This document shows positions 1 through 64,000 of a DNA stretch of 64,000 nt, one piece after another. The notes under the pieces were generated by a model. The model was not told where the DNA came from and did no database searches. It saw nothing but the letters and a program-made list of their open reading frames with translations. A program made the position numbers and the translations under genes. The number at the start of each line of letters is the position of its first letter. Positions within the stretch are counted from its first letter, which is position 1. Source of the DNA: Candidatus Cloacimonadales bacterium (GTDB lineage: Bacteria > Cloacimonadota > Cloacimonadia > Cloacimonadales > JAFGVF01). Location: positions 1,940,554 to 2,004,553 of the forward strand of contig OY829950.1 in NCBI GenBank assembly GCA_963692475.1, written 5' to 3'.

Positions 1-1989
1 ATTTTTCATTTCTAAGCTTGTTTTTCCTACTCCTCCTGCACTTGAACTCTGATTAGAATTATCTATATCCCAAAATGATGCGGTTACTGTAGTAGAGTTT
101 ATCGATCTCCCTATTAATCCTCCTGCCCAAACACTAGCATTTACTTTACCTGTACTGTAACATCTGCTAATATTAGAAGCCCAACCTTGACCGATAAAAC
201 CACCACTGCTTTGACGATTTTCATTATAATTGATAGGTTGAGTTTCATCTGTAACATCTCCATGACTGTAGCAGTTGGAATAGGATGAAGAGCCCGACAT
301 ACCTGAGAATCCTCCTAAAATAGATTCACCGAATAAACTCCCTCTACTATAGCAATTATTAAAGATGGAGTTGGAACTATTTCCATTAAAGATTCCAATT
401 TCAAAGACTCCAGATATATTTGCATTGCTATTACAATGATTGAATACTGAAGAGTTTAAACATCTACCTACTATACCTCCAGACTTGGAAAAACCAGAAA
501 CTGTCCCAGAAAAAGAGCAATATTCAACTACTGTATTATCTGTAAACCCTATCAAACCTCCAATCGTATCACCGTAAATAGTTCCAACTACATTGCAGTT
601 AAGCACTTGAGAATTGCTGGTTCTTCCGATTAATATTCCTCCTTCAACGTCTGTATAGATTGTAGCCTCATTTATATTGAGATTCTTGATCACGGAATTA
701 GTAACATATCCAAACAAGCCTACACATTGCACGTTTAGAGTACCTGGATCAAAGTTAATCAGTGTTCTATCATTCCCGTCGTAATTGCCTGAAAATGGCT
801 GTGAATTGTTTCCTATTGGAGTAAAACTCTCATTTTGTGCAGTTAAATAAGAATATAATTCAGTAAAATTAATATCTGCAGTTTGGATAAAATGTTTATC
901 CCAAATAGATTTGTTCTGACTTAACCACCATAGATGATGAATTGAATCGATTTGGTAGGGAGCTTGACTTGTTCCTGCTCCAATAGTCGTTATATGAGCA
1001 AATCCTTCCCATGCAAGAAATGGATAACCTGAATTAAAAAATGGATTAATTCCCCAATAGCCGGAATCACCATTTTCTTCCTCTACTTCGAAATCCCAAC
1101 CGGCTTGAAAATAGGTTTGGTAAACTTTCATTTCATCTGAAGTTTTTCCTATTCCTCCATCACTAAACAAGATATTAGAAGTCTGTGTATCCCAAAAACA
1201 GCCACTTATTGAAGTTAAGTTGGCATTGTTTCCGACCAGTCCTCCTGTTTCCGCTGAACCTGTTACTATTCCGGTACTATAGCAGTTAGTAATTGAGCCA
1301 TTATTGGTATATCCGGCTATACCACCTGTCTTATTGTTGCCATTTATCTCTCCCCAATTATAGCAATTGGCAATATGTCCTGCAAAATTTCCTCCAGCAA
1401 TTCCGCCTGCTCCCAAATTATCTCCCTCTATGTTTCCATTATTTAAACTGCAGGTAATATAGGAAGAGATATTAAGACCCATAATACCTCCAACGAAACT
1501 GCTAAAACCTTTGAGATTACCTGATGTGGAGCATTCTGAAACACTTGTGGAATCTGAAATTCCGACAAGAAATGATACACTGCTATGGCCTGTAATGTTG
1601 GCATCTGATAAAATAATTTTATTTAAAGTAGCCAAATCTGTAGAACCAAACAAACCGATAAAATCGCTACTTGGCCTATTGATGTAGAGGTTGAGAATTG
1701 CATATCCGTTACCATTGTAGGTCCCGGTAAAACTTACTAGTCCATCTCCTATCGGTAAAAATCCTTCTCCTGTATTCCAGTTATAGGTATCAGATGCATC
1801 AATTTCTGCAGTCTGAATATAATGCTTATCCCAACTTGAGCTGTTACTGCTAAGCCATAATAAATTATCTAAAGTGGTAATTTGATAAGGATTTTCTATT
1901 GTACCGCTTCCTAAGGGGGCTACTGCATCTGCTAATAGTAAAACTGTAAAAAGTATAAAAAAAACAAGCAATAAATTTCTAATAGTCAT
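1..1989 (-). CDS. GLUG-motif repeat secreted/surface protein, N-terminal 663 codons (C-terminus lies beyond base 1)
   Basis: Absent from ORF track (no stop in window). Hand translation of the minus strand from ATG at 1989 (GGAG RBS upstream) is open to base 1: MTIRNLLLVFFILFTVLLLADAVAPLGSGTIENPYQITTLDNLLWLSSNSSSWDKHYIQTAEIDASDT... It has a signal peptide and repeated GLFG / GGLVG / GGIAG / NCYSTG units typical of GLUG repeats. A second module start reads PYQIDSIHHLWWLSQNKSIWDKHFIQTADI. Confidence 0.8.
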   Translation of the reverse strand, partial: MTIRNLLLVFFILFTVLLLADAVAPLGSGTIENPYQITTLDNLLWLSSNSSSWDKHYIQTAEIDASDTYNWNTGEGFLPIGDGLVSFTGTYNGNGYAILNLYINRPSSDFIGLFGSTDLATLNKIILSDANITGHSSVSFLVGISDSTSVSECSTSGNLKGFSSFVGGIMGLNISSYITCSLNNGNIEGDNLGAGGIAGGNFAGHIANCYNWGEINGNNKTGGIAGYTNNGSITNCYSTGIVTGSAETGGLVGNNANLTSISGCFWDTQTSNILFSDGGIGKTSDEMKVYQTYFQAGWDFEVEEENGDSGYWGINPFFNSGYPFLAWEGFAHITTIGAGTSQAPYQIDSIHHLWWLSQNKSIWDKHFIQTADINFTELYSYLTAQNESFTPIGNNSQPFSGNYDGNDRTLINFDPGTLNVQCVGLFGYVTNSVIKNLNINEATIYTDVEGGILIGRTSNSQVLNCNVVGTIYGDTIGGLIGFTDNTVVEYCSFSGTVSGFSKSGGIVGRCLNSSVFNHCNSNANISGVFEIGIFNGNSSNSIFNNCYSRGSLFGESILGGFSGMSGSSSYSNCYSHGDVTDETQPINYNENRQSSGGFIGQGWASNISRCYSTGKVNASVWAGGLIGRSINSTTVTASFWDIDNSNQSSSAGGVGKTSLEMKN

Positions 1990-2411
1990 TTTATTCTCCT
2001 TTTCTTAAACCGGAATCCGTACTTAGTGTTATTAATTTTATGTTTATAAGTATTGTTACTAACCAATGATCATAATCATTTCCACCAGTAAATTATTCTA
2101 ACAGTAATTTAACTACTATTTTCAATTATAGTATGCTTATATCTTCAAATACTAATATGTTACTATATTTTTTAATTGTCAAGGAAATTTTATATTAGTA
2201 AGTCAGATGGTAGCAGAGACTGTTCAACCATCAAGCCAACTCCTGAATAGTTTATCCTTAAAGACGTCGATAATATTGCACATCTTCATGTTTGCTTGAC
2301 ATTTTAATATATTTTTTTGTTAGTAATCTTGCCTCTTCAGTGGGATGTTAGGCTCTTCAGTCGGACGGTGGAGATTCTCTCCGCCCCAAGCGAAGCTTGG
2401 AAATTCATAAA

Positions 2412-2493
2412 ATCCCGAAGGGATGAAAATATAATAGGCAGTGCTCGAAGACACTGTTACAGATAACAAAGAAATATGAGCCCTAGAGGGGCT
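2412..2493 (+). repeat. Three-hairpin module, copy 1 (left arm inside MITE family 4 copy P)
   Basis: H1 ATCCC-GAA-GGGAT 2412-2424. H2 CAGTG..CACTG 2439-2456, preceded by ATAATAGG. H3 AGCCC-TAGAG-GGGCT 2479-2493. Confidence 0.7.
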
Positions 2494-2599
2494 ACAATAT
2501 TCATTTCGTCAGATTTATTTTTGTTACACTTATCATCACATAGCAAACATGTGAAATGTAATTAACCCTTTATCTACATGATCAGTAAGAGGTATTTTC

Positions 2600-2682
2600 G
2601 CCCCTCCGGGGCTTAGGTTCCTGTGAAGATTCGGGTACAGTGTCTTTGAACACTGCCTATTATATCTGCATCCTTTCAGGAT
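2600..2682 (-). repeat. Three-hairpin module, copy 2 (right arm, inverted relative to copy 1)
   Basis: H3 GCCCC-TCC-GGGGC 2600-2612. H2 CAGTGT-CTTTGA-ACACTG 2638-2655. H1 ATCCT-TTC-AGGAT 2670-2682 (paired C-G to T-A change relative to copy 1). Confidence 0.7.
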
Positions 2683-3072
2683 TTAAGAGGCATTCTTCCA
2701 ATATCCGGAATTTAGACCTGGATAAAACTATAAGTCAATTCCAAAAGTATAGGGTAATTAATAATAAATGTGCACTATTTGAGCTCTATTAAAATCTAAA
2801 GTATTAAATATCAGTTGATTAATTTGAACAGTCTCTGGTAGCCCCTTCTGTCGGACAGTTGCCTTTTCTGTCTACAAAGATTTTCCTCCTCTTGAACTTA
2901 GGAACATGGTTGGTACTTAATATCCCTAGATAGTTTTCGAAAAGAGAGTTTTAGGCATAAGTCTTTTTATGGGTCTAAATTGTTAATATATGGATTTATG
3001 TATAATTATACCAAAGGTATTTAAAAATGACTATAGAAGTAATCATTGACATATAATCCCCATTTCGAATCA

Positions 3073-3101
3073 TTGACTCACATGCTAACCTTGGCTATAG
3101 T
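3073..3101 (+). promoter_or_regulatory. sigma-70-type promoter candidate for the 3131 gene
   Basis: TTGACT (3073-3078), 17-nt spacer, TATAGT (3096-3101), about 30 nt upstream of the ATG. Sequence match only. Confidence 0.4.
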
Positions 3102-3130
3102 AGCCACAACATTATTAAAGGAGAAAAAGT

Positions 3131-6100
3131 ATGAAAAAAACTATGTTAATGCTAGTGATGATGATTTTAACGATAACATCATCATTTGCCCAATTTATTG
3201 AAATCGGAGATAACGAGTCAACTGCTAGTACAACTACAGTTCCTTTCTCAGGTTTATGGGATTATGGTTGGTCAACAGCTGTTATTCCAGGAGAATTAAT
3301 AGGTGATGCAATTGAAATCAACTCAATTAGTTTTGATGTTTTTAACTCACCCGCTAATTATGAAATGCTTACACAAAAAGTGTATATGCGTCACACCCAA
3401 GTAGATACTGCAAGTGTTCAGTATCCTGATCCTGAAAACAATGGCTATACTTTAGTGTATGATGCAAATGTTACATGGAATGGACAAGGCTGGCAAGGAA
3501 TTGACTTTGCTACAAACTTCAATTATGATGGTTCATCCAACTTAGAAATTGTTTGGGAGAACTGGGATGGAGATTATGTATCAGGTTACCCAACATTCAG
3601 AAAAACTGCTGTAGATTACAATGTTGCTGCTTATAAAAGAGCAGACAATGATTTCCCAGCTGTTGCAGGTGCTTTTACTCAAGAGTATCCTAATATCAGA
3701 TTAGGTTTTGTTGCTGAAGGTTACCCTGGAACTCCTCAGTTGTTAAGCCCTATTGATTTAGCTACAGGTTTAGAAAGCTCAATTGAATTAACTTGGTCTT
3801 TAGGTGAAAATACTGTTAATGTAGATGTTTATCTATCTGATGTCAGAGAAGATGTAGTCTCAAATAACACTGACGCTAAAGTTGTTGATGCTCTTAATGT
3901 TACTGCCTTTAGCACAAATGTAGAATTAGGAACATCTAACTTCTGGAAAGTAGTTGCAAGAAATGCAGAAGGCATTACTGTTGAGTCTGCAATTTATACT
4001 TTTGCAACAAGATTTCCTGATAACGTAGTTGTTACTGAAATAGGTACATCAAGCACTGCAAACATTCCTTATAATCCATATTTTAAGTATGGATATTCTC
4101 AATCAATCTATTTAGCTGATGAAATAACTTTAACAGGTGCAATTGAAACTATCGCTTTTGATTTCAATGGTAACTCAGCATTTGAAGATGATGTTGTTGT
4201 TTATATGGGTACTACTGATGTTCAAGAATTTGCTTCAACAGAATCATGGCTTCCAGTAACTGAATTAACTGAAGTGTATAACGGTGTTCTTTCCTTAACT
4301 GCTCAAGCTGGTTGGGCTATGATTGACCTTGATACAGCTTTCAACTTCGATGGTACTTCAAATCTTGTTGTAGCTATGGAAAAAAATACAGGTGTATATA
4401 CTTCAAGTAGTGATTTTTTCTTCACACATAATGTAGATAATAACAGATCATTAAGACATCAAAGTGATAGTGTTGATGCCGATCCAACTACTCCTCCTGC
4501 AGGAACATTATATACTCAATTACCAAATACTTTATTCGTTTTTGGTCAAGCTGTTACTCCACTCCCAGTAGTTACTGATTTAGCAGCTACTGTTACAGAT
4601 AGTGATGTAGTTCTTACTTGGTCTGCTCCTGAAGTTGGTGAAAACACTTTTGTAGAATATCAAATCATTAAAGATGGTGCAGATTTAGCTACTACAGAAG
4701 AATTAACTTATACAGATTCTGACCTCGCTGATGGTGCTTATGAATATGCAATAAAAGTTGTTTATACAGAAGGTACTTCAGCTTTATCAAATGTAGTTAC
4801 AGCGACTATCTCAACTACTCCGGTAGAAGTTGAAGCTCCTGTTAACTTAACAGCTTCTGTGTCCGGTCAAGATGTTACTTTAAACTGGTTAGCTCCAGGC
4901 ACAGTGCTTCCTGACGAAATTACAGAAGGTTTCGAAGAATCATTCCCTCCAACAGCTTGGACTCTTAATGCTACAAATACTACAGCTTCTTGGGAACAAT
5001 ACGGTACTGTTGAATTCTCAACAAGTACTGTTACTCCTACCGAAGGTGAATACCAAGCAGGTGTTCAATGGGATTATTCAGCTCAAAACGAATGGTTAGT
5101 AACTTCTGAAATCTCTAATGTTACTAATTTAACCTTCGATTATTATGGAAGTTTAGGTTCAGAATATGGTGATAACTACTATGTAAAAGTATCTACAGAT
5201 GGTGGAAACAACTGGACTCCTGTTTGGAATGCTTCCGATTTTGCTGAAGGTGAAAATAACTATGATACTCCTGTTTCTATTGATTTATCAGCTTATGCTT
5301 CTGAGACAATTAAAGTGGCTTGGAACTTTGTTGATGGTGATGGACAAGGATTATGGTGGTCAACATTCATTGATAATATAGTATTTTCTAATAATGGAAG
5401 AATTCTTGCTTTTGATGCTTCTGAGTTAAAATCATTCTCAAAAGCTGAAAAAACTTTTACTAATCCAAGAGTTAGAAATAATAGATTTGCTAAAAATCCT
5501 AACTATGTTTCAACAAGAACTACTCGTGAATTAACAAGTTATAAAATCTATCGTAATGCTACTGAAATTGCAACAATTTCTTCAGATGTATTAACCTATA
5601 CAGATACAGAATTAGATTTTGCTAACTATGATTATTATGTAACAGCTCTTTATACTGAAGGTGAATCTAATCCTTCAAACACTGTTACTGTATCTATTAT
5701 AGATCCTGCTACAACTTTACCTCCAATGAACTTAACAGCTGATGTTAATAATTCAGATGTAGAGTTAAACTGGGAAGCCCCACTTGATTTATCAGAAGGA
5801 GCTTGGATTACTAAGGGTGCTGAAGAAAACAATGATGGAATTGGTATTAATGATGCAGCTGAATTTGGTGTAGCTCATAAATATACTCAAGATGAATTAG
5901 TAATGTATCAAGGTTTATACATTAATTCAATCAAATTCTTCCCTCGTGAAGCAACAGCTACTTATACAGTTACAGTATGGGGTGGAACTACTGGACAGAC
6001 TGTTCTTTACAGTTCAGAAGTAGTAGATTTTGTTAATGAAGCTTGGAATGAGCACCAATTAACTAACCCTGTTGCTATTCCTGCTTCAGGACCTCTTTAT

Positions 6101-7456
6101 ATTGGTTATATGATTGATACTCCTACAGGTTTCCCTGCAGGTTGTGATGCTGGTCCTGCTGTTGAAGGTGGAGATCAAATTCACTTTGCTGGTGAAGCTT
6201 GGGATGCACTTTCAGCTGTAGCTACTCCAAATATTAACTGGAACATTCAAGCCTTTGTTTCTCCTGAAGGAGCTGATAGAGCTTCTAACACTCTTATTGC
6301 TATGGCAAATAAAGCTATTAAAGCAACTAACAACAATGCTCAATTTCTTGCTGGAAACTTAAATCCAATTCTATCAAGCAGATTTAACATTGAAAGAGAT
6401 GTTACAGCTTACAAAATCTATCGTGATAATGAAGAAATTGCTGAAGTTGCTTCAGATATCTATACTTATACAGATAGTGCTTTAAGTAATGGAAGTTATG
6501 TTTATCATGTTACAGCTATGTATGGTACTGCAGAATCTTTAAATTCTAACAGCGTAACTGTTACAGTAAATAATTCTAATCCTGAAGATGTTATCATTGC
6601 AGATTCTTTTGAAAACTATGCAGACTTCGCCTTACAGTTCGGAGACTGGACACTTGTAGATGGCGATTTATCTCCAACTTATGGCTTTGATGGAACTACA
6701 TTCACAAATGCTGAAGCAATGATGTCTTACATAGTATTTAATCCTGCTATGACAAGTCCAGCTCTTACTGATGTAAGTTATCAAGCTCCTGATGGAAGCA
6801 AATATCTTGCCAGTTTTGCAGCTGTAACTCCTTCAAATAACGATTGGTTAATTTCTCAACCTTTCACTCTTGGTGATGAAGGTGAAGTAACTTTCAAAGC
6901 AAAATCTATTACTAATCAATATGGTTTAGAAAGATTCAATGTCTTAGTATCTACAGGTTCAACTAACCCTAACGACTTCACATCAATCTCAGGTGCTTCT
7001 TATACTGAAGCTCCTATTGCATGGACTAGTTATATGTATGGTTTAAATAATTATGCTAACCAAACTATCAGAGTAGCTATTCAATGTGTATCAAATGATG
7101 CATTTGTCTTCATGCTTGATGATTTCAAAGTTGTTTCAGCTGGTGGAACAGATAATGATGATACTACAGCTCCTGTATTAACTAATGCACTTAAAGGTAA
7201 CTACCCTAATCCTTTCAACCCTGAAACTACTATTTCTTACTCAGTTGAAAAAGCAGGAAAAGTTACTCTTGAAGTCTTTAATATCTTAGGACAGAAAGTA
7301 AAAACTCTTGTTAATGATTCAAGAAATGCAGGAAATCATAATGTCGTTTGGAATGGTAAGGATGATGCTGGAAGAGCTGTTTCCTCAGGTGTTTACTTCT
7401 ATCGTATGAAAAATGGCAACTATTCAAAAACAAACAAGATGATCTTAATGAAATAA
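3131..7456 (+). CDS. Large (1441 aa) secreted adhesin-like protein with T9SS-type C-terminal sorting domain
   Basis: AGGAG RBS and signal peptide [21 protein letters not shown]. Three Fn3-like repeats end in ...Y.VTA.Y..GES.PSN.VTV. Two segments ([14 protein letters not shown]..., [22 protein letters not shown]...) resemble cleaved-adhesin / choice-of-anchor-J domains. The C-terminus [16 protein letters not shown]...[21 protein letters not shown] is a T9SS CTD. Confidence 0.85.
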
Positions 7457-7504
7457 TACTGGGAACGCTTGCATCTTGCAGGCAATCTTTGACAAAAAAT
7501 AACA

Positions 7505-7540
7505 AAAAAGCCTCGCTAAAGCGGGGCTTTTTGTTTTTTG
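7505..7540 (+). terminator. Rho-independent terminator
   Basis: GCCTCGC-TAAA-GCGGGGC hairpin (7510-7527) followed by TTTTTGTTTTTT. The same 26-nt sequence recurs at 10202-10228. Confidence 0.8.
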
Positions 7541-7848
7541 TGAAGAAATGTCACACTTTTTCTTTCCTATGTTTTTTTTAATCTTGCTATTTATGGACTT
7601 AGAAAGAGTTGGCTTATCAATCTATGTGCTACCATAAGATATATTAAAAGAACATTCTGAATAAATAAAAACATAACAAACAGTGAGTTAACCTTAAAAG
7701 ATAGCCTTGACAATTATTTCAACAAATAATCTAAATTTAATTTATTTTTTCTTGACATCTAATTTTATTTTTATAATATATGTTTAGTAGTTTAAGATAT
7801 TTAATCTCAATTTACAAAACATAATTGTTAAAATCTTTTGGAGGAACA

Positions 7849-10146
7849 ATGAAAAAGACTTTTTATGTAGTAATATTGTTTGTCCTTACAATATCACTAT
7901 ACTCCATTCCCGATACTTTTATGAATATGCAAAACCTTGAAGGGGTTAGTTTAAAGCCTTACCAGTCACAAGCTCGCTGGCAAGCAAACTATGAGTTTTC
8001 AACTGTTCCTATCACTCTTTCGCCGACAAGACATGATTATTTCCCTGGAAGTTATGGAAGTAATCCTATTATAAGGGCTGAAACTCCCTCTTTAAATGGG
8101 CACTGGTTTACCTTCCAAGCGACATGTTATGATTATCCTTATACCCCTTTAAGAGTCTATAAGGGTTTCATTAATACTGATGCAGAGATCGAAGCGTTTC
8201 AACCTTTCGGTATTGATGATTTGTGGGAGAGTTCTCCAGCAATTGCCTTAAGTGAAGGGAAAAGACCATTTTTTTCCTATTTAGTTGATAAGGATAGCAA
8301 TCCAGGTCCCTATTATGATCATGATAACCAAAATTATGACTTAGCCTTTGGTTATGATGCTGTTATTGGCGGTATAGCTTTGGGAATGCATTCCGACTTA
8401 TTTTCTATTTTTGACGGTGAGTTAGAACTAAATATTGAGGGAGAAGATTATCAAATAAATCAACTTTTGCATCCAATAGTTCAGATTGGACCATCTCCTT
8501 TAGCTAATCATCAAAGAATTTATATCTGCGGACAAAATAAACATTCTGAAACAGACTATTTATGCTCTAATCCAGTAATTTTCTACAGTGATTTTACAGA
8601 AAGTGATATGGAATACCAGTTGATATTTGGTAATACTGACTGGCAATTTATAACTATCCCTGAGCTTAATGAATGGAATGTATCAACTACAGAATGCCGA
8701 AAACCAGTAATGAGTTTCAAAGTTATAAACAGTAAGTTATATTATATTGGCTACCATGAAGCTGCCGACTTTCAAATTGACCATAAAAACATAATTAATG
8801 AAGCATCGCTTGATGTTTTTGTTTGTGATAATTATGGTGAAGGTGAATGGGAAAGATACTCAATTTGGGATACCTTTGATTCTTATAACCCTAACTTTGT
8901 TAATCCTACTGGTTTCCACAAAGGAAGGCAAATGATTAAAGAATATTTTGATACAAGTAGTCAAGATTTCACAGATGAAGATATGTTTATCGGAATAGGA
9001 CAATCTAGTCACTTTAACGTAGGCGTTGATAATTATGGAAGACTACATATACCTGCTCTCTTCACACAAAAAACTTACTCAGGATATTATTACCCTGAAT
9101 TACATACTGTTAAAGATATAATATTTAATTGTTATAATAATGAGTTTAGCGTTTCTGAGGTCTATCCCCAAGCTAGAGTTGGAGAAATTGATGTTAGTGA
9201 TAACACTGAGTCTGTTAGTGACGAGTTACCTTGGTTATGGTGGGATAGTGATAACGATGGCTACTATGATGAAGTGCTTGATGACGGTACTTGGGATGGT
9301 ATAGATGATAACATTACTCAAGCTGATACAGATTATTGGGGCATGCCAGTGTTAAAAACTCTTTGGCCCTTCCAATATTGGGATGAATCAGCTTTACCAG
9401 ATGGGAATACACTTCCTTACCTTAACCATATTATGATTACTGATGCTAGTGACAATGGGGTTATGGCTATGGTATGGCATGATACTCAGAAATCTAGAAA
9501 CTATAACAAGTATCCTGATGATTATTCAGACTTAGCACCTTTTGCAGAGACTATAGAAACAATGATTAGTGTATCATCAAATTTTGGTTATTCTTGGTCA
9601 GACCCTATATCCCTTAACAATATTGATACTCCTGAATTAGCAGGACAAAACCCTGCCTTTGTCTATCCTGCAAACCAACTTGACTATATCACCTTTACTT
9701 ATACAGGAAACATAATGAGACTATATCTTATGTACAATGATGATACATCTTATGGTTCATCTGTACTGGGAATTGGACCTGAGACAGTAGGCTCTATTAA
9801 ATATGCTGCTTTGGATCTTGATATAGAAAACATGCCAGTAAATAATCTAAGCAGTGATATTACTCCGAGTATGACTACCTTAGTGCAAAACTATCCAAAT
9901 CCCTTCAACCCTGAGACAACTATAGCTTTTAACCTTACAAAACCTGATAAAGTTACCCTTGATATCTATAATATTAAAGGACAAAAAGTTAAGACTCTTC
10001 TAGATGATTATATTGAAGCTGGGAATCATAGCCTTGTTTGGAATGGTAGAAATGAGAATAATCAAGAAGTTGCTTCAGGAATCTATCTTTATAATATCAG
10101 AAATAGTAAATTTTCTTCTACCAAGAAAATGATTTTGATGAAATAG
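7849..10146 (+). CDS. Secreted protein with BNR/Asp-box-like motif and T9SS-type C-terminal sorting domain (paralog of 34237..36513)
   Basis: ORF track starts at TTG 7825. I prefer ATG 7849 (MKKTFYVVILF, GGAGGA RBS). Asp-box-like [27 protein letters not shown]...KKMILMK. Long identical blocks are shared with the 758-aa protein (LNEWNVST, EASLDVFVCDNYG, TESVSDE.PWLWWD, DDGTWDG). Confidence 0.85.
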   Translation: MKKTFYVVILFVLTISLYSIPDTFMNMQNLEGVSLKPYQSQARWQANYEFSTVPITLSPTRHDYFPGSYGSNPIIRAETPSLNGHWFTFQATCYDYPYTPLRVYKGFINTDAEIEAFQPFGIDDLWESSPAIALSEGKRPFFSYLVDKDSNPGPYYDHDNQNYDLAFGYDAVIGGIALGMHSDLFSIFDGELELNIEGEDYQINQLLHPIVQIGPSPLANHQRIYICGQNKHSETDYLCSNPVIFYSDFTESDMEYQLIFGNTDWQFITIPELNEWNVSTTECRKPVMSFKVINSKLYYIGYHEAADFQIDHKNIINEASLDVFVCDNYGEGEWERYSIWDTFDSYNPNFVNPTGFHKGRQMIKEYFDTSSQDFTDEDMFIGIGQSSHFNVGVDNYGRLHIPALFTQKTYSGYYYPELHTVKDIIFNCYNNEFSVSEVYPQARVGEIDVSDNTESVSDELPWLWWDSDNDGYYDEVLDDGTWDGIDDNITQADTDYWGMPVLKTLWPFQYWDESALPDGNTLPYLNHIMITDASDNGVMAMVWHDTQKSRNYNKYPDDYSDLAPFAETIETMISVSSNFGYSWSDPISLNNIDTPELAGQNPAFVYPANQLDYITFTYTGNIMRLYLMYNDDTSYGSSVLGIGPETVGSIKYAALDLDIENMPVNNLSSDITPSMTTLVQNYPNPFNPETTIAFNLTKPDKVTLDIYNIKGQKVKTLLDDYIEAGNHSLVWNGRNENNQEVASGIYLYNIRNSKFSSTKKMILMK

Positions 10147-10201
10147 TATCTTGCTGGGGAGAATGATAAATTAACAAATAGAAATATTAATGGAAATTAA
10201 T

Positions 10202-10228
10202 AAAAGCCTCGCTAAAGCGGGGCTTTTG
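10202..10228. terminator. Bidirectional rho-independent terminator between convergent genes
   Basis: AAAA-GCCTCGC-TAAA-GCGGGGC-TTTT, identical to the hairpin at 7505-7540. It lies between the stops at 10146 (+) and 10254 (-). Confidence 0.75.
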
Positions 10229-10253
10229 TAATTTATTAACTAATTTTGTCTAT

Positions 10254-10874
10254 TTACATATTTATCTGTATATCTTTTATCTGACTATATTTTTCTAAGT
10301 GCTCTCTAATCTCTTCAGCCACATTCTCACGATATTTATCAAAGGAAGGTATTTCCACATCAATAATAGCAACTCCGTCATCAAATCCTACATATTTGAC
10401 CATTTTAAGAGTAACAATATCCTCTCCGACTTGGGGGTAAATAACATGTTTTAACTCAGCAATAATTGTTTCTTTGGAGAAGTCTTCAACTTTTCTCATA
10501 CCATGTGATATCTGGTAATTTTTGATTGCTTCATGAAGTGTGTCGGCAGCAAGAACTGAGCAGTGAGCCTTTGTTGGTGGGAGTCCGTCTAATTCCTCCA
10601 TAGCATCTCTCCAGGTTATTGCTAAAGCTTCATCAAGGGTCTTGCCCATTGCCATATCTGTTATCATAGAACCGGTTGCGATATTAGAAGCACATCCGTA
10701 AGATTTAAACTTAACATCTTCAATTACTTTTGTTTCTTCATTGATTTTTAAATAGACTGTTACTTGATCTCCACATGCTGGGGAACCTTCTGTTGCAACA
10801 GCATCTGCATCTTTTATCTCACCCACATTATGTGGCTTCATAAAATGGTCTAAAACTTTTTGTGAATATTGCAT
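10254..10874 (-). CDS. nifU: Fe-S cluster scaffold, IscU/NifU N-domain fused to a DUF59 (SufT/MIP18-like) C-domain
   Basis: Three scaffold cysteines in SPACGD, KSYGCASN and KAHCSVLA. The C-terminal ~70 aa (IYPQVGEDIVTLKMVKYVGF...) resembles DUF59. Confidence 0.8.
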   Translation of the reverse strand: MQYSQKVLDHFMKPHNVGEIKDADAVATEGSPACGDQVTVYLKINEETKVIEDVKFKSYGCASNIATGSMITDMAMGKTLDEALAITWRDAMEELDGLPPTKAHCSVLAADTLHEAIKNYQISHGMRKVEDFSKETIIAELKHVIYPQVGEDIVTLKMVKYVGFDDGVAIIDVEIPSFDKYRENVAEEIREHLEKYSQIKDIQINM

Positions 10875-10882
10875 AATTTCCT

Positions 10883-12070
10883 CTATTTTATTTTATTTTC
10901 TTGATATAATGGACTTCTTCTTCTGAGTTCAACAACAATCTCTTTCAATTTATCAACTGTAATGTCTAACTCTTCTTTAGTTGTAAATTTGCTAATAGTG
11001 AATTTCATAGAACCATGGGATTGCATATGGTTTTTACCCATTGCCATAAGAACATAGCTTGGTTTAAGACCTTGAGAAGCGCAAGCACTACCTGTAGCAG
11101 CTGTAATGCCCTGTAAATCAAGCATCATACCCATAGCTTCCCCTTCAATATAATCTATCGAAACATTAATATTATGACAAGCTCTTCCTTCGCCACTAGC
11201 TCCATTTAGTTCAACATCAGTTATCTCTGTCATTAGTCGATTAAGAAGATAATTAGATAAATCTCTAAGCTTTTTAGTAGTTGCATTCAAATCCGCGAAT
11301 GTTATTTCAGTAGCCTTAGCAAATCCAGCAAGAGAGCCAATATTTATGCCCCCGGTTTCTAAATTATCAACTCTGTTAACTCCATGAACGACTTGAGCAA
11401 GTGGAGTTTTTGTTCTTTTATATAAGAAGCCGACACCTTGAGGTCCATGAATTTTATGAGCAGAAACAGACATAGTATCAATACCTACTTTATTCATGTC
11501 CATAGCAAATTTGCCATAAGCTTGACCAGCATCAACATGCATATAAATTTTATGATCTGCATCTTGGATAACTTTAGTATATTCTTCAATAGGCTGTATT
11601 GTACCAACCACGTGATTAACCCAAGTTGTTGAGAAAAGAATTGTATCTGGGCGAATAGCTTCTTTGAGTTTCTCTGCTGATACTAAACCATATTCATCTG
11701 CTTGAAGGTAAGTAACCTCAAAGCCACTTTTTTCGAAGAAAGCATAGTTAGTAAGAATATCAGGATAATCAATTACTGAACAGATAATATGAGTTCCTTT
11801 TTGTGAATTTGCCATTAATATGCCCTTTATCGCTATATTATTAGCAGAAGTTCCTCCACGAGTAAAATGAATTTCATCTGCTTTAGCATTGATGGTAGTG
11901 CTAAAAACGGATTTAAATTCTTGTAATTTAGAATTAATCTCTTCTCCGGCAGTAAAGAAATTTGCTGGAAACCAATACTCATTTTCCCAATATTCTCTCA
12001 TAACATCAAATATTTGGGGGTCTGGTTTTGTTGTTACGCAGTTATCTAAGTAGATCCTCTTATGTTCCAT
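10883..12070 (-). CDS. nifS: Cysteine desulfurase (NifS/IscS, class V aminotransferase)
   Basis: PLP-lysine motif SVSAHKIHGPQGVGFLY and catalytic loop ATGSACAS. Sits immediately upstream of nifU. Confidence 0.9.
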   Translation of the reverse strand: MEHKRIYLDNCVTTKPDPQIFDVMREYWENEYWFPANFFTAGEEINSKLQEFKSVFSTTINAKADEIHFTRGGTSANNIAIKGILMANSQKGTHIICSVIDYPDILTNYAFFEKSGFEVTYLQADEYGLVSAEKLKEAIRPDTILFSTTWVNHVVGTIQPIEEYTKVIQDADHKIYMHVDAGQAYGKFAMDMNKVGIDTMSVSAHKIHGPQGVGFLYKRTKTPLAQVVHGVNRVDNLETGGINIGSLAGFAKATEITFADLNATTKKLRDLSNYLLNRLMTEITDVELNGASGEGRACHNINVSIDYIEGEAMGMMLDLQGITAATGSACASQGLKPSYVLMAMGKNHMQSHGSMKFTISKFTTKEELDITVDKLKEIVVELRRRSPLYQENKIK

Positions 12071-12073
12071 ACC

Positions 12074-12490
12074 TTACTCCTTATCTATTCTATTTTTTAT
12101 ATCTTGTAATGTGATTGTACTAAGATAAGTCTTGATGTTACCATATATCTCATGCCATAATAGTTTATACTGACAATTCTCAACCTGGCAATACTCAAGC
12201 TCTATCTTACTTCTTTCGCAACTTACTTCATAAGGATGATTTTCTACAATCTCCATAATCTTACCTAAAGCAATATCTTTTGAAGGGATATTTAAATAGT
12301 ATCCACCTTTAGAACCAGAAACACTATCTATAATAGAACTTCTTTTTAATTTCCGAAACAGCTGTTCTACATATTTCTTAGGTAAGTTTTGCTCTGTGCA
12401 AATTTCATTTATCGACTTTAAGGAATCTTTACTCTCGCTAAGAGTAACTAAAGCTCTTACTGAATACTCAGTCTTTGTAGTTAGTTGCAT
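12074..12490 (-). CDS. Rrf2-family transcriptional regulator (IscR-like)
   Basis: N-terminus MQLTTKTEYSVRALVTL is the Rrf2 winged-helix signature. Three clustered Cys (SCERSKIELEYCQVENC). First gene of the nifS-nifU operon. Confidence 0.85.
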   Translation of the reverse strand: MQLTTKTEYSVRALVTLSESKDSLKSINEICTEQNLPKKYVEQLFRKLKRSSIIDSVSGSKGGYYLNIPSKDIALGKIMEIVENHPYEVSCERSKIELEYCQVENCQYKLLWHEIYGNIKTYLSTITLQDIKNRIDKE

Positions 12491-12624
12491 TTTATTTCCT
12501 CATTTCTTAGTAATCATATACTAATTTAGTAGGAATTAGTTTTTTGGCAAGTTTTTTTTCGATATTTTTTTCTTGGGTAATGGATAAATTGTTTGCGTTA
12601 GGGTTATATGGTACATAAAAAAAA

Positions 12625-12730
12625 ATGCCAGGCTACCGGTTGCACACTCTAAGCACCCCTTAATGCTGCTTCATTCCTGACCTGACATGGTTCGAGGGTT
12701 AAAGTTGCACCGGACCTGACTAAGTCAAAA
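12625..12730 (-). ncRNA. ffs: Signal recognition particle RNA (small bacterial 4.5S type)
   Basis: The minus strand reads ...GUCAGGUCCGGUGCAAC...GUCAGGUCAGGAAUGAAGCAGCAUUAAGGGG...GUGCAACCGGUAGCCUGGCAUUUUUUUU. The domain IV motif resembles E. coli CAGGUCCGGAAGGAAGCAGCC with a paired C-G to A-U change flanking the GGAA loop. The terminal helix closes CAGG/CCGG/UGCA, followed by a U-run. Ends are approximate. Confidence 0.75.
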
Positions 12731-13047
12731 TGTTTTTAAGACTATATTGTGTCAAGAAAAAGATTGAATCCAGTCACACTGCTAAGATTTGAGCTATAAA
12801 AATCACAGATATTTATAGGTATAAGCAAGGATAAAATCCCTCTTTTTAAGCTAATTTTATTAATTTGATTCATTTGTTTAGAAAAGTTAATAGTTTATGG
12901 AAGGTAAATTTCCTAATACAATAAATATCTCTTGACATAATAAATGAGAATGAATTATTTAATAAATTATTAAGAAAAATATTGATAATTCACTATATTT
13001 TTCAATTTAGATTATATCTATAAACAAAACAACAAAGGAGAAAAGTT

Positions 13048-13527
13048 ATGAAGAAATTTTACATTATTGGCATTCTGCTAATAACATTAGTGGTTTTTGC
13101 AGGTTGTGACAAAAAACAAGCCCAAGAAGAAGCTAAAGGACAAGAAGAAAAACAAGAGAAAACAGTTCTTCAGGTCATGGATGAGTATGAAAAAGAAGTG
13201 ACTGATTGGTTCAACAAGGAAGTTGTTAATGCTGAAGACATTCAAGCTATCAATGAGAAAATTCAAGAAATGAAAGAGAAAGTTTCTGAAGAAGGTATTA
13301 CTGAAGAAACTAAAGAAAAACTTGAAAGCTTAGTGAATAAACTTGAAGATTTAAAGGCTAAGACTGCAGAAAAAGTTGATGGAATGAAAGAAAAAGCTGA
13401 AGAAATAGTTGATGATGTCAAAGATAAAGTTGAAGACAAAGTAGACGATATGAAGGATAAAACTGAAGAAAAAGTTAATAATATGAAAAATAAGGGTGAA
13501 GGAAGAGTCAAAGCTATTCGCAGCTAA
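13048..13527 (+). CDS. Small Lys/Glu-rich lipoprotein, function unknown
   Basis: GGAG RBS and lipobox LVVFAGC. Repetitive charged coiled-coil-like sequence (DKVEDKVDDMKDKTEEKV). Confidence 0.7.
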   Translation: MKKFYIIGILLITLVVFAGCDKKQAQEEAKGQEEKQEKTVLQVMDEYEKEVTDWFNKEVVNAEDIQAINEKIQEMKEKVSEEGITEETKEKLESLVNKLEDLKAKTAEKVDGMKEKAEEIVDDVKDKVEDKVDDMKDKTEEKVNNMKNKGEGRVKAIRS

Positions 13528-13557
13528 ACTATAAGTTATAATTAAATGAATATTTTC

Positions 13558-13603
13558 CGATGGAATATAACATATTTTTTGTTATATTCCATCGTTTTAT
13601 TTT
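13558..13603 (+). terminator. Rho-independent terminator
   Basis: 14-bp stem CGATGGAATATAAC / GTTATATTCCATCG followed by TTTTATTTT. Confidence 0.8.
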
Positions 13604-13638
13604 ACTGCACAGAAAACGTTTTCTCAATATTACTCTTA

Positions 13639-13802
13639 AACCCAAATAATGCAATGGTTCTTTGAGAATAGCACTATATTCTTTTGCAAAAGTAACTTAC
13701 ATAATTCCTCCGAATATATATATTATATGCGTCAGAATTCTGCAAGCTATTTTGCTAAAAGAATTTGCACTCTTCACTAAAGCTCTATTGCACTATTAGG
13801 GT
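13639..13802 (+). mobile_element. MITE family 3 (TIR ACCCAAATAATGCA...), copy a
   Basis: Ends AACCCAAATAATGCAATGG ... CTATTGCACTATTAGGGT. The reverse complement is full-length alignable to 62839-63002. No ORF. Confidence 0.7.
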
Positions 13803-13828
13803 AAAAAATAGATAATCTCTGCTATCAA

Positions 13829-13908
13829 AGCTAGTGCTAAGGTAAATCTTTGTTTTAAATATACAGGGTCTAACTAACCCTGCATATTAAATGACATCCC
13901 TTCGGGAT
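13829..13908 (-). repeat. Three-hairpin module, copy 3 (free-standing, H3 degenerate)
   Basis: H2 CAGGGT-CTAACTA-ACCCTG 13864-13882. H1 ATCCC-TTC-GGGAT 13896-13908. The H3 position is reduced to AGC-TAGT-GCT. Confidence 0.6.
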
Positions 13909-14104
13909 TAGATAGATTGTCAAGTACCAATATAGTGGACACCTTTTTTATGTATCCTGAGTCATGTATCTCTTTTGAAAAATGAGACATTTACTCATAC
14001 TTTTGAGTTCTGTTGTCGACTCCATTTTGCATTCGTAATTTATTCGCATTTTTCAAAAGAAAATACATTCAGCTGTGTATCTGTTGATCATCTGGTAACC
14101 TCTT

Positions 14105-14890
14105 TTAATGATTTGCAAAATCATTTGGAGTAAAATACCCTAAACTTTTGTGAAGTCTCTGAGAGTTATAGATCATTACTGCATCTTTAGTAGCTTTTTT
14201 AAGACTTTCCATAGTGCTAAATGTCCGTTTTAATCCAAATTCATGCTTCATTGTACAATTTATCCTTTCAGCAATAGGGTTGTCATAGCATTTGCCATCA
14301 CCAGTCATACTAATCTTTATACCATGCTGTTTCAGAAGGTTAATAGTCTCATTACTTGTATATTGAGAACCATGATCTGAGTGGTGAATAAGATCGTTAG
14401 TATTATTAACATGTTTTAGCTGTCTTTTTAACATCTTTATATGATTATTAGTCAGCATATTAGAGGAAACTTCATAATCCAATATCTGTCTGGTATGCAT
14501 ATCACTTAGCAAAAACAAATAGTAAAATCCTTTGTCTTTAGAAATATAGGTAATATCAGTTACCCATACTTGATTTTTTCTCTCTACTATCATATTTTTA
14601 ATTAAATTAGGATATACTTTACTACCATCTGATATTGAAGTTTTGCAAAACTTTTTCTTTTTCCTTATTAACATATTTTGGTCTTTAAGAAGGTCATTAA
14701 GGTGCTTTTTTCCAATCTTTAGACCATCATTCTCCAGCATTTTCCATAATTTAACAGTGCCAACATAAGGCTGTGTTTCTTTGTACTGTTTCACTTTGGA
14801 GAGACACTGCAAGTCATTATGAGCGATGTGGAAGGCACTTTGAAGATATTTATAGTAACCTGACTTTGAAACATTTAATATTGAACACAT
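14105..14890 (-). CDS. IS3 transposase OrfB (DDE integrase core)
   Basis: LNVSKSGYYKYL (HTH_21-like), W.TDITYI, HSDHGSQYTS, DNP.AER..CT.K.E, all rve-type DDE motifs. One aa differs from copy 2. Confidence 0.9.
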   Translation of the reverse strand: MCSILNVSKSGYYKYLQSAFHIAHNDLQCLSKVKQYKETQPYVGTVKLWKMLENDGLKIGKKHLNDLLKDQNMLIRKKKKFCKTSISDGSKVYPNLIKNMIVERKNQVWVTDITYISKDKGFYYLFLLSDMHTRQILDYEVSSNMLTNNHIKMLKRQLKHVNNTNDLIHHSDHGSQYTSNETINLLKQHGIKISMTGDGKCYDNPIAERINCTMKHEFGLKRTFSTMESLKKATKDAVMIYNSQRLHKSLGYFTPNDFANH

Positions 14891-14895
14891 ATGTT

Positions 14896-15318
14896 TTATT
14901 CCTGATCTTTTAAAAGCCTTGATACTAAGATCTTTTGAGACTCTTTGGAGAAACCTGAATTTATGTTTTTTTTTAAATCAATACCTTTCTCTTCAGCCAT
15001 AAACTTAATATACTTTTCAAGGATTTCGTTTGAGAACTGGCTATCCTCTAAAGCCCGTTTTAACTGCTTATTTTCCTTTTTTAAAAGGTCTGCTTCTCTA
15101 GTTTCACGTTCTGTCATAATCATCACCTTTTTCCCTATTTTGTCGTTCATTCCATAACTCGCTAACCATCTACTTACGGTACTTTCTGAAACATTATATA
15201 TTCTACTAGATTCAGCTTGAGTTAAATCTCCTTGCTCAATCTCGTCAACAATTTTCATTTTAAAGGTTTCACTGTAGATTCTTTGCATTTTCGGTACCGT
15301 ACTTTTTTTCTTTAACAT
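14896..15318 (-). CDS. IS3 transposase OrfA (HTH)
   Basis: YSETFKMKIVDEIEQG...ESSRIYNVSESTVSRWL is the IS3 OrfA helix-turn-helix. A leucine-zipper-like region follows. Confidence 0.9.
   Translation of the reverse strand: MLKKKSTVPKMQRIYSETFKMKIVDEIEQGDLTQAESSRIYNVSESTVSRWLASYGMNDKIGKKVMIMTERETREADLLKKENKQLKRALEDSQFSNEILEKYIKFMAEEKGIDLKKNINSGFSKESQKILVSRLLKDQE
14966..14974 (-). other. Programmed -1 frameshift site candidate (A9 run on the coding strand)
   Basis: T9 on the plus strand equals A9 in orfA. Equivalent to 22810-22818 in copy 2. Confidence 0.6.
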
Positions 15319-15560
15319 GTCTTGCTCCTAGTTTAATATTTACTAGTCCACTTATATGGGACGACACAGATATGTCAGATAGTCTATTGGCGGTTTATTA
15401 GGGGTTTATTGGGCATCTATTGGCTATCCACTAAGCTGAAAACCAAGAGACACCTGATAGTGAAGATATATAAGTTCGATACATAAAATACGATCCTTTA
15501 GAAAAGAACTATGGATTAATTAAAAGACATGCTTGCTTAATATTGTTTTAAATTATATTA

Positions 15561-15833
15561 GGCTCTCTCCAAAGTAGAGTGGGTTAGTTTTATCATGAAA
15601 CTTGTTTTTACTGAAAGGAGGTGTTAACATCATCAAAAAAAAACGAAATATTATCGCCCTTCCAGGGCTAAGATAAATTTAGGTTTCATATATACAGGGT
15701 CTAACGAACCATGCCTATTAGATTAACATCCCTTCGGGATTATATGTGTATTAACTTCCATAAATTGACTATATATTTGTTAACATCTTACGACAATATT
15801 TATCATATTACCCACTCTACTTGAGATAGAGCC
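15561..15833 (-). mobile_element. MITE family 2 (23-bp TIR GGCTCTCTCCAAAGTAGAGTGGG), copy A
   Basis: GGCTCTCTCCAAAGTAGAGTGGG (15561-15583) and CCCACTCTACTTGAGATAGAGCC (15811-15833). Carries one three-hairpin module. No ORF. Confidence 0.7.
15656..15740 (-). repeat. Three-hairpin module, copy 4 (inside MITE family 2 copy A)
   Basis: H3 GCCC-TTCCA-GGGC 15656-15668. H2 CAGGGT-CTAACGA-ACCATG 15695-15713 (one mismatch). H1 ATCCC-TTC-GGGAT 15728-15740. Confidence 0.65.
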
Positions 15834-16003
15834 GAATATACTATAATAAAAGTCTCTTTTTTACCACATACTTTAACTTGAGCCTTTCCTTTTGGTAAAA
15901 TTCTAAATTCTGCATTTTTTAGTTACTATTTTTGAAAAACTCTTATAATAAAATTAACTTGCCAAAAATAAGTAAAATGATAAGTAAAGTATAGGAGGAG
16001 AAT

Positions 16004-18784
16004 ATGCCTAATTTTAAATTTGTAGATTTCTCATGTAATCTCTTACAGTTTAGTAATTTAACTCAGATTAAAGAAGCTTGTTTAGTAATTTATCCAACCC
16101 AAAATAATGCAAATCTGGCTCAAATGCATAGTCAGAATAGCTGGAGTTTTGAGAATATTTTATTTTTAGCTTTAGAAGATTTTGCAGATATGGTCTTACC
16201 TTGTAATCATAGCATTTTAGAAGATGACAAACGCGTTGTAGCTCTTTACCTCCTAATGACAGATGAGGAAAAGACTTTTTTTAAAGTAACTGATTTCTTT
16301 GATTTTATCAAATTAGCCAATAAAATCTTTACTCTCTTTGATGAGTTAGCAGTTGAGTTAATTGATTTCTCCTCTGTGTTTCAACTGCTTGAAGACGCTA
16401 ATTTAATCCCTTTCACATGGCAAAAAGATTACTATGAGAAAATTCTTCAGCTTTTAGCAAGATATCAAGAATGGTTAGCAGAGAATTTTATAGAAGACAA
16501 GATATTTCTAAAAAAAGAAGAGAATATTAACTTAGAATACTTTGCAGATTACTCTCATGTTTTTGTAGTTAATCAATTTTATTACACTGCTTTAGAAAGA
16601 GCTTTTATCGAACAAATGGAAAAAAGTGGTAAAGATGTAACTTTAGTATATCAGCTTCCTGAAGAGTTTGTAGATAAAACAACTTTTAACGCTCAGCCTT
16701 TTAAATATGAAGATTTAAGAAAACTAAATAAGCAAGAACCTGAATTGGAGTTAATAATAGATAGAAATAGATTCACTATGATGAACTCCTTATGTAGATT
16801 AATTACAGATAAAGAAATCACCCAAGTCATTGACAGAGATTTCTACAAAACTCCTTATGCTAAATTATTATCACGTAATTCTTTTAATGTAAAATATGAT
16901 AAGCCTATAATTAATTCTGAACTTTATCATTTCTTGGATATTATTAAACTTCTATTAGAATCATTAGAATTTTTTAACAAACAGTACTTTCTCCCCATTC
17001 ATATTCTTATCAGAGCCTTTCACAACAGTGGTTTCATTAACTATTTTCAAATCCCTAACTCCTCTATTTTATTAGAAGAACTGTACTCCCACCGTAACAA
17101 AGGCCTTCTCTACTGCGATATAAAGGGAAGTATAGGAAAGGAAGACATTTCTGAATCCTTAAAAAGAGCCATAGAGAAGATTCTATCTCTAATTAAGGCA
17201 ATTACTGAAATTAATTCTATTTCCTCTCTAATAGCTCTTTTTGACACCGAGAATGGTATCATTTTGGATAGGCTTACTTCTTCTGAAGATTTGCAATACA
17301 GCAACATTAAAGAGCTTGTTTATACTGAATTAGCCAATCTTCAATCCTTTACACATCACAAGCTTATTGATAAATGGAGTCGTCTCTCTGCTAAGGCTGA
17401 ATACCTGATAATTTACAAGCTTTTTATGGATGGCTTAAAATCGAAGACAATCAAGTACACGCAAAAAGATTCTCCGAGTTCGCTAAGGGTTAATTCTTTG
17501 CTTGATAGCCGTAACAATCGTTATGATTCCATAGTCTTTCTCAATATGCTTGAAGGAGTCTTGCCAACTGCTCGAACAAGTCAATTCCTCTTCAATGAAA
17601 GACAGCGAGAGATTCTCACCTTAAAGACTTATGAAGATATTCGTCTTAGAGAAAAGTACTATTTCCAACGCTTAGTTCTTTCTGCCAAGCATTGTTATTT
17701 TCTTGGTTTTGAGAATCTTGAACAAGACACTTCACTTTCTTCTTTCTTGGAAGAATTGCCTTTAATCAAGCCAGATAGAGACTTGAGACAGGCGGATAGA
17801 GGCTATGGTCAATTATTTAGTAAGAGTAAGAGTAAGAGTAAGATTGAGAATAGGGAATCATTGACTTTAAGTGATGATTTTTGGAGTGTTAAGTTATCTC
17901 CTTTTGAGCTTTCAAGAAATAGTTCAACAATGAAGCTTTCTTATACTCGACTAAAATCCCTAATTGATAATCCTCTTTACTATTTAATTCATGATTGGGC
18001 GAAAGTTTCGGAAAGAGAGATTTTATCAGACCCAAGCCTTGATTATCGTTTTGTTGGTATCTTTGCTCAAAACTATATTAATCATATAATTGCCAGAATA
18101 AAGGAGACTTTTATTAATCAGCAAGTCTTTTATAAGTTTCAATTTATGGATAGAAAAAGGCTGTCTGAAATCTATGATTCCTTTTTATTAACTTACCAAG
18201 ACAAAGATTATTATATTCCTCATAATTATTCTTATACTTTCTTGGAGAAAATCCTTAAAATTGCTTTAGTAGAAGGAATGAGTAGCTTCTTTTATAATAT
18301 AATGCACTCTAAGTTAAAGTTGTCGGAGAAGAAGTTGGACTTGATTCCAGAAGAGGGATATAGTCCTAATAAAAAGCAGAAATACAAAAGCTTCATTAGC
18401 GAATCTGAAAACAACTATAAACTTGGCATTGCTGTAACTGGGGATGCAGATTTAAGAGTGGAAAATCAAGAAGATGATAGTAAAGTTGTGATTGATTTCA
18501 AGACTGGTCGTTCCTCTCTGGATCAATTAGCTCTCTATCAATACATCTACTATTGGGATGATATAGAGGCAGGAAAGGAAGTGAAGGCTGGAATCTTCCA
18601 AATCATCAATCAGGAATGGAAAGCTCCGAAAGATGATGCTAATAAAACTATTTTGAAGTTAAAGAACAAGATTATTGAAGTTTTGAATGAAGTAGCCGAC
18701 ACAGGTTTCACTCTACCCAAGAATAAAACAGAAGCCAATAAATATGAAAAAATCACCAGATCAGATTTAGCATTAAGGAGATAA
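16004..18784 (+). CDS. addB: AddB/RexB-like subunit: inactivated helicase-like N-region plus C-terminal PD-(D/E)XK nuclease
   Basis: AGGAGG RBS, 926 aa. C-terminal GDADLRVENQEDDSKVVIDFKTGRS fits the AddB nuclease motif (D...(D/E)xK). No Walker A, and no Cys in the last ~300 aa. Its stop is 2 nt before the addA-like start. Confidence 0.7.
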   Translation: MPNFKFVDFSCNLLQFSNLTQIKEACLVIYPTQNNANLAQMHSQNSWSFENILFLALEDFADMVLPCNHSILEDDKRVVALYLLMTDEEKTFFKVTDFFDFIKLANKIFTLFDELAVELIDFSSVFQLLEDANLIPFTWQKDYYEKILQLLARYQEWLAENFIEDKIFLKKEENINLEYFADYSHVFVVNQFYYTALERAFIEQMEKSGKDVTLVYQLPEEFVDKTTFNAQPFKYEDLRKLNKQEPELELIIDRNRFTMMNSLCRLITDKEITQVIDRDFYKTPYAKLLSRNSFNVKYDKPIINSELYHFLDIIKLLLESLEFFNKQYFLPIHILIRAFHNSGFINYFQIPNSSILLEELYSHRNKGLLYCDIKGSIGKEDISESLKRAIEKILSLIKAITEINSISSLIALFDTENGIILDRLTSSEDLQYSNIKELVYTELANLQSFTHHKLIDKWSRLSAKAEYLIIYKLFMDGLKSKTIKYTQKDSPSSLRVNSLLDSRNNRYDSIVFLNMLEGVLPTARTSQFLFNERQREILTLKTYEDIRLREKYYFQRLVLSAKHCYFLGFENLEQDTSLSSFLEELPLIKPDRDLRQADRGYGQLFSKSKSKSKIENRESLTLSDDFWSVKLSPFELSRNSSTMKLSYTRLKSLIDNPLYYLIHDWAKVSEREILSDPSLDYRFVGIFAQNYINHIIARIKETFINQQVFYKFQFMDRKRLSEIYDSFLLTYQDKDYYIPHNYSYTFLEKILKIALVEGMSSFFYNIMHSKLKLSEKKLDLIPEEGYSPNKKQKYKSFISESENNYKLGIAVTGDADLRVENQEDDSKVVIDFKTGRSSLDQLALYQYIYYWDDIEAGKEVKAGIFQIINQEWKAPKDDANKTILKLKNKIIEVLNEVADTGFTLPKNKTEANKYEKITRSDLALRR

Positions 18785-18786
18785 GC

Positions 18787-21700
18787 ATGGATAATACATT
18801 AAAAAAAGTAATCATGGCATCGGCAGGAACAGGCAAGACTTATCGTTTATCCCTTGAATTCATCTCTATATTACTTAAATATAAAGACTATCCCGACTTT
18901 AATTTTAGCCAAATAGTTGTAATGACTTTTACTCGTAAAGCAACTGCTGAAATTAGAGAGAAGATACTTGATTTCTTGCAAGAACTCGCTAATGATGGTA
19001 AAGAATCAGTCCAAATAATCGGTAATCTTGAGAAAATTAGTGCTTATAAATGGCAAAGTAAGGACAGAGATTATATCAAAACTAAACTTCTGCCTGAAAT
19101 TCTGCAAAGAAAAGACTTACTTCAAGTCTCGACCATTGATTCATTCACGACAAATATCTTTAAAAGTATGATTGCCCCTTACTTACGCATCAAAGAGTTC
19201 TCTATTGATAATAATTCTAACGATGAAATTATGCCTTTGCTTCTTGACTTCATCTTTTCACAGCAAATATTCCCTACTTTTGAGCCTCTTCTTAAGCGAC
19301 TAAATATCAGAACTGTTGAAGATATTCAAGGTTTTATCAAGTCACTAATAAATAATCGTTGGGTTTTAGACTATTATGATAATGATAATATGGAAGGATT
19401 TTTTACTAAATATATGAATTTAGATAAGCCTATGATTGAAGATGTTAAAAAGCATCTTTGGGATGACTTTAAGGCTAACTATCTTGCTCTGGTAGAAGAG
19501 TATAATGAAAGTGTCTATGAGCCTCAAGATAAGCCTTGGCATAAACTTTTAATAGCAGATTACAAGGCAATAGTAGAGCTTGATGAAAATGATAAACTTA
19601 ACATTGTTCAAGTATTTGAAGCTATTCTGGCTAATCCTGATGAAGTCATTCGTAATATAAAAACATTCTTTGACAAGCCACTTCCTTTCTCTAAAACTGG
19701 CAAAAAAGTCTATAAAGAAATTACCCTTGACTTAGAACCCCACTTTACTCAAGCCCTTACTACTTTGCTTGATTACTATCTGTTTTCGGAGATAATTCCT
19801 CTGCAAAAGGAAGTTTTAACAGGCTGGGAAGCACTCTGTAATCACTATGACAAACTCAAGTTTTCTCTGGGTAAATTCACTTATAACGACATTACTTTCT
19901 ATACTTACAAATACCTTTATGAAGAGTCTTTATCGCTTATTGACAGAGAGAAAGGAATCGTTACAAATCTCTTCTATGAACAGTTAGTAAGTCGCATTGC
20001 TTTCTTGCTGATTGATGAATTTCAGGACACTTCTTTTAATCAATTTTCCATTCTGTTTCCTATCATAACAGAACTAATTAGTGGCTATGCTGTCAAAGAT
20101 TATTCTGGTGTGATTATTGTTGGCGACCCTAAGCAGTCTATTTATTCTTGGCGGGGTGGCGAAAGGGGAATAATGGAGATTATGCCTAAGATTTTAGATG
20201 ATACAAAAGCAGAAGATTTAAGTCAGTGTTATCGTTCTTCGCGTCCAGTTATCGATATGGTGAATAGGATTTTTACCAATCAAGTCTATAAGAATCCCAC
20301 AAGCCAAGAGAAAATTGAGTGGAATTATTCTCCTGTAAGAGCTAAAAACTGGTCTGCCGATAATAATTGCTATAATGAAGAGAAGGAAGAGGGTGGCGAA
20401 CTTTTCTACTGGGAATATAATAGTTATTCTGCTAATAAAAAAGCTTCTGATGAAGAAGATGATGATAAAAAGAATGATGATAACTTAAAGAGCTATGAAG
20501 TCTTTGCTCAAGAGATTAATAGTCTTCATCAAGCAGGGAAAATCCACTGGAGTGAAACTGCTATCTTAGTTCGGACTCATAAAAATGCTGATGGTATTGC
20601 AAACACACTAAATAAGCTTGGTATTCCTAATAATATTGAATCTTCCGGCAAACTCTTAGAACATAAAGCTGTGGAAGTCTTGCTCTCAATTCTTAAATTC
20701 AGACTCCTAGAAGATAGATTCTCCTTACTGCAAATTCTTCGTTCAGGCCTTGTGCTTAGCGATGGAAATACCCTTGCTGAAATGCTTAAAATTATCCATG
20801 ACAATAAAGCAGATGATGGCAATGAAAAGCTAATGACAGAACTTAGTAACTTCCCGGAATGCCAAAAACTCTTCACTCTTATGAATCAAAACTATTCATC
20901 ACAAGCTCACTTTATCACAGAAACTCTTACCCACTATGACTTTAGTAGAATTTGTCAAAATGAAATTGATTGGAAAAATATCTACACTTTCTTAGAATTT
21001 CTTATCAACTTTGAACTTGCTGAAGTAAAGACAAAAACTTTCGACCTCTATGGTTTTATGGAATATTGCCAAGAACAAGTCAAGACTGATAGCGAGATTC
21101 TCCAAGAAGGACTCCAATTAGAAGATTCTATCTCCATTCTCACAGTTCATAAATCTAAAGGACTCGGCTTCAAGCATGTTTTCCTCTATTGGGATTTAAC
21201 AAATAAAAAAGCACCTAATAAGGGTGATGAATTTAAGCTTGCCTACTCTTTTACAGAGAATTATTCAGGCTTGAAGGATTTTGTTATCTATTCCTCGGCA
21301 ATGGATGAAAAAGTGCTGAAAAACTCAAGTGAGAATAAATTAATGCAGAATAATGTTAATCGGGAAATTATTGAAGCTATTGATGTATTTTATGTCGCTC
21401 TTACTCGGGCAGAACATTCGCTTGGACTCTTCATTAACTATTCTAAGAAAGATGGTTTTATGGCACATATCGATTCTCTAAAAGATGAAACAGCGATTAT
21501 CAGTCAACTTGTTATAGCCTATAAAGACTTCTTTAGGGAAAATGAAGGGGAAAATTTAAGTAGAGAGAATCTTGCTTATTTCCACTACTTCAAAGCAGGC
21601 AAGCAAGAGAAAATAGAGGCTAAGTCTGATGAAAATGATTCTAACCCAGAAGAAGTCAACTATTTGCAGAAATACCTAACAGACTATTCCCAACCAATAT

Positions 21701-22200
21701 TGGAAGAGAATAAGCCTCTGGAAAATATGAAGAAAGTTTATCTTGAAGATAGACACCAACTCTTTGGTAACGCTGCCCACGAATTTCTGACTTATGTTAA
21801 ATATAAGGATGATTGCCTCACAACTTCTTTCAGTATGGTATATCGTAAATTCGGAAGCCTTCTCTCACACCTTAGTATTATTGCTGTATTCCACGCTTGT
21901 ATAGGTTTCATTAAAACTAATAAAGAGATATTTTCACCTGAATGGGATAAAGTCTTCAATGAAAAGACTGTTTTTGATAATGGTAAAGAGTATCGTATCG
22001 ATAGAATGATGATTAATACTAAAAGAAAAGAAGTGATGATTATTGATTATAAGACGGGTGGTATTCACAATAAAGAACAGGTAAATCACTATGTTGAGAT
22101 TATTAAGAAGCTTCCCTTTGTGAAAGATAATGGCTATAAAGTTAGTGGTAAATTCATAGAAGTAAAAGTCCCTGCTGAAGGAGTTGAGATTGATGAATGA
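18787..22200 (+). CDS. addA: AddA/RecB-like UvrD-family helicase with C-terminal PD-(D/E)XK nuclease
   Basis: SF1 motifs ASAGTGKT (I), LLIDEFQDTS (II), VGDPKQSIYSWRGG (III), TVHKSKGLGF (V), FYVALTRAEHSL (VI). Nuclease motif GNAAHEFL ... RIDRMMIN...VMIIDYKTGG. Confidence 0.85.
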   Translation: MDNTLKKVIMASAGTGKTYRLSLEFISILLKYKDYPDFNFSQIVVMTFTRKATAEIREKILDFLQELANDGKESVQIIGNLEKISAYKWQSKDRDYIKTKLLPEILQRKDLLQVSTIDSFTTNIFKSMIAPYLRIKEFSIDNNSNDEIMPLLLDFIFSQQIFPTFEPLLKRLNIRTVEDIQGFIKSLINNRWVLDYYDNDNMEGFFTKYMNLDKPMIEDVKKHLWDDFKANYLALVEEYNESVYEPQDKPWHKLLIADYKAIVELDENDKLNIVQVFEAILANPDEVIRNIKTFFDKPLPFSKTGKKVYKEITLDLEPHFTQALTTLLDYYLFSEIIPLQKEVLTGWEALCNHYDKLKFSLGKFTYNDITFYTYKYLYEESLSLIDREKGIVTNLFYEQLVSRIAFLLIDEFQDTSFNQFSILFPIITELISGYAVKDYSGVIIVGDPKQSIYSWRGGERGIMEIMPKILDDTKAEDLSQCYRSSRPVIDMVNRIFTNQVYKNPTSQEKIEWNYSPVRAKNWSADNNCYNEEKEEGGELFYWEYNSYSANKKASDEEDDDKKNDDNLKSYEVFAQEINSLHQAGKIHWSETAILVRTHKNADGIANTLNKLGIPNNIESSGKLLEHKAVEVLLSILKFRLLEDRFSLLQILRSGLVLSDGNTLAEMLKIIHDNKADDGNEKLMTELSNFPECQKLFTLMNQNYSSQAHFITETLTHYDFSRICQNEIDWKNIYTFLEFLINFELAEVKTKTFDLYGFMEYCQEQVKTDSEILQEGLQLEDSISILTVHKSKGLGFKHVFLYWDLTNKKAPNKGDEFKLAYSFTENYSGLKDFVIYSSAMDEKVLKNSSENKLMQNNVNREIIEAIDVFYVALTRAEHSLGLFINYSKKDGFMAHIDSLKDETAIISQLVIAYKDFFRENEGENLSRENLAYFHYFKAGKQEKIEAKSDENDSNPEEVNYLQKYLTDYSQPILEENKPLENMKKVYLEDRHQLFGNAAHEFLTYVKYKDDCLTTSFSMVYRKFGSLLSHLSIIAVFHACIGFIKTNKEIFSPEWDKVFNEKTVFDNGKEYRIDRMMINTKRKEVMIIDYKTGGIHNKEQVNHYVEIIKKLPFVKDNGYKVSGKFIEVKVPAEGVEIDE

Positions 22201-22465
22201 AGAGAGAAAGATGGATTTAGCCACCGAAACCACCGAAAACACTGAAAAGAAAAAGAGCTTTCACACGAATTAACTCGAATTAATCCGAATTTCACAAATA
22301 AGATGAAGAAAGAAGGAAATCTATCCAGATGTCTTCGCTAATACATTCTCAGAAGCTGTAGCGAAGTATGATGGCAACGAAGATGACTGGGTGTTAGATA
22401 TGTTGTGGCTGATTGTGTGTCGTCCCATATAAGTGGACTAGTAAATATTAAACTAGGAGCAAGAC

Positions 22466-22888
22466 ATGTTAAAGAAAAAAAGTACGGTACCGAAAATGCA
22501 AAGAATCTACAGTGAAACCTTTAAAATGAAAATTGTTGACGAGATTGAGCAAGGAGATTTAACTCAAGCTGAATCTAGTAGAATATATAATGTTTCAGAA
22601 AGTACCATAAGTAGATGGTTAGCGAGTTATGGAATGAACGACAAAATAGGGAAAAAGGTGATGATTATGACAGAACGTGAAACTAGAGAAGCAGACCTTT
22701 TAAAAAAGGAAAATAAGCAGTTAAAACGGGCTTTAGAGGATAGTCAGTTCTCAAACGAAATACTAGAAAAGTATATTAAGTTTATGGCTGAAGAGAAGGG
22801 TATTGATTTAAAAAAAAACATAAATTCAGGTTTCTCGAAAGAGTCTCAAAAGATCTTAGTATCAAGGCTTTTAAAAGATCAGGAATAA
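22466..22888 (+). CDS. IS3 transposase OrfA (HTH)
   Basis: 140 aa, identical to copy 1 except V/I in SEST(V/I)SRWL. Confidence 0.9.
   Translation: MLKKKSTVPKMQRIYSETFKMKIVDEIEQGDLTQAESSRIYNVSESTISRWLASYGMNDKIGKKVMIMTERETREADLLKKENKQLKRALEDSQFSNEILEKYIKFMAEEKGIDLKKNINSGFSKESQKILVSRLLKDQE
22810..22818 (+). other. Programmed -1 frameshift site candidate (A9)
   Basis: orfB is in the -1 frame relative to orfA. The orfB frame is closed by TGA at 22804-22806 and opens at 22807, immediately before the A9 run. A slip would give ...GIDLKKKHKFRFLERVSKDLSIKAFKRSGIKHMCSILNVSKSGYY... Confidence 0.6.
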
Positions 22889-22893
22889 AACAT

Positions 22894-23679
22894 ATGTGTT
22901 CAATATTAAATGTTTCAAAGTCAGGTTACTATAAATATCTTCAAAGTGCCTTCCACATCGCTCATAATGACTTCCAGTGTCTCTCCAAAGTGAAACAGTA
23001 CAAAGAAACACAGCCTTATGTTGGCACTGTTAAATTATGGAAAATGCTGGAGAATGATGGTCTGAAGATTGGAAAAAAGCACCTTAATGACCTTCTTAAA
23101 GACCAAAATATGTTAATAAGGAAAAAGAAAAAGTTTTGCAAAACTTCAATATCAGATGGTAGTAAAGTATATCCTAATTTAATTAAAAATATGATAGTAG
23201 AGAGAAAAAATCAAGTATGGGTAACTGATATTACCTATATTTCTAAAGACAAAGGATTTTACTATTTGTTTTTGCTAAGTGATATGCATACCAGACAGAT
23301 ATTGGATTATGAAGTTTCCTCTAATATGCTGACTAATAATCATATAAAGATGTTAAAAAGACAGCTAAAACATGTTAATAATACTAACGATCTTATTCAC
23401 CACTCAGATCATGGTTCTCAATATACAAGTAATGAGACTATTAACCTTCTGAAACAGCATGGTATAAAGATTAGTATGACTGGTGATGGCAAATGCTATG
23501 ACAACCCTATTGCTGAAAGGATAAATTGTACAATGAAGCATGAATTTGGATTAAAACGGACATTTAGCACTATGGAAAGTCTTAAAAAAGCTACTAAAGA
23601 TGCAGTAATGATCTATAACTCTCAGAGACTTCACAAAAGTTTAGGGTATTTTACTCCAAATGATTTTGCAAATCATTAA
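22894..23679 (+). CDS. IS3 transposase OrfB (DDE integrase core)
   Basis: 261 aa, one aa different from copy 1 (NDFQCL vs NDLQCL). Probably expressed as an OrfAB fusion. Confidence 0.9.
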   Translation: MCSILNVSKSGYYKYLQSAFHIAHNDFQCLSKVKQYKETQPYVGTVKLWKMLENDGLKIGKKHLNDLLKDQNMLIRKKKKFCKTSISDGSKVYPNLIKNMIVERKNQVWVTDITYISKDKGFYYLFLLSDMHTRQILDYEVSSNMLTNNHIKMLKRQLKHVNNTNDLIHHSDHGSQYTSNETINLLKQHGIKISMTGDGKCYDNPIAERINCTMKHEFGLKRTFSTMESLKKATKDAVMIYNSQRLHKSLGYFTPNDFANH

Positions 23680-23954
23680 AAGAGGTTACCAGATGATGAA
23701 CAGATACACAGCTGAATGTATTTTCTTTTGAAAAATGCGAATAAATTACGAATGCAAAATGGAGTCGACAACAGAACTCAAAAGTATGAGTAAATGTCTC
23801 ATTTTTCAAAAGAGATACATGACTCAGGAGACATAAAAAAAGATGTCCACTATATTGGTACTTGACATTGCCTCTTATGTAGGACGGTAGAGATTGACTC
23901 TCCAATAAAGTTCTACTACACTATCTTGGTTAAAATATCCCTCTCAAGGTCTGT

Positions 23955-23985
23955 ACAAAAGGGTTCCGTAAGGAACCCTTTTACT
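23955..23985 (-). terminator. Rho-independent terminator of eno
   Basis: AAAA-GGGTTCC-GTAA-GGAACCC-TTTT (23957-23982), 20 nt downstream of the eno stop on the minus strand. Confidence 0.8.
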
Positions 23986-24002
23986 ATATATCTCTTTAGT
24001 TA

Positions 24003-25301
<1,299 letters not shown>

Positions 25302-25315
25302 TTATCTAAATTGTG

Positions 25316-26263
25316 TTATTGATTAACACCAAAAATCTCTTTCATTGTTTTTACAGAACCCAGCATTGCTGTTGCTTCATAAGGAATAACAACAGTCTTA
25401 TCACCTTGTTTAACAATATTTTGAAATGCCTCAATATATTTTAAGGCTATCTGATATTGAGCAGGGTCCATAGAAGTTTGTTTCATTGCTTGAGCAATTA
25501 AATCAATTGATTTCTTTTCAGCTTCAGCAACTAATAATCTTGCTTCGGCTTTACCTTCAGCTTCTAAAACTTTTGATTTTTTACTACCTTCGGCAACCAT
25601 AATTGCTGATTCTCTTTCACCATCTGCTTGCAAAATTTTAGCTCTTCTATCTCTTTCAGCTCTCATTTGCTTTTCCATGGCAGCTTTGATTTCTTGTGGT
25701 GGGTCAATATCTTGTAATTCTACACGATTTACTTTTACACCCCATTTATCAGTAGCTTCATCAAGAATCAAACGAAGCTTAGTATTTACAGTGTCTCGTG
25801 ATGTCAAGGTTTTATCTAAATCAAGCTCACCAATAACATTACGAAGAGTAGTTTGAGTTAATTTTTCAATAGCTTGAGGTAAGTTTCTAATTTCATAAGT
25901 AGCCTTATAGGGATCAGTGATTTGAAAATATAAAAGTGCATTAATATTGATTGTTACATTATCACTAGTAATAACATTTTGACGAGGAAAATCATAAACC
26001 GCTTCTCTAAGATCAATTCTGTGCTCTGTTATCTCAGAAATATAACTTGTTCCTTTAAAATCGGTTTTTATATGTCGCCAAGTAATCGGTCTCTTTTGAT
26101 CCAATATAGGGACTATAAGGTGAAGTCCACTTTGCAGAGTTCTGCTATAAGAACCTAATCTTTCTATAATTACTACTTCAGCTTGCCTGACAACAATAAC
26201 ACCTTTGGCAATGATGATGATTAATAATACAACAATAACAATTACAGCAATTAATGCTTCCAT
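25316..26263 (-). CDS. SPFH/band-7 (stomatin-like) membrane protein
   Basis: N-terminal TM, SPFH core (ITSDNVTININALLYFQI, RNVIGELDLD) and a C-terminal coiled coil. Paired with an upstream NfeD-like gene. Confidence 0.85.
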   Translation of the reverse strand: MEALIAVIVIVVLLIIIIAKGVIVVRQAEVVIIERLGSYSRTLQSGLHLIVPILDQKRPITWRHIKTDFKGTSYISEITEHRIDLREAVYDFPRQNVITSDNVTININALLYFQITDPYKATYEIRNLPQAIEKLTQTTLRNVIGELDLDKTLTSRDTVNTKLRLILDEATDKWGVKVNRVELQDIDPPQEIKAAMEKQMRAERDRRAKILQADGERESAIMVAEGSKKSKVLEAEGKAEARLLVAEAEKKSIDLIAQAMKQTSMDPAQYQIALKYIEAFQNIVKQGDKTVVIPYEATAMLGSVKTMKEIFGVNQ

Positions 26264-26275
26264 TCTGTACCACCT

Positions 26276-26707
26276 TTAAACTTTCTTAACTATTAGTTTA
26301 TTTCCATCTATAGAGAGAACTTCTACTTTCTCACTATTATTGATTCCTATATTATTTTCAGCCACAGCAGCCCAGATTTCTCCGCCTACTTTGACTTCTC
26401 CTCTTCCATCTTGAGGAATTTCTCTGATTACAAGGCCTTGTTTACCTATAAGGGCATAGACATTTGTTTCAGTTTTCTCTTTACTAAATAGTTTTTCATA
26501 GACTTTCCTCATTAGTAGGAATACGATGAAGCTAATCAATCCGAAAATTAAGACTTGAAGCCACATCGCAATACCGAGAGTTGAAATTGGGCTTGTAATT
26601 AATCCCGCAATCCCAAAACTTATAAAAAATACTGCTGGGTCGAAAATCTCAATTATTACACAAATTACTCCAATAATTAGCCATATTAACCAAGGATCTA
26701 TAGTCAT
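26276..26707 (-). CDS. NfeD-family membrane protein (stomatin operon partner)
   Basis: Three N-terminal TM helices plus a C-terminal OB-like domain (GRGEVKVGGEIWAAV). Conserved NfeD-stomatin gene order. Confidence 0.8.
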   Translation of the reverse strand: MTIDPWLIWLIIGVICVIIEIFDPAVFFISFGIAGLITSPISTLGIAMWLQVLIFGLISFIVFLLMRKVYEKLFSKEKTETNVYALIGKQGLVIREIPQDGRGEVKVGGEIWAAVAENNIGINNSEKVEVLSIDGNKLIVKKV

Positions 26708-26767
26708 GCTAACTCCTTTTAAAATAATAACCGACTTTCTGTCGGTTATTATTAAGTTTGATTTTAT

Positions 26768-27685
26768 TTAAGACTTTTCCGACGAATCGTTTCCGTCCCC
26801 ATTAGGTTTATCTTTATAAACCCGTTTGACATGTCGCTTTCGTCCATAGTTATATCCATACCCACTGTAGTTTCCATATTTATAACTTTTGTTATAATAG
26901 CTTCCATAAAGTTGACTTGTGGAAGCACCCACAATTCCTAAAACTTTGAATAAAAGCTTAGAACCGAGGGTAAGCAATGGAACAGCTAAAGCTAAAACAC
27001 CAAGAGCAATAATAAAGTGCTTGGATAATTTTCTTATATATTCTGAGCTACTAATAGCTTTTTTAAATTGTTCTGAGAAAGCAATTAAATACAGATCATA
27101 TTCTGTATTTTGCAGGGATTGCTTCATACTAATGATACGTCCCATATGTATATCGACTTCTTCAATATCTTGAGTATAGCCTTTGATATTAGGATTTTCT
27201 CTTCTTAACTTTTCTAAGTTTTTTCTTTTTGCGTGTAATGCTACTAAACTATCATTATAAGCTTCAATAGAACCTGTATTTAAGGCGGTTGAATAGTCGC
27301 TACTAAATTGTACTAAACTTGCTAAAGATCTAACTTTTTGGTTAAACTGCTTAGTCTCATTTACAGGGACTCTGACTATATATTCATATTTTGAAAGTAT
27401 AGAACCACGATACTTTTCTACATACTCTGATAAGAAACCTAAAGAATCAGCAATATTATCAAAATTTCTACTTTCCATAACCATTTGGAATTTTGCATTA
27501 TAATTAGCTTTTTTAGCATCATCCCAACGATACATCAACTCATCTTGTAAATTTGCGATACTTCTTGTTCCTCTTGATTCAGGTTGATCAAAAGGGAGTC
27601 CTATTTTATAAAATCCCCATGCTAAGGCTAATAAAATCACAAAAATAATTATCACTCTAGTGTTTCTATAACTTTTTCTACTCAC
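26768..27685 (-). CDS. Hypothetical membrane protein (N- and C-terminal TM segments, Gly/Tyr-rich basic tail)
   Basis: 305 aa. TM at VIIIFVILLALAWGF and IIALGVLALAVPLL. Tail GSYYNKSYKYGNYSGYGYNYGRKRH. No motif I can name with confidence (DUF4349-like layout). Confidence 0.6.
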   Translation of the reverse strand: MSRKSYRNTRVIIIFVILLALAWGFYKIGLPFDQPESRGTRSIANLQDELMYRWDDAKKANYNAKFQMVMESRNFDNIADSLGFLSEYVEKYRGSILSKYEYIVRVPVNETKQFNQKVRSLASLVQFSSDYSTALNTGSIEAYNDSLVALHAKRKNLEKLRRENPNIKGYTQDIEEVDIHMGRIISMKQSLQNTEYDLYLIAFSEQFKKAISSSEYIRKLSKHFIIALGVLALAVPLLTLGSKLLFKVLGIVGASTSQLYGSYYNKSYKYGNYSGYGYNYGRKRHVKRVYKDKPNGDGNDSSEKS

Positions 27686-27821
27686 TATAGCTCCTTCTCT
27701 CTACATATATATCTTAATTACAAGAATATTATTTTAATAGACAAAAACTTGTCAATTACAATTTTAAAAAATAAGTGCTGATTAAGAAATATTATCTGAT
27801 TTTTTGTAACAGAAGTTTATT

Positions 27822-29528
27822 TTATTCATCTGTCAAATTGTTAGTATTAGTACGTTTTAGAATCTCTTTAGCATGTTTAAGAGATGTTTCACTGACAGTA
27901 CCGGCTAACATCCGAGAAATTTCAATTTCGCGTTCCTTGTTATCCAAATGTTTTATATCAATTTCAGTTTTTTTATTGTTTATTGTTTTCACGATTTTAA
28001 AATGATTAGCACCTTTGGCTGCAACTTGAGGTAAGTGAGTAATACAGATTACTTGATGCTTATCGCCAATCTTGGCAATATAATCTGCAATATAAAGAGC
28101 AGTATTACCACCAATCCCAACATCGATTTCATCGAATATTATTGAGCGAGGTTTTAGCTTGTCTGAAAGTATTTTTTTAAAAGCTAATAGCATTCTGGAT
28201 AATTCACCACCAGAAGCTGACTCTTTCAAAGCTTGCATGTCAACGCCTAAATTTGCTGAAAAAAGGAGATTAATCTTATCGTAACCAGTTTCGGTAATCT
28301 CCATGAGTCTATTTTCAAAATCTCCCTTATTAAAATCAAACTGAACTTTTGCTTGAGCTAGAGAAAGATTTTCGATATTAGCTTCAATTTCAGATTTAAG
28401 CTTGTGGGCAAACTTATTTCTTTGTTTTGAAAGTCTGTCTGAAAGTTTAAGTAAATTAGCTTCTAAAGAATCAATCAAAACATTCTGTTTCTTAATATCA
28501 TTTGTTAAAGCTGACTTGTTTAATAAGAAGTCGTTAATTTCTGTATAGTAATTAAGAAGTAATTCAACACTATTGACATGGTATTTTGATTTCATGTCTT
28601 CGATACTCTTAATTCTATCTTCTACTATCTGCAATCTCTCTTGATCTATCGAAACAACATCTTCAACTTCCCGTAAACTACCTATACCATCTTCTATTAG
28701 ACTTTTAGCATCATAGAAGTATTCACATGCTGTTTTTATCTGGTTTAAATCATCATTAAATTCCGATAGATTATTAAGAGCTAAATTTAATCTATCAATA
28801 AAAGAATCCTCTACCTCATAAAATTCTTGGACTATTTCTCTACTAAGAGACACTATTTTATCCGCATTAATCAAAACATTATATTCATGATCTAATTCAG
28901 TAACTTCCTCTTGACGTAGATTCATAGCTTCTAATTCAGCTACTTGATACTCATAGAGTTTAGTTTTTTCTAACAAAGCTTTATCTTTTTTTACTAAATC
29001 TTTAAGTTTCTGCTTTTCTTTTTTCCATTCTTGATAAGAAGTGGCTACTTCATCTCTAAGACTATCTAATTCTCCATAAGCATCTAACACCTGTAATTGG
29101 TATTCAGGTTCATTAAGATTTAGTTGTTCATTTTGTGAATGAAAATCGAGGAGTACATCTCTAAATTCTTTTATGATACTATTAGTAACTCTTCTTCCAT
29201 TAATGAAGCTAGATGCTTTCCCATTTGTGTTAATCTCTTTTACGAAGAATAACTCATTTTCTTCTATTTCGATGCTATAGGTCTTGATTAAGTTTAAGAG
29301 TTGTGTATTGTTAGAATCTATATCAAAATCTACCTCTAAATAGATATTCTTATCCTTTTCATAGAAATAATTACCTCTAACCATACCCCCAAGAACTAAG
29401 TTTAAACCGCCTACTAAGACAGATTTTCCTGCTCCTGTTTCACCAGTAATTACATTCATCCCTGCTTTAAAATCTAATTCTAAATCTTTAATAAGAACGA
29501 AATTCTTAAACTTTATTCTTAATATCAT
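27822..29528 (-). CDS. recN: DNA repair protein RecN
   Basis: FKNFVLIKDLELDF..GMNVITGETGAGKS Walker A, long coiled coil, C-terminal SGGELSR signature and FDEIDVGIGG Walker B. Confidence 0.93.
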   Translation of the reverse strand: MILRIKFKNFVLIKDLELDFKAGMNVITGETGAGKSVLVGGLNLVLGGMVRGNYFYEKDKNIYLEVDFDIDSNNTQLLNLIKTYSIEIEENELFFVKEINTNGKASSFINGRRVTNSIIKEFRDVLLDFHSQNEQLNLNEPEYQLQVLDAYGELDSLRDEVATSYQEWKKEKQKLKDLVKKDKALLEKTKLYEYQVAELEAMNLRQEEVTELDHEYNVLINADKIVSLSREIVQEFYEVEDSFIDRLNLALNNLSEFNDDLNQIKTACEYFYDAKSLIEDGIGSLREVEDVVSIDQERLQIVEDRIKSIEDMKSKYHVNSVELLLNYYTEINDFLLNKSALTNDIKKQNVLIDSLEANLLKLSDRLSKQRNKFAHKLKSEIEANIENLSLAQAKVQFDFNKGDFENRLMEITETGYDKINLLFSANLGVDMQALKESASGGELSRMLLAFKKILSDKLKPRSIIFDEIDVGIGGNTALYIADYIAKIGDKHQVICITHLPQVAAKGANHFKIVKTINNKKTEIDIKHLDNKEREIEISRMLAGTVSETSLKHAKEILKRTNTNNLTDE

Positions 29529-30379
29529 ATTCGCCCCATGTGCATCTTTTTTCGCATAATTTGATAGAATGTTTTATTAGAAAGTTTGATAAAATTAACC
29601 TTTTGGGTAGCACCATTTATCTTGATAATATCTCCTGCTAAGAGAGAGGTAACATTTACTCCATCTACTTGGAGCAGGGGCTCATCATGACAGCTAATTA
29701 ACTCAAAAGAGAGTAAATCCTTAGCTGAAAAGACAATAGGTCTTATAGATAGAATGTGAGGATTTAGAGGACAAAAAACTATAGCTTCCATGAGTGGGTC
29801 TAAGATTGGTCCGCCTCCAGAAAGTGAATATGCCGTCGAGCCTGTTGGTGTAGAAGCGACTAAGCCATCACATCGTGTGGTGTAGATAAGTCTATCATTA
29901 GTTCTAATTTTTACTTCAATCATTTTGGGAGTGTTTGCTCTAAACAAGACAACATCATTAAGGGCTAAATCACGATAATAAAGTTTATTATTACGAAATA
30001 CTTTTATATCTAACAATAATCGAGACTGGATTTTGTACTTGTTACTAATTAGTAGTTGAATAGACCTTTCTAAAAGTTCTGGTTTGGTTTCTGAAAGAAA
30101 TCCTAACTTACCAATATTTATCCCAAGAAGGGGAGCTTTAGTTAGAAGGGCGTATTTCTTAGCTCGTAAAATTGTACCATCACCTCCAAAAACTAAAATA
30201 CAATTAAGGCTAATATTCTTATTAGATTTATATGGCTTTACAAAGTCAGGTAAGATTTCTAATTGGTCATCAAAACCATAAAATTCAATATCATAATTCT
30301 TATATAATTTCCTAATTATCTCACTCTGCTTCTGCTTATCATAATATTCTGTATGAATGAAGAGTCCAAACTTATTCAT
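29525..30379 (-). CDS. nadK: NAD kinase
   Basis: GGDGTILRA motif and TPTGSTAYSLSGGGPI. 4-nt overlap with recN. Confidence 0.92.
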   Translation of the reverse strand: MNKFGLFIHTEYYDKQKQSEIIRKLYKNYDIEFYGFDDQLEILPDFVKPYKSNKNISLNCILVFGGDGTILRAKKYALLTKAPLLGINIGKLGFLSETKPELLERSIQLLISNKYKIQSRLLLDIKVFRNNKLYYRDLALNDVVLFRANTPKMIEVKIRTNDRLIYTTRCDGLVASTPTGSTAYSLSGGGPILDPLMEAIVFCPLNPHILSIRPIVFSAKDLLSFELISCHDEPLLQVDGVNVTSLLAGDIIKINGATQKVNFIKLSNKTFYQIMRKKMHMGRI

Positions 30380-31475
30380 AATTCACCGATTCGATAACTC
30401 TTAAATATGATTCATAGACCTTTTGAGGAATTTCACCTCTTTCAACTGCATTCAAAACACCACAATTATCCTCATGAGTATGAGTACAGTTGTTGAAATA
30501 ACAAGAAAATCTATCAAAACCTGGAAATTTATTATAGACAAGACTGACATTATCTCGCTTCAACGCTAAAGTTTTTATTCCGGGAGTATCTACTAAGAAC
30601 CCCCCAAATTCCCACTCCAAGAGCTTAGAATTTGTGGTAGTGTGCCTTCCTTTTTCATTAAAATTACTAATTTCTCCTACTTTAAGGTCTAAACTGGGCA
30701 TCAAAGCATTAATTACAGAGCTTTTTCCTACTCCTGATTGACCAGAAAATACAGATATATTATCTTTTAGCAACTTTTTGAGCTCTTCTATTCCTTGTCC
30801 AGTAGTAGCAGAAACAAAATAAGTCTTGTAACCACTCTCAATATAGTATTCCAACATCTCTTGATAATATTCTAAATCTTCAACTAAATCTATTTTATTA
30901 ACGCAAATTACAGGTTCAATATTGTCTATAGCACATTGAATAATAAATCTATCTATCATGCCTAATTTAAGCATGGGCTGAACACAAGAAACTGTAATTA
31001 TAGCATAATCCATATTGCTGGCAATAAGAATCTCTTTCTGGTAGCTTCCTTCAGAATATCTCATTAACTTGTTTTTGCGTTCAATAAGCTCTTCAATTCG
31101 ATAAGGGGTTCCCTGAGAAATATCAAGCTTTATCTTATCTCCTACAGCCATTACCCTTCTCTGATTGAACATAAACTGCTTAAGACGACCACCTAAAAGA
31201 GCAAGAACTTCTTCTCCTTTAAGCTTTACTTTGAACATATTATTGGTCATAATTTCTGTAATTAGACCATCTTCTAATCTTACATCTCTTTTGAGTGTCT
31301 TTTTGTTCCTGTTCTGACCTCTACTAATAGCTTTCTTCTCATGACTATAATCCTCATCCAAAAAGTCATCAATATTATCAATACTAATGTTTTTGAACTT
31401 CCTTTCTGTAGTCTTAGTCCTTAATTTATCTCTTCTTTTATCCATTTTATTCCTATTTTTATCTTCTTTACTCAA
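30372..31475 (-). CDS. rsgA: Ribosome small-subunit-dependent GTPase A, with ~70-aa Lys/Arg-rich N-terminal extension
   Basis: Circularly permuted GTPase order: VCVNKIDL (G4) precedes GQSGVGKSS (G1). C-terminal Zn motif CTHTHEDNC. Confidence 0.9.
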   Translation of the reverse strand: MSKEDKNRNKMDKRRDKLRTKTTERKFKNISIDNIDDFLDEDYSHEKKAISRGQNRNKKTLKRDVRLEDGLITEIMTNNMFKVKLKGEEVLALLGGRLKQFMFNQRRVMAVGDKIKLDISQGTPYRIEELIERKNKLMRYSEGSYQKEILIASNMDYAIITVSCVQPMLKLGMIDRFIIQCAIDNIEPVICVNKIDLVEDLEYYQEMLEYYIESGYKTYFVSATTGQGIEELKKLLKDNISVFSGQSGVGKSSVINALMPSLDLKVGEISNFNEKGRHTTTNSKLLEWEFGGFLVDTPGIKTLALKRDNVSLVYNKFPGFDRFSCYFNNCTHTHEDNCGVLNAVERGEIPQKVYESYLRVIESVNYE

Positions 31476-31710
31476 TTATCAAATTCGATGCTTTTGTTGT
31501 AAAGGAATTTTTTCTTAAGAATTGATGTAAAATGAAATAATTAGGTCTGAGTTATCAATAAGCTTTAGAGTTAAGAATAACATATTCATAAGAGTTTCAA
31601 GATTTTTATATTGACTATCTTAGGAATAATTTTTTTATGGTATGAACTAGTAAAATAATGATTTTATGATTTAAGGAATAAAAGAAAATAATTAAAGTGA
31701 TGGAGGAAAT

Positions 31711-32772
31711 ATGAAGACTGGTGGAAACCGTTATGGAACTCACAGAGTAATTGAACCTAAGGGTGTTTTACCGCAACCAGCAAGAGTTGTGGATAATGAT
31801 ATGACAGAGATTTGGGATAATGAGATGCTTATAGATGTTATAAGATTGAATATTGACTCTGCATCATTTCATCAAATAAAGAACAAGTTAATCAATCAAG
31901 GTCATAAAGAAGATTTAGCTGAAGCTTTTGCAAATCATGTAATAGATTTAACAGAAAGAACAGGAAAGCATAAGAATGAAGATACCGGTTCAGGCGGAAT
32001 GCTTATTGGCAGAATTGCTAAATTAGGACCAAACTTCGAGATGAAAGAAGAGGTAAAAGAAGGAGATTTAATTGCTTCTTTAGTATCTTTATCATTAACT
32101 CCTTTGAAAGTTAAAAAAGTAAAAAAAGTAATTTTAGATAAAGATCAAGTAGAAATCGAGGGTCAAGCAATTCTTTTCTCATCAGGAATATATGCAAAGC
32201 TTCCTGAAGATATGGATATCAACTTAGCTTTATCAGTTCTTGATGTAGCTGGTGCTCCTGCTCAGGCAGAGAGATTAGCAAAAGCTGGTGATATTGTTGT
32301 TGTTCTTGGTGCTGGTGGAAAATCTGGTGTGCTTTGTAATGCAGTCAGCCGTGAAAGGGTTGGTGTCTCAGGTAAAGTTATTGGAATAGTACATAGTGAA
32401 AGAAGTGTTGAAGCTGCTTTAAAATCAGGCTGTAATGAAGTTTATGTTGGTGATGCAACTAATGCTCTCCAAGTAGAAGAGATTGTTGCTAAAGCTACTG
32501 ACGGTAAGATGGCTGATTTAGTTATCAACGTTGTTAATGTTGAAAATACAGAGATGTCAACAATTATGGCTTGTAAAGATCGTGGAACTGTATATTTCTT
32601 CTCAATGGCTACTTCATTTACCAGAGCAGCTTTAGGTGCTGAAGGTATAGGAGCAGATGTAGATATGATACTTGGTAATGGTTATGCCCATAATCATGCC
32701 TTAATTTCCATTGATTTGTTAAGAAGAAACTCATATTTAATGGAGTTATTTAAACAAAGATACACTGACTAA
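31711..32772 (+). CDS. kdd: L-erythro-3,5-diaminohexanoate dehydrogenase (lysine fermentation)
   Basis: 353 aa. N-terminus GNRYGTHRVIEPKGVLPQPA and Rossmann VLGAGGKSG, as I recall for Kdd. Lies immediately upstream of kamA. Assignment from memory of the family, not searched. Confidence 0.75.
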   Translation: MKTGGNRYGTHRVIEPKGVLPQPARVVDNDMTEIWDNEMLIDVIRLNIDSASFHQIKNKLINQGHKEDLAEAFANHVIDLTERTGKHKNEDTGSGGMLIGRIAKLGPNFEMKEEVKEGDLIASLVSLSLTPLKVKKVKKVILDKDQVEIEGQAILFSSGIYAKLPEDMDINLALSVLDVAGAPAQAERLAKAGDIVVVLGAGGKSGVLCNAVSRERVGVSGKVIGIVHSERSVEAALKSGCNEVYVGDATNALQVEEIVAKATDGKMADLVINVVNVENTEMSTIMACKDRGTVYFFSMATSFTRAALGAEGIGADVDMILGNGYAHNHALISIDLLRRNSYLMELFKQRYTD

Positions 32773-32786
32773 ACAAGGGAGGGTGA

Positions 32787-34031
32787 ATGTCCGAACTTAT
32801 AGATATTAAGACAATTGCTACAGAAGAACAGTGGAATGACTGGCATTGGCAATTGAAGAATAGAATAACTTCATACGAAGATTTAAAGAAATATATAAAA
32901 CTTACTCCTGATGAAGAGGAAGTTTTCAAAGGGGGGAATTTCCCATTTAGAATGGCTATTACCCCATACTATCTTTCAATTATAGATCAGAATAATCCTA
33001 ATGACCCTGTTAGAATGCAGGCTATTCCTAAGATTCAAGAATCAAAATTAGTTACTACCGACATGGACGATCCTCTTCATGAAGATACAGATTCTCCAAC
33101 ACCTGGTTTAACTCATAGATATCCTGATAGAACTTTACTTCTTCTTACTGACCAATGCTCCATGTATTGCCGTCACTGCACAAGAAGAAGAAAAGCTGGT
33201 GAACATGATGCTCCAATGCCAAAAGATAATGTATCAAAAGCTATTGAATACATCAGAAATACTAAAGAGGTTAGAGATGTTATTCTTTCTGGAGGTGACC
33301 CATTAACACTATCAACAGCAAGATTAGAAGAAGTTATTTCTGAAATTGCCGCTATTGACCATGTTGATATCATTAGAATTGGTTCCAGAATACCTGTTGT
33401 TCTTCCTCAGAGAATTGATGATGAATTAATTGCAATGTTGAAGAAATATCCTATGATTTGGCTAAATACTCATTTCAATCATCCAAATGAAATGACTCCT
33501 GAAGCTCAAGTAGCTTTAGCTAAATTAGCTAATGCAGGTGTTGTTCTTGGTAATCAATCTGTTTTACTTAAAGGAATTAATGACCACGTGGATGTAATGA
33601 AAAAGTTAGTACACACTCTTGTAAAGAATAGAGTAAGACCTTACTACATCTATCAATGTGATCTTTCAGAAGGTATTTCACACTTCAGAACACCTATCTC
33701 TAAAGGTATTGAAATCATGGAATCTCTTAGAGGCCATACTTCTGGTTTATGTATTCCAACTTATGTTGTTGATGCACCTGGTGGTGGTGGTAAGATACCT
33801 GTTCTGCCAAATTACATTGTTTCTCAAATGCCAGGACGAACTATTCTTCGTAATTATGAAGGTTTTATTACTACTTACACTGAACCTGAATATAAGGAAC
33901 AGAACGATAGCGATTATTGCCAATTAGTATCTGAAGAAAGAAAATCTACAGAAGGTGTTATGAGTTTGCTTAGAGGCGAAAAAGTTTCTATAGGACCTGC
34001 TGATACTAAAAGAAATAAAAGACACAAATAA
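32787..34031 (+). CDS. kamA: L-lysine 2,3-aminomutase (radical SAM)
   Basis: CSMYCRHCTRRR (CxxxCxxC), LTHRYPDR, SGGDPL, YYIYQCD: canonical KamA blocks. Confidence 0.93.
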   Translation: MSELIDIKTIATEEQWNDWHWQLKNRITSYEDLKKYIKLTPDEEEVFKGGNFPFRMAITPYYLSIIDQNNPNDPVRMQAIPKIQESKLVTTDMDDPLHEDTDSPTPGLTHRYPDRTLLLLTDQCSMYCRHCTRRRKAGEHDAPMPKDNVSKAIEYIRNTKEVRDVILSGGDPLTLSTARLEEVISEIAAIDHVDIIRIGSRIPVVLPQRIDDELIAMLKKYPMIWLNTHFNHPNEMTPEAQVALAKLANAGVVLGNQSVLLKGINDHVDVMKKLVHTLVKNRVRPYYIYQCDLSEGISHFRTPISKGIEIMESLRGHTSGLCIPTYVVDAPGGGGKIPVLPNYIVSQMPGRTILRNYEGFITTYTEPEYKEQNDSDYCQLVSEERKSTEGVMSLLRGEKVSIGPADTKRNKRHK

Positions 34032-34055
34032 TTTGATTATTTGCTTATAATATAC

Positions 34056-34088
34056 TAAGGCTGATTTTAACATCAGCCTTAGTTTTTG
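34056..34088 (+). terminator. Rho-independent terminator of kamA
   Basis: TAAGGCTGAT-TTTAAC-ATCAGCCTTA followed by GTTTTTG. Confidence 0.8.
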
Positions 34089-34149
34089 CTAAAAAAAACA
34101 TCTTTTGTCGGAGACTATTTCTACCCTAACTTTCTACTAATCATTTGGG

Positions 34150-34184
34150 TAAATAAATCCCCTCAATCAAATGATTAAGGGGTG
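34150..34184 (-). terminator. Possible terminator of the 34237..36513 gene
   Basis: The minus strand reads CCCCTTAATCA..TGATTGAGGGG followed by ATTTATTT. One G-U pair and a weak U-run. Confidence 0.4.
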
Positions 34185-34236
34185 AGCGACTAAATAAATA
34201 GAAGTTAAATCAACTAGCTCATAAGTTTATATGATA

Positions 34237-36513
34237 CTATTTCATTAACACCATTTTCTTCATTTGTGTATTATCTGGACTATTTAATTTATAAAAATAT
34301 AGTCCTGAAGAGACATTATTACCATTGTTATCTTGTCCTTTCCACACATAAGAGTGTTCTCCAGCTTGAACATTTCCTTTAACTAATGTGTTCACTAACT
34401 GACCTTTAATATTATAGATACTTAGCTCGACATTACCTGCTTTTGGCATATCAAAAGAGATAGTAGTTTCAGGATTGAAAGGATTTGGATAATTTTGTTT
34501 TAATTGAGAACTTGGCATTACAACATTGTTGTCAATATTTGGAGTTGCAGAACCGAAATCGATATCAATAGCAGCATACATCATTGTTCCACCAGTTGCT
34601 TGTCCGATTCCTTGTTCTGAAGAACCATAAGTGTTATCATCAAGATACATGAAATGAAGTCTACCAATAGGACCTGTTCCTGTAGGTGATTGAATAAAAT
34701 CAATTTTATTGGTTGGATAAACAAAAGTAGGGATTTGTCCTTCTAATTCAGGAACTTCTACACTGTTTAAGGAGAATGGTTCTGACCATGAAGCACCATT
34801 ATCAGCAGAAACACTTATCATCGTTTCGATATTTTGTCCAAAAGGTTCTAATTCAGGATATAAGGTTGGATTCTTATTATAGTCACGAGATTTTTGAGTA
34901 TCATGCCAAATCATTGCCATCATACCGAATTCGTTAGCGTCAGTAATTCTAATGTGATTTAAATGGAAAAGAGCAGCTTGTTCATCTCCACCATCTTCAT
35001 CCCAATATGGGAAAGGCCACATAGTTTCAAGAAGAGGCATTCCCCAATATTCGGTATCATCTTGAGTTACACCATCATCTTCTCCGTCCCAAGTACCATC
35101 ATCAGCAATTTCATCAATGATACCATCGCCATTAGTATCCCACCATAACCAAGGAACCTCATCACTTACACTTTCAGTGTTTCCTGTTATATCAAAAACT
35201 CTTGTAGCTGATTGTGGATAGACTTCATTAACTTTGAAGCTATTATCATTAGGGTCAAAAATCACTGTCTTAACAGTATGCAAGGCAGGATAATAAGTCC
35301 CTTCATAAGTCTTCTGAGTAAATAGGGCTGGCATGTGAATTCTTCCATTATTATCAACAGCAAGATTGAAGTGACCTGATTCTCCAATACCGATATACAT
35401 ATCTTCATCAGAATAATCATGTTCATTTGTATCGAAATATTCTTCTGTCATTTCTGTACCTTCGTGGAAGCCGGTAGGGTCAATATAGTTGGGGTTATAA
35501 GAATCAAAACTATCCCAAAGAGAATATCTTTGCCATTGGCCTGCTCCATAGTTATCACAGACAAAAACATCAAGAGATGCTTCATTTATTGATTCTGCAG
35601 TGGAAGCGCTACTTTCTGCAGCAAAATGATAACCAATATAATAGAGCTTGTCTTCAATAACTTTGAAACTCATAAATGGTCTTCTCCATTCACCAGTGGA
35701 CACATTCCATTCATTAAGGTCTGGAATCGATGTTGATTCCCAATTTGTTGGAGCAAATGTTTGATATTCAATTTCTTCTTCAGTGAAATCTTTATAAATT
35801 ATATAAATGTTCTCAGAAGCAGCACCTGATGCTGACCATCCATTTCTGCCACAAACATAAACTCGTTGATGACCTTCTAATGGGGATGGACCAATTTGAA
35901 CTGATGGCCAGTTAAATTCATTACTTGAGTAAGTTTGACCATTAACTTCGATTGTTGTCGGTGAATCTATCACTGTAAACAAGTCAGAATTTTGATTAAT
36001 GGCGGTTCCACCAATAACCGCATCATAACCTAAGCCTACTTCCCATTGGCTATCAGAAGCATCCCAATTTCCATGATAAGCAAAGATTGGTCTTCCACCA
36101 GAAGTTAAACCAAGTCCGGCATAACCTTCATTAGTGTCATTAATGTTAAAAGTGGAATTTGCTAAAACAGAACCAGTTGCATCTATAAAAGCTTTATAGA
36201 CTCTTCTTTCACTACTTGGAGTGGCTTTAGCATGATAAATAATCCAGTTACCATTAATTCCCCCAGTAGCAGAGAGGTCCACTCTCATCATAGGAATTGC
36301 TCCGTATGTTCCTGGGAAATAGTCGTAATAATTATCCATAATTGAGACTGGGTTAATTGCGAATTCATAAGGTGTTTCAAAACGATTCTGAGATTGGTAA
36401 GGTCTCAAACTAACTTGATCTAATTTAATTCCTGTTAACGGCGTGTTTGTATCTGCTAATAGGCAAGTAGCAAATACGAGAATCAAAGTAATAATCATAA
36501 ATGTTTTTTTCAT
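34237..36513 (-). CDS. Secreted protein with BNR/Asp-box motif and T9SS-type C-terminal sorting domain (paralog of 7849..10146)
   Basis: Signal peptide MKKTFMIITLILVFATCLLA. Asp-box [27 protein letters not shown]...KKMVLMK. Confidence 0.88.
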   Translation of the reverse strand: MKKTFMIITLILVFATCLLADTNTPLTGIKLDQVSLRPYQSQNRFETPYEFAINPVSIMDNYYDYFPGTYGAIPMMRVDLSATGGINGNWIIYHAKATPSSERRVYKAFIDATGSVLANSTFNINDTNEGYAGLGLTSGGRPIFAYHGNWDASDSQWEVGLGYDAVIGGTAINQNSDLFTVIDSPTTIEVNGQTYSSNEFNWPSVQIGPSPLEGHQRVYVCGRNGWSASGAASENIYIIYKDFTEEEIEYQTFAPTNWESTSIPDLNEWNVSTGEWRRPFMSFKVIEDKLYYIGYHFAAESSASTAESINEASLDVFVCDNYGAGQWQRYSLWDSFDSYNPNYIDPTGFHEGTEMTEEYFDTNEHDYSDEDMYIGIGESGHFNLAVDNNGRIHMPALFTQKTYEGTYYPALHTVKTVIFDPNDNSFKVNEVYPQSATRVFDITGNTESVSDEVPWLWWDTNGDGIIDEIADDGTWDGEDDGVTQDDTEYWGMPLLETMWPFPYWDEDGGDEQAALFHLNHIRITDANEFGMMAMIWHDTQKSRDYNKNPTLYPELEPFGQNIETMISVSADNGASWSEPFSLNSVEVPELEGQIPTFVYPTNKIDFIQSPTGTGPIGRLHFMYLDDNTYGSSEQGIGQATGGTMMYAAIDIDFGSATPNIDNNVVMPSSQLKQNYPNPFNPETTISFDMPKAGNVELSIYNIKGQLVNTLVKGNVQAGEHSYVWKGQDNNGNNVSSGLYFYKLNSPDNTQMKKMVLMK

Positions 36514-36852
36514 AGTTCCTCCACTATAAATTTATAATACAACAACAAAGTAAAATAATCATACTATAGATATAGTATAATTACCCTAATTAATTAATTA
36601 ATTCTATAGCTATAATTAAAACTTATTGAGTTAAAAAAGATTGTCAAGCTATAAATTTGTTAATTAGAGGGTATTGCATAATATAACTAATGAATAGCTA
36701 TATGTATTTACTGAAATGCAAATTCTTGTAAGATTATATTTTTACTATGCTTTAGTTACTTAACAATATTTTAAATGAGGTAGATTCTTCTGATTTGAAT
36801 TGCATAATTTTGGCTATTGTTCAAGTGTAGTGGAAAAAAGAGCCTTTTATTA

Positions 36853-37124
36853 GGCTCTCTCCAAAAGTAGAGTGGGAAATTTGATAAATAATTTAAAAAG
36901 GGATTTATTCCTTCTGTTTTTATTTTTGTGAAAATAATATTTATCTAATCCCGAAGGGATGTCATTTAATAGGCAGGGTTCGTTAGACCCTGTATATATG
37001 AACCAAAGATTTATCTTAGCCCTGGAAGGGCGTCATTATTATTGATTTTGCTGATGTGGACATCCACTTTTAGACAAACTAAACACATGAACTAAATTAC
37101 GCCCACTCTACTTGAGAGAGAGCC
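36853..37124 (+). mobile_element. MITE family 2, copy B, nested in family 1
   Basis: TIRs GGCTCTCTCCAAAAGTAGAGTGGG / CCCACTCTACTTGAGAGAGAGCC. 8-bp direct repeat TTTTATTA at 36845-36852 and 37125-37132. Copy C has a single uninterrupted TTTTATTA at the equivalent position. Confidence 0.8.
36948..37031 (+). repeat. Three-hairpin module, copy 5 (inside MITE family 2 copy B)
   Basis: H1 ATCCC-GAA-GGGAT 36948-36960. H2 CAGGGT-TCGTTAG-ACCCTG 36974-36992. H3 GCCC-TGGAA-GGGC 37019-37031. Confidence 0.7.
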
Positions 37125-37255
37125 TTTTATTATAATATATTCATTGTATAATAGAAAGTAACGAGTTTAAGTTTACTGTTTAGAGTAAGTTTTGCTTGTA
37201 AATAATACTTTAATAATATAATTTTAAAACAATATTAAGCAAGCATGTCTTTTAA

Positions 37256-37445
37256 CCCAAATAATGCAGAAGATCTTTTAGAATAGCACTATATTCATTT
37301 GCTAAAGCATTTTACATAATTTCTCAGAGTATATATATTATACGCTGATAAATTCTGTAAAACCTTAATGCACCCCCTGTGTCCCCCTCAAAAAAGGGGA
37401 TAAGAATCTGCACTCTTCTGCAAAGCTCTACTGCACCATTCGGGT
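37256..37445 (+). mobile_element. MITE family 3, copy c, nested in family 1
   Basis: CCCAAATAATGCAG ... CTGCACCATTCGGGT flanked by TTAA (37252-37255 and 37446-37449). Copy A shows the uninterrupted site GGATTAATTAAAAG (15513-15526, opposite strand). Confidence 0.8.
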
Positions 37446-37763
37446 TTAATTAATCCATAGTTCTTTTCTAAAGGATCATATTATATGTATTGAACTTATA
37501 TATCTCCACTATCAGGTGTCTCTTGGTTTTCAGCTTAGTGGATGGCTAATAGATGCCCAATAAACCCCTAATAAACCGCCAATGGACTATCTGAAATAAA
37601 GCAGATAATGAAGGATTTAGATTTACCAAGAACAAAAAGATTGATTATTGGGTGTTAACAGAAAATTCTACAAAGAGGTGACCTATTTATGAAATTTTCA
37701 CCTGACTTGAACTTGAGTCTTTTGTTTTCGAGACATCATACTTGGATATAGTCTTCACATTAA

Positions 37764-38522
37764 CTATACTTGATTAACCCAAGTTTTAAAAGCCGAGACC
37801 TTTCTTCTACTAACAATAACATCCATTGCTACATCTACAGATAAAATTAAAATCAGCCTATGAGCTTCATGTTTTTTGATACTCACAATTGCATAATCTG
37901 CTACAATTATACTCCTCGATATACGGAAATAATGGTTAGTATCAAGTATCTCTTCTAAATGCTCCAAAGAGTGGTCAAGAATGTATCTATGCTCATTTTT
38001 GGTAATTATATAGGTTAGGTTTGACTCTGAGTAAAAAAGAATGATTTCAGAGGCGAGAATGGGTATCAAATTAACACCTTGTTTAATTAAGAAGCGGATA
38101 TCTTTTTCGTGAGACTCGCTATGATTCTGGGACTCTGTTTTGATAATAGGGTTGTTTATATTATTGATAATTAGTGATTTAAATTTGTTAATATTTTCTT
38201 CTATATCACTTTTCTTGAATGGTTTTAAAATATAACCTATACTATTTAATTTAAAGGCATGAACTGCATATTGGTTATAGGCAGTAAGGAAAATTATTGG
38301 TGCTTGGGGAGAATACTCGGAGAATATTTGGAAGCAATTACCATCACCTAATTCGATGTCGCTAAGAATCAAATCTGGTTCTTGATTTTTTTTAAACCAC
38401 TCTTTACCTTGCTTTACCGATCTAATAACATCTAATACATGGTATTTCTCGCTAATCTCTTCGACAATATTCTTTATTCTATTTGCAGTTAGATATTCAT
38501 CTTCAATAATTAAGAAATTCAT
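37764..38522 (-). CDS. LytTR-family response regulator (REC + LytTR DNA-binding domain)
   Basis: MNFLIIEDE...DLILSDIELGDGN receiver. C-terminal LytTR block (YFFRISRSIIV-like: HYFRISRSIIVADYAI). Confidence 0.88.
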   Translation of the reverse strand: MNFLIIEDEYLTANRIKNIVEEISEKYHVLDVIRSVKQGKEWFKKNQEPDLILSDIELGDGNCFQIFSEYSPQAPIIFLTAYNQYAVHAFKLNSIGYILKPFKKSDIEENINKFKSLIINNINNPIIKTESQNHSESHEKDIRFLIKQGVNLIPILASEIILFYSESNLTYIITKNEHRYILDHSLEHLEEILDTNHYFRISRSIIVADYAIVSIKKHEAHRLILILSVDVAMDVIVSRRKVSAFKTWVNQV

Positions 38523-40313
38523 TTAAACCTCTGAGATTAAAGGAATTTTGGCAATAAACTTATTATTAGATTCAATAACAATAATATTTATTTGTTTTAG
38601 TAAATAAAGTCGTTGATTTAGGTTTTTAAGTCCTAACTTAGAAGTTGGTTGACTATGTTTTTTAAGTTGTAGATAATTTTCCACAATAACAAAATCATCT
38701 TTTGTGTAAATCTGTATCTCTAAGGGATTTTCATCGGTAGCAATATTATGCTTGATTGCATTTTCAATCAACATTTGAATGCTTAAAGGAGGGACAAATT
38801 TAGGTAAATCTTCATCTTTAATGGCAAAATTAGCAATGATACTATCATTAAATCTCTTTTTTAGTAAAAAGATAAAGGCATTACAGAAGTTTAGTTCTTC
38901 TTTCACAGTAACAAAATTATTTTCGTGAGTATCGAGGATATAGCGGTATACTTTTGAAAACTCTTGAATATAATCAACCGCACAATCCTTATCTATTTCA
39001 ATAAGGGCAATGAGAGTACCCAGGCTGTTAAAGAGGAAGTGGGGATCTAACTGTTTTTTTAAACCGCTAAGTTGAGATTCCAAGTTAGATTCAGTTAGCT
39101 CTAAATTTTTAATTTTCTGAATTTGGAGTTCATTAATCGTTAAATTATACTGTTTATAAGTATAAACTCCAAAAGAGATAATCCAGGCAAAAAGACCTAA
39201 TCCTACAGGACCAAACATAGTTATAGAACTTATTCTATGCAAGAAAAGTGGAGTAATCAAAAAGATCGTATTCAAGATCGCAGCCACAGAGAAGAGAGTC
39301 TTGGTATTCAGAAGATCTAACTTAGATTTTTGGAGCTGATATATAATTATCATATTAAAAATGGATAATGATAAGAGTACAAAAAAGCGACTAATTGAAA
39401 TGAATTGAGGAAAAATAAAAGATAAAAGAAGGCTTATCAATACTAACAAGGATACTATAGCCATATATTTCTTTTTTAAAAAAGAGGCTATTACTAAGCC
39501 AAAGAAAACCCATATTAAGTGGTAAAAAGTAAGAATGTACAACATTCGTGTGTAGGTAAAGTCTGAGAAAAATAAAGATAAGGGTGATAACATCCAATAG
39601 AAAAGTCCTGCTGTAACCATTAACAAAGAAAAATATAGGGTAGTAGGATTAAAGTTTTTCAAGGTTATTAAGAAGATTATAAAAGTTATGAAACTAATAA
39701 AAAGAAGAAAATTTCCAACAAAGAAGGTTAAATAATCTGTATTTCTCTTGATTATCTCTTCATTTATGATATACTCTTTAATATTGTCTTCATCACCAAC
39801 TACGATAGGGAAAAATTTAAATAGAGGTACTTTTCTATCAATATCAATGGAGAAATAGATTTTATTAAACTGAAACTCATAATTATCATACTTATTATCT
39901 CCTAATGAAATAATCTGCGTGTTTGTATGATTATTAATATCATAGTTGTTGATACTTGTTTGAGTCTCTTTAGTAGGATAAATCTGGTATGGATAGAAGA
40001 CTTTAAGGTTGTTTTTCATAGAATGAAAATAGATAGCATTAAAAGGTATGATCATTCCTGAAAGGTCTATTTTAAACCATACCCTTGTATTGTCCTCAAA
40101 GTTATTGTGCCTATAATGTTCTAAACCTCTCCAGGCATTAGAAGGAATGGTAGTGAAGTCAGGAGCATTATCACTAAGCTTAGGAATATTACCAATGAAG
40201 AAAGTTATCTCATCAGGACCAAAGACTTTTAAGTTTGTCTCAAAAAAGTTAGAAACACTTGAAAGAGTCGAGAAGGACAAGATTAAGAGCAGAATTAGCT
40301 TGATATTCTTCAT
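38523..40313 (-). CDS. LytS/YehU-type sensor histidine kinase with periplasmic domain and 7TM region
   Basis: Signal/TM, multi-TM block and His_kinase box LDPHFLFNSLGTL, then GHKL N-box LIENAIKHN. Adjacent to the LytTR regulator. Confidence 0.85.
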   Translation of the reverse strand: MKNIKLILLLILSFSTLSSVSNFFETNLKVFGPDEITFFIGNIPKLSDNAPDFTTIPSNAWRGLEHYRHNNFEDNTRVWFKIDLSGMIIPFNAIYFHSMKNNLKVFYPYQIYPTKETQTSINNYDINNHTNTQIISLGDNKYDNYEFQFNKIYFSIDIDRKVPLFKFFPIVVGDEDNIKEYIINEEIIKRNTDYLTFFVGNFLLFISFITFIIFLITLKNFNPTTLYFSLLMVTAGLFYWMLSPLSLFFSDFTYTRMLYILTFYHLIWVFFGLVIASFLKKKYMAIVSLLVLISLLLSFIFPQFISISRFFVLLSLSIFNMIIIYQLQKSKLDLLNTKTLFSVAAILNTIFLITPLFLHRISSITMFGPVGLGLFAWIISFGVYTYKQYNLTINELQIQKIKNLELTESNLESQLSGLKKQLDPHFLFNSLGTLIALIEIDKDCAVDYIQEFSKVYRYILDTHENNFVTVKEELNFCNAFIFLLKKRFNDSIIANFAIKDEDLPKFVPPLSIQMLIENAIKHNIATDENPLEIQIYTKDDFVIVENYLQLKKHSQPTSKLGLKNLNQRLYLLKQINIIVIESNNKFIAKIPLISEV

Positions 40314-40346
40314 ATTTCCTCAATAATGATTAGTGTTATAGATTTC

Positions 40347-40405
40347 ACCAAAATAATGCAGTAGATCTTTATGAATATCAATATATTCTACTACTTCATT
40401 CGGGT
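40347..40405. repeat. MITE family 3, minimal 59-bp derivative (copy d)
   Basis: CACCAAAATAATGCAGTAG ... CTACTACTTCATTCGGGT retains only the two TIR regions. Located just downstream of the methyltransferase gene on the minus strand. Confidence 0.6.
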
Positions 40406-40457
40406 TTAATTAAATTTATTCATTTAATGTCATCATAACCAATAAAGTCAAGTATTT

Positions 40458-41225
40458 TTAATCGTTTTTTTGAGCTAAATAGATAATATTATCAGAAGTT
40501 GGAGTAATTTCATTTAAATCAAAATCACCATAAGCATGAACTAAATTAAATCCACAATGCTTAAGAAGTAATTCAAGATAGTCACCTCTTATGCCTTTTA
40601 GAGAGAGAGTATGATGTAAAACCTCTCTTTCTCCATCTTTATTTATCATTACATAGCTATCATTCCATGTAGTAATTTGACTAATTCTATCAACTTGATG
40701 AGAAGTAAACATAGAAATATCTTTTCCAATCTCTTTATTATGTCTTTTGTAGAGAAGAGTTTTTGCTTGTTCTATGGGTAAATCGCAAGTATAAGGGCAA
40801 ATATCAAAAGCAATATACCCATTAGGACTAAGATAAGTCCTTATATGTTGGAGAGCATTAATCTGATCTTGCAGGGTGAGAAGATACTGAAAAGTTGAGT
40901 AACTATAGAAAGCAAAATCATAAGTGGTAGGAAATTCATAGTCTAACATATTCCCGAGAAGTATTCTTTCATGAGGGAGATTAGGATGTTTTCTCTTCAT
41001 TCTTTTTATCAGAGTAGGGGAATTGTCTAAGCCCCAAATATCTATTCCTTCTTCAAAAAGCTGAGAAGTAATTCTTCCTGAGCCACAACCTAATTCTAAA
41101 ACTTTACCACCAATTTTTTGGCTTAGCTTTTGCCATGCTTTATAATCTCCGGTTTGATGAGAGTTTATTGCATAAAGCTCCCAGTCAAATAGATAAGCAT
41201 ATTCATCCCAGTTTAAGTTCATCAC
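40458..41225 (-). CDS. Class I SAM-dependent methyltransferase
   Basis: Motif I VLELGCGSGRIT, post-I GLDNS. Substrate unknown. Confidence 0.8.
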   Translation of the reverse strand: MMNLNWDEYAYLFDWELYAINSHQTGDYKAWQKLSQKIGGKVLELGCGSGRITSQLFEEGIDIWGLDNSPTLIKRMKRKHPNLPHERILLGNMLDYEFPTTYDFAFYSYSTFQYLLTLQDQINALQHIRTYLSPNGYIAFDICPYTCDLPIEQAKTLLYKRHNKEIGKDISMFTSHQVDRISQITTWNDSYVMINKDGEREVLHHTLSLKGIRGDYLELLLKHCGFNLVHAYGDFDLNEITPTSDNIIYLAQKND

Positions 41226-41258
41226 TACTCCTAACTATGATTATGTAAGTAAATCACC

Positions 41259-42944
41259 TTACATCTCTTCTAAAGTCTCTATTCCTAAAAGATTTAACAC
41301 AATAGAAATAGTATTTCTAAAAGCTGCAACTAAAGCTAAGCGTTGACCAGAGTTTTCACTTTTTAAAACAGGGCATTCATGGAAGAAGTGATTAAAGATT
41401 TGGCACAAATCATAAGCATAATTAGCCATTAAGGATGGGGATAATCTTTCAATAGCATCTTTATGGATTTCAGGGAATTGAGCTATTTTCTTGAGTAAGC
41501 TCATTTCACTAAAATTAGCATCCCAAGGTGCAGTATTAAAGGCTTCCTGAGCTTTTCTTAATATTGATGAAGCACGTGCATAGCTATAGAGAAGATAAGG
41601 ACCTGTATCACCTTCGAAACGAATAGCCTCTTTAGGATTAAAAATCATATTCTTGCTTGTTTCTGTTTTTAAAAGTTGATATTTAATAGCTGCTAAAGAA
41701 ATAATCATACTTCTTTTCTCTAATTCTGTTTTATCAATATCTTGATAACGTTTCAGAATCTCTTCCCCTGCTAATCCGGCTGTATTAACTATTAAATCAT
41801 CAGCATCAACAACAGTTCCTTCGCGGGATTTCATTTTGCCTTCTGGTAGCTCTACCATTCCGTAAGAGAGATGTTGAATTCCGTCTGCGTAAGATACTCC
41901 ACATAATTGCAAAATTTTCTTAAGAACTGTGAAGTGATACTCTTGCTCATTACCAACAACATAAATTGATTTATCATAACCAAAATCATGATTTTTTAGG
42001 TATGCTAAATATATATCCTGAACAATATAAACAGAAGTACCATTAGGCCTAAGAAGTACCTTCTCTCCTAATCCATATTCTTCTAAATCTGCAATAACAG
42101 CACCATCGGCTCTTTTTTGAAAAATATTTCTTTCTAAACCATCCAAAATAATTTCTTTACCCTTTCGGAAAATCTGACTCTCATAATACTCTTTATCAAA
42201 GTAAGTTCCAAAGAGTTTGAATGTCTCTGTAAAACCATTGAATGCCCAGTTATTCATCTTTTCCCATAAAGAAACTATTTCCTTATCTCCAGCCTCCCAT
42301 TTTTCTAACATCTGCAAAGCTTGATTCTCATAATTAGGGTCAAGTTTAGCTTGTTGAGCGAATTTTACATAGTAGTCTCCAACGAAGTGGTCAGATTTGA
42401 TGTCATTACTTTCCGGAGTGTCTCCATTACCAAAATCACGATAGGAGAGCATTGATTTGCAGATATGAACTCCTCGATCATTGAAAATACAGGTTTTGGT
42501 AACATTCTGCCCACTATAGTTGAGAATTCGGGATATGCTTTCTCCAATTGCCATGTTTCGTAAATGTCCTAAATGGAGGGGTTTATTAGTATTTGGAGAG
42601 CAATATTCAACAATAGTGTTACTAGTGTCAGAGCCTTTTCCATAATCATTCTGAAGAGAGTTTATTAATACTTGAGCAATAATCCATCTACTCTCCAAAA
42701 AGAAATTTAAATAACCTGAAACAGCTTCTACTTTAGAGAACTCTTTTTTTTCTTGAAATCTTGAAGCTAATTCTTCTGCTATAAGTTTTGGACTTTTTCT
42801 TAGTTTTTTTGCCAGAGAGAAGCAAGGAAGTGCATAGTCTCCCATTTCATCATTATGGGGGATTTCAAGCACTTTTTTTATCTCTTCAAACTCAAAAAAT
42901 TCAGATAATTCTGTATATAATATTTGGATAATTTTATTTTTCAT
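41259..42944 (-). CDS. argS: Arginine--tRNA ligase
   Basis: SPNTNKPLHLGHLRN (HIGH), an anticodon-binding C-terminal domain ending ...LGIETLEEM. ORF track start 42974; I prefer ATG 42944 (MKNKIIQ, GAGG RBS). Confidence 0.93.
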   Translation of the reverse strand: MKNKIIQILYTELSEFFEFEEIKKVLEIPHNDEMGDYALPCFSLAKKLRKSPKLIAEELASRFQEKKEFSKVEAVSGYLNFFLESRWIIAQVLINSLQNDYGKGSDTSNTIVEYCSPNTNKPLHLGHLRNMAIGESISRILNYSGQNVTKTCIFNDRGVHICKSMLSYRDFGNGDTPESNDIKSDHFVGDYYVKFAQQAKLDPNYENQALQMLEKWEAGDKEIVSLWEKMNNWAFNGFTETFKLFGTYFDKEYYESQIFRKGKEIILDGLERNIFQKRADGAVIADLEEYGLGEKVLLRPNGTSVYIVQDIYLAYLKNHDFGYDKSIYVVGNEQEYHFTVLKKILQLCGVSYADGIQHLSYGMVELPEGKMKSREGTVVDADDLIVNTAGLAGEEILKRYQDIDKTELEKRSMIISLAAIKYQLLKTETSKNMIFNPKEAIRFEGDTGPYLLYSYARASSILRKAQEAFNTAPWDANFSEMSLLKKIAQFPEIHKDAIERLSPSLMANYAYDLCQIFNHFFHECPVLKSENSGQRLALVAAFRNTISIVLNLLGIETLEEM

Positions 42945-43018
42945 AAAGACCTCATTACTAAGTATAAATGTCAATTTTTACAAAGCTGATAAATTAGCAA
43001 CTCTTTTTCTTACTCCCA

Positions 43019-43053
43019 TAAAAAAACCGCAGTCAAAATTCATAGACTGCGGT
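43019..43053 (-). terminator. Rho-independent terminator after the ABC/GldG/DUF4340 operon
   Basis: ACCGCAGTC-N10-GACTGCGGT with a run of U on the minus strand (A-run 43020-43026 on plus). Confidence 0.75.
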
Positions 43054-43082
43054 TAATTCTGAATTCTAAATTACTTTTTTAT

Positions 43083-44009
43083 TTACTTCTCAACTATTAG
43101 TTTATCCATTTCGAAATTGAAATCATCCATAATATTCTTTTGGACAATATAGAGAGGAGATTTTTGGCTTCCTAACTGTAGCAGTACACTTGTTTCATTG
43201 TAAGGAATTACTGTTAGGAACTTTTCTCCGTCGTCAGAAGTATTGATTTTTATCGACAGATGAGGTTCATTAAGAAGGTCTTCATAGTTTTCAAACTCTT
43301 TATCCAAGAAGTCTGTAGCTCTTAATGATTTAAATCTATTTAGTATTTTTTTCATTATAGGATTATTATCAGCTACTTCATGAGTTAAATCATTTTCGGC
43401 AAATATCCAAAGTGAATCAGCGTAAGTAAACTTATAGTTTCTCTCTTTAGTAGCAACTTGGAAATCCAAGATATTATCAGTATCAAGTTTTAGAATAACA
43501 TTCTCTCTCCAGCTTTTCACATCTGGTTTAATAGACCAAGATAGATTTTCTGAAAGTTGGTAAATTTCAGTAGCTTGGGGATGACGGGCATAAGAGAAGT
43601 TATAATTATCAGATTTTCCAATCAGAGCTTTTCTAAGTTCATTACCTTGAGCATCAAGAATTGTTATAAGAGTTCCTAAAGTGTCAGTAACATTATAGGT
43701 TTTTTGCATTTTTTCTGATACCGAGATAGGCAATGATGAAGTTTTAGCAGTAGTCAGCTTTTTAATTAAATCATCAATCTTATTTTCCTTAATAGGGGAT
43801 TCCACAGGATCTGTCATTTCCCATTTCTCACTATTCTTTACCAATGTTATAGAGCCACTAGAATCAGCAAAAACAATAGTATTGAAGTTGTCACTATTCT
43901 CTCCAAAGTAGAAAAATGCTTTTTCTTTAGGTTCATTTCTCGTAATCATTAAATAGACAGCAACAGTAATCAATAATATTATTAAGGTTGTAATATTTTT
44001 CTTATTCAT
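43083..44009 (-). CDS. DUF4340-like protein (N-terminal TM anchor), last gene of the ABC cluster
   Basis: Single TM ITTLIILLITVAVYLMI. The position directly after a GldG-like gene is the usual DUF4340 context. Weak sequence-level support. Confidence 0.6.
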   Translation of the reverse strand: MNKKNITTLIILLITVAVYLMITRNEPKEKAFFYFGENSDNFNTIVFADSSGSITLVKNSEKWEMTDPVESPIKENKIDDLIKKLTTAKTSSLPISVSEKMQKTYNVTDTLGTLITILDAQGNELRKALIGKSDNYNFSYARHPQATEIYQLSENLSWSIKPDVKSWRENVILKLDTDNILDFQVATKERNYKFTYADSLWIFAENDLTHEVADNNPIMKKILNRFKSLRATDFLDKEFENYEDLLNEPHLSIKINTSDDGEKFLTVIPYNETSVLLQLGSQKSPLYIVQKNIMDDFNFEMDKLIVEK

Positions 44010-45573
44010 AAATTCTCTCCAACATCTTCTTTTTGTTATTATATAGTTTAAATGAGATTAAACCGTAAAAAATAAGTAAAAGGGAAGGAAGCAAAATATT
44101 AGACCACTTAATGAGTTTTTTCTTTTGATTTGAGATGTCTGCTTTTAGTGGTTTGTATTCTGTTCCTCGGGAACGAAGCTGAATGAGAGAAGCATCTCCC
44201 ACAATAGTATCTAAGGTATTAAGAACAAACTCCATATTAGTTTTATTACCTGCCCCAGCATCATCTAAAAGGATTTCACTATCAGCAAGATAGATAATTT
44301 GGCTTGCTTCAGATTCATTAATATTGTCTGGAAAATTTGGGTTATCTGCAAACAGACTCTTGAATTTTCCTTGGTAAATACCAGCTAATATAGCAGGTTC
44401 TTCAGTTAGCATCTGATTCAAATCCTGATTCATATAACTATTTACTCCAATATCAAAACGAGGAGCATTCACCCTTTTAGTATTTTCAGAAGTGTACATG
44501 AGAGGTGTGAAAGTTATTCCTTCAGGAATATTATTGTTATCAAGTTCTGAAGCAAATACTAAACTCATTACTTCTATGTTTCCTACCAAGTCTGCATCAC
44601 TGTTGAACTTACTGATAATTGGAATAAAGGGATATTTTACAGGTGTTTGCATAGTGAACATTCCTTGCCTACGGCTAAGGTTAACCTGACCACAATTAGC
44701 ATCACCAACCAAGTTTTGTTTTATGTTGATGCCGTAAGAACTTAATAAATCAAACAAATTAGAATTAATAACTTCTGCTTGCTGAGTCTGAATACTTGCT
44801 CTTACTCTATCTTGGAAGAAGGCAACAGAACCCCCTTTCATAATAAATTGGTCAAGATTATGAAGTTGAGATACAGTTAGAGAATCTTTGATACCTGTAA
44901 TAATCAAGCCATCAACATCATCGGCAAGAGGTGTTGATAAGTCGCTATTTTCTATAGTATAACTTTCTGAAATTATAGAATTAAAAGTAGCATAATTATC
45001 TTTTGCTCTCCCAAACATATCTTTAGTAACTTCTTCAGGTTTAAAAACAGCAATCTTTTTCTGCTTATCAGAAATTAGCTTCTTGATTGCTAAAGTGATA
45101 TCATACTCTAAACCTTGTGTCTTTTGTACCAAAGGAATGGTCTCAGATTTTCCTTGATAGAGGAATGCTAAGCCCATATAGACTTCGCGTATCTCCATTT
45201 TATCATTTTCATTAATTTGCATCTGAACAGGATTAATCATATTTTTCTGAGCTTCAGCCTTCAGTTCATCCTCTGTTCCAGGATCTAAAAATTCAAATTT
45301 TAGTTGTCCTTTAGAATAAACTGCATATTCTGCTAACAAATCTTTAGTGTAGCGACGAGCATCTGCATATTCTGGAGGGAGATTTTCAGAAAAGTAAGCT
45401 TTGACTACTAATCTGTCATTAAGATTCTTAATAGTCTCTTTTGATGTATCTGAAAGGGAATACATCTTGTTCTTAGAAAGGTCGAATCGATGAAATAGAG
45501 AGATCGAAATTAAATTAATAATAACTATGATTACCGTAACAATTACAATATTTATCCATAATGATTTTTTCAT
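44002..45573 (-). CDS. GldG-like ABC transporter accessory protein
   Basis: 523 aa, TM at both ends, large extracytoplasmic domain. Follows the ABC-2 permease as gldG does. Confidence 0.7.
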   Translation of the reverse strand: MKKSLWINIVIVTVIIVIINLISISLFHRFDLSKNKMYSLSDTSKETIKNLNDRLVVKAYFSENLPPEYADARRYTKDLLAEYAVYSKGQLKFEFLDPGTEDELKAEAQKNMINPVQMQINENDKMEIREVYMGLAFLYQGKSETIPLVQKTQGLEYDITLAIKKLISDKQKKIAVFKPEEVTKDMFGRAKDNYATFNSIISESYTIENSDLSTPLADDVDGLIITGIKDSLTVSQLHNLDQFIMKGGSVAFFQDRVRASIQTQQAEVINSNLFDLLSSYGINIKQNLVGDANCGQVNLSRRQGMFTMQTPVKYPFIPIISKFNSDADLVGNIEVMSLVFASELDNNNIPEGITFTPLMYTSENTKRVNAPRFDIGVNSYMNQDLNQMLTEEPAILAGIYQGKFKSLFADNPNFPDNINESEASQIIYLADSEILLDDAGAGNKTNMEFVLNTLDTIVGDASLIQLRSRGTEYKPLKADISNQKKKLIKWSNILLPSLLLIFYGLISFKLYNNKKKMLERIYE

Positions 45574-45583
45574 TTTATTCCTC

Positions 45584-46294
45584 CTATCTTTTCTTTAAAT
45601 CTAAAGCTGTGCCAGCTAAATAAAGGAATACAAAGGTCAATGAAGCAAAATAGATCACATTTCGAGTATCAATAACCCCTCTGGCAATATTTGAAAAATG
45701 GTAATTTATGCTCAAATATTGAAAGATTCCGGAGATTGATGGAGGAATAAAGAATAGAGCATAATCTAAGATGTAAAAGAAAAAGATTATCACAAAGCTG
45801 ATAATGAAAGCTATAATTTGATTCTTGGTAAGACAAGAAGCAAATAATCCAACTGCTGAATAAGCTGAGGCTAAGAGAACTAAACCAAGATAACCAGTGA
45901 ACATAGCTCCCACATCAACATTAGTACCAATAAGCATTATTGTGATAGGGTGAATCAAAGAAAGCAATAAACCAGTTAATATTAAGCCTAAACCTGCAAT
46001 GAACTTTCCTATAACTATCTGAGAAGACTTCACTGGAAGAGTAGATAACAACTCAATTGTTCCACTGTTGTTTTCTTTGGATACTAAACCCATTGTTATA
46101 GCAGGAATAAATATTAAAAAGATGATAGGTATAATACTGAAAAGTGTTCTTAAATCAGATTGATTCAAGAGGAATAAAGGATTAGCAAAGAACCATCCAG
46201 TTATGAGAAGGAAACCAACTAAAACCATATAAGCTGCTGGAGATTTAAAGAATGAAGTGTACTCTTTAAGAGCAATAGTTTTGATATAATGCAT
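45584..46294 (-). CDS. ABC-2 type permease (GldF-like)
   Basis: 236 aa, six predicted TM helices. Overlaps the upstream ATPase gene by 1 nt. Confidence 0.8.
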   Translation of the reverse strand: MHYIKTIALKEYTSFFKSPAAYMVLVGFLLITGWFFANPLFLLNQSDLRTLFSIIPIIFLIFIPAITMGLVSKENNSGTIELLSTLPVKSSQIVIGKFIAGLGLILTGLLLSLIHPITIMLIGTNVDVGAMFTGYLGLVLLASAYSAVGLFASCLTKNQIIAFIISFVIIFFFYILDYALFFIPPSISGIFQYLSINYHFSNIARGVIDTRNVIYFASLTFVFLYLAGTALDLKKR

Positions 46295-47235
46295 TATCTA
46301 TTACCTCCTTCTAAAGTTAGTGATCTAAAGACTTCTTCTAAGCTGATATAGTCTCTATGGAATTCTAAGAGTGTCCAATCTTGTTGCTTGATATAGTTAT
46401 AGATTTCTTTTCTTACATCATTAGTTGGTGTATATTCGAAAATTGCTTCATTAAAATTATCTAAAATAGGTTTAAAACTAACTAATTTCGCACTTGGGAT
46501 TACACCGTTGATCTGAGTTAACTCATCTTTAGAAGCATCTACCTGAAGAATTAAACGAGCCCGGTTTGAATAATCTTCAGTAAGGGCAGCTTGAGAACCA
46601 TCTGCAACTATTTTACCCTTATTGATAATAACAATTCTATCACAAAGAGCTTGAACTTCCTGCAAAATATGACTTGAAAGAATAACAGTTTTCTCTTTCC
46701 CTAAATCTTTGATTAATTCTCTTATTTCGACTATTTGGTTAGGGTCAAGACCAGAAGTAGGTTCATCAAGAATTAGAATTTTAGGATTATGAATAATTGC
46801 TTGAGCTAAACCAACTCTCTGCTTATAACCTTTAGAAAGAGTATGAATAGGTTTTGCTACAACCCCTTTAAGTCCACACTTAGCAATAGTTTTCTTAAAG
46901 GCTTTTTCAAATTCTTTACCCTTGATACCTCGCATATTGCCAACATACTTCAGATAATCAAAAACTGTCATCTCAAGATAGAGTGGGTTAGTTTCAGGTA
47001 GGTAACCAATCATTGCTCTAATTTCTTCAGAGTTTTCAGCAACATTATAGTTTTCTACGGAAATATTACCTGCTGAAGGGGTTAGATAACAAGTAATCAT
47101 CTTCAAAGTAGTAGACTTCCCAGCTCCATTAGGACCTAAGAAACCAAGAATTTCACCTTCGTTTATTTCGAAGTTAATGGAATCCACTGCGCGTACTGTT
47201 CCATAATCTTTAACAAGATTTTCCAGCCGAATCAT
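46294..47235 (-). CDS. ABC transporter ATP-binding protein (GldA-like)
   Basis: GPNGAGKST Walker A, LSKGYKQRV signature, LILDEPTSGLD Walker B. Confidence 0.92.
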   Translation of the reverse strand: MIRLENLVKDYGTVRAVDSINFEINEGEILGFLGPNGAGKSTTLKMITCYLTPSAGNISVENYNVAENSEEIRAMIGYLPETNPLYLEMTVFDYLKYVGNMRGIKGKEFEKAFKKTIAKCGLKGVVAKPIHTLSKGYKQRVGLAQAIIHNPKILILDEPTSGLDPNQIVEIRELIKDLGKEKTVILSSHILQEVQALCDRIVIINKGKIVADGSQAALTEDYSNRARLILQVDASKDELTQINGVIPSAKLVSFKPILDNFNEAIFEYTPTNDVRKEIYNYIKQQDWTLLEFHRDYISLEEVFRSLTLEGGNR

Positions 47236-47441
47236 TGTTTCCTCTCCTTTTTTAATTTTTTTTGTAATTATATATCATATAATAACGATTTATTAAATCA
47301 TTCGTTACATAAAATTTTTATTATATCTAATTCCATAACCATTTAGAACAATCTATAGTGAATTACCAATCCGTCCTTGTTCGTGTCTCAATAGGTCATT
47401 TAAGAGCCTTTGAGACAGTTACAAACACGCAATTAGAAGCG

Positions 47442-48614
47442 TTAATGTGAAATCTTATTTTTCATAGTCAAGACTACTGGAATCATGCCGAAAGCTAAAT
47501 AACCACCAATCCTGAAGGTTGTTGTAAGATCTATTCTATCACCTAAAAATCCTACCGCAAAAGAAGCAAGAGAACCTATGGCAAAATTAATAGTCATATA
47601 AACGCCATTCACAAAAGATTGGCGATTTGTATCTTTATCATGAACATAAGCCAAGATAATAGGATGAGAGAAGAACATGAAGAAACCTAACAATGATAAA
47701 AGAGCCAGAGCTGTATTCCCACTTGAATAAGTGTATAATATCATTAATATAGGTGATAAAATTGCCATTATTAAGAGAGCATTTTTCCTGCCAATATAAT
47801 CTGATACTGTTCCTGCTGTAAAAGTACCTACTGCTCCTGCAAATTGCATAATCGAAAGAGCCATACTGGAAACAAAAATAGTAGAACCTGTAGATTTCAT
47901 ATAGGTGGGTAAAAAGGTAACTAAAGCTTGTTTCATTAAACTTTGGAAAAAGAATATACCAGCAACAGTAGCAAAGATAGGCAGCATATATTTCAATACT
48001 TCTTTATGAGAATCATTCTTAAAATAAGTAGCTTTTACAGCTTTGGAGTCCTGTTCTACTTTGTTTATTTTGAGTAGAATCAAGAAGGATAAACAGAGTC
48101 CAATAGGTATCAATCTCCATACCCCTTCTAATGTCCAGTATGATATAGCAGCTGTAATTACTAAGGGACCAATAGAGCGAGCTAACTCTCCTCCTAACAT
48201 ATAAAAACTCATTCCTAAGCCTTTTTTCTCACCAGCAACTTTTTTTACTAAAACTGGTGAGGGAACATGAATTAAAGTAGAACCGAAACCTGCAATCAAT
48301 AATAAAATAAAAAGAGTGATATAGTTATTAGCCACTCCCATTAAAGTCATTGAAGTAACGGCTATTGCTGGTGCTGAGGCAACAAAGTATTTAAGTTTAA
48401 ATCTATCAGTAAGTGAACCAATGACAGGATTAAGCAAATTAGGAAGTCTTAAAGCAATAGGTAAAGTGCCAGCTAACATAAGTGAGAAACCAATTTTATC
48501 TCTTAACAAAGGAAGCATAACTGGGAAAAAACCAGTAAAGCTATCATGGAGCATGTGGGCTAAAGAGATTGTAAGAATGTTACTTAGCTGGAATTTATTT
48601 TGTTTCTGACTCAT
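47442..48614 (-). CDS. MFS transporter
   Basis: 390 aa, about 12 TM segments, D-R-x-G-R-K-like loop (DYIGRKN). Confidence 0.8.
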   Translation of the reverse strand: MSQKQNKFQLSNILTISLAHMLHDSFTGFFPVMLPLLRDKIGFSLMLAGTLPIALRLPNLLNPVIGSLTDRFKLKYFVASAPAIAVTSMTLMGVANNYITLFILLLIAGFGSTLIHVPSPVLVKKVAGEKKGLGMSFYMLGGELARSIGPLVITAAISYWTLEGVWRLIPIGLCLSFLILLKINKVEQDSKAVKATYFKNDSHKEVLKYMLPIFATVAGIFFFQSLMKQALVTFLPTYMKSTGSTIFVSSMALSIMQFAGAVGTFTAGTVSDYIGRKNALLIMAILSPILMILYTYSSGNTALALLSLLGFFMFFSHPIILAYVHDKDTNRQSFVNGVYMTINFAIGSLASFAVGFLGDRIDLTTTFRIGGYLAFGMIPVVLTMKNKISH

Positions 48615-48963
48615 TTTTCCTCATTTCATCCCAAGTCGCAAAAGCTCTTCTCATATGAGGGATTACAATAGAGCCCCCAACTAATAAACCAATACTTAAT
48701 GCTTCCTCAATTTGTAAATCAGAGTACTTTAAATCAAAGCAATTCTTTAAATGGTATGTTACGCAGTCATCACATCGTAAAACTAATGAAGCAACAAGTC
48801 CCAATAACTCTTTAGTGTCTTGTGGTAAAGCACCATCACGGTACATTTGATTATCTAAAGAGAGAAATCTATTTGTCTGTAAAGAAGTATATTTTGCCAT
48901 AATATTGTTTAACCTTTCTCTCTCTTGTGTGAAATCTTGTATAGTCTTTTGTTTCATAAACAC
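48595..48963 (-). CDS. Carboxymuconolactone decarboxylase / AhpD-like family protein
   Basis: 122 aa with CDDCVTYH (CxxC-H) motif. 20-nt overlap with the MFS gene. Confidence 0.75.
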   Translation of the reverse strand: MFMKQKTIQDFTQERERLNNIMAKYTSLQTNRFLSLDNQMYRDGALPQDTKELLGLVASLVLRCDDCVTYHLKNCFDLKYSDLQIEEALSIGLLVGGSIVIPHMRRAFATWDEMRKNESETK

Positions 48964-49023
48964 CTCAAATTCTATTTTTTATTGAACCAAGATATTTAAG
49001 GGGGAAATCTTGTCTTTAATTAT

Positions 49024-51543
49024 TTAATTACAAAGGCGAATTATTTTCTTATAAAGTTCATTTTTATTGATAGGCTTAGCAACAAACTCATTACAACCTG
49101 CTGCAATATATTTATCTCTCTCTTCTGACATAGCATAAGCTGTGAGAGCTATTACAGGTAATTTTTGAAATTTTTCGCTTTGACGTATATTTTGCAGGGT
49201 TTCCATGCCATCCATAACAGGCATTTGCATATCTAAAAGGAATATATCATAATTTTTCTCTTCTAACATCTCTAAAGCTATTTTTCCATTATCAGCAATA
49301 TCACAAGTGTTATTTACTTTTTTCAAAATTGATTTAATTAATTTTTGGTTTATTGCATTATCTTCAGCAACCAAAATACTATAACTACTTAAATCTACAA
49401 CTATGTTAGAATCATAATCCATTTTATCTTTTAAAGGAGCAGATCCTTTTCCTTCAGGAAGTGGAATAGATACTTCAAAAGAAGAACCATGATTAATTTT
49501 AGAGTCAACTTTTATTTCACCTTGCATTACATCAACAATTCTTTTTACGATTGAAAGCCCTAAACCAGTTCCGTAAGTTACTTTCTTTTCGTCGGAACGT
49601 ATTTGTTCAAAAGCATTAAAGATAGTTTCTAACTTCTGTTTTTTGATTCCAATCCCAGTATCTCTTACAATAAAAGAGGCTATACCATTGCTATATTTTA
49701 ACTCCAAAGTAATTTCACCTCTTTCGGTATAGTTAACAGCGTTGGAAAGAAGGTTAATCAGAATTTGTTTCAGTTGAATCTCATCACCAATTACTCGGTC
49801 AGGAATAATTAATGACTTAATGACTTTGAACTCCAAGGATTTATTATTAGCACTAACAGAAATAATTCTATGAACTTCATCAATCACATTCTTCAATGAG
49901 AATTCTGTTTTAGCTAATTTGATGTTTCCAGATTCGATTTTTGATAATTCTAAAATGTTATTAATAATATCTAATAAGTGATTCCCAGATTGTACTATCG
50001 TTCTAAGTTTTTCTCGCTTATCAAGATCTTTTTCAATATCATAAATCAGCTGGGAAAATCCATTGATTGCATTTAAAGGTGTTCTGATTTCATGACTCAT
50101 ATGTGAAAGGAAAGTAGATTTAGCTCTATTAGCTTCTTCTGCATCCTCTTTAGCCTTTTTAAGGTCTTCTTCAAATGCTTTCATATCAGAAACATCTATC
50201 AAATATTCAAGATAACCAACATAGTTTTGATTTGCATCAAAAAGTAATCTTGTATGATCTTTAACCCAAATCTCAGCCCCATCTCTTTTTATCATCTTGT
50301 AGGGCGAATGAGAGTAATATTCCTGTCTTTTAGCATAGAATTCATCTGCTTCTTTAAAAAGTTTAGGAAGCATATCTTCACTAATAAAAGAATTAATGTC
50401 TAAATTTAATTCAATAATCTCAGATTTGGTATAACCTGTGAAGTGCTTAACATTCTCAGAAACCCATTCGATTTTTTTCTTCTCTTCTCTGTTAATGCAC
50501 TTCATAACCATAACAGGTCCATTTTCAAATAGATTTCTTTCTAATATTAAATTACCAAGATGCTCTTCTTTCTCTGTAATATCACTAAATCCTACTAAAA
50601 CAAGGTTACTATCAATCTTAGAAAAATGAAGATTAAAAATATAGTATTTATCACCAATATTAAATTCTATCTTTTCAATATGAAGAGTTGTTTCATTACT
50701 TTGTATAAATTTTTTCTTGTTGTCTAAAATTGTTTTCACAAGTTCAGGATCATTTGAGAATGAGTAAAGAAGAGAAGAGAAAGAATATTCAGTAATATTT
50801 TCTTTTTTAAATTGAAGATAAACATAATGATTGAAATAGACAATGCTATCGTTTTCTAATATTAAAATTGGAAATGGAATTTTGTCTATTGTGTTGTGAA
50901 ATCCAACATTATTATCTGCCATATTTTTTTGAGCTAAATAGTATTCAGTATAATCACTAAAAATTGTGCTTACTAAGCGCTGATTGGATGGCTGATTCGA
51001 AACAATAGAAGTAACACGAAAATGAAAGAAACGATTATCTAAAATACCATGAGCAAAATAATCACCCCTCTCTCCAGTCTCTTTGCAATGTTGTGTTTGG
51101 GCAATGATTTTGCTTACTTCATCATTATTGATTGTTAATTTATTAGCTATCTCTCTTATTGATAAATCTGGATTCTCATTTATGAACTTATCTAAACTTG
51201 GTGATAAAGAATTATTCTTCAATACGGTTTTATCATTCTCGTCTTTAGTAATTATAATAGCAGGAACTAACCCTATGATGTCTTTGATTATTGAATTTAA
51301 CTCTTCTTGCTGAGTTGGAGAGGATTGACTAATGATTTTTGTAATTGTTGTTTGCTCATATCCTAACTTTTCATATCCATTAATATCTATAAGAATACGA
51401 ATCTGAGCTTCATTTAATAGATAGGAACTAGTAACCTCTTCAATGTTTTCAATATCCAAGAACTTTGAATAAGATTTAATGGTTTCTATATTCATGCTTA
51501 GTCTATCACATAACTCTTTACAAGTAAATTCTTTTTTCATCAA
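49024..51543 (-). CDS. Hybrid sensor histidine kinase (PAS - HisKA - HATPase - REC) with N-terminal HTH-like region
   Basis: H-box SHMSHEIRTPLNAI, G-box GTGLGLSIVKRIV, receiver DIFLLDMQMPVMDG. Confidence 0.88.
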   Translation of the reverse strand: MMKKEFTCKELCDRLSMNIETIKSYSKFLDIENIEEVTSSYLLNEAQIRILIDINGYEKLGYEQTTITKIISQSSPTQQEELNSIIKDIIGLVPAIIITKDENDKTVLKNNSLSPSLDKFINENPDLSIREIANKLTINNDEVSKIIAQTQHCKETGERGDYFAHGILDNRFFHFRVTSIVSNQPSNQRLVSTIFSDYTEYYLAQKNMADNNVGFHNTIDKIPFPILILENDSIVYFNHYVYLQFKKENITEYSFSSLLYSFSNDPELVKTILDNKKKFIQSNETTLHIEKIEFNIGDKYYIFNLHFSKIDSNLVLVGFSDITEKEEHLGNLILERNLFENGPVMVMKCINREEKKKIEWVSENVKHFTGYTKSEIIELNLDINSFISEDMLPKLFKEADEFYAKRQEYYSHSPYKMIKRDGAEIWVKDHTRLLFDANQNYVGYLEYLIDVSDMKAFEEDLKKAKEDAEEANRAKSTFLSHMSHEIRTPLNAINGFSQLIYDIEKDLDKREKLRTIVQSGNHLLDIINNILELSKIESGNIKLAKTEFSLKNVIDEVHRIISVSANNKSLEFKVIKSLIIPDRVIGDEIQLKQILINLLSNAVNYTERGEITLELKYSNGIASFIVRDTGIGIKKQKLETIFNAFEQIRSDEKKVTYGTGLGLSIVKRIVDVMQGEIKVDSKINHGSSFEVSIPLPEGKGSAPLKDKMDYDSNIVVDLSSYSILVAEDNAINQKLIKSILKKVNNTCDIADNGKIALEMLEEKNYDIFLLDMQMPVMDGMETLQNIRQSEKFQKLPVIALTAYAMSEERDKYIAAGCNEFVAKPINKNELYKKIIRLCN

Positions 51544-51765
51544 TTAGTCCATTAGATTAGTTTTTTACTCATATCATGATTTGTCGAATACTTGTCAAGA
51601 AAACATTTTTAAAAAATTACATGTTTTGTTTATTTCTATGAAAAATGCTAAAAATAGAAAGTAATGTGAATAAGTAATTCATAAAAGTAATAGCAAATCT
51701 AAGTATGAAGAAAGAATTTTATTTGACCCTTAACTTCACCTCTTAACAAAAATACCAAGCTAATA

Positions 51766-52905
51766 CTAATAAGCTAATATTAAGATAGCTTCTATATCTT
51801 CTCTATTAAATTTACTTATATTACCAATTGCAGGAAACTCCATAATTTTATCTGTTATAAGCCCTAAATCTTTTTTCTGTATGCAAAGATCTCTTAAGGA
51901 AACAGGATTTCCCCAATTCCTTATCTTATTCCTCATTGATATCAAAGCTGAAATACTATTTTCTTCTCCCCAAATCTCAAACCAATCATTGAATTTTTCA
52001 GGATACTTGAAAACCATATACTCAATCCAAGCAGGAAAAATTACTCCCAATCCTGCACCGTGAGCTATTTGTGGATAAAGAGCTGAAAGAGCATGTTCAA
52101 TAATATGACAAGCCCAGTCTCCTCCATTCATTCCAATTCCACTTATTCCATTTAAGGCAAGAGTTGCTGACCAAGCTAAATTTGCCCTGGCAGTATAATC
52201 TTCAGGATTCTCTTTAAGGCGATCTACCATTGAAATAATGGTCTTAACTATAGCTTTATCTATTTCCCTGGTAACTATAGCTTCATGATCAACAAAATAG
52301 TACTCAAAAATATGAGCTATTGCATCTAAACCACCATTAACTGTCTGATCCCATGGGAGTGAAAATTGCAGAGAAGGGTCAATTATTGAAAGCTTAGGGA
52401 ATAATAAAGGCGAGCCACCACCCCATTTTTGCTGAGTCTTAGTGTTAGTTATTACAAAGCCACTATTCATTTCCGAGCCTGTCGCAGAGATAGTTAGGAC
52501 AGTATAAATTGGAAGAACTTTATCTGCCTGCACTTTTCTTTGCATAAAAAGCCACAAGTCATCTAAGTAATATCCTACTGCTAGAGCTTTAGCACTATCT
52601 ATTACACTTCCTCCACCTACAGCCAATATGGCATCTATATTATTTTGTTGAGCTAATTCAATAGTTTCGTTAACTTTCTCTAAGGTTGGATTTGCCTGAA
52701 CTCCCCACATCTCTACCCATTCAATATTATTCTGTTTGAGTGATGTAATGATTTGCTCATAAGTCCCATTTGATTTAATAGATCCCTTTCCAGCTAATAA
52801 TAGAACCTTTTTATGTTTATCTAAACTCAGTTCTTTACCAATTTCTGTAACTCTATTTTTCCCAAAAATAACTTTTGTGGGATTGTAAAAATTAAATTTA
52901 TTCAT
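51766..52905 (-). CDS. Iron-containing alcohol dehydrogenase (butanol dehydrogenase/YqhD-like)
   Basis: GGGSVIDSAKA dinucleotide motif and metal-binding His cluster (HIFEY..., HIIEHALS, HGAGLG). Confidence 0.88.
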   Translation of the reverse strand: MNKFNFYNPTKVIFGKNRVTEIGKELSLDKHKKVLLLAGKGSIKSNGTYEQIITSLKQNNIEWVEMWGVQANPTLEKVNETIELAQQNNIDAILAVGGGSVIDSAKALAVGYYLDDLWLFMQRKVQADKVLPIYTVLTISATGSEMNSGFVITNTKTQQKWGGGSPLLFPKLSIIDPSLQFSLPWDQTVNGGLDAIAHIFEYYFVDHEAIVTREIDKAIVKTIISMVDRLKENPEDYTARANLAWSATLALNGISGIGMNGGDWACHIIEHALSALYPQIAHGAGLGVIFPAWIEYMVFKYPEKFNDWFEIWGEENSISALISMRNKIRNWGNPVSLRDLCIQKKDLGLITDKIMEFPAIGNISKFNREDIEAILILAY

Positions 52906-53290
52906 CTCTCCACCCTATAGTAATTATTGTAATAATATAAGTTAATTTCCCATTCTATGCAAGTTGAAACTATAATATTATGAAAAAAGTATGTCTAATT
53001 GTTTTTTTAATTGGTCATAAATTATGAAAGAAGGAAAGTATTTCCCTGTAAAATTAAGAAACATGGAAAAAAATATTTTTTTAATTGACTTATCTAAATT
53101 AAAGTAATAAATTAGTAATTAAAGAAAAAAGATGAAATTAATAATGATTTTATATAATAAATAGAGATTTATTGGATATTTCCATAACTAAATTAATCAT
53201 CTATTGAATTGTAAGTTAATAGAACTTGAAAAACTCACTTTAACGAGTAAATTAAGCATTCACATGTGAATCTTTTTATAAGGAGTTACT

Positions 53291-54916
53291 TTGGATACAA
53301 AAGCAAAGATATTAGTTGTAGATGATGAGAAGATAATTAGGAAACTTCTTGGAGCGACCTTAACCAAGAACGGATATGACATAGATTTTGCATCTAATGG
53401 TTATGAAGCAATAAATAAGATAAAAGCTGAACAGTTTGATTTAATTCTTTTAGATGTAACAATGCCTGGTTTAGATGGTTTTGAAACATGCAGAAGAATA
53501 ATTAACATCGATCCTGAACTTCCAGTAATCCAAGTTACTTCAAGTACAGATAATGAATCTTTAACAAAAGGTTTTGAAGCAGGCGCTTTAGATTATATCA
53601 GAAAACCATGGCAAACTATGGAATTGCTTGCTCGTGTAAAAAATATTCTTAGAATTAAAGCTGCTGAAAAAGAGAAACAAATTTATTTTAAGACCCTTCA
53701 AGATGATATGATAACTGCCTCAGTGATTATGAAAATGATTTTACCTGAATGGATTTTCTTAGATAATAATATGCTTTTTGTTTCAGACTATGTCCCATCA
53801 AATCATGTTGGTGGAGACGTATTTAACTCTGTTAAACTAAATGATAATCAGTATATTGTTTATCTCGGAGATATTTCTGGACATGGTGTTCAAGCTGCTC
53901 TTTTCATGTCTGCAGTCCGAACCACTATTAATCTCTTAATTGATGAACATAAAGATGATTTTAACATTACTACTTTAATGACAAAACTTAATACAACTCT
54001 CTCTAAAGACCTCTTTAAATCAACTGATTCTTACTTTACTTTAATATTTGGAATCATTGATTTTGAGGAGAAAACTTTCGAGTATGTCAATTGTGGGCAT
54101 CCTCCTTTCATTGAATATAGCGTTACTTCAAATGAAGTTATCATTCATGATGAGAAAGGTACTATTCCTATAGGGTGGAAAGCTAATTATGTTTTTGATG
54201 AATCAGAAGTTGGCAAAATTGATTTAGCTATGGATAAGATAATTTTCCTCTATACAGATGGCTTGAATGAAAGTATTGATTCTGAAGGCAATGAGTTTGG
54301 TATTAATGGATTAACTAATATTTTAAAAAACAAACTTGATGATGTTAATGCTGTAACACTACCATTTAAAATTAAACAGTATCTTCAAGATAATAAATAC
54401 AAGCTTAGTAGCGATGACTTTACCCTTTTTGCTTTCCAACTTCAAGGGAATACAAACTTTCAAATGATTCAAGAAGATCCAGAAAAAATCAAAAAGATGG
54501 TTTTTTGGATTAAAGCTGTGATGAAAGATGTTGGAGCAATTTCTCAACACTGTGAAAAGCTTATTTTAGCCTGGACAAAGAATGCAACGCTTTCTGCTAA
54601 AGTTGAGATTATTATTGATGAATTGCTTAATAACATTATTGAGCATGGTTATAAATATGAAGAGACAGCAAGAATTGTTTTTGAATTTAAGTTAGTCGGA
54701 ACCAAACTTTACATAACAATGTGGGATAAAGGTATAGAGTGGATACCTGAGACCGTAAAGTATAATCAGGATAACCCTTACCTTTTCGAAAAAGATCTTT
54801 TTGATATCTCTGGGAGAGGACTTTACATGGTTCTATCTTGGTCACAAGAGTTCTATCGTAATAGATATTCAGAAGAATTAAATGAAACAATAGTAGTCTT
54901 AGATCTTAATAGATAG
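53291..54916 (+). CDS. Response-regulator receiver - PP2C/SpoIIE phosphatase - HATPase (RsbW-like) fusion protein
   Basis: TTG start with AAGGAG RBS. REC (LILLDVTMPGLDG). PP2C blocks GGDVFN, LGDISGHGVQAALFMS, LYTDGL. C-terminal IIDELLNNIIEHG ... GRGLYMV resembles anti-sigma serine kinases. Confidence 0.8.
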   Translation: MDTKAKILVVDDEKIIRKLLGATLTKNGYDIDFASNGYEAINKIKAEQFDLILLDVTMPGLDGFETCRRIINIDPELPVIQVTSSTDNESLTKGFEAGALDYIRKPWQTMELLARVKNILRIKAAEKEKQIYFKTLQDDMITASVIMKMILPEWIFLDNNMLFVSDYVPSNHVGGDVFNSVKLNDNQYIVYLGDISGHGVQAALFMSAVRTTINLLIDEHKDDFNITTLMTKLNTTLSKDLFKSTDSYFTLIFGIIDFEEKTFEYVNCGHPPFIEYSVTSNEVIIHDEKGTIPIGWKANYVFDESEVGKIDLAMDKIIFLYTDGLNESIDSEGNEFGINGLTNILKNKLDDVNAVTLPFKIKQYLQDNKYKLSSDDFTLFAFQLQGNTNFQMIQEDPEKIKKMVFWIKAVMKDVGAISQHCEKLILAWTKNATLSAKVEIIIDELLNNIIEHGYKYEETARIVFEFKLVGTKLYITMWDKGIEWIPETVKYNQDNPYLFEKDLFDISGRGLYMVLSWSQEFYRNRYSEELNETIVVLDLNR

Positions 54917-54924
54917 GAGTTTTT

Positions 54925-55761
54925 ATGCCAAAAGTATCCATAATTATGAGAATCTATAATGAAATGCCCTATATAAAATATGCTTTGAGAATGCTGAAAC
55001 AGCAAAGTCTTCAAGATTATGAGCTCATTATTGTAGATTCAGGCTCAACAGATGGCAGTTATCAAGTAGCAGAAGAGGCAAATCCTGATGTTATTTATCA
55101 AATTCAACCTGGGACTTATGTTCCAGGAAGAGTATTAAATGAGGCTATTAATAAGGCATCTGGAGAGCTGATAGTATTCAATAATTCAGATTGCATTCCT
55201 CAGAACAACTTTTGGTTAGAAAATCTTATTAGACCATTCCAGCAAGATCAAGAAACAATAGCAGTTTTTGCTAATCAAGTTCCTCGTCCAGATGCAAATC
55301 CATTAGTTAGAAAAGACTATGAACGTGCTTTTGGAGATGGCTCAATCTCAGCTAAATGGAAACATTTCTTTTCTTTGGCATCATCTGCAGTTAGAAAAGA
55401 TGTTATTACCCAATATCCTTTTAATCCCACTATTCAATATTCTGAAGATATCGAATGGTCCTGGAGAATGAAGCAAATGGGTAAGAAAATAATATATGTT
55501 CCAGACGCTATTGTAGAACATTCTCATAATTATACCTGGAAAGGCTTAGTTAAACGTTATACTGGTGAAGGTAAAGCGGAGAAAGAGATTTATAAAGAGA
55601 CAAGAGCTTGCTTTATGAAATCAGTAGTGTTTTCAGCAGGACTTGAATTCTTGAGAGACTTCATCTATTTAATTAAACATAGAGAAGTACAATGGATACC
55701 TTATGCTTGTGTTCTTAGATTTTTACAGAGATATTGTGTTTGGAAAGCGAGAGCAATATAA
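54925..55761 (+). CDS. Family 2 glycosyltransferase
   Basis: VSIIMRIYNE...IVDSGSTDGS...NSDC: GT2 DxD-type layout. Confidence 0.85.
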   Translation: MPKVSIIMRIYNEMPYIKYALRMLKQQSLQDYELIIVDSGSTDGSYQVAEEANPDVIYQIQPGTYVPGRVLNEAINKASGELIVFNNSDCIPQNNFWLENLIRPFQQDQETIAVFANQVPRPDANPLVRKDYERAFGDGSISAKWKHFFSLASSAVRKDVITQYPFNPTIQYSEDIEWSWRMKQMGKKIIYVPDAIVEHSHNYTWKGLVKRYTGEGKAEKEIYKETRACFMKSVVFSAGLEFLRDFIYLIKHREVQWIPYACVLRFLQRYCVWKARAI

Positions 55762-55763
55762 TC

Positions 55764-56885
55764 ATGAAAAAATATAAAATTTTAGTATCTGTTTTGGCTT
55801 ATGATAATGGAAAATCAGGGATTGCTGACTATATCAATAATGTTGTGAAATATCTCTCTCTTGATCATAGTTTGGATATTTTAATCTATGAAAAAGATAG
55901 CTATATTTTCCCTCATAAAAGCGATAATATAAATTTTCTCATTGTATCTGATAAATTCTCTAAACCTGCTGTAAGTATGTCATATCATCTCTTTGTTTTG
56001 CCATATACCCTACCTTTAGATGAATATGACTTTGTCTTTTTACCTGCTGGGAATAGAAGATTATTCTCCTATTACCCTAAGAAAACTATTGTTACCTTCC
56101 ATGACCTTTCTCAATTCCATATTGATAATAAATATGATTCCATGAGAATGCATTATATAAAAAAAGTAATACCTTTCTTTTTGAAAAAAGCTCAAGTAGT
56201 TATGGCTATTAGTGAGAGTACAAAAAATGATTTAGTGAAATATTATGGTATGTGTGAAGATAAAATCCATGTAAATTATAATGGTTATGACCCTTCAAAG
56301 TTATCGGTTAATCTTTCCAAAGAACAATTAGTTAACAAATTTAATATTTCTAGTGAATATATCTTGTATATCTCACGCATAGAACACCCTGGTAAAAATC
56401 ATCTTAATCTTATCAAGGCTTATGAATACTTACCTGAATATCTGAAGAAAAAATACAAATTAGTATTTGCTGGAAGTGAATGGAACGGTGCTGAAGAGGT
56501 TTTAAATTATGCTCACAAATCTCCTGATAAAGATAGAATTATCTTCTTAGGTTTTGTCCAAGATCAAGATTTAGGAGCACTTTATAGTTATGCTTCCCTC
56601 TACGCTTTTCCTTCTTTTTATGAAGGATTTGGTATCCCTTTATTAGAAGCTATGTATAGTGAAACTCCTGTTGTATGTTCTAATGTCTCATCTCTCCCGG
56701 AAGTCGGTGGTGATGCTGTTATAACTTTCGATCCCAGTTCTCCAGAAAACATCACTGGGGTTATCAAATATGTTTTAGAAAACCCGGAAATTGCTGAAAA
56801 AATGGTGGTGAAAGGTAAAGAACAAGTTAAAAAATTTAGCTGGGAAAAGCATTGCCAGAAGATTATTGATTTAATTGAAAGATAA
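55764..56885 (+). CDS. Family 4 (GT-B) glycosyltransferase
   Basis: EGFGIPLLEAM E-x7-E motif. ORF track start 55734; I prefer ATG 55764 (MKKYKILVS). Confidence 0.85.
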   Translation: MKKYKILVSVLAYDNGKSGIADYINNVVKYLSLDHSLDILIYEKDSYIFPHKSDNINFLIVSDKFSKPAVSMSYHLFVLPYTLPLDEYDFVFLPAGNRRLFSYYPKKTIVTFHDLSQFHIDNKYDSMRMHYIKKVIPFFLKKAQVVMAISESTKNDLVKYYGMCEDKIHVNYNGYDPSKLSVNLSKEQLVNKFNISSEYILYISRIEHPGKNHLNLIKAYEYLPEYLKKKYKLVFAGSEWNGAEEVLNYAHKSPDKDRIIFLGFVQDQDLGALYSYASLYAFPSFYEGFGIPLLEAMYSETPVVCSNVSSLPEVGGDAVITFDPSSPENITGVIKYVLENPEIAEKMVVKGKEQVKKFSWEKHCQKIIDLIER

Positions 56886-57014
56886 GGCTTTAACTCCGAG
56901 TAAAATTAATTTCTGCAACATTGGAAATCATTACCATAAATTTATACTAAGCTGGATAAATAATCAACTACTTATCCGATTTAGTAGCAATAGTTTGTTA
57001 GGATGAATATTAAC

Positions 57015-57445
57015 GGTTCAAGTTAAGTATAGTGGTAAAAAAGAGACTTTTATTATAGTATATTCATTGTATAATAGAAAGTTGCGAGTTTTAATTTACT
57101 GTTTATAGTAAGTTTTGCTTGAAAATAAGACTCTAATAATAGAATTTATAACAATAGTTAGTAGGCATGTCCTTTAGTTAATGCATTGTTCTTTTCTATA
57201 AGATCATATTATATGTATTGAACTAATATATCTTAACTATAATGTGTCTGTTGGTTCTCAGCTTAGTGGATAGCTAATAGATACCATATAAACCCCTAAT
57301 AAACCCCCAATAGACTATCTGACATAAAGCAGATAATGTAGGATTATCTTTGCCAAGAACAAAAAGACTTAATGTCGGATGTTAAGAGAAAATTATAAAA
57401 GATGTGGTTTATTTATAAAATTTCCACCAGACTTGAACTTGAGCC
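57015..57445 (+). mobile_element. MITE family 1, copy C (431 bp, uninterrupted, intact TSD)
   Basis: GGTTCAAGTTAAGT... / ...ACTTGAACTTGAGCC terminal inverted repeats. Perfect 8-bp direct repeat ATATTAAC at 57007-57014 and 57446-57453. No ORF. Confidence 0.85.
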
Positions 57446-57458
57446 ATATTAACTTACT

Positions 57459-57944
57459 CTAGCTTTTTTCCACAAATTTATTAGTAAATTCTTTAATCTT
57501 CTGTTTGTCAATATCTTTATAACTACTTTTTACCTTCCTAACATATTTTAAGATAAACCTAACTAACCAAGAGAACTTTTCAAGCTGGATTTCAGAGCCA
57601 ATAACTGATATAACTTCAGCCTTAGTATATAGATCATTTGGAATAGCATCTTTAATCTGTCTGTCCATTATTTCTTTTTTAGGCTCTCCAGCCATGAGAA
57701 ATATTCCAAACTTTCTATGTAGTATCTCAGGACGATGCAAAAAGATGAAATTCTTTATTTTTCTATTGATTTGACCAAAATAAATTGATGAGCCAATGAG
57801 AATATTATCGAAATTAGAGATATCCATTACTTTCTCTTTATTGATATCAACAATTTTTACTTTACCAGCTATCTCTTGTTTAATCAACTGGGCTACTTCT
57901 TTCACACTTCCATTTTTTGTAGCAAAGATTATCAATGTATTCAT
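57459..57944 (-). CDS. Flavodoxin-like domain protein (HemG/flavodoxin_5-like)
   Basis: MNTLIIFATKNGSVKEVAQLI... and ILIGSSIY.G are typical short flavodoxin-fold N-terminal motifs. Confidence 0.7.
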   Translation of the reverse strand: MNTLIIFATKNGSVKEVAQLIKQEIAGKVKIVDINKEKVMDISNFDNILIGSSIYFGQINRKIKNFIFLHRPEILHRKFGIFLMAGEPKKEIMDRQIKDAIPNDLYTKAEVISVIGSEIQLEKFSWLVRFILKYVRKVKSSYKDIDKQKIKEFTNKFVEKS

Positions 57945-58531
57945 TTGTTATCTCCTCTTTGAATAACTTTTTGGAATAGTTCTTGTAACTTTTCATCTGC
58001 TATCACACTATCTGCAGAAGCTAAAAACTCATCCATCTTTTCATAATCATGACCTTTATAAATACTTGCCTGTATGCCCATCTCGAATTTATCTATTTGT
58101 TTTAGAAACTTAGCTTCTTCTGACTCAGCTTCTTCAAACTCTTTCCACAGATTTATAAATTCTTCACCTTCAGGATAAGACCTGAAAACTTTCTCTATAC
58201 TTTGAAGTTCAAGCTGGTATTTATCTTTTATAGAGATGCCGTCAACAGGAGTAATATCGCCTGCATAAATCTCACCAATTTCATGGACTAATGCCATCTT
58301 TAATAGCTTTTCTTCATTTAGATTTAGTTTTAATCGCTTTGCTAATACCCAAGCTGTCATTGCTGTTCCAAAAGTATGGTCTGCAACTGATTCTCCTTTT
58401 GATTCTGGAATATCACGCTTTAACCAACCTTGACGGAAGAGGTTTTTTAACTTAAATATTTGATATAATACTTCCAAATTATCATCTTCGAAAAAAGCCG
58501 ATTCTTGCTGTTTATATTTTTTCTTCATCAC
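57941..58531 (-). CDS. HD-domain phosphohydrolase (YfbR-like 5'-deoxynucleotidase family)
   Basis: ESVADHTF...ALVHEIGEIYAGDITP gives the H...HD/E...D metal ligand pattern. 4-nt overlap with the flavodoxin-like gene. Confidence 0.75.
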   Translation of the reverse strand: MMKKKYKQQESAFFEDDNLEVLYQIFKLKNLFRQGWLKRDIPESKGESVADHTFGTAMTAWVLAKRLKLNLNEEKLLKMALVHEIGEIYAGDITPVDGISIKDKYQLELQSIEKVFRSYPEGEEFINLWKEFEEAESEEAKFLKQIDKFEMGIQASIYKGHDYEKMDEFLASADSVIADEKLQELFQKVIQRGDNK

Positions 58532-58701
58532 TTTTCCTTATTCTCATTCTATATTCCACTATAAATAGATTAAATTTATCTGTCAATAGTGATTTTTACT
58601 TGCTATCTTCTTCTCAAGAGTTTTATCTATCAATTCCTAATTTGGTTATTTTATAAAATAGCTTATATTTTCTTCAAAATTAATTACATTGAGGAGTAAA
58701 A

Positions 58702-60372
58702 ATGAAAACAGACTTAGAAATAGCAAGTGAAATTAAATTAGAACATATTGATCATGTTGCTTCTAAATTAGGTTTAAAACCAGAAGATTTAGAGCATTAT
58801 GGAGATTATAAAGCAAAAATCAAACTACCTGTTGTCGCTGACATCAGAAAAAGACCAAGAGGAAAGTTAATCTTGGTATCTGCAATTACGCCAACACCTG
58901 CTGGAGAGGGCAAAACAACTGTTTCTATAGGACTTTCCATGGCATTGAATAAGATTGGCAAGAAGGCAAGCGTGGCGATAAGAGAGCCATCTTTAGGCCC
59001 TGTATTTGGAATCAAAGGTGGAGCCGCAGGCGGAGGTTACTCGCAAGTCTTACCAATGGAGGATATTAATCTTCATTTTACTGGAGATTTTCATGCTATT
59101 ACTACTGCTAATAATACCCTTTCAGCTCTAATTGATAATCATATTTATCAGGGTAATGCACTAAACATAGACCCTCGTAGGGTTACTTGGAAAAGAGTAT
59201 TAGATGTAAATGATAGAATGCTACGCAATGTTGTAATTGGATTAGGTGGTAAAACTCAAGGAATTCCTATGGAAGAAGGATTTGATATAACACCAGCTTC
59301 TGAAATAATGGCAATACTCTGTCTTTCGAATGATTTATCTGAGCTTAAGAGAAAAATTGGTGAAATTACCATTGGTTTTAACTATGATGGAGAACCAGTA
59401 TTAGTGAAACACTTGGGTTATGAAGGGGCGATTACTACTCTTCTCAAAGATGCAATTAAACCAAACATAGTACAGACTACTGAACATACACCTGCATTTA
59501 TACACGGTGGTCCTTTTGCAAATATCGCTCAAGGAGCAAACAGTATTATTGCAACTAAAACAGCTTTAGGTCTTAGCGATTTTGTTGTTACTGAAGCAGG
59601 TTTTGGTTTTGATCTTGGTGCTGAAAAGTTCTTTGATATAGTCTGTCCGTACGGAGGTTTCTGTACAAGTGCAGCAGTAGTAGTGGCTACCATAAGAGCT
59701 ATCAAATTCCATGGTGGCGTTAAACTCAAAGACCTTTCAGAGCCAAATCCTGAAGCAGTAAGAAAGGGTATCGTTAATTTAGAAAAACATTTAGAAAATA
59801 CTAAAAAGTTCGGTATGAAGTCTATAGTAGCTATTAATAAATTCGCTACTGATACACAAGAAGAGATTGATATCATTACAGAATTTGTTGAAAAATTAGG
59901 CTTTGATGTTTCTCTTACAGAATTCTTTACAAAAGGCGGAGAAGGAGGAATAGACTTAGCAGAGAAAGTAGTAGCTATGATTGAATCAGATACTTGTAAG
60001 CTACATAGTCTCTATGATAGAAAAGAAGCAGTTAAGGATAAAATTTTTAAAATAGCCAATCAAATATATGGTGCAGAAGCAGTTGATTATTCTCTTGAAG
60101 CTAAAAAAACTCTCAAGTTAATAGATAAATATGGATATAATGAGTTACCTATTTGTATTGCTAAAACACAAAAATCTCTCTCAGATAACCCTTCTCTCTT
60201 AGGACGACCCAAAGATTTCTTAGTTACTGTGCGAGAAATTATAATATCATCTGGGGCTGGATTCATAGTACCTATTACTGGTGATATTATGAGAATGCCT
60301 GGATTACCAAAATCTCCTTCAGCTGAAAAAATGGATATTGATGAAAAAGGTAATATTACTGGACTTTTTTAA
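58702..60372 (+). CDS. fhs: Formate--tetrahydrofolate ligase
   Basis: 556 aa, [12 protein letters not shown]-loop, collinear FTHFS blocks ([31 protein letters not shown]). Confidence 0.96.
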
Positions 60373-60378
60373 TCGATT

Positions 60379-60453
60379 GATGCAGTAGAACTTTTGTGAA
60401 GAGTGCAGAATAATATAGGGCTATTCACAAAGGTCTACTGCATTATTTTGGTT
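60379..60453 (-). repeat. MITE family 3, short derivative (copy e), between convergent fhs and activator genes
   Basis: GATGCAGTAGAAC ... GGTCTACTGCATTATTTTGGTT. The internal GTGAAGAGTGCA block is shared with copy b. Forms a long hairpin. Confidence 0.6.
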
Positions 60454-62764
60454 AAAACTTTAAATCATATTTACTTATTCGTCTGTGTAGAGAATACACA
60501 GTTATTCCCAGTAACATTGCAGCTTCAGTTTTCTTGTTATTAGTTTCCTTCATTGCTCTACAAATAGCTTGTTTTTCCAGAGTTTCTAAATGTAAAATAG
60601 TTGAAGAAGGAAGGGTCAGATTAGTTGTTTTTATATCTAAGCTTAAGTTATATATATCATCAGGGGTGATTTCACATTTATTATTAAATATAATTAGCTT
60701 CTCAATCACATTTTTTAGTTCTCTAACATTACCAGGATAATCATAGTCTGTTAATAGTTTTAAGGCAGGAATTGAGAGCTGAGGTTTCTTAATATGAATT
60801 CTGCTACTAATCTCTTCTAAAAAGGCATCGATTAGAATAGGAATATCATCTTTTCTTTCACGAAGAGGAGGAATGCAAATTTCTAAAGTATTGATTCTAT
60901 TCAAGAAATCTAATCTCATTTTTCCCAGCTTTACTTCCTTGTCAATTTCTCTATTGGTCGCTGAAATAAGTCTAAAATCAACAGGGACCTGCTTACTTGA
61001 ACCAAGAGGTGTTACTTTTTTCTCTTCAAGTACCCGTAACAGAGCGATTTGGATATCTTGAGGCATCTCTCCAATCTCATCCATAAAGACTGTACCATTT
61101 TTAGCAGCTTCAAAATATCCTGTATGACCAGAGACAGCACCAGTAAAAGCTCCTTTAACATGTCCAAATAGAGCAGAATTTACTATTCCAGGTGAAAAAG
61201 AACCACTGTTAACCGGTATGAAAGGATTGTTTTTTCTGGTACCTGAATGATGAATAATCCTAGCTAGGATATCTTTACCAGTTCCTGATTCTCCCCTAAT
61301 TAAAATACTTGCATCTGGATTAGTTGATGCTAATAGTGCCTTACTTATTACTTTCTGCATGGAAGAATCTATTCCTAACAAATTAACCCCAATTTTTGCA
61401 GATAATTCTCGGGAGATAAGAGAATTATTGCTCTGAAATATGAAGTGTTTTCTTACAGTATTTCCTACTAACTTCATTTGATCTCTTCTTTTCTCATTTC
61501 TTTCATTATCAGCAATTTCTCTGTGGAGTTTTTCTAATTCATCTAAACAAGAATAGGCTTTTTTATAATTACCTGTTTTCTCAAAACAAGTTGCTTGATT
61601 CCTTAAAACCTTAATCCGTAACGAAGTATTATTAATTGCTCGTGCTATTTCTTCTAATTTACTTAGATAGCTTAATGCCTTATCATAATTTTTAAGTTGC
61701 ATCTCAATATCTGAGTACTTTTCGTAAATTGATTTTTGTGCCCTGTGATTTTTAACCTGATTACTCAAATCTAAAGCCTTTCCTAACAATTCAAGTCCTT
61801 GGTCTATTCTCTTCGTTCTACTGTACAAATCACCTAAACTTACATAAAGACTAATAATTTGATCAAGAGCTTTCACTTTTTCAGCAAATTCAATAGATTT
61901 CTTAAACTTCTCCTCAGCTATTTCATTTTCATCAAACACGACTAAAAGATTACCCAAATTTGTTTGGACAGCATAATATAACTCAGGATCTCTTTGTAAA
62001 ATCCACTCTTTATCAATACTATCATACAATTCTTTAGCTTTTTCAACATTGTTGATAGTTCTATAGCACATTGCTAAATTATTAATTAATGCTACTCTAT
62101 CAATATCCTGTTCTCTATCATACAAACTTAAACCATCTTCCAAATATTCAATGGCTTTTTCGAAAAGATTCTTACTTATATATAATCTTCCCATAGCATT
62201 ATATGCTAGTTTTAAGGCATTTATTGAATTATACTTAAGGGCAAAATCCAAAGCTTCATTATAATAATATTCAGCTTTGTTTAAATCTCCAACAACTTCA
62301 TATAGATATCCTAAATTTGTGTATCTTCCGGGAAGTTCATCAGGTTTGCAATGTTTATTTGCTATATCTAAGGATTTTAAAAGATATTGTACCCCTCTTT
62401 CAATATCATGCTTTAACCACATTAAATAACCAAAATAGTCATAAATATTGGCTAAATAAAAATATCCAGTGAGATACTTTTCATGCTCTATGAAAACAGG
62501 CAAATATTCATTAAACCAATCTATATTATTAGATGCACGAACAAATCTAAAAAATAACTCAAAATTCGCACTCACTATATCTTTAACTTGCTTGTTAGGC
62601 TTAGCTTCAAAAGATAGAAACTCCTTCCACTTAGCTAAAAAATCATCAAAATAAGACTTAATCTCAATATTTCTTCCTTCAAAACATTTAGTAAATATTT
62701 CGGTAAATATTTCAAACTGCTCAACCCTGCTTGCAGTATTTATTTTTAAAAGCAAATCCTTCAT
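60452..62764 (-). CDS. sigma-54-dependent transcriptional activator with N-terminal TPR-repeat region (no receiver domain)
   Basis: AAA+ GESGTGKD Walker A, GAFTGA loop (VKGAFTGA), FMDEIGEM Walker B, C-terminal Fis-type HTH (AAMLLGITVYSLHRRI). About 430 aa of TPR-like repeats. ORF track start 62791; I prefer ATG 62764 (MKDLLLK, AAGGAG RBS). Confidence 0.88.
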   Translation of the reverse strand: MKDLLLKINTASRVEQFEIFTEIFTKCFEGRNIEIKSYFDDFLAKWKEFLSFEAKPNKQVKDIVSANFELFFRFVRASNNIDWFNEYLPVFIEHEKYLTGYFYLANIYDYFGYLMWLKHDIERGVQYLLKSLDIANKHCKPDELPGRYTNLGYLYEVVGDLNKAEYYYNEALDFALKYNSINALKLAYNAMGRLYISKNLFEKAIEYLEDGLSLYDREQDIDRVALINNLAMCYRTINNVEKAKELYDSIDKEWILQRDPELYYAVQTNLGNLLVVFDENEIAEEKFKKSIEFAEKVKALDQIISLYVSLGDLYSRTKRIDQGLELLGKALDLSNQVKNHRAQKSIYEKYSDIEMQLKNYDKALSYLSKLEEIARAINNTSLRIKVLRNQATCFEKTGNYKKAYSCLDELEKLHREIADNERNEKRRDQMKLVGNTVRKHFIFQSNNSLISRELSAKIGVNLLGIDSSMQKVISKALLASTNPDASILIRGESGTGKDILARIIHHSGTRKNNPFIPVNSGSFSPGIVNSALFGHVKGAFTGAVSGHTGYFEAAKNGTVFMDEIGEMPQDIQIALLRVLEEKKVTPLGSSKQVPVDFRLISATNREIDKEVKLGKMRLDFLNRINTLEICIPPLRERKDDIPILIDAFLEEISSRIHIKKPQLSIPALKLLTDYDYPGNVRELKNVIEKLIIFNNKCEITPDDIYNLSLDIKTTNLTLPSSTILHLETLEKQAICRAMKETNNKKTEAAMLLGITVYSLHRRISKYDLKF

Positions 62765-62838
62765 TGTAACTCCTTTCAGCTTGACGCTCAATATAATTAT
62801 AAAAAGCGAAATCGCAATAATGAGTCAAGCTATTTTTT

Positions 62839-63002
62839 AACCCAAATGGTGCAATAGACTTTAGTGAAGAGTGCAAATTCTTTTAGCAAAATAGCTTGGA
62901 GAATTCTGACGCATATAATATATATATTCGGAAGAATTATGTAAGTTACTTTTGCAAAAGAATATAGTGCTATTCTCAAAGATCTATTGCATTATTTGGG
63001 TT
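62839..63002 (-). mobile_element. MITE family 3, copy b
   Basis: Full-length reverse-complement match to 13639-13802. Ends CCCAAATGGTGCAATAG ... CTATTGCATTATTTGGGT, flanked by TTAA on both sides. Confidence 0.75.
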
Positions 63003-63206
63003 TAAATCTTGTTTTATCGTCCTTAGGAAACTCTTCAATCAGCAAGCCACCCTCTTCTATAGTTTATCCTTAAAGAAGTCGATAATATTGCACATCTTTA
63101 GGTTTTCTTGACATTTTACAATGAATGTATATTGGTAACAAAGCCTCTTCATTGGTAATGCGGATGACCACATTCGCTTCCAAGCGATAGCTTGGAAATT
63201 CTTAAA

Positions 63207-63288
63207 ATCCCAGAGGGATGAAAATATAATAGACAGTGTTCGAAGACACTGTTACGGATAAAAAAGAATAATGAGCTCTAGAGGGGCG
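63207..63288 (+). repeat. Three-hairpin module, copy 6 (left arm of Q)
   Basis: H1 ATCCC-AGA-GGGAT 63207-63219. H2 CAGTGT-TCGAAG-ACACTG 63234-63251. H3 GCTC-TAGAG-GGGC near 63274-63288 (T-G wobble on the plus strand). Confidence 0.65.
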
Positions 63289-63322
63289 ACAATATTTATT
63301 TATTTTTGTGCTAGTATATTAT

Positions 63323-63409
63323 CGCCCCTCTGGGGCTTAGGTCTGTGGGGGAATTATTGTACAGTGTCTAACGAACACTGCCTATTATATCTGCATCCTT
63401 TGATGATTC
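63323..63409 (-). repeat. Three-hairpin module, copy 7 (right arm of Q)
   Basis: H3 GCCCC-TCT-GGGGC 63323-63336. H2 CAGTGT-CTAACGA-ACACTG 63362-63380. H1 decayed (63393-63409). Confidence 0.6.
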
Positions 63410-63569
63410 TAAGATGTCTTCTTCCAATATCTGAGATTTAGATATAAATACGAAACTATAAATCAAATTAGAAAATATAAATAATTTTATATAAAATGTG
63501 CACTAATTGATTCATATGAAGGATTAAAGGATTTATTATCTATTAGTTAGATTGAACAGTCTCGTTCTA

Positions 63570-63625
63570 TGAGACTCTTCAATCACCAAGTCACCTACTC
63601 AAATAGCTTATCTTTATAGAATGTT
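63570..63625 (+). repeat. Solo left end of a third MITE family 4 copy
   Basis: TGAGACTCTTCAATCACCAAGTCACC...ATAGCTTATCTTTATAGAA aligns with the left ends at 2215 and 63026. It starts 6 nt after the right TIR of Q, so the two ends form a hairpin. Confidence 0.55.
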
Positions 63626-63644
63626 TTTTATATTTTGTTCCTTT

Positions 63645-63669
63645 CGATTTCGCAAGTTTTGCGAAATCG
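63645..63669. promoter_or_regulatory. Perfect palindrome, candidate activator binding site (UAS)
   Basis: CGATTTCGCAA-GTT-TTGCGAAATCG (11-bp arms). The TCGCAAGTTTT core repeats 30 nt downstream (63680-63690). Half-site GCGAAATCGC recurs at 62806-62815 upstream of the activator gene. Confidence 0.4.
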
Positions 63670-63791
63670 GTAAGTAATATCGCAAGTTTTTGCAAACTTG
63701 AAAAAAAACAGGAAAATCAAAATTTCAAGAAGAAACTTTATTTCCCTATTTTACAGATAGTTACAGATTATCATCTATCAGGGAATATTTT

Positions 63792-63807
63792 TGGAATTCA
63801 TAATGCT
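63792..63807 (+). promoter_or_regulatory. Candidate sigma-54 (-24/-12) promoter
   Basis: TGGAATTCATAATGCT has GG and GC with the canonical 10-nt separation (consensus TGGCAC-N5-TTGCW). It lies 54 nt upstream of ATG 63861 and ~125 nt downstream of the palindrome. Confidence 0.35.
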
Positions 63808-63860
63808 ATTATACATATCAAAAGGATTTTGTTTTTTATTAAAAAAAAAGGAGAAAAAAA

Positions 63861-64000
63861 ATGAAAAAACTTATCTTATTAATTTTGTTAGTTGTTTTAT
63901 GTATGTCGCTTTTTGCTTTAGACAAATGGGCTCCAGTGAATGTTCTTAGTGGAGCAGGTACATCTGATAATCCATATTTAGTAGAAGATTTTGCTGACCT
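63861..64000 (+). CDS. Secreted protein, N-terminal fragment (probable GLUG-family paralog; runs off the window)
   Basis: AGGAG RBS. MKKLILLILLVVLCMSLFALDKWAPVNVLSGAGTSDNPYLVEDFAD: signal peptide followed by the same G(S/A)GT..NPY.(I/V) module start as the protein at 1-1989. Confidence 0.7.
   Translation, partial: MKKLILLILLVVLCMSLFALDKWAPVNVLSGAGTSDNPYLVEDFAD

Follow-up and report, generated by a model that had tools for sequence, protein, structure and literature searches.

Miniature transposons (MITEs) such as Correia of Neisseria, RUP, Nezha and MITEAba12 are small and non-coding, carry inverted repeats together with a duplication of the target, and occur in multiple, mostly intergenic copies. 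They can fold into long hairpins and are often located upstream of genes. The Cloacimonadota element described here resembles them in all of these points. It is unlike them in its interior, which holds a nested, optional palindromic core derived from a separately dispersed module. The known MITEs also differ in their targets, which are short and defined by sequence, e.g., TA in case of Correia. A 2024 review of prokaryotic MITEs mentions no fixed distance or orientation with respect to a host -35 box (PMC10969869).

Insertion at a fixed distance from a DNA landmark and in a single orientation is likewise a property of Tn7 and of CRISPR-associated transposons. The landmark of these systems is the end of a target gene or a match to a guide RNA, not a promoter, and they are characterised by 5-bp duplications, TGT...ACA termini and arrays of TnsB sites. 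With a duplication of 8-9 bp and GAGAC...GTCTC termini, the element is not a Tn7-like derivative. A 'safe-haven' strategy, i.e., position-specific integration directly upstream of a transcription unit as set by promoter-bound machinery, is reported for Ty3 of yeast and for TRE5 and TRE3 of Dictyostelium (PMC6673722). [quoted passage not shown] REP/BIME sequences and the pneumococcal BOX elements are mosaics of short hairpin units in alternating orientation and thus recall the inner part of the Cloacimonadota element; its outer part, unlike them, has defined inverted termini and duplications.

Duplications of 8-9 bp are typical of the IS6/IS26, IS256 and IS903-group insertion sequences. The inverted repeat of the IS26 type, GGCACTGTTGCAAA, resembles the terminus GAGACTGTTCAA of the element, and we regard IS6, IS256 or IS903-type insertion sequences as possible parents. 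A derivative of IS6/IS26 would be expected to have a duplication of 8 bp and a partner with a DDE_Tnp_IS240 transposase; the duplication measures 8 bp in the window but 9 bp at locus L013. Ends that abut with a spacer of 5-7 bp, as described below, are reminiscent of the junctions seen in circles or dimers of copy-out/paste-in IS families. The insertion sequences that we did encounter, an IS3-type in the window and a DDE_Tnp_1/DUF772-type at locus L017, have other termini.

The window, i.e., the whole stretch of 64,000 nt from the Cloacimonadales contig OY829950.1 that was analysed, carries a non-coding element of approximately 620 bp (copy 1) in a divergent intergenic region of 1.14 kb. The region is bounded by a GLUG-motif gene (1-1989, minus strand) on one side and by a gene for a 1441-aa protein with a type IX secretion (T9SS) sorting domain (3131-7456) on the other. 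Relatives at the protein and DNA level assign the window to Cloacimonadota, on a chromosome of 3.08 Mb. The original prediction described this element as a MITE with perfect 13-bp inverted repeats and a 6-bp target-site duplication, and its coordinates are all reproduced by our analysis: the 13-mer AGAGACTGTTCAA is located at 2215-2227, its exact reverse complement at 2824-2836, and the direct repeat GGTAGC at 2209-2214 and 2837-2842. Within the window, the exact 13-mer is confined to these two ends. Since near-matches with at most two mismatches number eight where 3.1 are expected, the case for the element rests on similarity over its whole length and not on the 13-mer.

The lengths of both repeats have to be revised. 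An alignment of 18 left ends of the family reveals that the base preceding GAGAC is variable; the inverted repeat of the family is therefore the 12-mer GAGACTGTTCAA rather than a sequence of 13 bp. It is found without any exchange in nine of the 18 left ends, with one mismatch in six and with two in the remaining three, while seven right ends match the terminus with at most two mismatches each. In copy 1, the left terminus accordingly spans 2216-2227 (plus strand) and its complement at the right end, which reads TTGAACAGTCTC on the plus strand, spans 2824-2835 (minus strand). With termini of 12 bp, the direct repeat of the window copy is to be read as TGGTAGCA (2208-2215) and TGGTAGCC (2836-2843), which agree in seven of eight positions. 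The copy at locus L013 (OY782499.1, 3395-4007) has a perfect duplication of 9 bp, ACAGGCTGG (9/9), which directly abuts GAGAC...GTCTC. Judged from these sequences, a duplication of 8-9 bp combined with a 12-bp inverted repeat is more likely than one of 6 bp combined with 13 bp. The duplication is seen in two of the four copies that have both ends, namely copy 1 and L013, and is absent from the complete copies L004 and L002. No recognisable duplication is present at the ends of the second window copy. GGTAGC is no conserved part of the element, since the flanks differ at every copy. Further copies and empty sites are described below, and the findings that the original prediction had named as its refutation are thus not seen.

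No open reading frame of copy 1 exceeds 50 aa, and none is kept between copies, which supports the earlier description of the element as non-coding. A second complete copy in the window, running from GAAACTCTTCAA to TTGAACAGTCTC, and a truncated solo left end had also been reported; both are confirmed, with their coordinates slightly adjusted to 63027-63563 and 63571-63625, respectively (both plus strand). Copy 2 aligns over its whole length with a mean column identity of 79% to copy 1. The solo end begins 7 bp past the right terminus of copy 2 and is 78% identical to the left end of that copy.

A search with the 20-mer GTCGATAATATTGCACATCT of the left arm located 14 loci in three other Cloacimonadota metagenome-assembled genomes (MAGs). 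All of these belong to the family according to BLAST, their identity to the left end being 72-87%. A scan of metagenomes with the same 20-mer returned a chance match only (L016). An additional copy is located at the syntenic locus L019. Overall, the family comprises at least 19 left ends at unrelated loci in five Cloacimonadota genomes, all of which have the terminus GAGACTGTTCAA and the conserved left arm in common. In the fragmented MAG, many copies are located at contig ends, as expected of a multi-copy repeat.

Comparison of presence and absence between genomes, which had been suggested as a check, was possible for copy 2. Its locus is empty in two related genomes, L018 (OY782831.1) and L020, and the solo end is likewise missing there. 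Both genomes retain the promoter motif AAAAATAGCTTGACT of the neighbouring sigma-54 activator gene, and OY782831.1 carries family copies at other loci (L002). At the locus of copy 1, the only syntenic relative found, L019, is occupied at the same promoter. An empty site for copy 1 was not found, as the T9SS-gene orthologues at L017 and L018 differ in upstream synteny. The window was also considered as an empty site for the PepF locus of L013, and this was dismissed because the 596-aa gene of the window is non-homologous.

Small size (342-620 bp) without a transposase reading frame, conserved terminal inverted repeats, duplications abutting these termini and copies at non-homologous loci are thus all found, and the element qualifies as a real miniature transposon by each property tested except a matching autonomous insertion sequence. 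With the corrections given here, the original MITE reading stands, and the empty copy 2 sites in two relatives add to it.

The element is not the single homogeneous unit that the original prediction implied. Copy 1 is built as a nest of inverted repeats. Its left terminus is followed by a conserved left arm (2228-2345, plus strand), which includes the 20-mer at 2270-2289 and an inward-facing TTGACA at 2296-2301 (63108-63113 in copy 2, both as previously located). The left arm of approximately 130 bp retains 78-87% identity across genomes. Two small G+C-rich hairpins follow at 2368-2401 (plus strand), GGTGGAGA-TTC-TCTCCGCC and CCAAGC-GAA-GCTTGG. Other copies carry a variant of different sequence in which stems are retained (GCGGATG-CCCA-CATCCGC; variants A and B). 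The interior is a long imperfect palindrome, whose arms of 48 nt (2410-2457 and 2637-2684) are 88% complementary. Each half of it is a module of approximately 95 nt with three hairpins, H1 (GCCCC..GGGGC), H2 (ACAGTGTC..ACACTG) and H3 (ATCC..GGAT). The left half (2390-2508, minus strand; 113.6 bits) holds the module in inverted orientation, so that H3-H2-H1 is read on the plus strand, and the right half (2584-2704, plus strand; 112 bits) holds it in direct orientation. The two are separated by a variable, non-palindromic centre (2509-2583), which is shorter in copy 2 (a gap of 61 columns). The right arm (2705-2823, plus strand) is conserved less than the left and contains an inward-facing TTGACT (minus strand, 2738-2733). 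Inward-facing TTGAC(A/T) hexamers are a feature of both arms, where their distance is 81-82 nt to the left end and 96-98 nt to the right end of the element, and both tips of the element read TTGAAC in the outward direction.

The hairpin module also occurs alone, within other repeats, at 13802-13930, 15640-15762 and 36926-37047. A covariance model built on seven copies and searched against the window and the fetched loci gave 22 matches in both orientations and in several contexts. In the module alignment, 91.5% of the cells are paired and 12 of 16 pairs exhibit compensatory changes; none of the shuffled and slid controls comes near these values of pairing and covariation. Short palindromic units in varied orientation and context, the hallmark of REP/BIME-type sequences, are thus found for the inner module only. 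Small G+C-rich hairpins of the same types as those described above are also observed beyond the right ends of the window copy and of L013, in the flanking DNA. In addition, the element copies are mosaics of variant blocks.

Two short copies, L004 (342 bp) and L002 (349 bp), keep both arms and the termini, while a single H3-type hairpin takes the place of the palindrome. Hence, the palindrome is optional, and the element is a composite of a shell of approximately 340 bp that may hold a nested palindrome of hairpin modules. Either a later nesting of the palindrome or its deletion between two H3 hairpins may account for the two versions.

A highly stable fold is predicted for the element (z-scores of -12.9 and -8.8), and large negative z-scores are found on both strands. 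These values follow from the nested inverted repeats and are by themselves no sign of an RNA gene. Rfam 15 holds no family for the element or the module at either gathering or permissive thresholds; the sole Rfam hit in the window is the SRP RNA at 12623-12721, and nothing within 2000-3130 is better than E=5.7. The original prediction had noted that the -10 region downstream of the internal TTGACA is not conserved. No canonical -10 hexamer follows the TTGACA at 2296-2301, and any promoter activity of this hexamer, outward or inward, is thus hypothetical. A sigma-54 promoter in the left arm was rejected by eye because the GG at -24 is missing.

A regularity that was absent from the original prediction concerns the position of the element with respect to an external host promoter. 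Hexamer positions were counted outward from the left terminus in a small sample of 15 assessable left ends; four genomes are represented, and a single fragmented MAG contributes 10 of the ends. Ten of these 15 copies have an exact TTGACA that begins at nt 33-35 of the flank, and four have a hexamer with one mismatch (TTGACT, TTGACG or TTAACA) that begins at nt 34-36. In the fifteenth, window copy 2, a MITE of a different family (family P, 62839-63002) is located inside the spacer, and its removal restores approximately 33 nt. Overall, each of the 15 copies thus has a TTGACA-type -35 box that begins 33-36 nt from the terminus, copy 2 with the intervening repeat removed. In nearly every copy of the element, the left tip lies 31-35 bp upstream of the box, a spread of 5 nt. 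From the rate of TTGACA in the window (2.7e-4 per position), approximately 0.01 exact hexamers are expected by chance. On the opposite strand of the left flank, the hexamer is found in none of the 15 copies. The spacer between terminus and hexamer is A+T-rich and unrelated between copies, except for an A that is invariant nine bases upstream of the hexamer and for T(C/A) directly before it; both are seen at unoccupied promoters, too. In both copies with a duplication, the distance between duplication and hexamer is exactly 25 nt.

For copy 1, the hexamer is the TTGACA at 2177-2182 (minus strand) upstream of the GLUG-motif gene, 34 nt from the left terminus. It lies outside the element, is proposed as the landmark of the target, and is listed as part of a promoter TTGACA-17-CATATT at 2182-2154 on the minus strand. 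For copy 2, it is the TTGACT at 62823-62828 (minus strand) upstream of the sigma-54 activator gene (60452-62791, minus strand), the promoter motif of which is the one conserved in L018 and L020. That TTGACA is a genuine promoter -35 element of these genomes is evident from its distribution 40-99 nt upstream of start codons, where it occurs 18 times on the coding strand vs. 0 times on the other. A canonical -10 hexamer at constant spacing was not found after the flanking TTGACA. All copies are intergenic. At 14 out of 14 assessable independent loci the left end faces the start of a gene that is directed away from the element, in many cases with only 50-60 nt between the flanking hexamer and the start codon. 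These genes are unrelated to each other. They encode GLUG and T9SS proteins, a sigma-54 activator, Rex, an ammonium transporter, signal peptidase I, adenylate kinase, CotH and PepF, and the association with adhesin-like genes that the two window copies had suggested is thus not a general one.

Two controls lack such a constraint: the flanks of the right ends have no constant feature, and family-P MITE ends from the same DNA keep no fixed distance to TTGACA. We also considered the flanking TTGACA as a part of the element and rejected this, as the duplications directly adjoin the termini, the spacer shows no conservation and the promoter is present in element-free genomes. The latter observation assigns the hexamer to the host. 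In the literature, including the MITE review cited above, we found no description of a bacterial element with a fixed distance to a -35 box; in logic, Ty3 at genes of RNA polymerase III comes closest.

We consider it likely that the element is a Cloacimonadota-specific, non-autonomous MITE that is mobilised in trans and inserts non-randomly, with its left end towards sigma-70-type promoters. A transposase acting in trans would recognise the 12-bp termini and introduce staggered cuts of 8-9 bp into the target. The left end faces the promoter, such that the duplicated bases are followed by approximately 25 bp and the -35 box. The junction is therefore placed at approximately -60 to -70 from the transcription start, just upstream of the UP-element region and at the upstream edge of the RNA polymerase footprint, and insertion at that position spares the core promoter and the gene. 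Longer copies, such as that of 620 bp in the window, represent the basic element of approximately 340 bp plus an optional central palindrome of two inverted modules of about 95 nt, which belong to a dispersed repeat. The placement and the modular build are observed in the sequences; we infer that the fixed position results from target choice during transposition and that a DDE-type enzyme is responsible. Whether this is a bacterial DNA transposon that chooses its targets by reading promoters, either as TTGACA-like DNA, with the domain that also binds its own arms, or as bound polymerase, in one orientation and approximately 33 bp upstream of the -35 box, is in our judgement an evenly balanced question. 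The site might be read by a protein that binds the TTGACA-like motifs of the element and likewise the -35 box at the target. Alternatively, RNA polymerase bound at the promoter might serve as the docking point.

The same arrangement could arise without target choice, if MITEs insert more or less at random and only harmless or useful copies just upstream of intact promoters survive, e.g., by providing an upstream activating site. The intergenic position of all copies is what such survivorship predicts, and the unusual conservation of the left arm on the promoter side could reflect a selected regulatory role. We nevertheless regard this explanation as unlikely. Neutrality permits any position upstream of approximately -60, but the observed spread covers 31-35 nt only, and at L013 approximately 450 bp of intergenic DNA was open to insertion. 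A benefit that explains the orientation in 14 out of 14 cases would have to be one and the same at the promoters of adenylate kinase, signal peptidase, Rex, the ammonium transporter and surface proteins, and the family-P MITE of the same genomes is unconstrained. The 5-nt spread, the strict orientation, the unrelated genes and this unconstrained second family make survivorship alone a weaker explanation than target choice. We assign an even lower probability to the notion that short palindromic units make up the whole feature as a mosaic of the REP/BIME or BOX type. Such a mosaic would have spread through recombination or with the help of a REP-associated tyrosine transposase, and not as a cut-and-paste unit with inverted termini. 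The 22 occurrences of the module in both orientations and several surroundings, the G+C-rich hairpins outside the element and the block-wise variation of the copies would all be accounted for. This scheme fits the inner modules, but not the outer element: a shell with constant termini and an 8-9 bp duplication is missing from REP and BOX, and the short copies keep both arms and the termini without a full module.

We see hardly any room for an immobile feature between divergent genes, i.e., a conserved host regulatory region or the gene of a structured ncRNA with the TTGACA at 2296-2301 as its own promoter. The conservation of this hexamer, the z-scores of the fold and the compensatory base changes in the three module hairpins are what one would expect of an ncRNA. 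The stability, however, is trivial given nested inverted repeats and is equal on both strands, the centre is dispensable in view of the copies of 342-349 bp, a canonical -10 is missing, and Rfam has no match. Furthermore, an immobile feature would not be expected to have inverted termini with duplications, to occur at unrelated loci of different genomes, or to be absent at orthologous loci.

For a MITE that is mobilised in trans, the original prediction had called for further copies and for a transposase-bearing relative. Copies were found as described, a relative was not: neither the window nor approximately 190 kb of fetched loci nor the plasmid, phage and viral collections contain a transposase gene bounded by the termini of the family. 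BLAST against plasmids and phages and scans of viral contigs with two patterns gave no match. Since no partner was found, we infer transposition rather than demonstrate it. Three candidates for the partner were dismissed. The termini of the IS3-family copies in the window read TGTC..., those of the DDE_Tnp_1/DUF772 insertion sequence in L017 read CAGACTGTGTGAAA, and a 132-aa reading frame that follows the left arm in L005 consists of a tandem repeat of low complexity.

A further MITE alone would be routine, and the interest of the present one lies in its apparent promoter targeting. If true, this mode of target selection, with distance and orientation both fixed upstream of ordinary promoters, would be new for bacteria and would parallel, in a prokaryote, the 'safe-haven' targeting by Ty3 and TRE. 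It would account for a high copy number of repeats in a compact genome without breakage of genes and, for an uncultured phylum, would provide a ready marker of the promoters that are active. A transposase or accessory factor able to read -35/UP-element DNA or RNA polymerase would also have to be expected, and such a factor could serve as a tool to insert DNA close to promoters. Each insertion displaces the DNA upstream of approximately -60 by 340-620 bp, so that the family could rewire the regulation of many genes.

The comparison of L019 with the window adds a complication at the occupied promoter. The hexamer and the region downstream of it are 91% conserved. The 16-18 nt adjoining the left terminus are non-homologous to the window, amid surroundings of 91% identity, and a simple model in which the element inserts and stays is thus insufficient. 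Two left ends, the solo end of the window and that of L008, adjoin the right end of another copy with a spacer of 5-7 bp instead of a promoter. At L003, the copy carries a 9-nt duplication of its own tip.

The 3-hairpin module, a unit of approximately 95 nt of which two inverted copies form the optional central palindrome of the MITE family 4, was also found outside this family, at 13802-13930, 15640-15762 and 36926-37047 of the window. There it is enclosed by different inverted termini, GGCTCTCTCCAAAGTAGAGTGGG and CCCACTCTACTTGAGATAGAGCC (15561-15583 and 15811-15833), and it is therefore a separately dispersed unit. Two module copies flank the first of two copies of an IS3-family element (approximately 13918-15372, minus strand; the second lies at 22466-23679, plus strand). 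This element encodes an HTH OrfA of 140 aa and an rve OrfB of 261 aa, and its ends are of the TGTC...AGTGGAC type.

Short G+C-rich hairpins of the types seen inside the family-4 element (CTTCTGTCGGACAG... and GCGGATG...CATCCGC) also occur immediately outside its right ends, at 2843-2862 of the window and in the right flank of the copy in locus L013, which suggests a REP-like small repeat dispersed through intergenic DNA. The short repeat CTGGGAATGCGG is the insertion site of a DDE_Tnp_1/DUF772 insertion sequence in L017 (11100-13150, termini CAGACTGTGTGAAA). In one of its variants, the left region of family 4 includes this motif as well, and a related insertion occupies that position in L008. 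In one family copy, in L005 (7240-7640), an internal tandem array replaces the usual centre; its repeats are each about 60 nt long (ACCGAAAACACAGAATACACCGAAAAGAAAGGAGAAAACTTAGCC...).

In the syntenic relative L019 the intergenic region is 91% identical overall to that of the window, whereas the 16-18 nt adjoining the left terminus of the family-4 element are unrelated (L019 2085-2101 versus window 2199-2215); the spacer between terminus and TTGACA, the -35 hexamer of the host promoter, measures 31 nt in L019 and 33 in the window.

Upstream of the gene starting at 63861 we observe a perfect palindrome, CGATTTCGCAAGTTTTGCGAAATCG (63645-63669), and a GG-N10-GC motif, TGGAATTCATAATGC (63793-63806), both of which are kept in L018 (13700-13900). 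Together they look like a sigma-54 promoter accompanied by binding sites for the adjacent activator, and copy 2 is located between this unit and the promoter of the activator gene itself. A second repeat family, P, comprises palindromic elements of approximately 165-195 bp with the ends TTAAACCCAAATAATGCA...TGCATTATTTGGGTTTAA, located at 13636-13803, 37251-37446 and 62839-63002. The last of these separates copy 2 from its target promoter. The distance of family P elements to TTGACA is not fixed.

In two related genomes (L018 6001-17091 and L020 1-9857) a large T9SS gene, the sigma-54 activator gene and a 758-aa T9SS gene are adjacent, whereas in the window they are located at 3.1, 34.2 and 60.4 kb, so that tens of kb separate them, and their arrangement is in part inverted. 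The rearrangement breakpoints fall at intergenic regions rich in repeats.

The window further contains a bacterial small SRP RNA at 12623-12721 on the minus strand, which scores 73.4 bits where the gathering score is 40.

Follow-up and report, generated by a model that had tools for sequence, protein, structure and literature searches.

The 64 kb window (the whole stretch of DNA analysed here) holds, in its intergenic regions, a repeat built of three short hairpins, H1, H2 and H3, and the question that it raises is twofold: what carries this repeat about the genome, and is it maintained for its structure or simply carried along? All seven repeats prove to be genuine copies of a three-hairpin module inside two families of MITEs in Cloacimonadota genomes (Table 1). 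Alignment A1 of the copies (mean column identity 77%) and a search of the window with the covariance model R1 recovered exactly the seven listed in the original prediction, with E-values for the full module of 1e-8 to 1e-18, far above chance (cmsearch); the 15-nt core pattern alone, at three mismatches, is not above chance (13 found versus 9.2 expected). The three hairpins are as first described, but the length is about 90 rather than ~85 nt, with a conserved tail, GA(T/C)AATA, beyond H3. The constant H1/H2/H3 architecture likewise holds overall, the exceptions being the copies at 13823–13908, which is without H3, and 63317–63407, in which H1 is degenerate.

Table 1. Module copies and carrier elements in the window
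Positions	Strand	Feature	Evidence
2216–2835		Family-4 MITE 'P', 620 bp; terminal inverted repeats 2216–2228 and 2823–2835	Repeat search, sequence, OY782499.1 homologues, duplication table
2412–2499	+	Module, subtype A, left arm of P; H1 ATCCC-GAA-GGGAT, H2 CAGTGC..ACACTG, H3 GCCCT-AGA-GGGGC	cmsearch 93.7 bits; RNA fold H1/H2/H3 z −3.27
2593–2682	-	Module, subtype B (H1 ATCCT-GAA-AGGAT), right arm of P, opposite 2412–2499	cmsearch 96.5 bits; fold z −3.39
13823–13908	-	Degenerate module, H1 and H2 intact, H3 lost	cmsearch 52.1 bits; sequence
15561–15833		Family-2 MITE, 273 bp; 23-bp ends GGCTCTCTCCAAAGTAGAGTGGG at 15561–15583 and 15811–15833	Repeat search, alignment, duplication table
15649–15740	-	Module, subtype C, centre of family-2 MITE 15561–15833	cmsearch 89.5 bits; alignment
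36853–37124		Family-2 MITE, 272 bp; ends 36853–36876 and 37102–37124	Sequence, repeat search, alignment
36948–37038	+	Module, subtype C, centre of family-2 MITE 36853–37124	cmsearch 82.3 bits
63027–63563		Family-4 MITE 'Q', 537 bp	Sequence, repeat search, duplication table
63207–63294	+	Module, subtype A, in Q	cmsearch 87.7 bits; fold z −3.32
63317–63407	-	Module, subtype B, in Q; H1 degenerate (ATCATCAAAGGAT)	cmsearch 91.9 bits; fold z −2.20

Copies and genomic distribution of the module

On the sense strand, four of six window copies fold into H1, H2 and H3 with z-scores of about −3.3 (RNA folding). Within 15649–15740, the H2 loop comprises 7 nt (TCGTTAG) and one H2 pair is broken (CATGG), and the H3 of 63207–63294 reads GCTCT-AGA-GGGGC, with two T-G pairs. 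The degenerate copy at 13823–13908 is separated by 12 nt from an IS3-family element (13921–15366), and the only transposase among the 20 window ORFs scanned is IS3-type, with rve and HTH domains. This element was considered as the mobiliser and rejected, because neither the module nor either kind of MITE end shows any relationship to its own ends (TGTCAAGTACC...).

The module, which the original prediction could not place in a family, is absent from Rfam: an Rfam scan of the whole window at the gathering score returned only the SRP RNA and no module match, a permissive Rfam scan of 2150–3150 gave nothing better than E=5, and a tRNA/tmRNA scan found none. Nothing relevant was found in the literature on Cloacimonas repeats or insertion sequences. 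For a strain-level comparison of presence and absence, the proteins encoded beside P, Q and 36948 were looked up by exact match, with no result.

The covariance model, a kind of analysis already suggested by the original prediction, matches 85 places at E<1e-6 in a total of 387 kb drawn from 3–4 Cloacimonadota genomes and two metagenomes, the seven in the window included. All copies are intergenic. Among those not at an edge, 50 are near family-4 ends, 7 near family-2 ends and 12 without recognised ends; a refuting condition named in the original prediction, that every copy be a passenger of one MITE lineage, is closely approached, almost all being MITE passengers, but of at least two lineages. 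A looser pattern found six metagenome loci, of which four are real modules (L050, L051, L052 and L054) and two are chance matches, one of them within an SSB gene; a metagenome scan requiring GGATG and a scan of viral contigs with the module pattern each gave no matches. A divergent relative of the module lies at L021 139–263. A contig of the same species (L045/L048) is 99.6% identical over window positions 4836–15996 and diverges on both sides, so that the stretch open to comparison begins beyond the P locus.

The elements are small (272–640 bp), non-coding and multi-copy, with unrelated flanks, as is characteristic of MITEs; their insertion sites are AT-rich intergenic DNA and other such elements. 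Both nesting and truncation of copies are tolerated. Copies within one genome are near-identical, whereas those of different genomes differ. The elements account for intergenic regions that are filled with repeats and, at about 1 kb, unusually long; since many copies sit at contig ends, they probably also explain many of the contig breaks in Cloacimonadota MAGs. MITEs of this uncultivated phylum appear not to have been described previously, and bacterial MITEs in general are little studied. We conclude with high confidence that the module is a conserved internal core of such MITEs in intergenic Cloacimonadota DNA.

Carrier elements and their ends

Family-4 elements measure about 540–640 bp and are bounded by terminal inverted repeats of 13 bp (GAGACTGTTCAAT), flanked in turn by 8-bp target-site duplications; each arm holds one module, and the two are inverted relative to each other. 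The repeats GAGACTGTTCAAT / ATTGAACAGTCTC delimit P and Q in the window and recur at eight further loci. Their boundaries are clear: nine loci of OY782499.1 are alignable only from GAGACTGTTCAAT to its inverse, and the flanks are unique. P, the longest ORF of which encodes 50 aa, is bracketed by TGGTAGCA (2208–2215) and TGGTAGCC (2836–2843), which match at 7/8 bases, TGGTAGC(A/C). Q has a decayed left end (GAAACTCTTCAAT) and an exact right one, flank comparison revealed no recognisable duplication, and a further, incomplete left-end fragment lies past it at 63571–63621. The inverted pair of modules around a variable centre was correctly predicted, except that the centre of Q, between module ends, measures about 22 nt and not ~35. 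Five of about nine intact family-4 copies, P among them, retain an 8-bp duplication; those of further carriers are TTATCATA, CTGATACT, CCTCGTT(G) and ACAGGCTG(G).

The terminus of IS26 reads GGCACTGTTGCAAA. The family-4 end GAGACTGTTCAAT resembles it in having CTGTT in the same register, together with the 8-bp duplication, and differs in its tip (GA rather than GG), in having CAAT for GCAAA and in the position of the 'caa', which is one base out of register. IS6 ends in general combine a GG tip with cTGTt and caaa motifs over 14–20 bp and generate 8-bp duplications; members of the family move via cointegrates, and only two MITEs are listed for it (PMC7986276). No IS6 transposase was seen in the DNA examined, nor an autonomous element with family-4 ends in the 387 kb, and the apparent kinship of family 4 with IS6/IS26, drawn from end sequences, is a lead only.

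Family-2 elements are shorter (about 270–300 bp) and carry a single module between 23-bp ISL3-like ends, GGCTCTCTCC..AGAGTGGG, with an 8-bp duplication. The copy at 36853–37124 has a perfect one (8/8), TTTTATTA, at 36845–36852 and 37125–37132, and is one of two copies out of six to show a duplication; at 15561–15833, none is clear from the flanks. The remaining copies of both families that lack a duplication are decayed or rearranged. The GGCTCTCTCC.. end and the TTTTATTA duplication fit an ISL3 derivation of family 2: published ISL3 ends begin GGCTCTTCG and give 8-bp repeats, the reference features being ends that start GGCTCTT.., of about 15–39 bp, and 8-bp duplications (PMC6305408, PMC11448079). 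Family 2 thus resembles ISL3 insertion sequences and their MITEs, such as the Microcystis MITE, in its 23-bp ends beginning GGCTCT and its 8-bp duplications. An ISL3 transposase gene (PF01610) does occur on the same-species contig L048, with ends GGCTCAAGTTCAAGTCTGGTGGAA; however, these are related to, but different from, those of family 2 (13/24 positions match), and no module is present there, so that a cognate autonomous element did not emerge from the DNA searched. The sequence between family-2 ends and module, first described as not alignable, is in fact diverged but partly alignable. One family-2 element is nested inside a family-4 arm (L013), and another (L022 2365–2720) has family-2 ends around a completely different interior, without the module.

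The module is therefore common to two MITE families with unrelated ends, as originally claimed. Because the same module sits between two unrelated end types and family-2 ends also occur without it, we infer that it is cargo rather than the binding site of one transposase. One structured segment, with compensatory substitutions and invariant loop bases, preserved between two sets of ends is a clean natural setting in which to ask whether the cores of MITEs are cargo under selection or debris of the parent insertion sequence.

A REP/BIME-like hairpin set had been suggested at the outset. Proteobacterial REPs are single palindromes of 20–40 nt moved by RAYT, with neither terminal repeats nor target duplications. 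A REP/BIME-, REPIN- or IS200/IS605-type end, recognised as single-stranded DNA hairpins by a Y1 transposase (RAYT or TnpA), would fit the hairpin-forming intergenic repeats, their inverted doublets (P, Q, L002 and L035) and their mosaic arrays, but the hairpins lie 95–370 nt from the ends of mobile units that have terminal inverted repeats and 8-bp target duplications. Such features are of DDE type, and Y1 elements make neither; on these grounds, the REP/RAYT and IS200/IS605 models fail. Moreover, there is no conserved GTAG-type tetranucleotide, and no RAYT/Y1 gene, of the kind for which a search had been proposed, is among the 20 window ORFs scanned, which include all neighbours of copies. 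We regard this origin as negligibly probable; derivation from an IS200/IS605 element was rejected specifically, as the modules are internal and inverted, in elements with terminal repeats and duplications.

Pairing and conservation in the hairpins

The paired changes first noted between subtypes are real: H2 is CAGGGT/ACCCTG or CAGTGT/ACACTG, and H1 is ATCCC/GGGAT or ATCCT/AGGAT. Across alignment A5, which was fitted to the model's own structure and contains related copies, 95.6% of H1/H2/H3 cells are paired, compared with 30–51% when the partners are slid, and 8 of 16 pairs have changed on both sides, compared with 3.2±0.9 in shuffles (0 of 500), bearing out the claim of compensatory substitutions. 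The individual pairs include 5:9 (CG55/UA17/UG9), 31:43 (GC47/UA35) and 82:119 (UG36/CG24/UA10/AU1), and H1 is the hairpin with the most covariation. Because the copies of one genome hardly differ, a large part of this 'covariation' represents few events counted in many inheriting copies.

Conservation is limited to the hairpins and the H1–H2 linker, the spacer and most of each arm having diverged, which argues for selection on the structure, as predicted. In P, an alignment of one arm against the other is conserved only at the terminal repeat, H1–H2 and H3; subtypes A, B and C all keep H1, the linker, H2 and H3, with spacers (10–26 nt) and arms that cannot be aligned. Outside the stems, TAATAGG in the linker and TCG..AG in the loop of H2 are conserved as well, and each of the two 3-nt loops invariably has A as its third base.

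These observations bear on the suggestion that the module is a functionless, hitch-hiking passenger, the hairpins of which are kept by template switching in quasi-palindromes or by gene conversion rather than by selection. Near-identity within genomes and difference between them would be expected of recent bursts or concerted evolution, most of the pairs changed on both sides show just two states (GC/UA at 31:43), which a few events might explain, and nested and truncated copies are tolerated. Against this, the three subtypes retain H1, linker, H2 and H3 despite unalignable spacers and arms, and template switching cannot maintain the invariant unpaired TAATAGG, the AG of the H2 loop or the third triloop base. 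Furthermore, wobble intermediates are present (UG at 5:9 and 82:119), such that at least some stem changes proceeded via wobble and not on both sides at once. We consider a pure passenger decidedly unlikely.

The T-G wobble was originally read as a hint of pairing at the RNA level. Among 83 distinct copies there are 51 G-U-type and 23 A-C-type wobble cells, but each class is dominated by one innermost pair, that of H3 holding 36 of the 51 and that of H2 16 of the 23; outside these, the counts are 15 and 7, from copies that are not independent. The strand asymmetry is not decisive as evidence for RNA over DNA, and leaves the hint unsupported.

A DNA-level role has been considered on the same footing: whether in the single-stranded DNA of replication forks or transposition intermediates, or in the shape of a bend or cruciform, the hairpins would help the MITE, for instance by drawing its ends together or recruiting a host DNA-binding factor. 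C-GNA-G triloops make unusually stable DNA mini-hairpins, and all H1 and H3 loops are of 3 nt and end in A (GAA, GGA, GCA, AGA, CAA and ACA); the module is central in both MITE families, and the wobble counts are no better for RNA than for DNA. Nevertheless, this role seems unlikely: internal hairpins are not a known requirement of ISL3- or IS6-type transposition, family-2 ends work with a completely different interior in L022, stems of 5–6 bp are too short for extrusion from duplex DNA and the module-to-end distance varies from about 95 to 370 nt.

Long-range pairing between the facing A and B modules was rejected as a conserved structure, because their H2 alleles differ in L002 and L035 (T-A versus G-C), where the local hairpins are kept and a long stem would mismatch, and because family 2 has a single module.

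Candidate roles of the module

On balance, the module is probably a selected cargo that folds as a single strand, most likely acting in MITE transcripts. The MITEs would be moved in trans by DDE transposases, and the module would be kept for its action when single-stranded. A promoter-like TTGAC(A/T) box, conserved across species in both arms, is directed into the module in the H1-to-H3 sense, and transcripts entering or starting in the MITE may fold into a string of short hairpins. As described for other bacterial MITEs, these could make the transcript more stable, insulate it or give rise to a small RNA; folding MITE transcripts and MITE-derived small RNAs are documented (PMC10969869). Promoter-like matches, however, barely exceed what shuffled sequence gives in DNA so rich in AT (10 versus 7.0, and 11 versus 5.5), and a mechanism at the RNA level is proposed only tentatively, as a serious possibility that falls somewhat short of being probable. 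Were the module to act as RNA, dozens of unrecognised structured RNA copies would lie beside the promoters of many genes.

More specifically, the MITEs might have captured a free-standing small RNA gene of ~60 nt, with the linker TATAAT as −10 element, H1 in the promoter spacer, the start at H2, a C-rich single-stranded middle and H3 as the 3' end. The TATAAT is perfect in subtypes A and B, Q has a TTAAAA box 17 nt upstream (10/12 matches), the spacer is C-rich in the same two subtypes (CCCAACC, CCCCCAC), and MITE-borne small RNAs are known (PMC10969869). Such a gene is nonetheless improbable. Subtype C, with TTTAAT or TCTAAT, keeps the module despite missing the A that is essential as second base of the −10, so the TATAAT is not the conserved feature and was rejected as such; the candidate −35 boxes are weak and not the same from one subtype to the next, neither sequence nor length of the spacer is conserved, and H1 would fall outside the RNA although it covaries most.

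A bolder view is that the module is itself a functional structured nucleic acid, either a small RNA or an RNA or single-stranded DNA platform for a host or transposon protein, that MITEs with unrelated ends took up independently and then carried through Cloacimonadota genomes. We think this unlikely; if true, each genome would hold dozens of copies of an RNA family not described before, and there would be a bacterial parallel to the eukaryotic SINEs that spread a functional RNA core.

Two known systems come close to these elements in some respects. The pneumococcal BOX, RUP and SPRITE repeats are short, modular, multi-copy, non-coding and intergenic, occur in clusters and nested within each other, depend on IS transposases for mobilisation in trans and have predicted stable RNA folds when transcribed (PMC3049150, PMC10969869). 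The Cloacimonadota elements are likewise short, non-coding, multi-copy, intergenic and inserted into each other, but they are from another phylum and have no sequence relationship to these repeats; additionally, their module lies between two unrelated end types, and its paired stem substitutions are demonstrable. QMITE1 and QMITE2 of Coxiella burnetii combine terminal repeats, 7–9 bp duplications, a core sequence and stably folding transcripts, and give rise to the small RNAs Cbsr3, Cbsr13 and Cbsr16 (PMC10969869). The Cloacimonadota elements share with them the repeats, duplications and core; what sets Coxiella apart is that expression is established there, and that no core shared across families with different ends is described.

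At the level of duplex DNA, the hairpins could instead be palindromic operators for dimeric DNA-binding proteins, spread through promoter regions by the MITEs. H1 and H2 are dyad-symmetric, symmetric changes preserve the dyads, and, in roughly two-thirds of cases, it is the 5' side of the neighbouring gene that faces the element. This excess is modest, however, and no greater than for any intergenic insertion; three different dyads would be needed, with half-sites of 5–6 bp and centres of 3–7 bp, and neither the asymmetric, invariant third loop base nor the T-G intermediates are expected for duplex recognition, all of which makes operators highly improbable. In the gene-context table, neither the A arm nor the B arm is consistently turned towards genes.

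On the sense strand, H3 is followed by GAUAAUA and not by a U tract, and hence it does not resemble a canonical terminator in that direction. On the antisense strand, a terminator consensus scan flags H3 in P and H2 in both P and Q, with weak tails (CCTATTATAT, CATATTTCTT).

The three-hairpin module

The seven copies originally noted in the window were recovered both by alignment, in which mean column identity is 77%, and by the covariance model R1. This model rests on alignment A2, which has 47 full-length copies, and in the window it matches exactly the seven, with E-values of 1e-8 to 1e-18 (see table). All module copies are intergenic. The module is ~90 nt long: H1, ATCC(C/T)-NNA-(G/A)GGAT, is joined by a linker, with the 3' end AT(A/T/C)TAATAGG, to H2, in which CAG(G/T)G(T/C) pairs with AC(C/A)CTG around a loop of 6-7 nt (TCG..AG); a spacer of 10-26 nt, conserved in neither sequence nor length, precedes H3, GCCC(N)-NNA-(N)GGGC, and the 3' tail GA(T/C)AATA.

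Coordinates of the module copies and MITEs in the window
Feature	Position	Strand	Remarks
Module copy	2412-2499	+	R1 match
Module copy	2593-2682	-	R1 match
Module copy	13823-13908	-	R1 match; H3 lost
Module copy	15649-15740	-	R1 match
Module copy	36948-37038	+	R1 match
Module copy	63207-63294	+	R1 match
Module copy	63317-63407	-	R1 match; degenerate H1
P, family-4 MITE	2216-2835		Ends 2216-2228 and 2823-2835
Q, family-4 MITE	63027-63563		Older member; one end decayed, no recognisable duplication
Family-2 MITE	15561-15833		23-bp ends GGCTCTCTCCAAAGTAGAGTGGG; one central module
Family-2 MITE	36853-37124		23-bp ends GGCTCTCTCCAAAGTAGAGTGGG; one central module; perfect 8-bp duplication TTTTATTA
Third MITE-like family (~165-190 bp)	13639-13803, 37254-37446, ~62840-63002		Ends AACCCAAATAATGCA.TAGA.CTTT
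Single ends of third family	40346-40370, 60429-60453

The hairpins are supported by paired substitutions. Alignment A5 comprises 83 distinct copies, drawn from the window, from three or four Cloacimonadota genomes and from two metagenomes. Standard pairs fill 95.6% of its cells, as against 30-51% after a shift of the 3' partners by 1-3 columns, and both sides have changed at 8 of the 16 pairs; column shuffles give 3.2+-0.9, and none of 500 attains 8. Copies within one genome are almost identical, so that cells are not independent events, and the alignment is fitted to the structure of the model itself. The compensatory stem changes proposed at the outset are upheld. In A5, the pairing varies at H1 pairs 5:9 (CG55/UA17/UG9), 4:10 (CG72/UA6) and 1:13 (AU78/GC3), at H2 pair 31:43 (GC47/UA35) and at the innermost pair of H3 (UG36/CG24/UA10/AU1). 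The minimum-energy fold of single window copies likewise consists of H1, H2 and H3, with z near -3.3 in four of six.

A divergent relative (35 bits) lies at 139-263 of the outside locus L021, where H1 is ATCCC-AAA-GGGAT, H2 is extended to CCAGGGTC/GACCCTGG, with an additional hairpin inside it, and H3 is AACCC-TGAA-AGGGTT. Sampling by pattern, therefore, probably underestimates the breadth of the family. A short reading frame, ATG-NNN-ATA-TAA-TAG (MKI* or MQI*; e.g. 2421-2437 and 2657-2674), lies in the 3' arm of H1 and the linker of subtypes A and B, with two codons between the start codon and the tandem stops. Most subtype C copies have lost it, and it is, therefore, probably incidental.

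MITEs that carry the module

The repeated unit is not the module itself, but a MITE that carries it. The sequences of the 70 nt preceding H1 form a small number of conserved classes, and when nine loci of the complete chromosome OY782499.1 were aligned over +-450 nt, similarity was bounded sharply by GAGACTGTTCAAT and its inverse, ~610-630 bp apart, with unrelated DNA outside. These family-4 elements are surrounded by 8-bp direct repeats (TTATCATA, CTGATACT, CCTCGTT(G) and ACAGGCTG(G)) and contain two modules, one in each arm, both inward-reading. P is flanked by TGGTAGCA and TGGTAGCC and contains no ORF of >50 aa; its left arm and the reverse complement of its right arm are identical at the 12-bp tip, H1-linker-H2 and H3, with little identity elsewhere. 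A recurring unit, CTCTTC(T/A)GTCGGAC followed by a variable hairpin, occurs at 2355-2386, 2843-2875 and many loci (e.g. L002 1430-1510, L015 7330-7400), within family-4 arms and also alone; the hairpin is either GGTGGAGA-TTC-TCTCCGCC or GCGGATG-CCCA-CATCCGC, the two sharing one position.

Among the non-edge module copies collected, 50 lie beside family-4 ends, seven beside family-2 ends and 12 lack recognised ends. At least two MITE families, which differ in their ends, have the module as their conserved, hairpin-forming core. At 2365-2720 of the outside locus L022, family-2-type ends enclose a wholly different interior without the module, which is accordingly cargo and not required by the ends; this counts against the rival reading in which the module acts in transposition, as single-stranded DNA or through DNA architecture. 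The MITEs also nest: a family-2 copy lies within a family-4 arm in L013, and in other genomes the third family splits modules between H2 and H3 (L024, L040 and L044).

Nested MITEs make up a large or the main part of the intergenic regions 1990-3131, 36513-37764 and 62791-63862, which at 1.1-1.25 kb are unusually long for bacteria. In the fragmented MAG JAEKNW01, module copies are often at contig ends, so the repeats probably break assemblies. A mini-insert of ~30 nt, with the conserved core (C)GTAGCTTTAGCGAAG, interrupts hairpin loops in three different repeat families: in H1 (ATCCCG, GCTTGTGAGGCGTAGCTTTAGCGAAGACTC, AAGGGAT), in H3 (GCCCCG, GCTAGTGAAGG..., AAGGGGC) and in the third MITE family (CTCTTC, GCCTGTGATACGTAGCTTTAGCGAAGTATTA, CTAAAG). 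It occurs at L003 6084, L019 362 and 461, L020 981, L022, L026 270, L032, L036 and L052, and further in L004, L006, L007, L025, L026, L030 and L039, and in none of the window copies. The bases beside its core are self-complementary and vary with context. The mini-insert is possibly a very small insertion with hairpin loops as its target.

Possible function of the module

A T-G wobble had been offered as a hint of RNA-level pairing; in A5 this argument is not decisive. There are 51 G-U-type against 23 A-C-type cells, of which 36 and 16, respectively, sit at the innermost pairs of H3 and H2 (the 16 would be G-U on the opposite strand), leaving 15 against 7, from related copies. A stronger sign of strand-specific constraint is base 3 of the 3-nt loops of H1 and H3, which is A in every intact copy while bases 1-2 vary; the H2 loop and the linker TAATAGG, too, hardly vary. 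The pattern of invariant loop and linker bases fits recognition of a folded single strand, RNA or DNA alike; duplex operator sites are an unlikely rival reading. A functionless module, its hairpins being maintained by template switching or gene conversion, is a reading weakened by the invariance of unpaired bases and by conservation across subtypes despite drifted spacers and arms.

Another rival is that MITEs captured an sRNA gene complete with promoter. Both family-4 arms and the family-2 arm have conserved boxes of the TTGAC(A/T) or TTGTCG type, directed towards the module in its H1-to-H3 sense, and the linker of subtypes A and B contains a perfect TATAAT. This hexamer is absent from subtype C, so a self-contained promoter is not the conserved feature. 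Promoter-like matches barely exceed shuffled expectation in this AT-rich DNA. No U tract follows H3 in the sense direction, and a terminator scan gave weak flags for antisense H3 (P) and antisense H2 (P and Q). We infer that the module is cargo kept for a function in single-stranded form. This form would most likely be RNA, in transcripts starting in or running into the MITE, for which transcripts of other bacterial MITEs are a described precedent (PMC10969869); within them the module may have a stabilizing or insulating role, or it may be liberated as a small RNA.

The module could not at first be placed in any known family, and it has no Rfam match in the window; a scan of viral contigs found no copies, and a full-text search found no paper on Cloacimonas repeats or insertion sequences. 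The kind of element is already known: the closest analogues are the pneumococcal BOX/RUP/SPRITE repeats, which are modular, nesting and RNA-folding, and the Coxiella QMITEs, which yield sRNAs. That the module is a genuinely new functional RNA or single-stranded DNA element spread by MITEs is, in our judgement, improbable. What is unusual is that one structured module with demonstrable compensatory change is common to MITEs with unrelated ends.

Candidate transposases and gene neighbourhood

Terminal repeats combined with duplications of a fixed 8 bp indicate mobilization in trans by DDE transposases. The same features, as well as the module's internal position and the absence of a neighbouring Y1 gene, tell against a REP/RAYT or IS200/IS605 mechanism, and hence the suggested REP/BIME-type hairpin set read by a transposase fails. 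Family-2 ends resemble published ISL3 ends, which start GGCTCTTCG and belong to elements that make 8-bp repeats (PMC6305408, PMC11448079). An intact ISL3 element in the same-species contig L048 (18871-20228; 409-aa transposase, PF01610) is bounded by GGCTCAAGTTCAAGTCTGGTGGAA, which matches the family-2 end at 13 of 24 positions, and contains no module. The same end occurs as solo repeats in the window (37696-37719 and 57422-57445) and bounds solo or MITE-like repeats at 37445-37720 and 57137-57445; ISL3 is thus active in the species, or was until recently. The IS6/IS26 family (PMC7986276) has CTGTT in register with family-4 ends and likewise makes an 8-bp duplication, but it differs in its tip and 'caaa' motif, and the link is a lead only.

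The sole transposase in the window belongs to an IS3-family pair, whose ends are unrelated to the MITE ends. The two copies (13921-15366 and 22416-23878) are 99% identical and inverted, each with a 140-aa HTH ORF and a 261-aa rve ORF; between them lie AddAB-like nuclease/helicase genes (16004-22200). A strain of the same species (L045/L048) matches the window with 99.6% identity up to position 15996, beyond which it has type I restriction-modification genes; this suggests a rearrangement or gene-content difference beside the IS and MITE cluster. A small bacterial SRP RNA (RF00169, 73.4 bits; 12623-12721, minus strand) is the sole Rfam match in the window. Several large proteins, secreted and with FlgD_ig and Por_Secre_tail (type IX secretion) domains at the C terminus, are encoded at 3131-7456, 7825-10146, 34237-36513 and, on the minus strand, 1-1989, where the ORF runs past the left edge of the window; these genes are partly paralogous (72-75% DNA identity across hundreds of bases). 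Several of them have MITE clusters upstream, as do housekeeping genes in other genomes.

Follow-up and report, generated by a model that had tools for sequence, protein, structure and literature searches.

Nested transposable elements (TEs) of prokaryotes, known as 'Russian dolls', have already been described, and pipelines for TEs take such nests apart explicitly (PMC3852290). MITEs related to insertion sequences (ISs) of the ISL3 family have also been described, for example the ISMac21-related MITE of Methanosarcina acetivorans (PMC3852290). Here, we analysed a window of 64 kb, an AT-rich stretch of DNA (~32% GC) whose encoded proteins include T9SS sorting domains (FlgD_ig, Por_Secre_tail). 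Among named organisms, 'Candidatus Cloacimonadales' and 'Cloacimonetes' provide the best relatives of these proteins, so the host probably belongs to Cloacimonadota. At positions 36812-37719, two MITEs of distinct families are nested in a MITE of a third family. This structure is very probably an ISL3-derived family-1 MITE that was later hit by a family-2 and a family-3 MITE, all of them moved in trans. A preliminary description had proposed that two MITEs inserted independently into a host MITE, each with its own duplication and with an empty site in sister copies, and our analysis upholds this architecture. All junction coordinates in the window were checked by direct reading.

The host element, copy B of family 1 (36812..37719, + strand), measures 908 bp as found and separates a LytTR response-regulator gene from a T9SS-cargo gene. 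After removal of both inserts and of one copy of each duplication, 434 bp remain. In MAFFT alignments, this cleaned copy is collinear from end to end with copy C, a clean family-1 element of 431 bp (57015..57445, + strand) that has empty sites for both inserts, with 369/430 identical positions (85.8%). It is also collinear with the surviving part of copy A (225/240 identical), which lies on the - strand (15371..15884), is cut off at 15371 beside an IS3-family IS and likewise offers an empty site for both inserts of copy B. The collinearity of copies B and C claimed beforehand is thus borne out. The left terminal inverted repeat (TIR) of copy B, GGCTATTGTTCAAGTGTAGTGG (36812..36833, + strand), is degenerate, and the right one, GACTCAAGTTCAAGTCAGGTGA (37698..37719, - strand), shows three mismatches with the TIR of a full-length ISL3-family IS (locus L024, see below). 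The flanks of copy B, ATAATTTT and TTTTGTTT, do not form a target-site duplication (TSD). Copy C is bordered on either side by a perfect 8-bp TSD, ATATTAAC (57007-57014 and 57446-57453). The 6-bp TSD named in the preliminary description does not exist. Identity among copies of one family ranges from 72 to 96%; with such values and with a copy B devoid of TSD, the proposal that these elements are active or recently active finds no support. A search of a genome contig collection with a family-1 core pattern returned a sole match, in Finegoldia (L001), attributable to chance, and blastn of the whole nest against a plasmid collection returned no match.

The first insert is a family-2 MITE of 272 bp (36853..37124, + strand) bounded by TIRs of 23-24 bp, GGCTCTCTC..AAGTAGAGTGGG. 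It starts at 36853 with GGCTCTCTCC (also given as GGCTCTCTCCAAAAGTAGAGTGGG) and ends at 37124 with GAGAGAGAGCC (also given as CCCACTCTACTTGAGAGAGAGCC). The octanucleotide TTTTATTA is found immediately on both sides, at 36845..36852 and at 37125..37132. The corresponding empty site is GAGACTTTTATTATAGTATATTC in copy C, and the reverse strand of copy A is identical there; each contains a single unbroken TTTTATTA. The probability that an 8-bp flank match occurs by chance at ends fixed by the TIRs is ~4e-5 (per-base match probability of 0.28), and zero chance matches of the TIR patterns are expected in shuffled sequence. Copy B has GAGCC in place of the GAGAC of copies A and C, so that the direct repeat surrounding the insert in copy B extends to 14 nt (AGAGCCTTTTATTA; 36838-36852 vs 37119-37132). 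Gap placement by itself thus leaves the junction ambiguous, and it is the ends given by the TIRs that set the duplication at 8 bp. To the left of the site, the host sequence (AAGAGCC in B, AAGAGAC in the two other copies) also resembles the family-2 terminus, GAGAGCC. This likeness beside the insertion site could be due to chance, to local conversion or to a tendency of the ISL3 enzyme to choose targets next to end-like sequence. An 8-bp TSD is absent around the family-2 copy of copy A, around a 303-bp family-2 MITE of another locus (L008; 81% identical to the B insert) and around the three metagenomic ISs (L002, L004 and L007) presented below.

The second insert is a family-3 MITE of 189 bp (37256..37444, + strand) that starts with CCC, ends with GGG and has TIRs CCCAAATAATGCAGAAGATCTTT and CCCGAATGGTGCAGTAGAGCTTT; these limits are preferable to the 37256-37445 initially given. 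Copy B reads GTCT-TTTAA-[CCC...GGG]-TTTAA-TTAATCC at this place, with the two TTTAA at 37251..37255 and 37445..37449, while the empty site is the unbroken GTCTTTTAATTAATCC in copy A and GTCCTTTAGTTAATGC in copy C. For a 5-bp TTTAA flank match at fixed ends, the chance probability is ~2e-3. The TTAA flanks noted in the preliminary description are literally present (37252-55 and 37446-49), but the duplicated string is best read from the sequence as the 5-bp TTTAA: a 4-bp TTAA reading needs an asymmetric element (CCC...GGGT), whereas symmetric ends give an added TTTAA.

Family 3 comprises five copies in the window and three in related loci (L002, L023 and L024), with TIRs of 23-35 bp and the terminal boundary sequence CCCAAATAATGCAR. 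These elements have the generic attributes of MITEs, being short, non-coding and multi-copy, with TIRs and flanking duplications. TTTAA is found on both sides of four copies: the B insert, the copy at 62841..63000 (- strand, in the opposite orientation to the B insert), a copy in a related genome (L023:16209-16373) and a mini copy of 42 bp (L024:5443-5484). In the window, the others are a copy at 13641..13801 (+ strand) with flanks TTAAA and TAAAA, a mini copy made of the TIRs only at 40348..40403 (+ strand) with flanks TTTCA and TTTAA, and a short copy with a degenerate left end, located between two convergent genes at 60373..60451 (- strand). The latter (79 bp) and the copy at 40348-40403 (56 bp) are essentially TIR-only derivatives lying directly 3' of gene ends; the one at 60373-60451 begins just past the FTHFS stop codon, and its hairpin could serve as a terminator. 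Since copies lie in either orientation with respect to TTTAA, the target of the element corresponds to the palindromic TTWAA. Moreover, as TTAA is itself palindromic, the boundary between TIR and duplication cannot be fixed, and the sequences allow a duplication of 5 bp with CCC ends, of 3 bp (TWA) with ACCC ends, or of 1 bp.

The family-3 copy nested in copy B contains an extra GC-rich hairpin segment of ~28-32 nt, CACCCCCTGTGTCCCCCTCAAAAAAGGGGAT (37370..37401, + strand), carried by no other family-3 copy and unique in the window. This segment may add a fourth, very small layer to the nest. In a related genome, a tandem array between the ArgRS and methyltransferase genes (L023:6978-7307) consists of seven 47-bp repeats of this motif (92% matches); the window has no array at that site. 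An autonomous partner of family 3 was found in none of the fetched loci. In scans of viral contigs with two family-3 TIR patterns, one pattern gave five chance matches without extended similarity and the other gave none.

The core of family 2 is occupied by a module of ~100 nt made of three hairpins (36941..37040, + strand in the B insert). This module occurs seven times in the 64 kb (2405-2501, 2591-2689, 13781-13915, 15647-15747, 36941-37040, 63200-63296 and 63315-63414) and once more at L008:927-1057. The three hairpins are ATCCC-GAA-GGGAT, CAGGGT-loop-ACCCTG and GCCCT-loop-AGGGC. Compensatory changes are observed in all three stems; in stem 2, a U-A pair in four copies is replaced by G-C in four. 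The module is also present as inverted pairs in two repeats of 540-620 bp (2216-2835 and 63027-63563; 68% identical), and both of these regions lie upstream of large secreted-protein genes. An Rfam search with the module retrieved no family at threshold. Acido-Lenti-1 RNA (RF01687) was considered and discarded: it scores 27.1 bits at 36947-36993(-), to be compared with a gathering threshold of 37, and against the other six modules it gives either 17.7 bits, as a partial match, or no match. Finally, a covariance model of the module identified no copies beyond its training set in 171 kb (window and loci).

Full-length ISs link families 1 and 2 to ISL3. For family 2, one metagenome scan with the TIR pattern GGCTCTNTCN{2,3}AAGTAGAGTGGG led to eight loci. 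In three of them (L002, L004 and L007), the pattern bounds 1355-bp elements with a 100% match to the MITE end over 23 nt. Each has an ORF of 413-420 aa that matches Pfam DDE_Tnp_ISL3 (PF01610; E 2e-55 to 2e-58) and Zn_ribbon_ISL3 (PF14690), as well as NCBIfam transpos_ISL3 (NF033550; 246 bits for a cutoff of 180). The family-2 MITE and the 1355-bp IS have the TIR alone in common. These three elements lie on short, possibly chimeric metagenome contigs, and the ISs of L018, L024 and L025 were reached via transposase homologues. The 1356-bp IS of L024 (2400-3755) encodes P0017, a protein of 409 aa with PF01610 and PF14690 that shares 44% identity with the L004 transposase. The TIR of this IS, GGCTCAAGTTCAAGTCTGGTGGAA, is present at both ends and is identical at 24/24 positions to the right end of copy C; in addition, family 1 resembles the right end of the IS over its own final 60-88 bp (75-79% identity). 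Perfect 8-bp TSDs flank the L024 element (TTTTATTT) and the related ISL3 ISs of L018 (AAAAATAA) and L025 (ATAATTTA), and a 7/8 match flanks that of L016.

On the basis of their TIRs, of the transposase family of the full-length ISs and of the 8-bp TSDs, families 1 and 2 can be classified as ISL3-derived MITEs. The ISL3-like character of the ends, put forward in the preliminary description, holds for both families, given that the full-length ISs bearing the same TIRs code for transposases of the ISL3 family and that ISL3 parents show 8-bp TSDs. As both families are of ISL3 type with 8-bp duplications, they represent one chemistry, which rules against the three distinct chemistries envisaged earlier. 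The statement that no cognate transposase lies in the 64 kb agrees with tblastn searches, in which three ISL3 transposases detected no ISL3 transposase in the window.

Copy A lies in a second accumulation of insertions. It is a mosaic, its left 50 bp resembling copy C (49/50, 98%) and its interior resembling copy B (95.8%). It contains a family-2 copy (15561..15833, - strand) inserted 10 bp further in than that of copy B, in the same orientation and without TSD, and 81 bp of host sequence are missing beside it. The family-2 copies of A and B are not orthologous, because they are only ~72% identical, below the 81% observed between the L008 copy and the B insert. At its truncated end, copy A meets an IS3-family IS of 1451 bp (13918..15368, - strand; 3-bp TSD GAT) with orfA of 140 aa and orfB of 261 aa (domains HTH_Tnp_1 and rve). 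This IS is positioned exactly where the copy A remnant adjoins a truncated family-2-like fragment (13813-13917). Hence, region 13641-15884, in which a family-3 copy, the family-2-like fragment, the IS3 element and copy A adjoin, is a second pile-up of mobile debris. Another IS3-family copy, 99% identical and inverted, is found at 22416..23867 (+ strand; 3-bp TSD TTG). The two IS3 copies bracket 7 kb with the copy A remnant and two large helicase/nuclease-like genes (16004-22200), an arrangement reminiscent of a composite transposon. Recombination between the inverted IS3 copies, considered as a way of moving the missing part of copy A, was rejected: both keep their 3-bp TSDs (GAT and TTG), and no family-1 remnant flanks the second copy. 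Overall, at least four insertions entered two sister 431-bp elements within ~5% divergence. Such repeated hits may reflect a preference for AT-rich targets together with the neutrality of insertion into dead elements.

We then compared the copy B locus with related genomes. Locus L023, taken from a 3.3-Mb contig, has 76-84% nucleotide identity across genes and the same order of histidine-kinase (HK) gene, response-regulator (RR) gene, intergenic region and T9SS protein gene. It is devoid of copy B, and 187 bp of unrelated sequence (L023:10782-10968) stand for window positions 36798-37740. L023 therefore shows the absence of copy B, not a clean empty site. This 187-bp stretch is GC-richer and resembles nothing in the window; it represents either a further inserted element or an ancestral segment that the lineage of the window has lost. 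At two further loci with orthologues of the RR gene (L029 and L030), synteny is lost past this gene and none of the three families is present. Elsewhere in the window, paralogous T9SS-cargo genes (~760-770 aa) at 7824-10150 and 34233-36538 are inverted relative to each other and share 64% DNA identity, and their conserved C-terminal sorting-domain region is found again at 7199-7458. A bacterial small SRP RNA is located at 12623-12721 (-) (Rfam RF00169; 73.4 bits, E 1.9e-14).

How the nest formed can be proposed from these comparisons. Family 1 (~431 bp) would have arisen from an ISL3-family IS through loss of the transposase gene, and one such element would have landed between the LytTR response-regulator gene and the T9SS-cargo gene. 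Two later non-autonomous insertions would have occurred in its AT-rich interior: the family-2 MITE (272 bp), whose ends match over 23 bp those of another ISL3-family IS, would have created the 8-bp duplication TTTTATTA, and the family-3 MITE (189 bp), using a TTWAA target, would have duplicated TTTAA. Transposases with genes at other places would have mobilised all three elements in trans. In the case of families 1 and 2, an ISL3-family DDE transposase would bind the GGCTC... terminal inverted repeats and cut AT-rich DNA with an 8-bp stagger, gap repair then yielding the duplication. We infer both the mobilisation in trans of families 1 and 2 and this order of events. The polarity comes from the sister copies. 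The interior of copy A is identical to copy B at 182/190 positions (95.8%), copy C being at ~86%. Copy A is thus sister to B, with C as outgroup, and neither A nor C has either insert; therefore, the inserts are gains in B. The absence of copy B from the syntenic locus L023 speaks for the scenario. Counting against it are the missing TSD and the degenerate left TIR of copy B, the unrelated 187 bp that L023 has instead of a clean empty site, the lack of TSDs around the family-2 copy of copy A, the L008 MITE and the ISs of L002, L004 and L007, and the fact that the searches yielded no parent of family 3. The reverse history, in which copy B is ancestral and copies A and C lost both inserts by precise excision, for instance by slippage between flanking direct repeats, is extremely unlikely. 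Precise excision between TSDs is known, as a low-frequency event, and the 14-nt direct repeat at the first insert would favour slippage; however, four independent precise losses (both inserts, in A and in C) would be needed instead of two gains, the grouping of A with B to the exclusion of C speaks against it, and families 2 and 3 are also found free-standing elsewhere.

Another question is how family 3 inserts. Strict use of a penta-nucleotide target is typical of the IS200/IS605 family, and one occupied/empty pair of sites cannot tell a duplicated TTTAA from an element that ends in TTTAA and inserted after a TTTAA. Family 3 could accordingly be imagined as a palindromic element of IS200/IS605 type (PATE), with a TTTAA of its own at the terminus, that inserts 3' of TTTAA without any duplication. 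We consider this very unlikely: the family-3 TIRs are true repeats of 23-35 bp that begin right at the termini without being palindromes, and the element is found in both orientations relative to TTTAA (the B insert and the 62841 copy being opposite), which points to a symmetric TTWAA target and not to a strand-specific one. As for an assembly artefact, all three families are multi-copy, a situation in which dispersed repeats might be collapsed or mis-joined. Such an origin of the nest is hardly conceivable, given junctions that fall exactly at TIR ends, matching duplications and a host sequence that is back in register on both sides; a mis-join would not produce TSDs, and the source is apparently a 3.07-Mb contig. 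A gain of two MITEs by a family-1 element thus remains the preferred reading. It is unlikely that more is hidden in this locus, namely that the family-3 enzyme belongs to a type not linked so far in prokaryotes to CCC...GGG ends, a strict TTWAA target and 5 bp, or that the three-hairpin module acts as a functional structured element, of RNA or DNA, which an ISL3-type MITE has spread.

The three MITE families are new in sequence and of a known kind; the nest is ordinary genomic debris and involves no new mechanism. In the searchable literature, we found no paper on MITEs or ISL3 elements of Cloacimonadota and no IS with a TTTAA duplication. The locus provides a clean case of MITEs piling into one another in AT-rich intergenic DNA, with parent IS families identified for families 1 and 2. 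Three MITE families without earlier description, together with the two ISL3 partners, are thereby added for a little-studied, uncultivated phylum (Cloacimonadota-like), where they are of use in annotating genomes, masking repeats and typing strains.

Family 3 can be compared with two kinds of elements. Those of piggyBac type have a TTAA target and CCC...GGG termini. Family 3 resembles them in its CCC...GGG termini and in the TTAA contained in its target. Unlike them, it adds 5 bp and its right flank is always GGG-T-TTAA, which does not fit a 4-bp TTAA duplication. Elements of the IS1380 family have CC ends and 4-5-bp duplications. Family 3 shares with them a CC(C) start and the addition of 5 bp. 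Because of the ambiguous boundary between TIR and TSD, IS5-type (TNA) and IS982-type parents are equally conceivable, so that, going by such signatures, the family-3 parent may be of any of these three types. Families 1 and 2 match known ISL3 MITEs in being small and without ORF, with TIRs that begin with GGCTC and 8-bp AT-rich duplications. In contrast to known ISL3 MITEs, family 2 keeps only the TIR of its parent, around a core made of a three-hairpin module that is also found outside MITEs, and family 1 still has, from the 3' end of its parent IS, ~60-88 bp. Finally, as in the nested TEs of prokaryotes and plants, one element here lies within another and each insert has its own TSD. This case is unusually well documented, since the two empty sites are preserved in sister copies in the same 64 kb.
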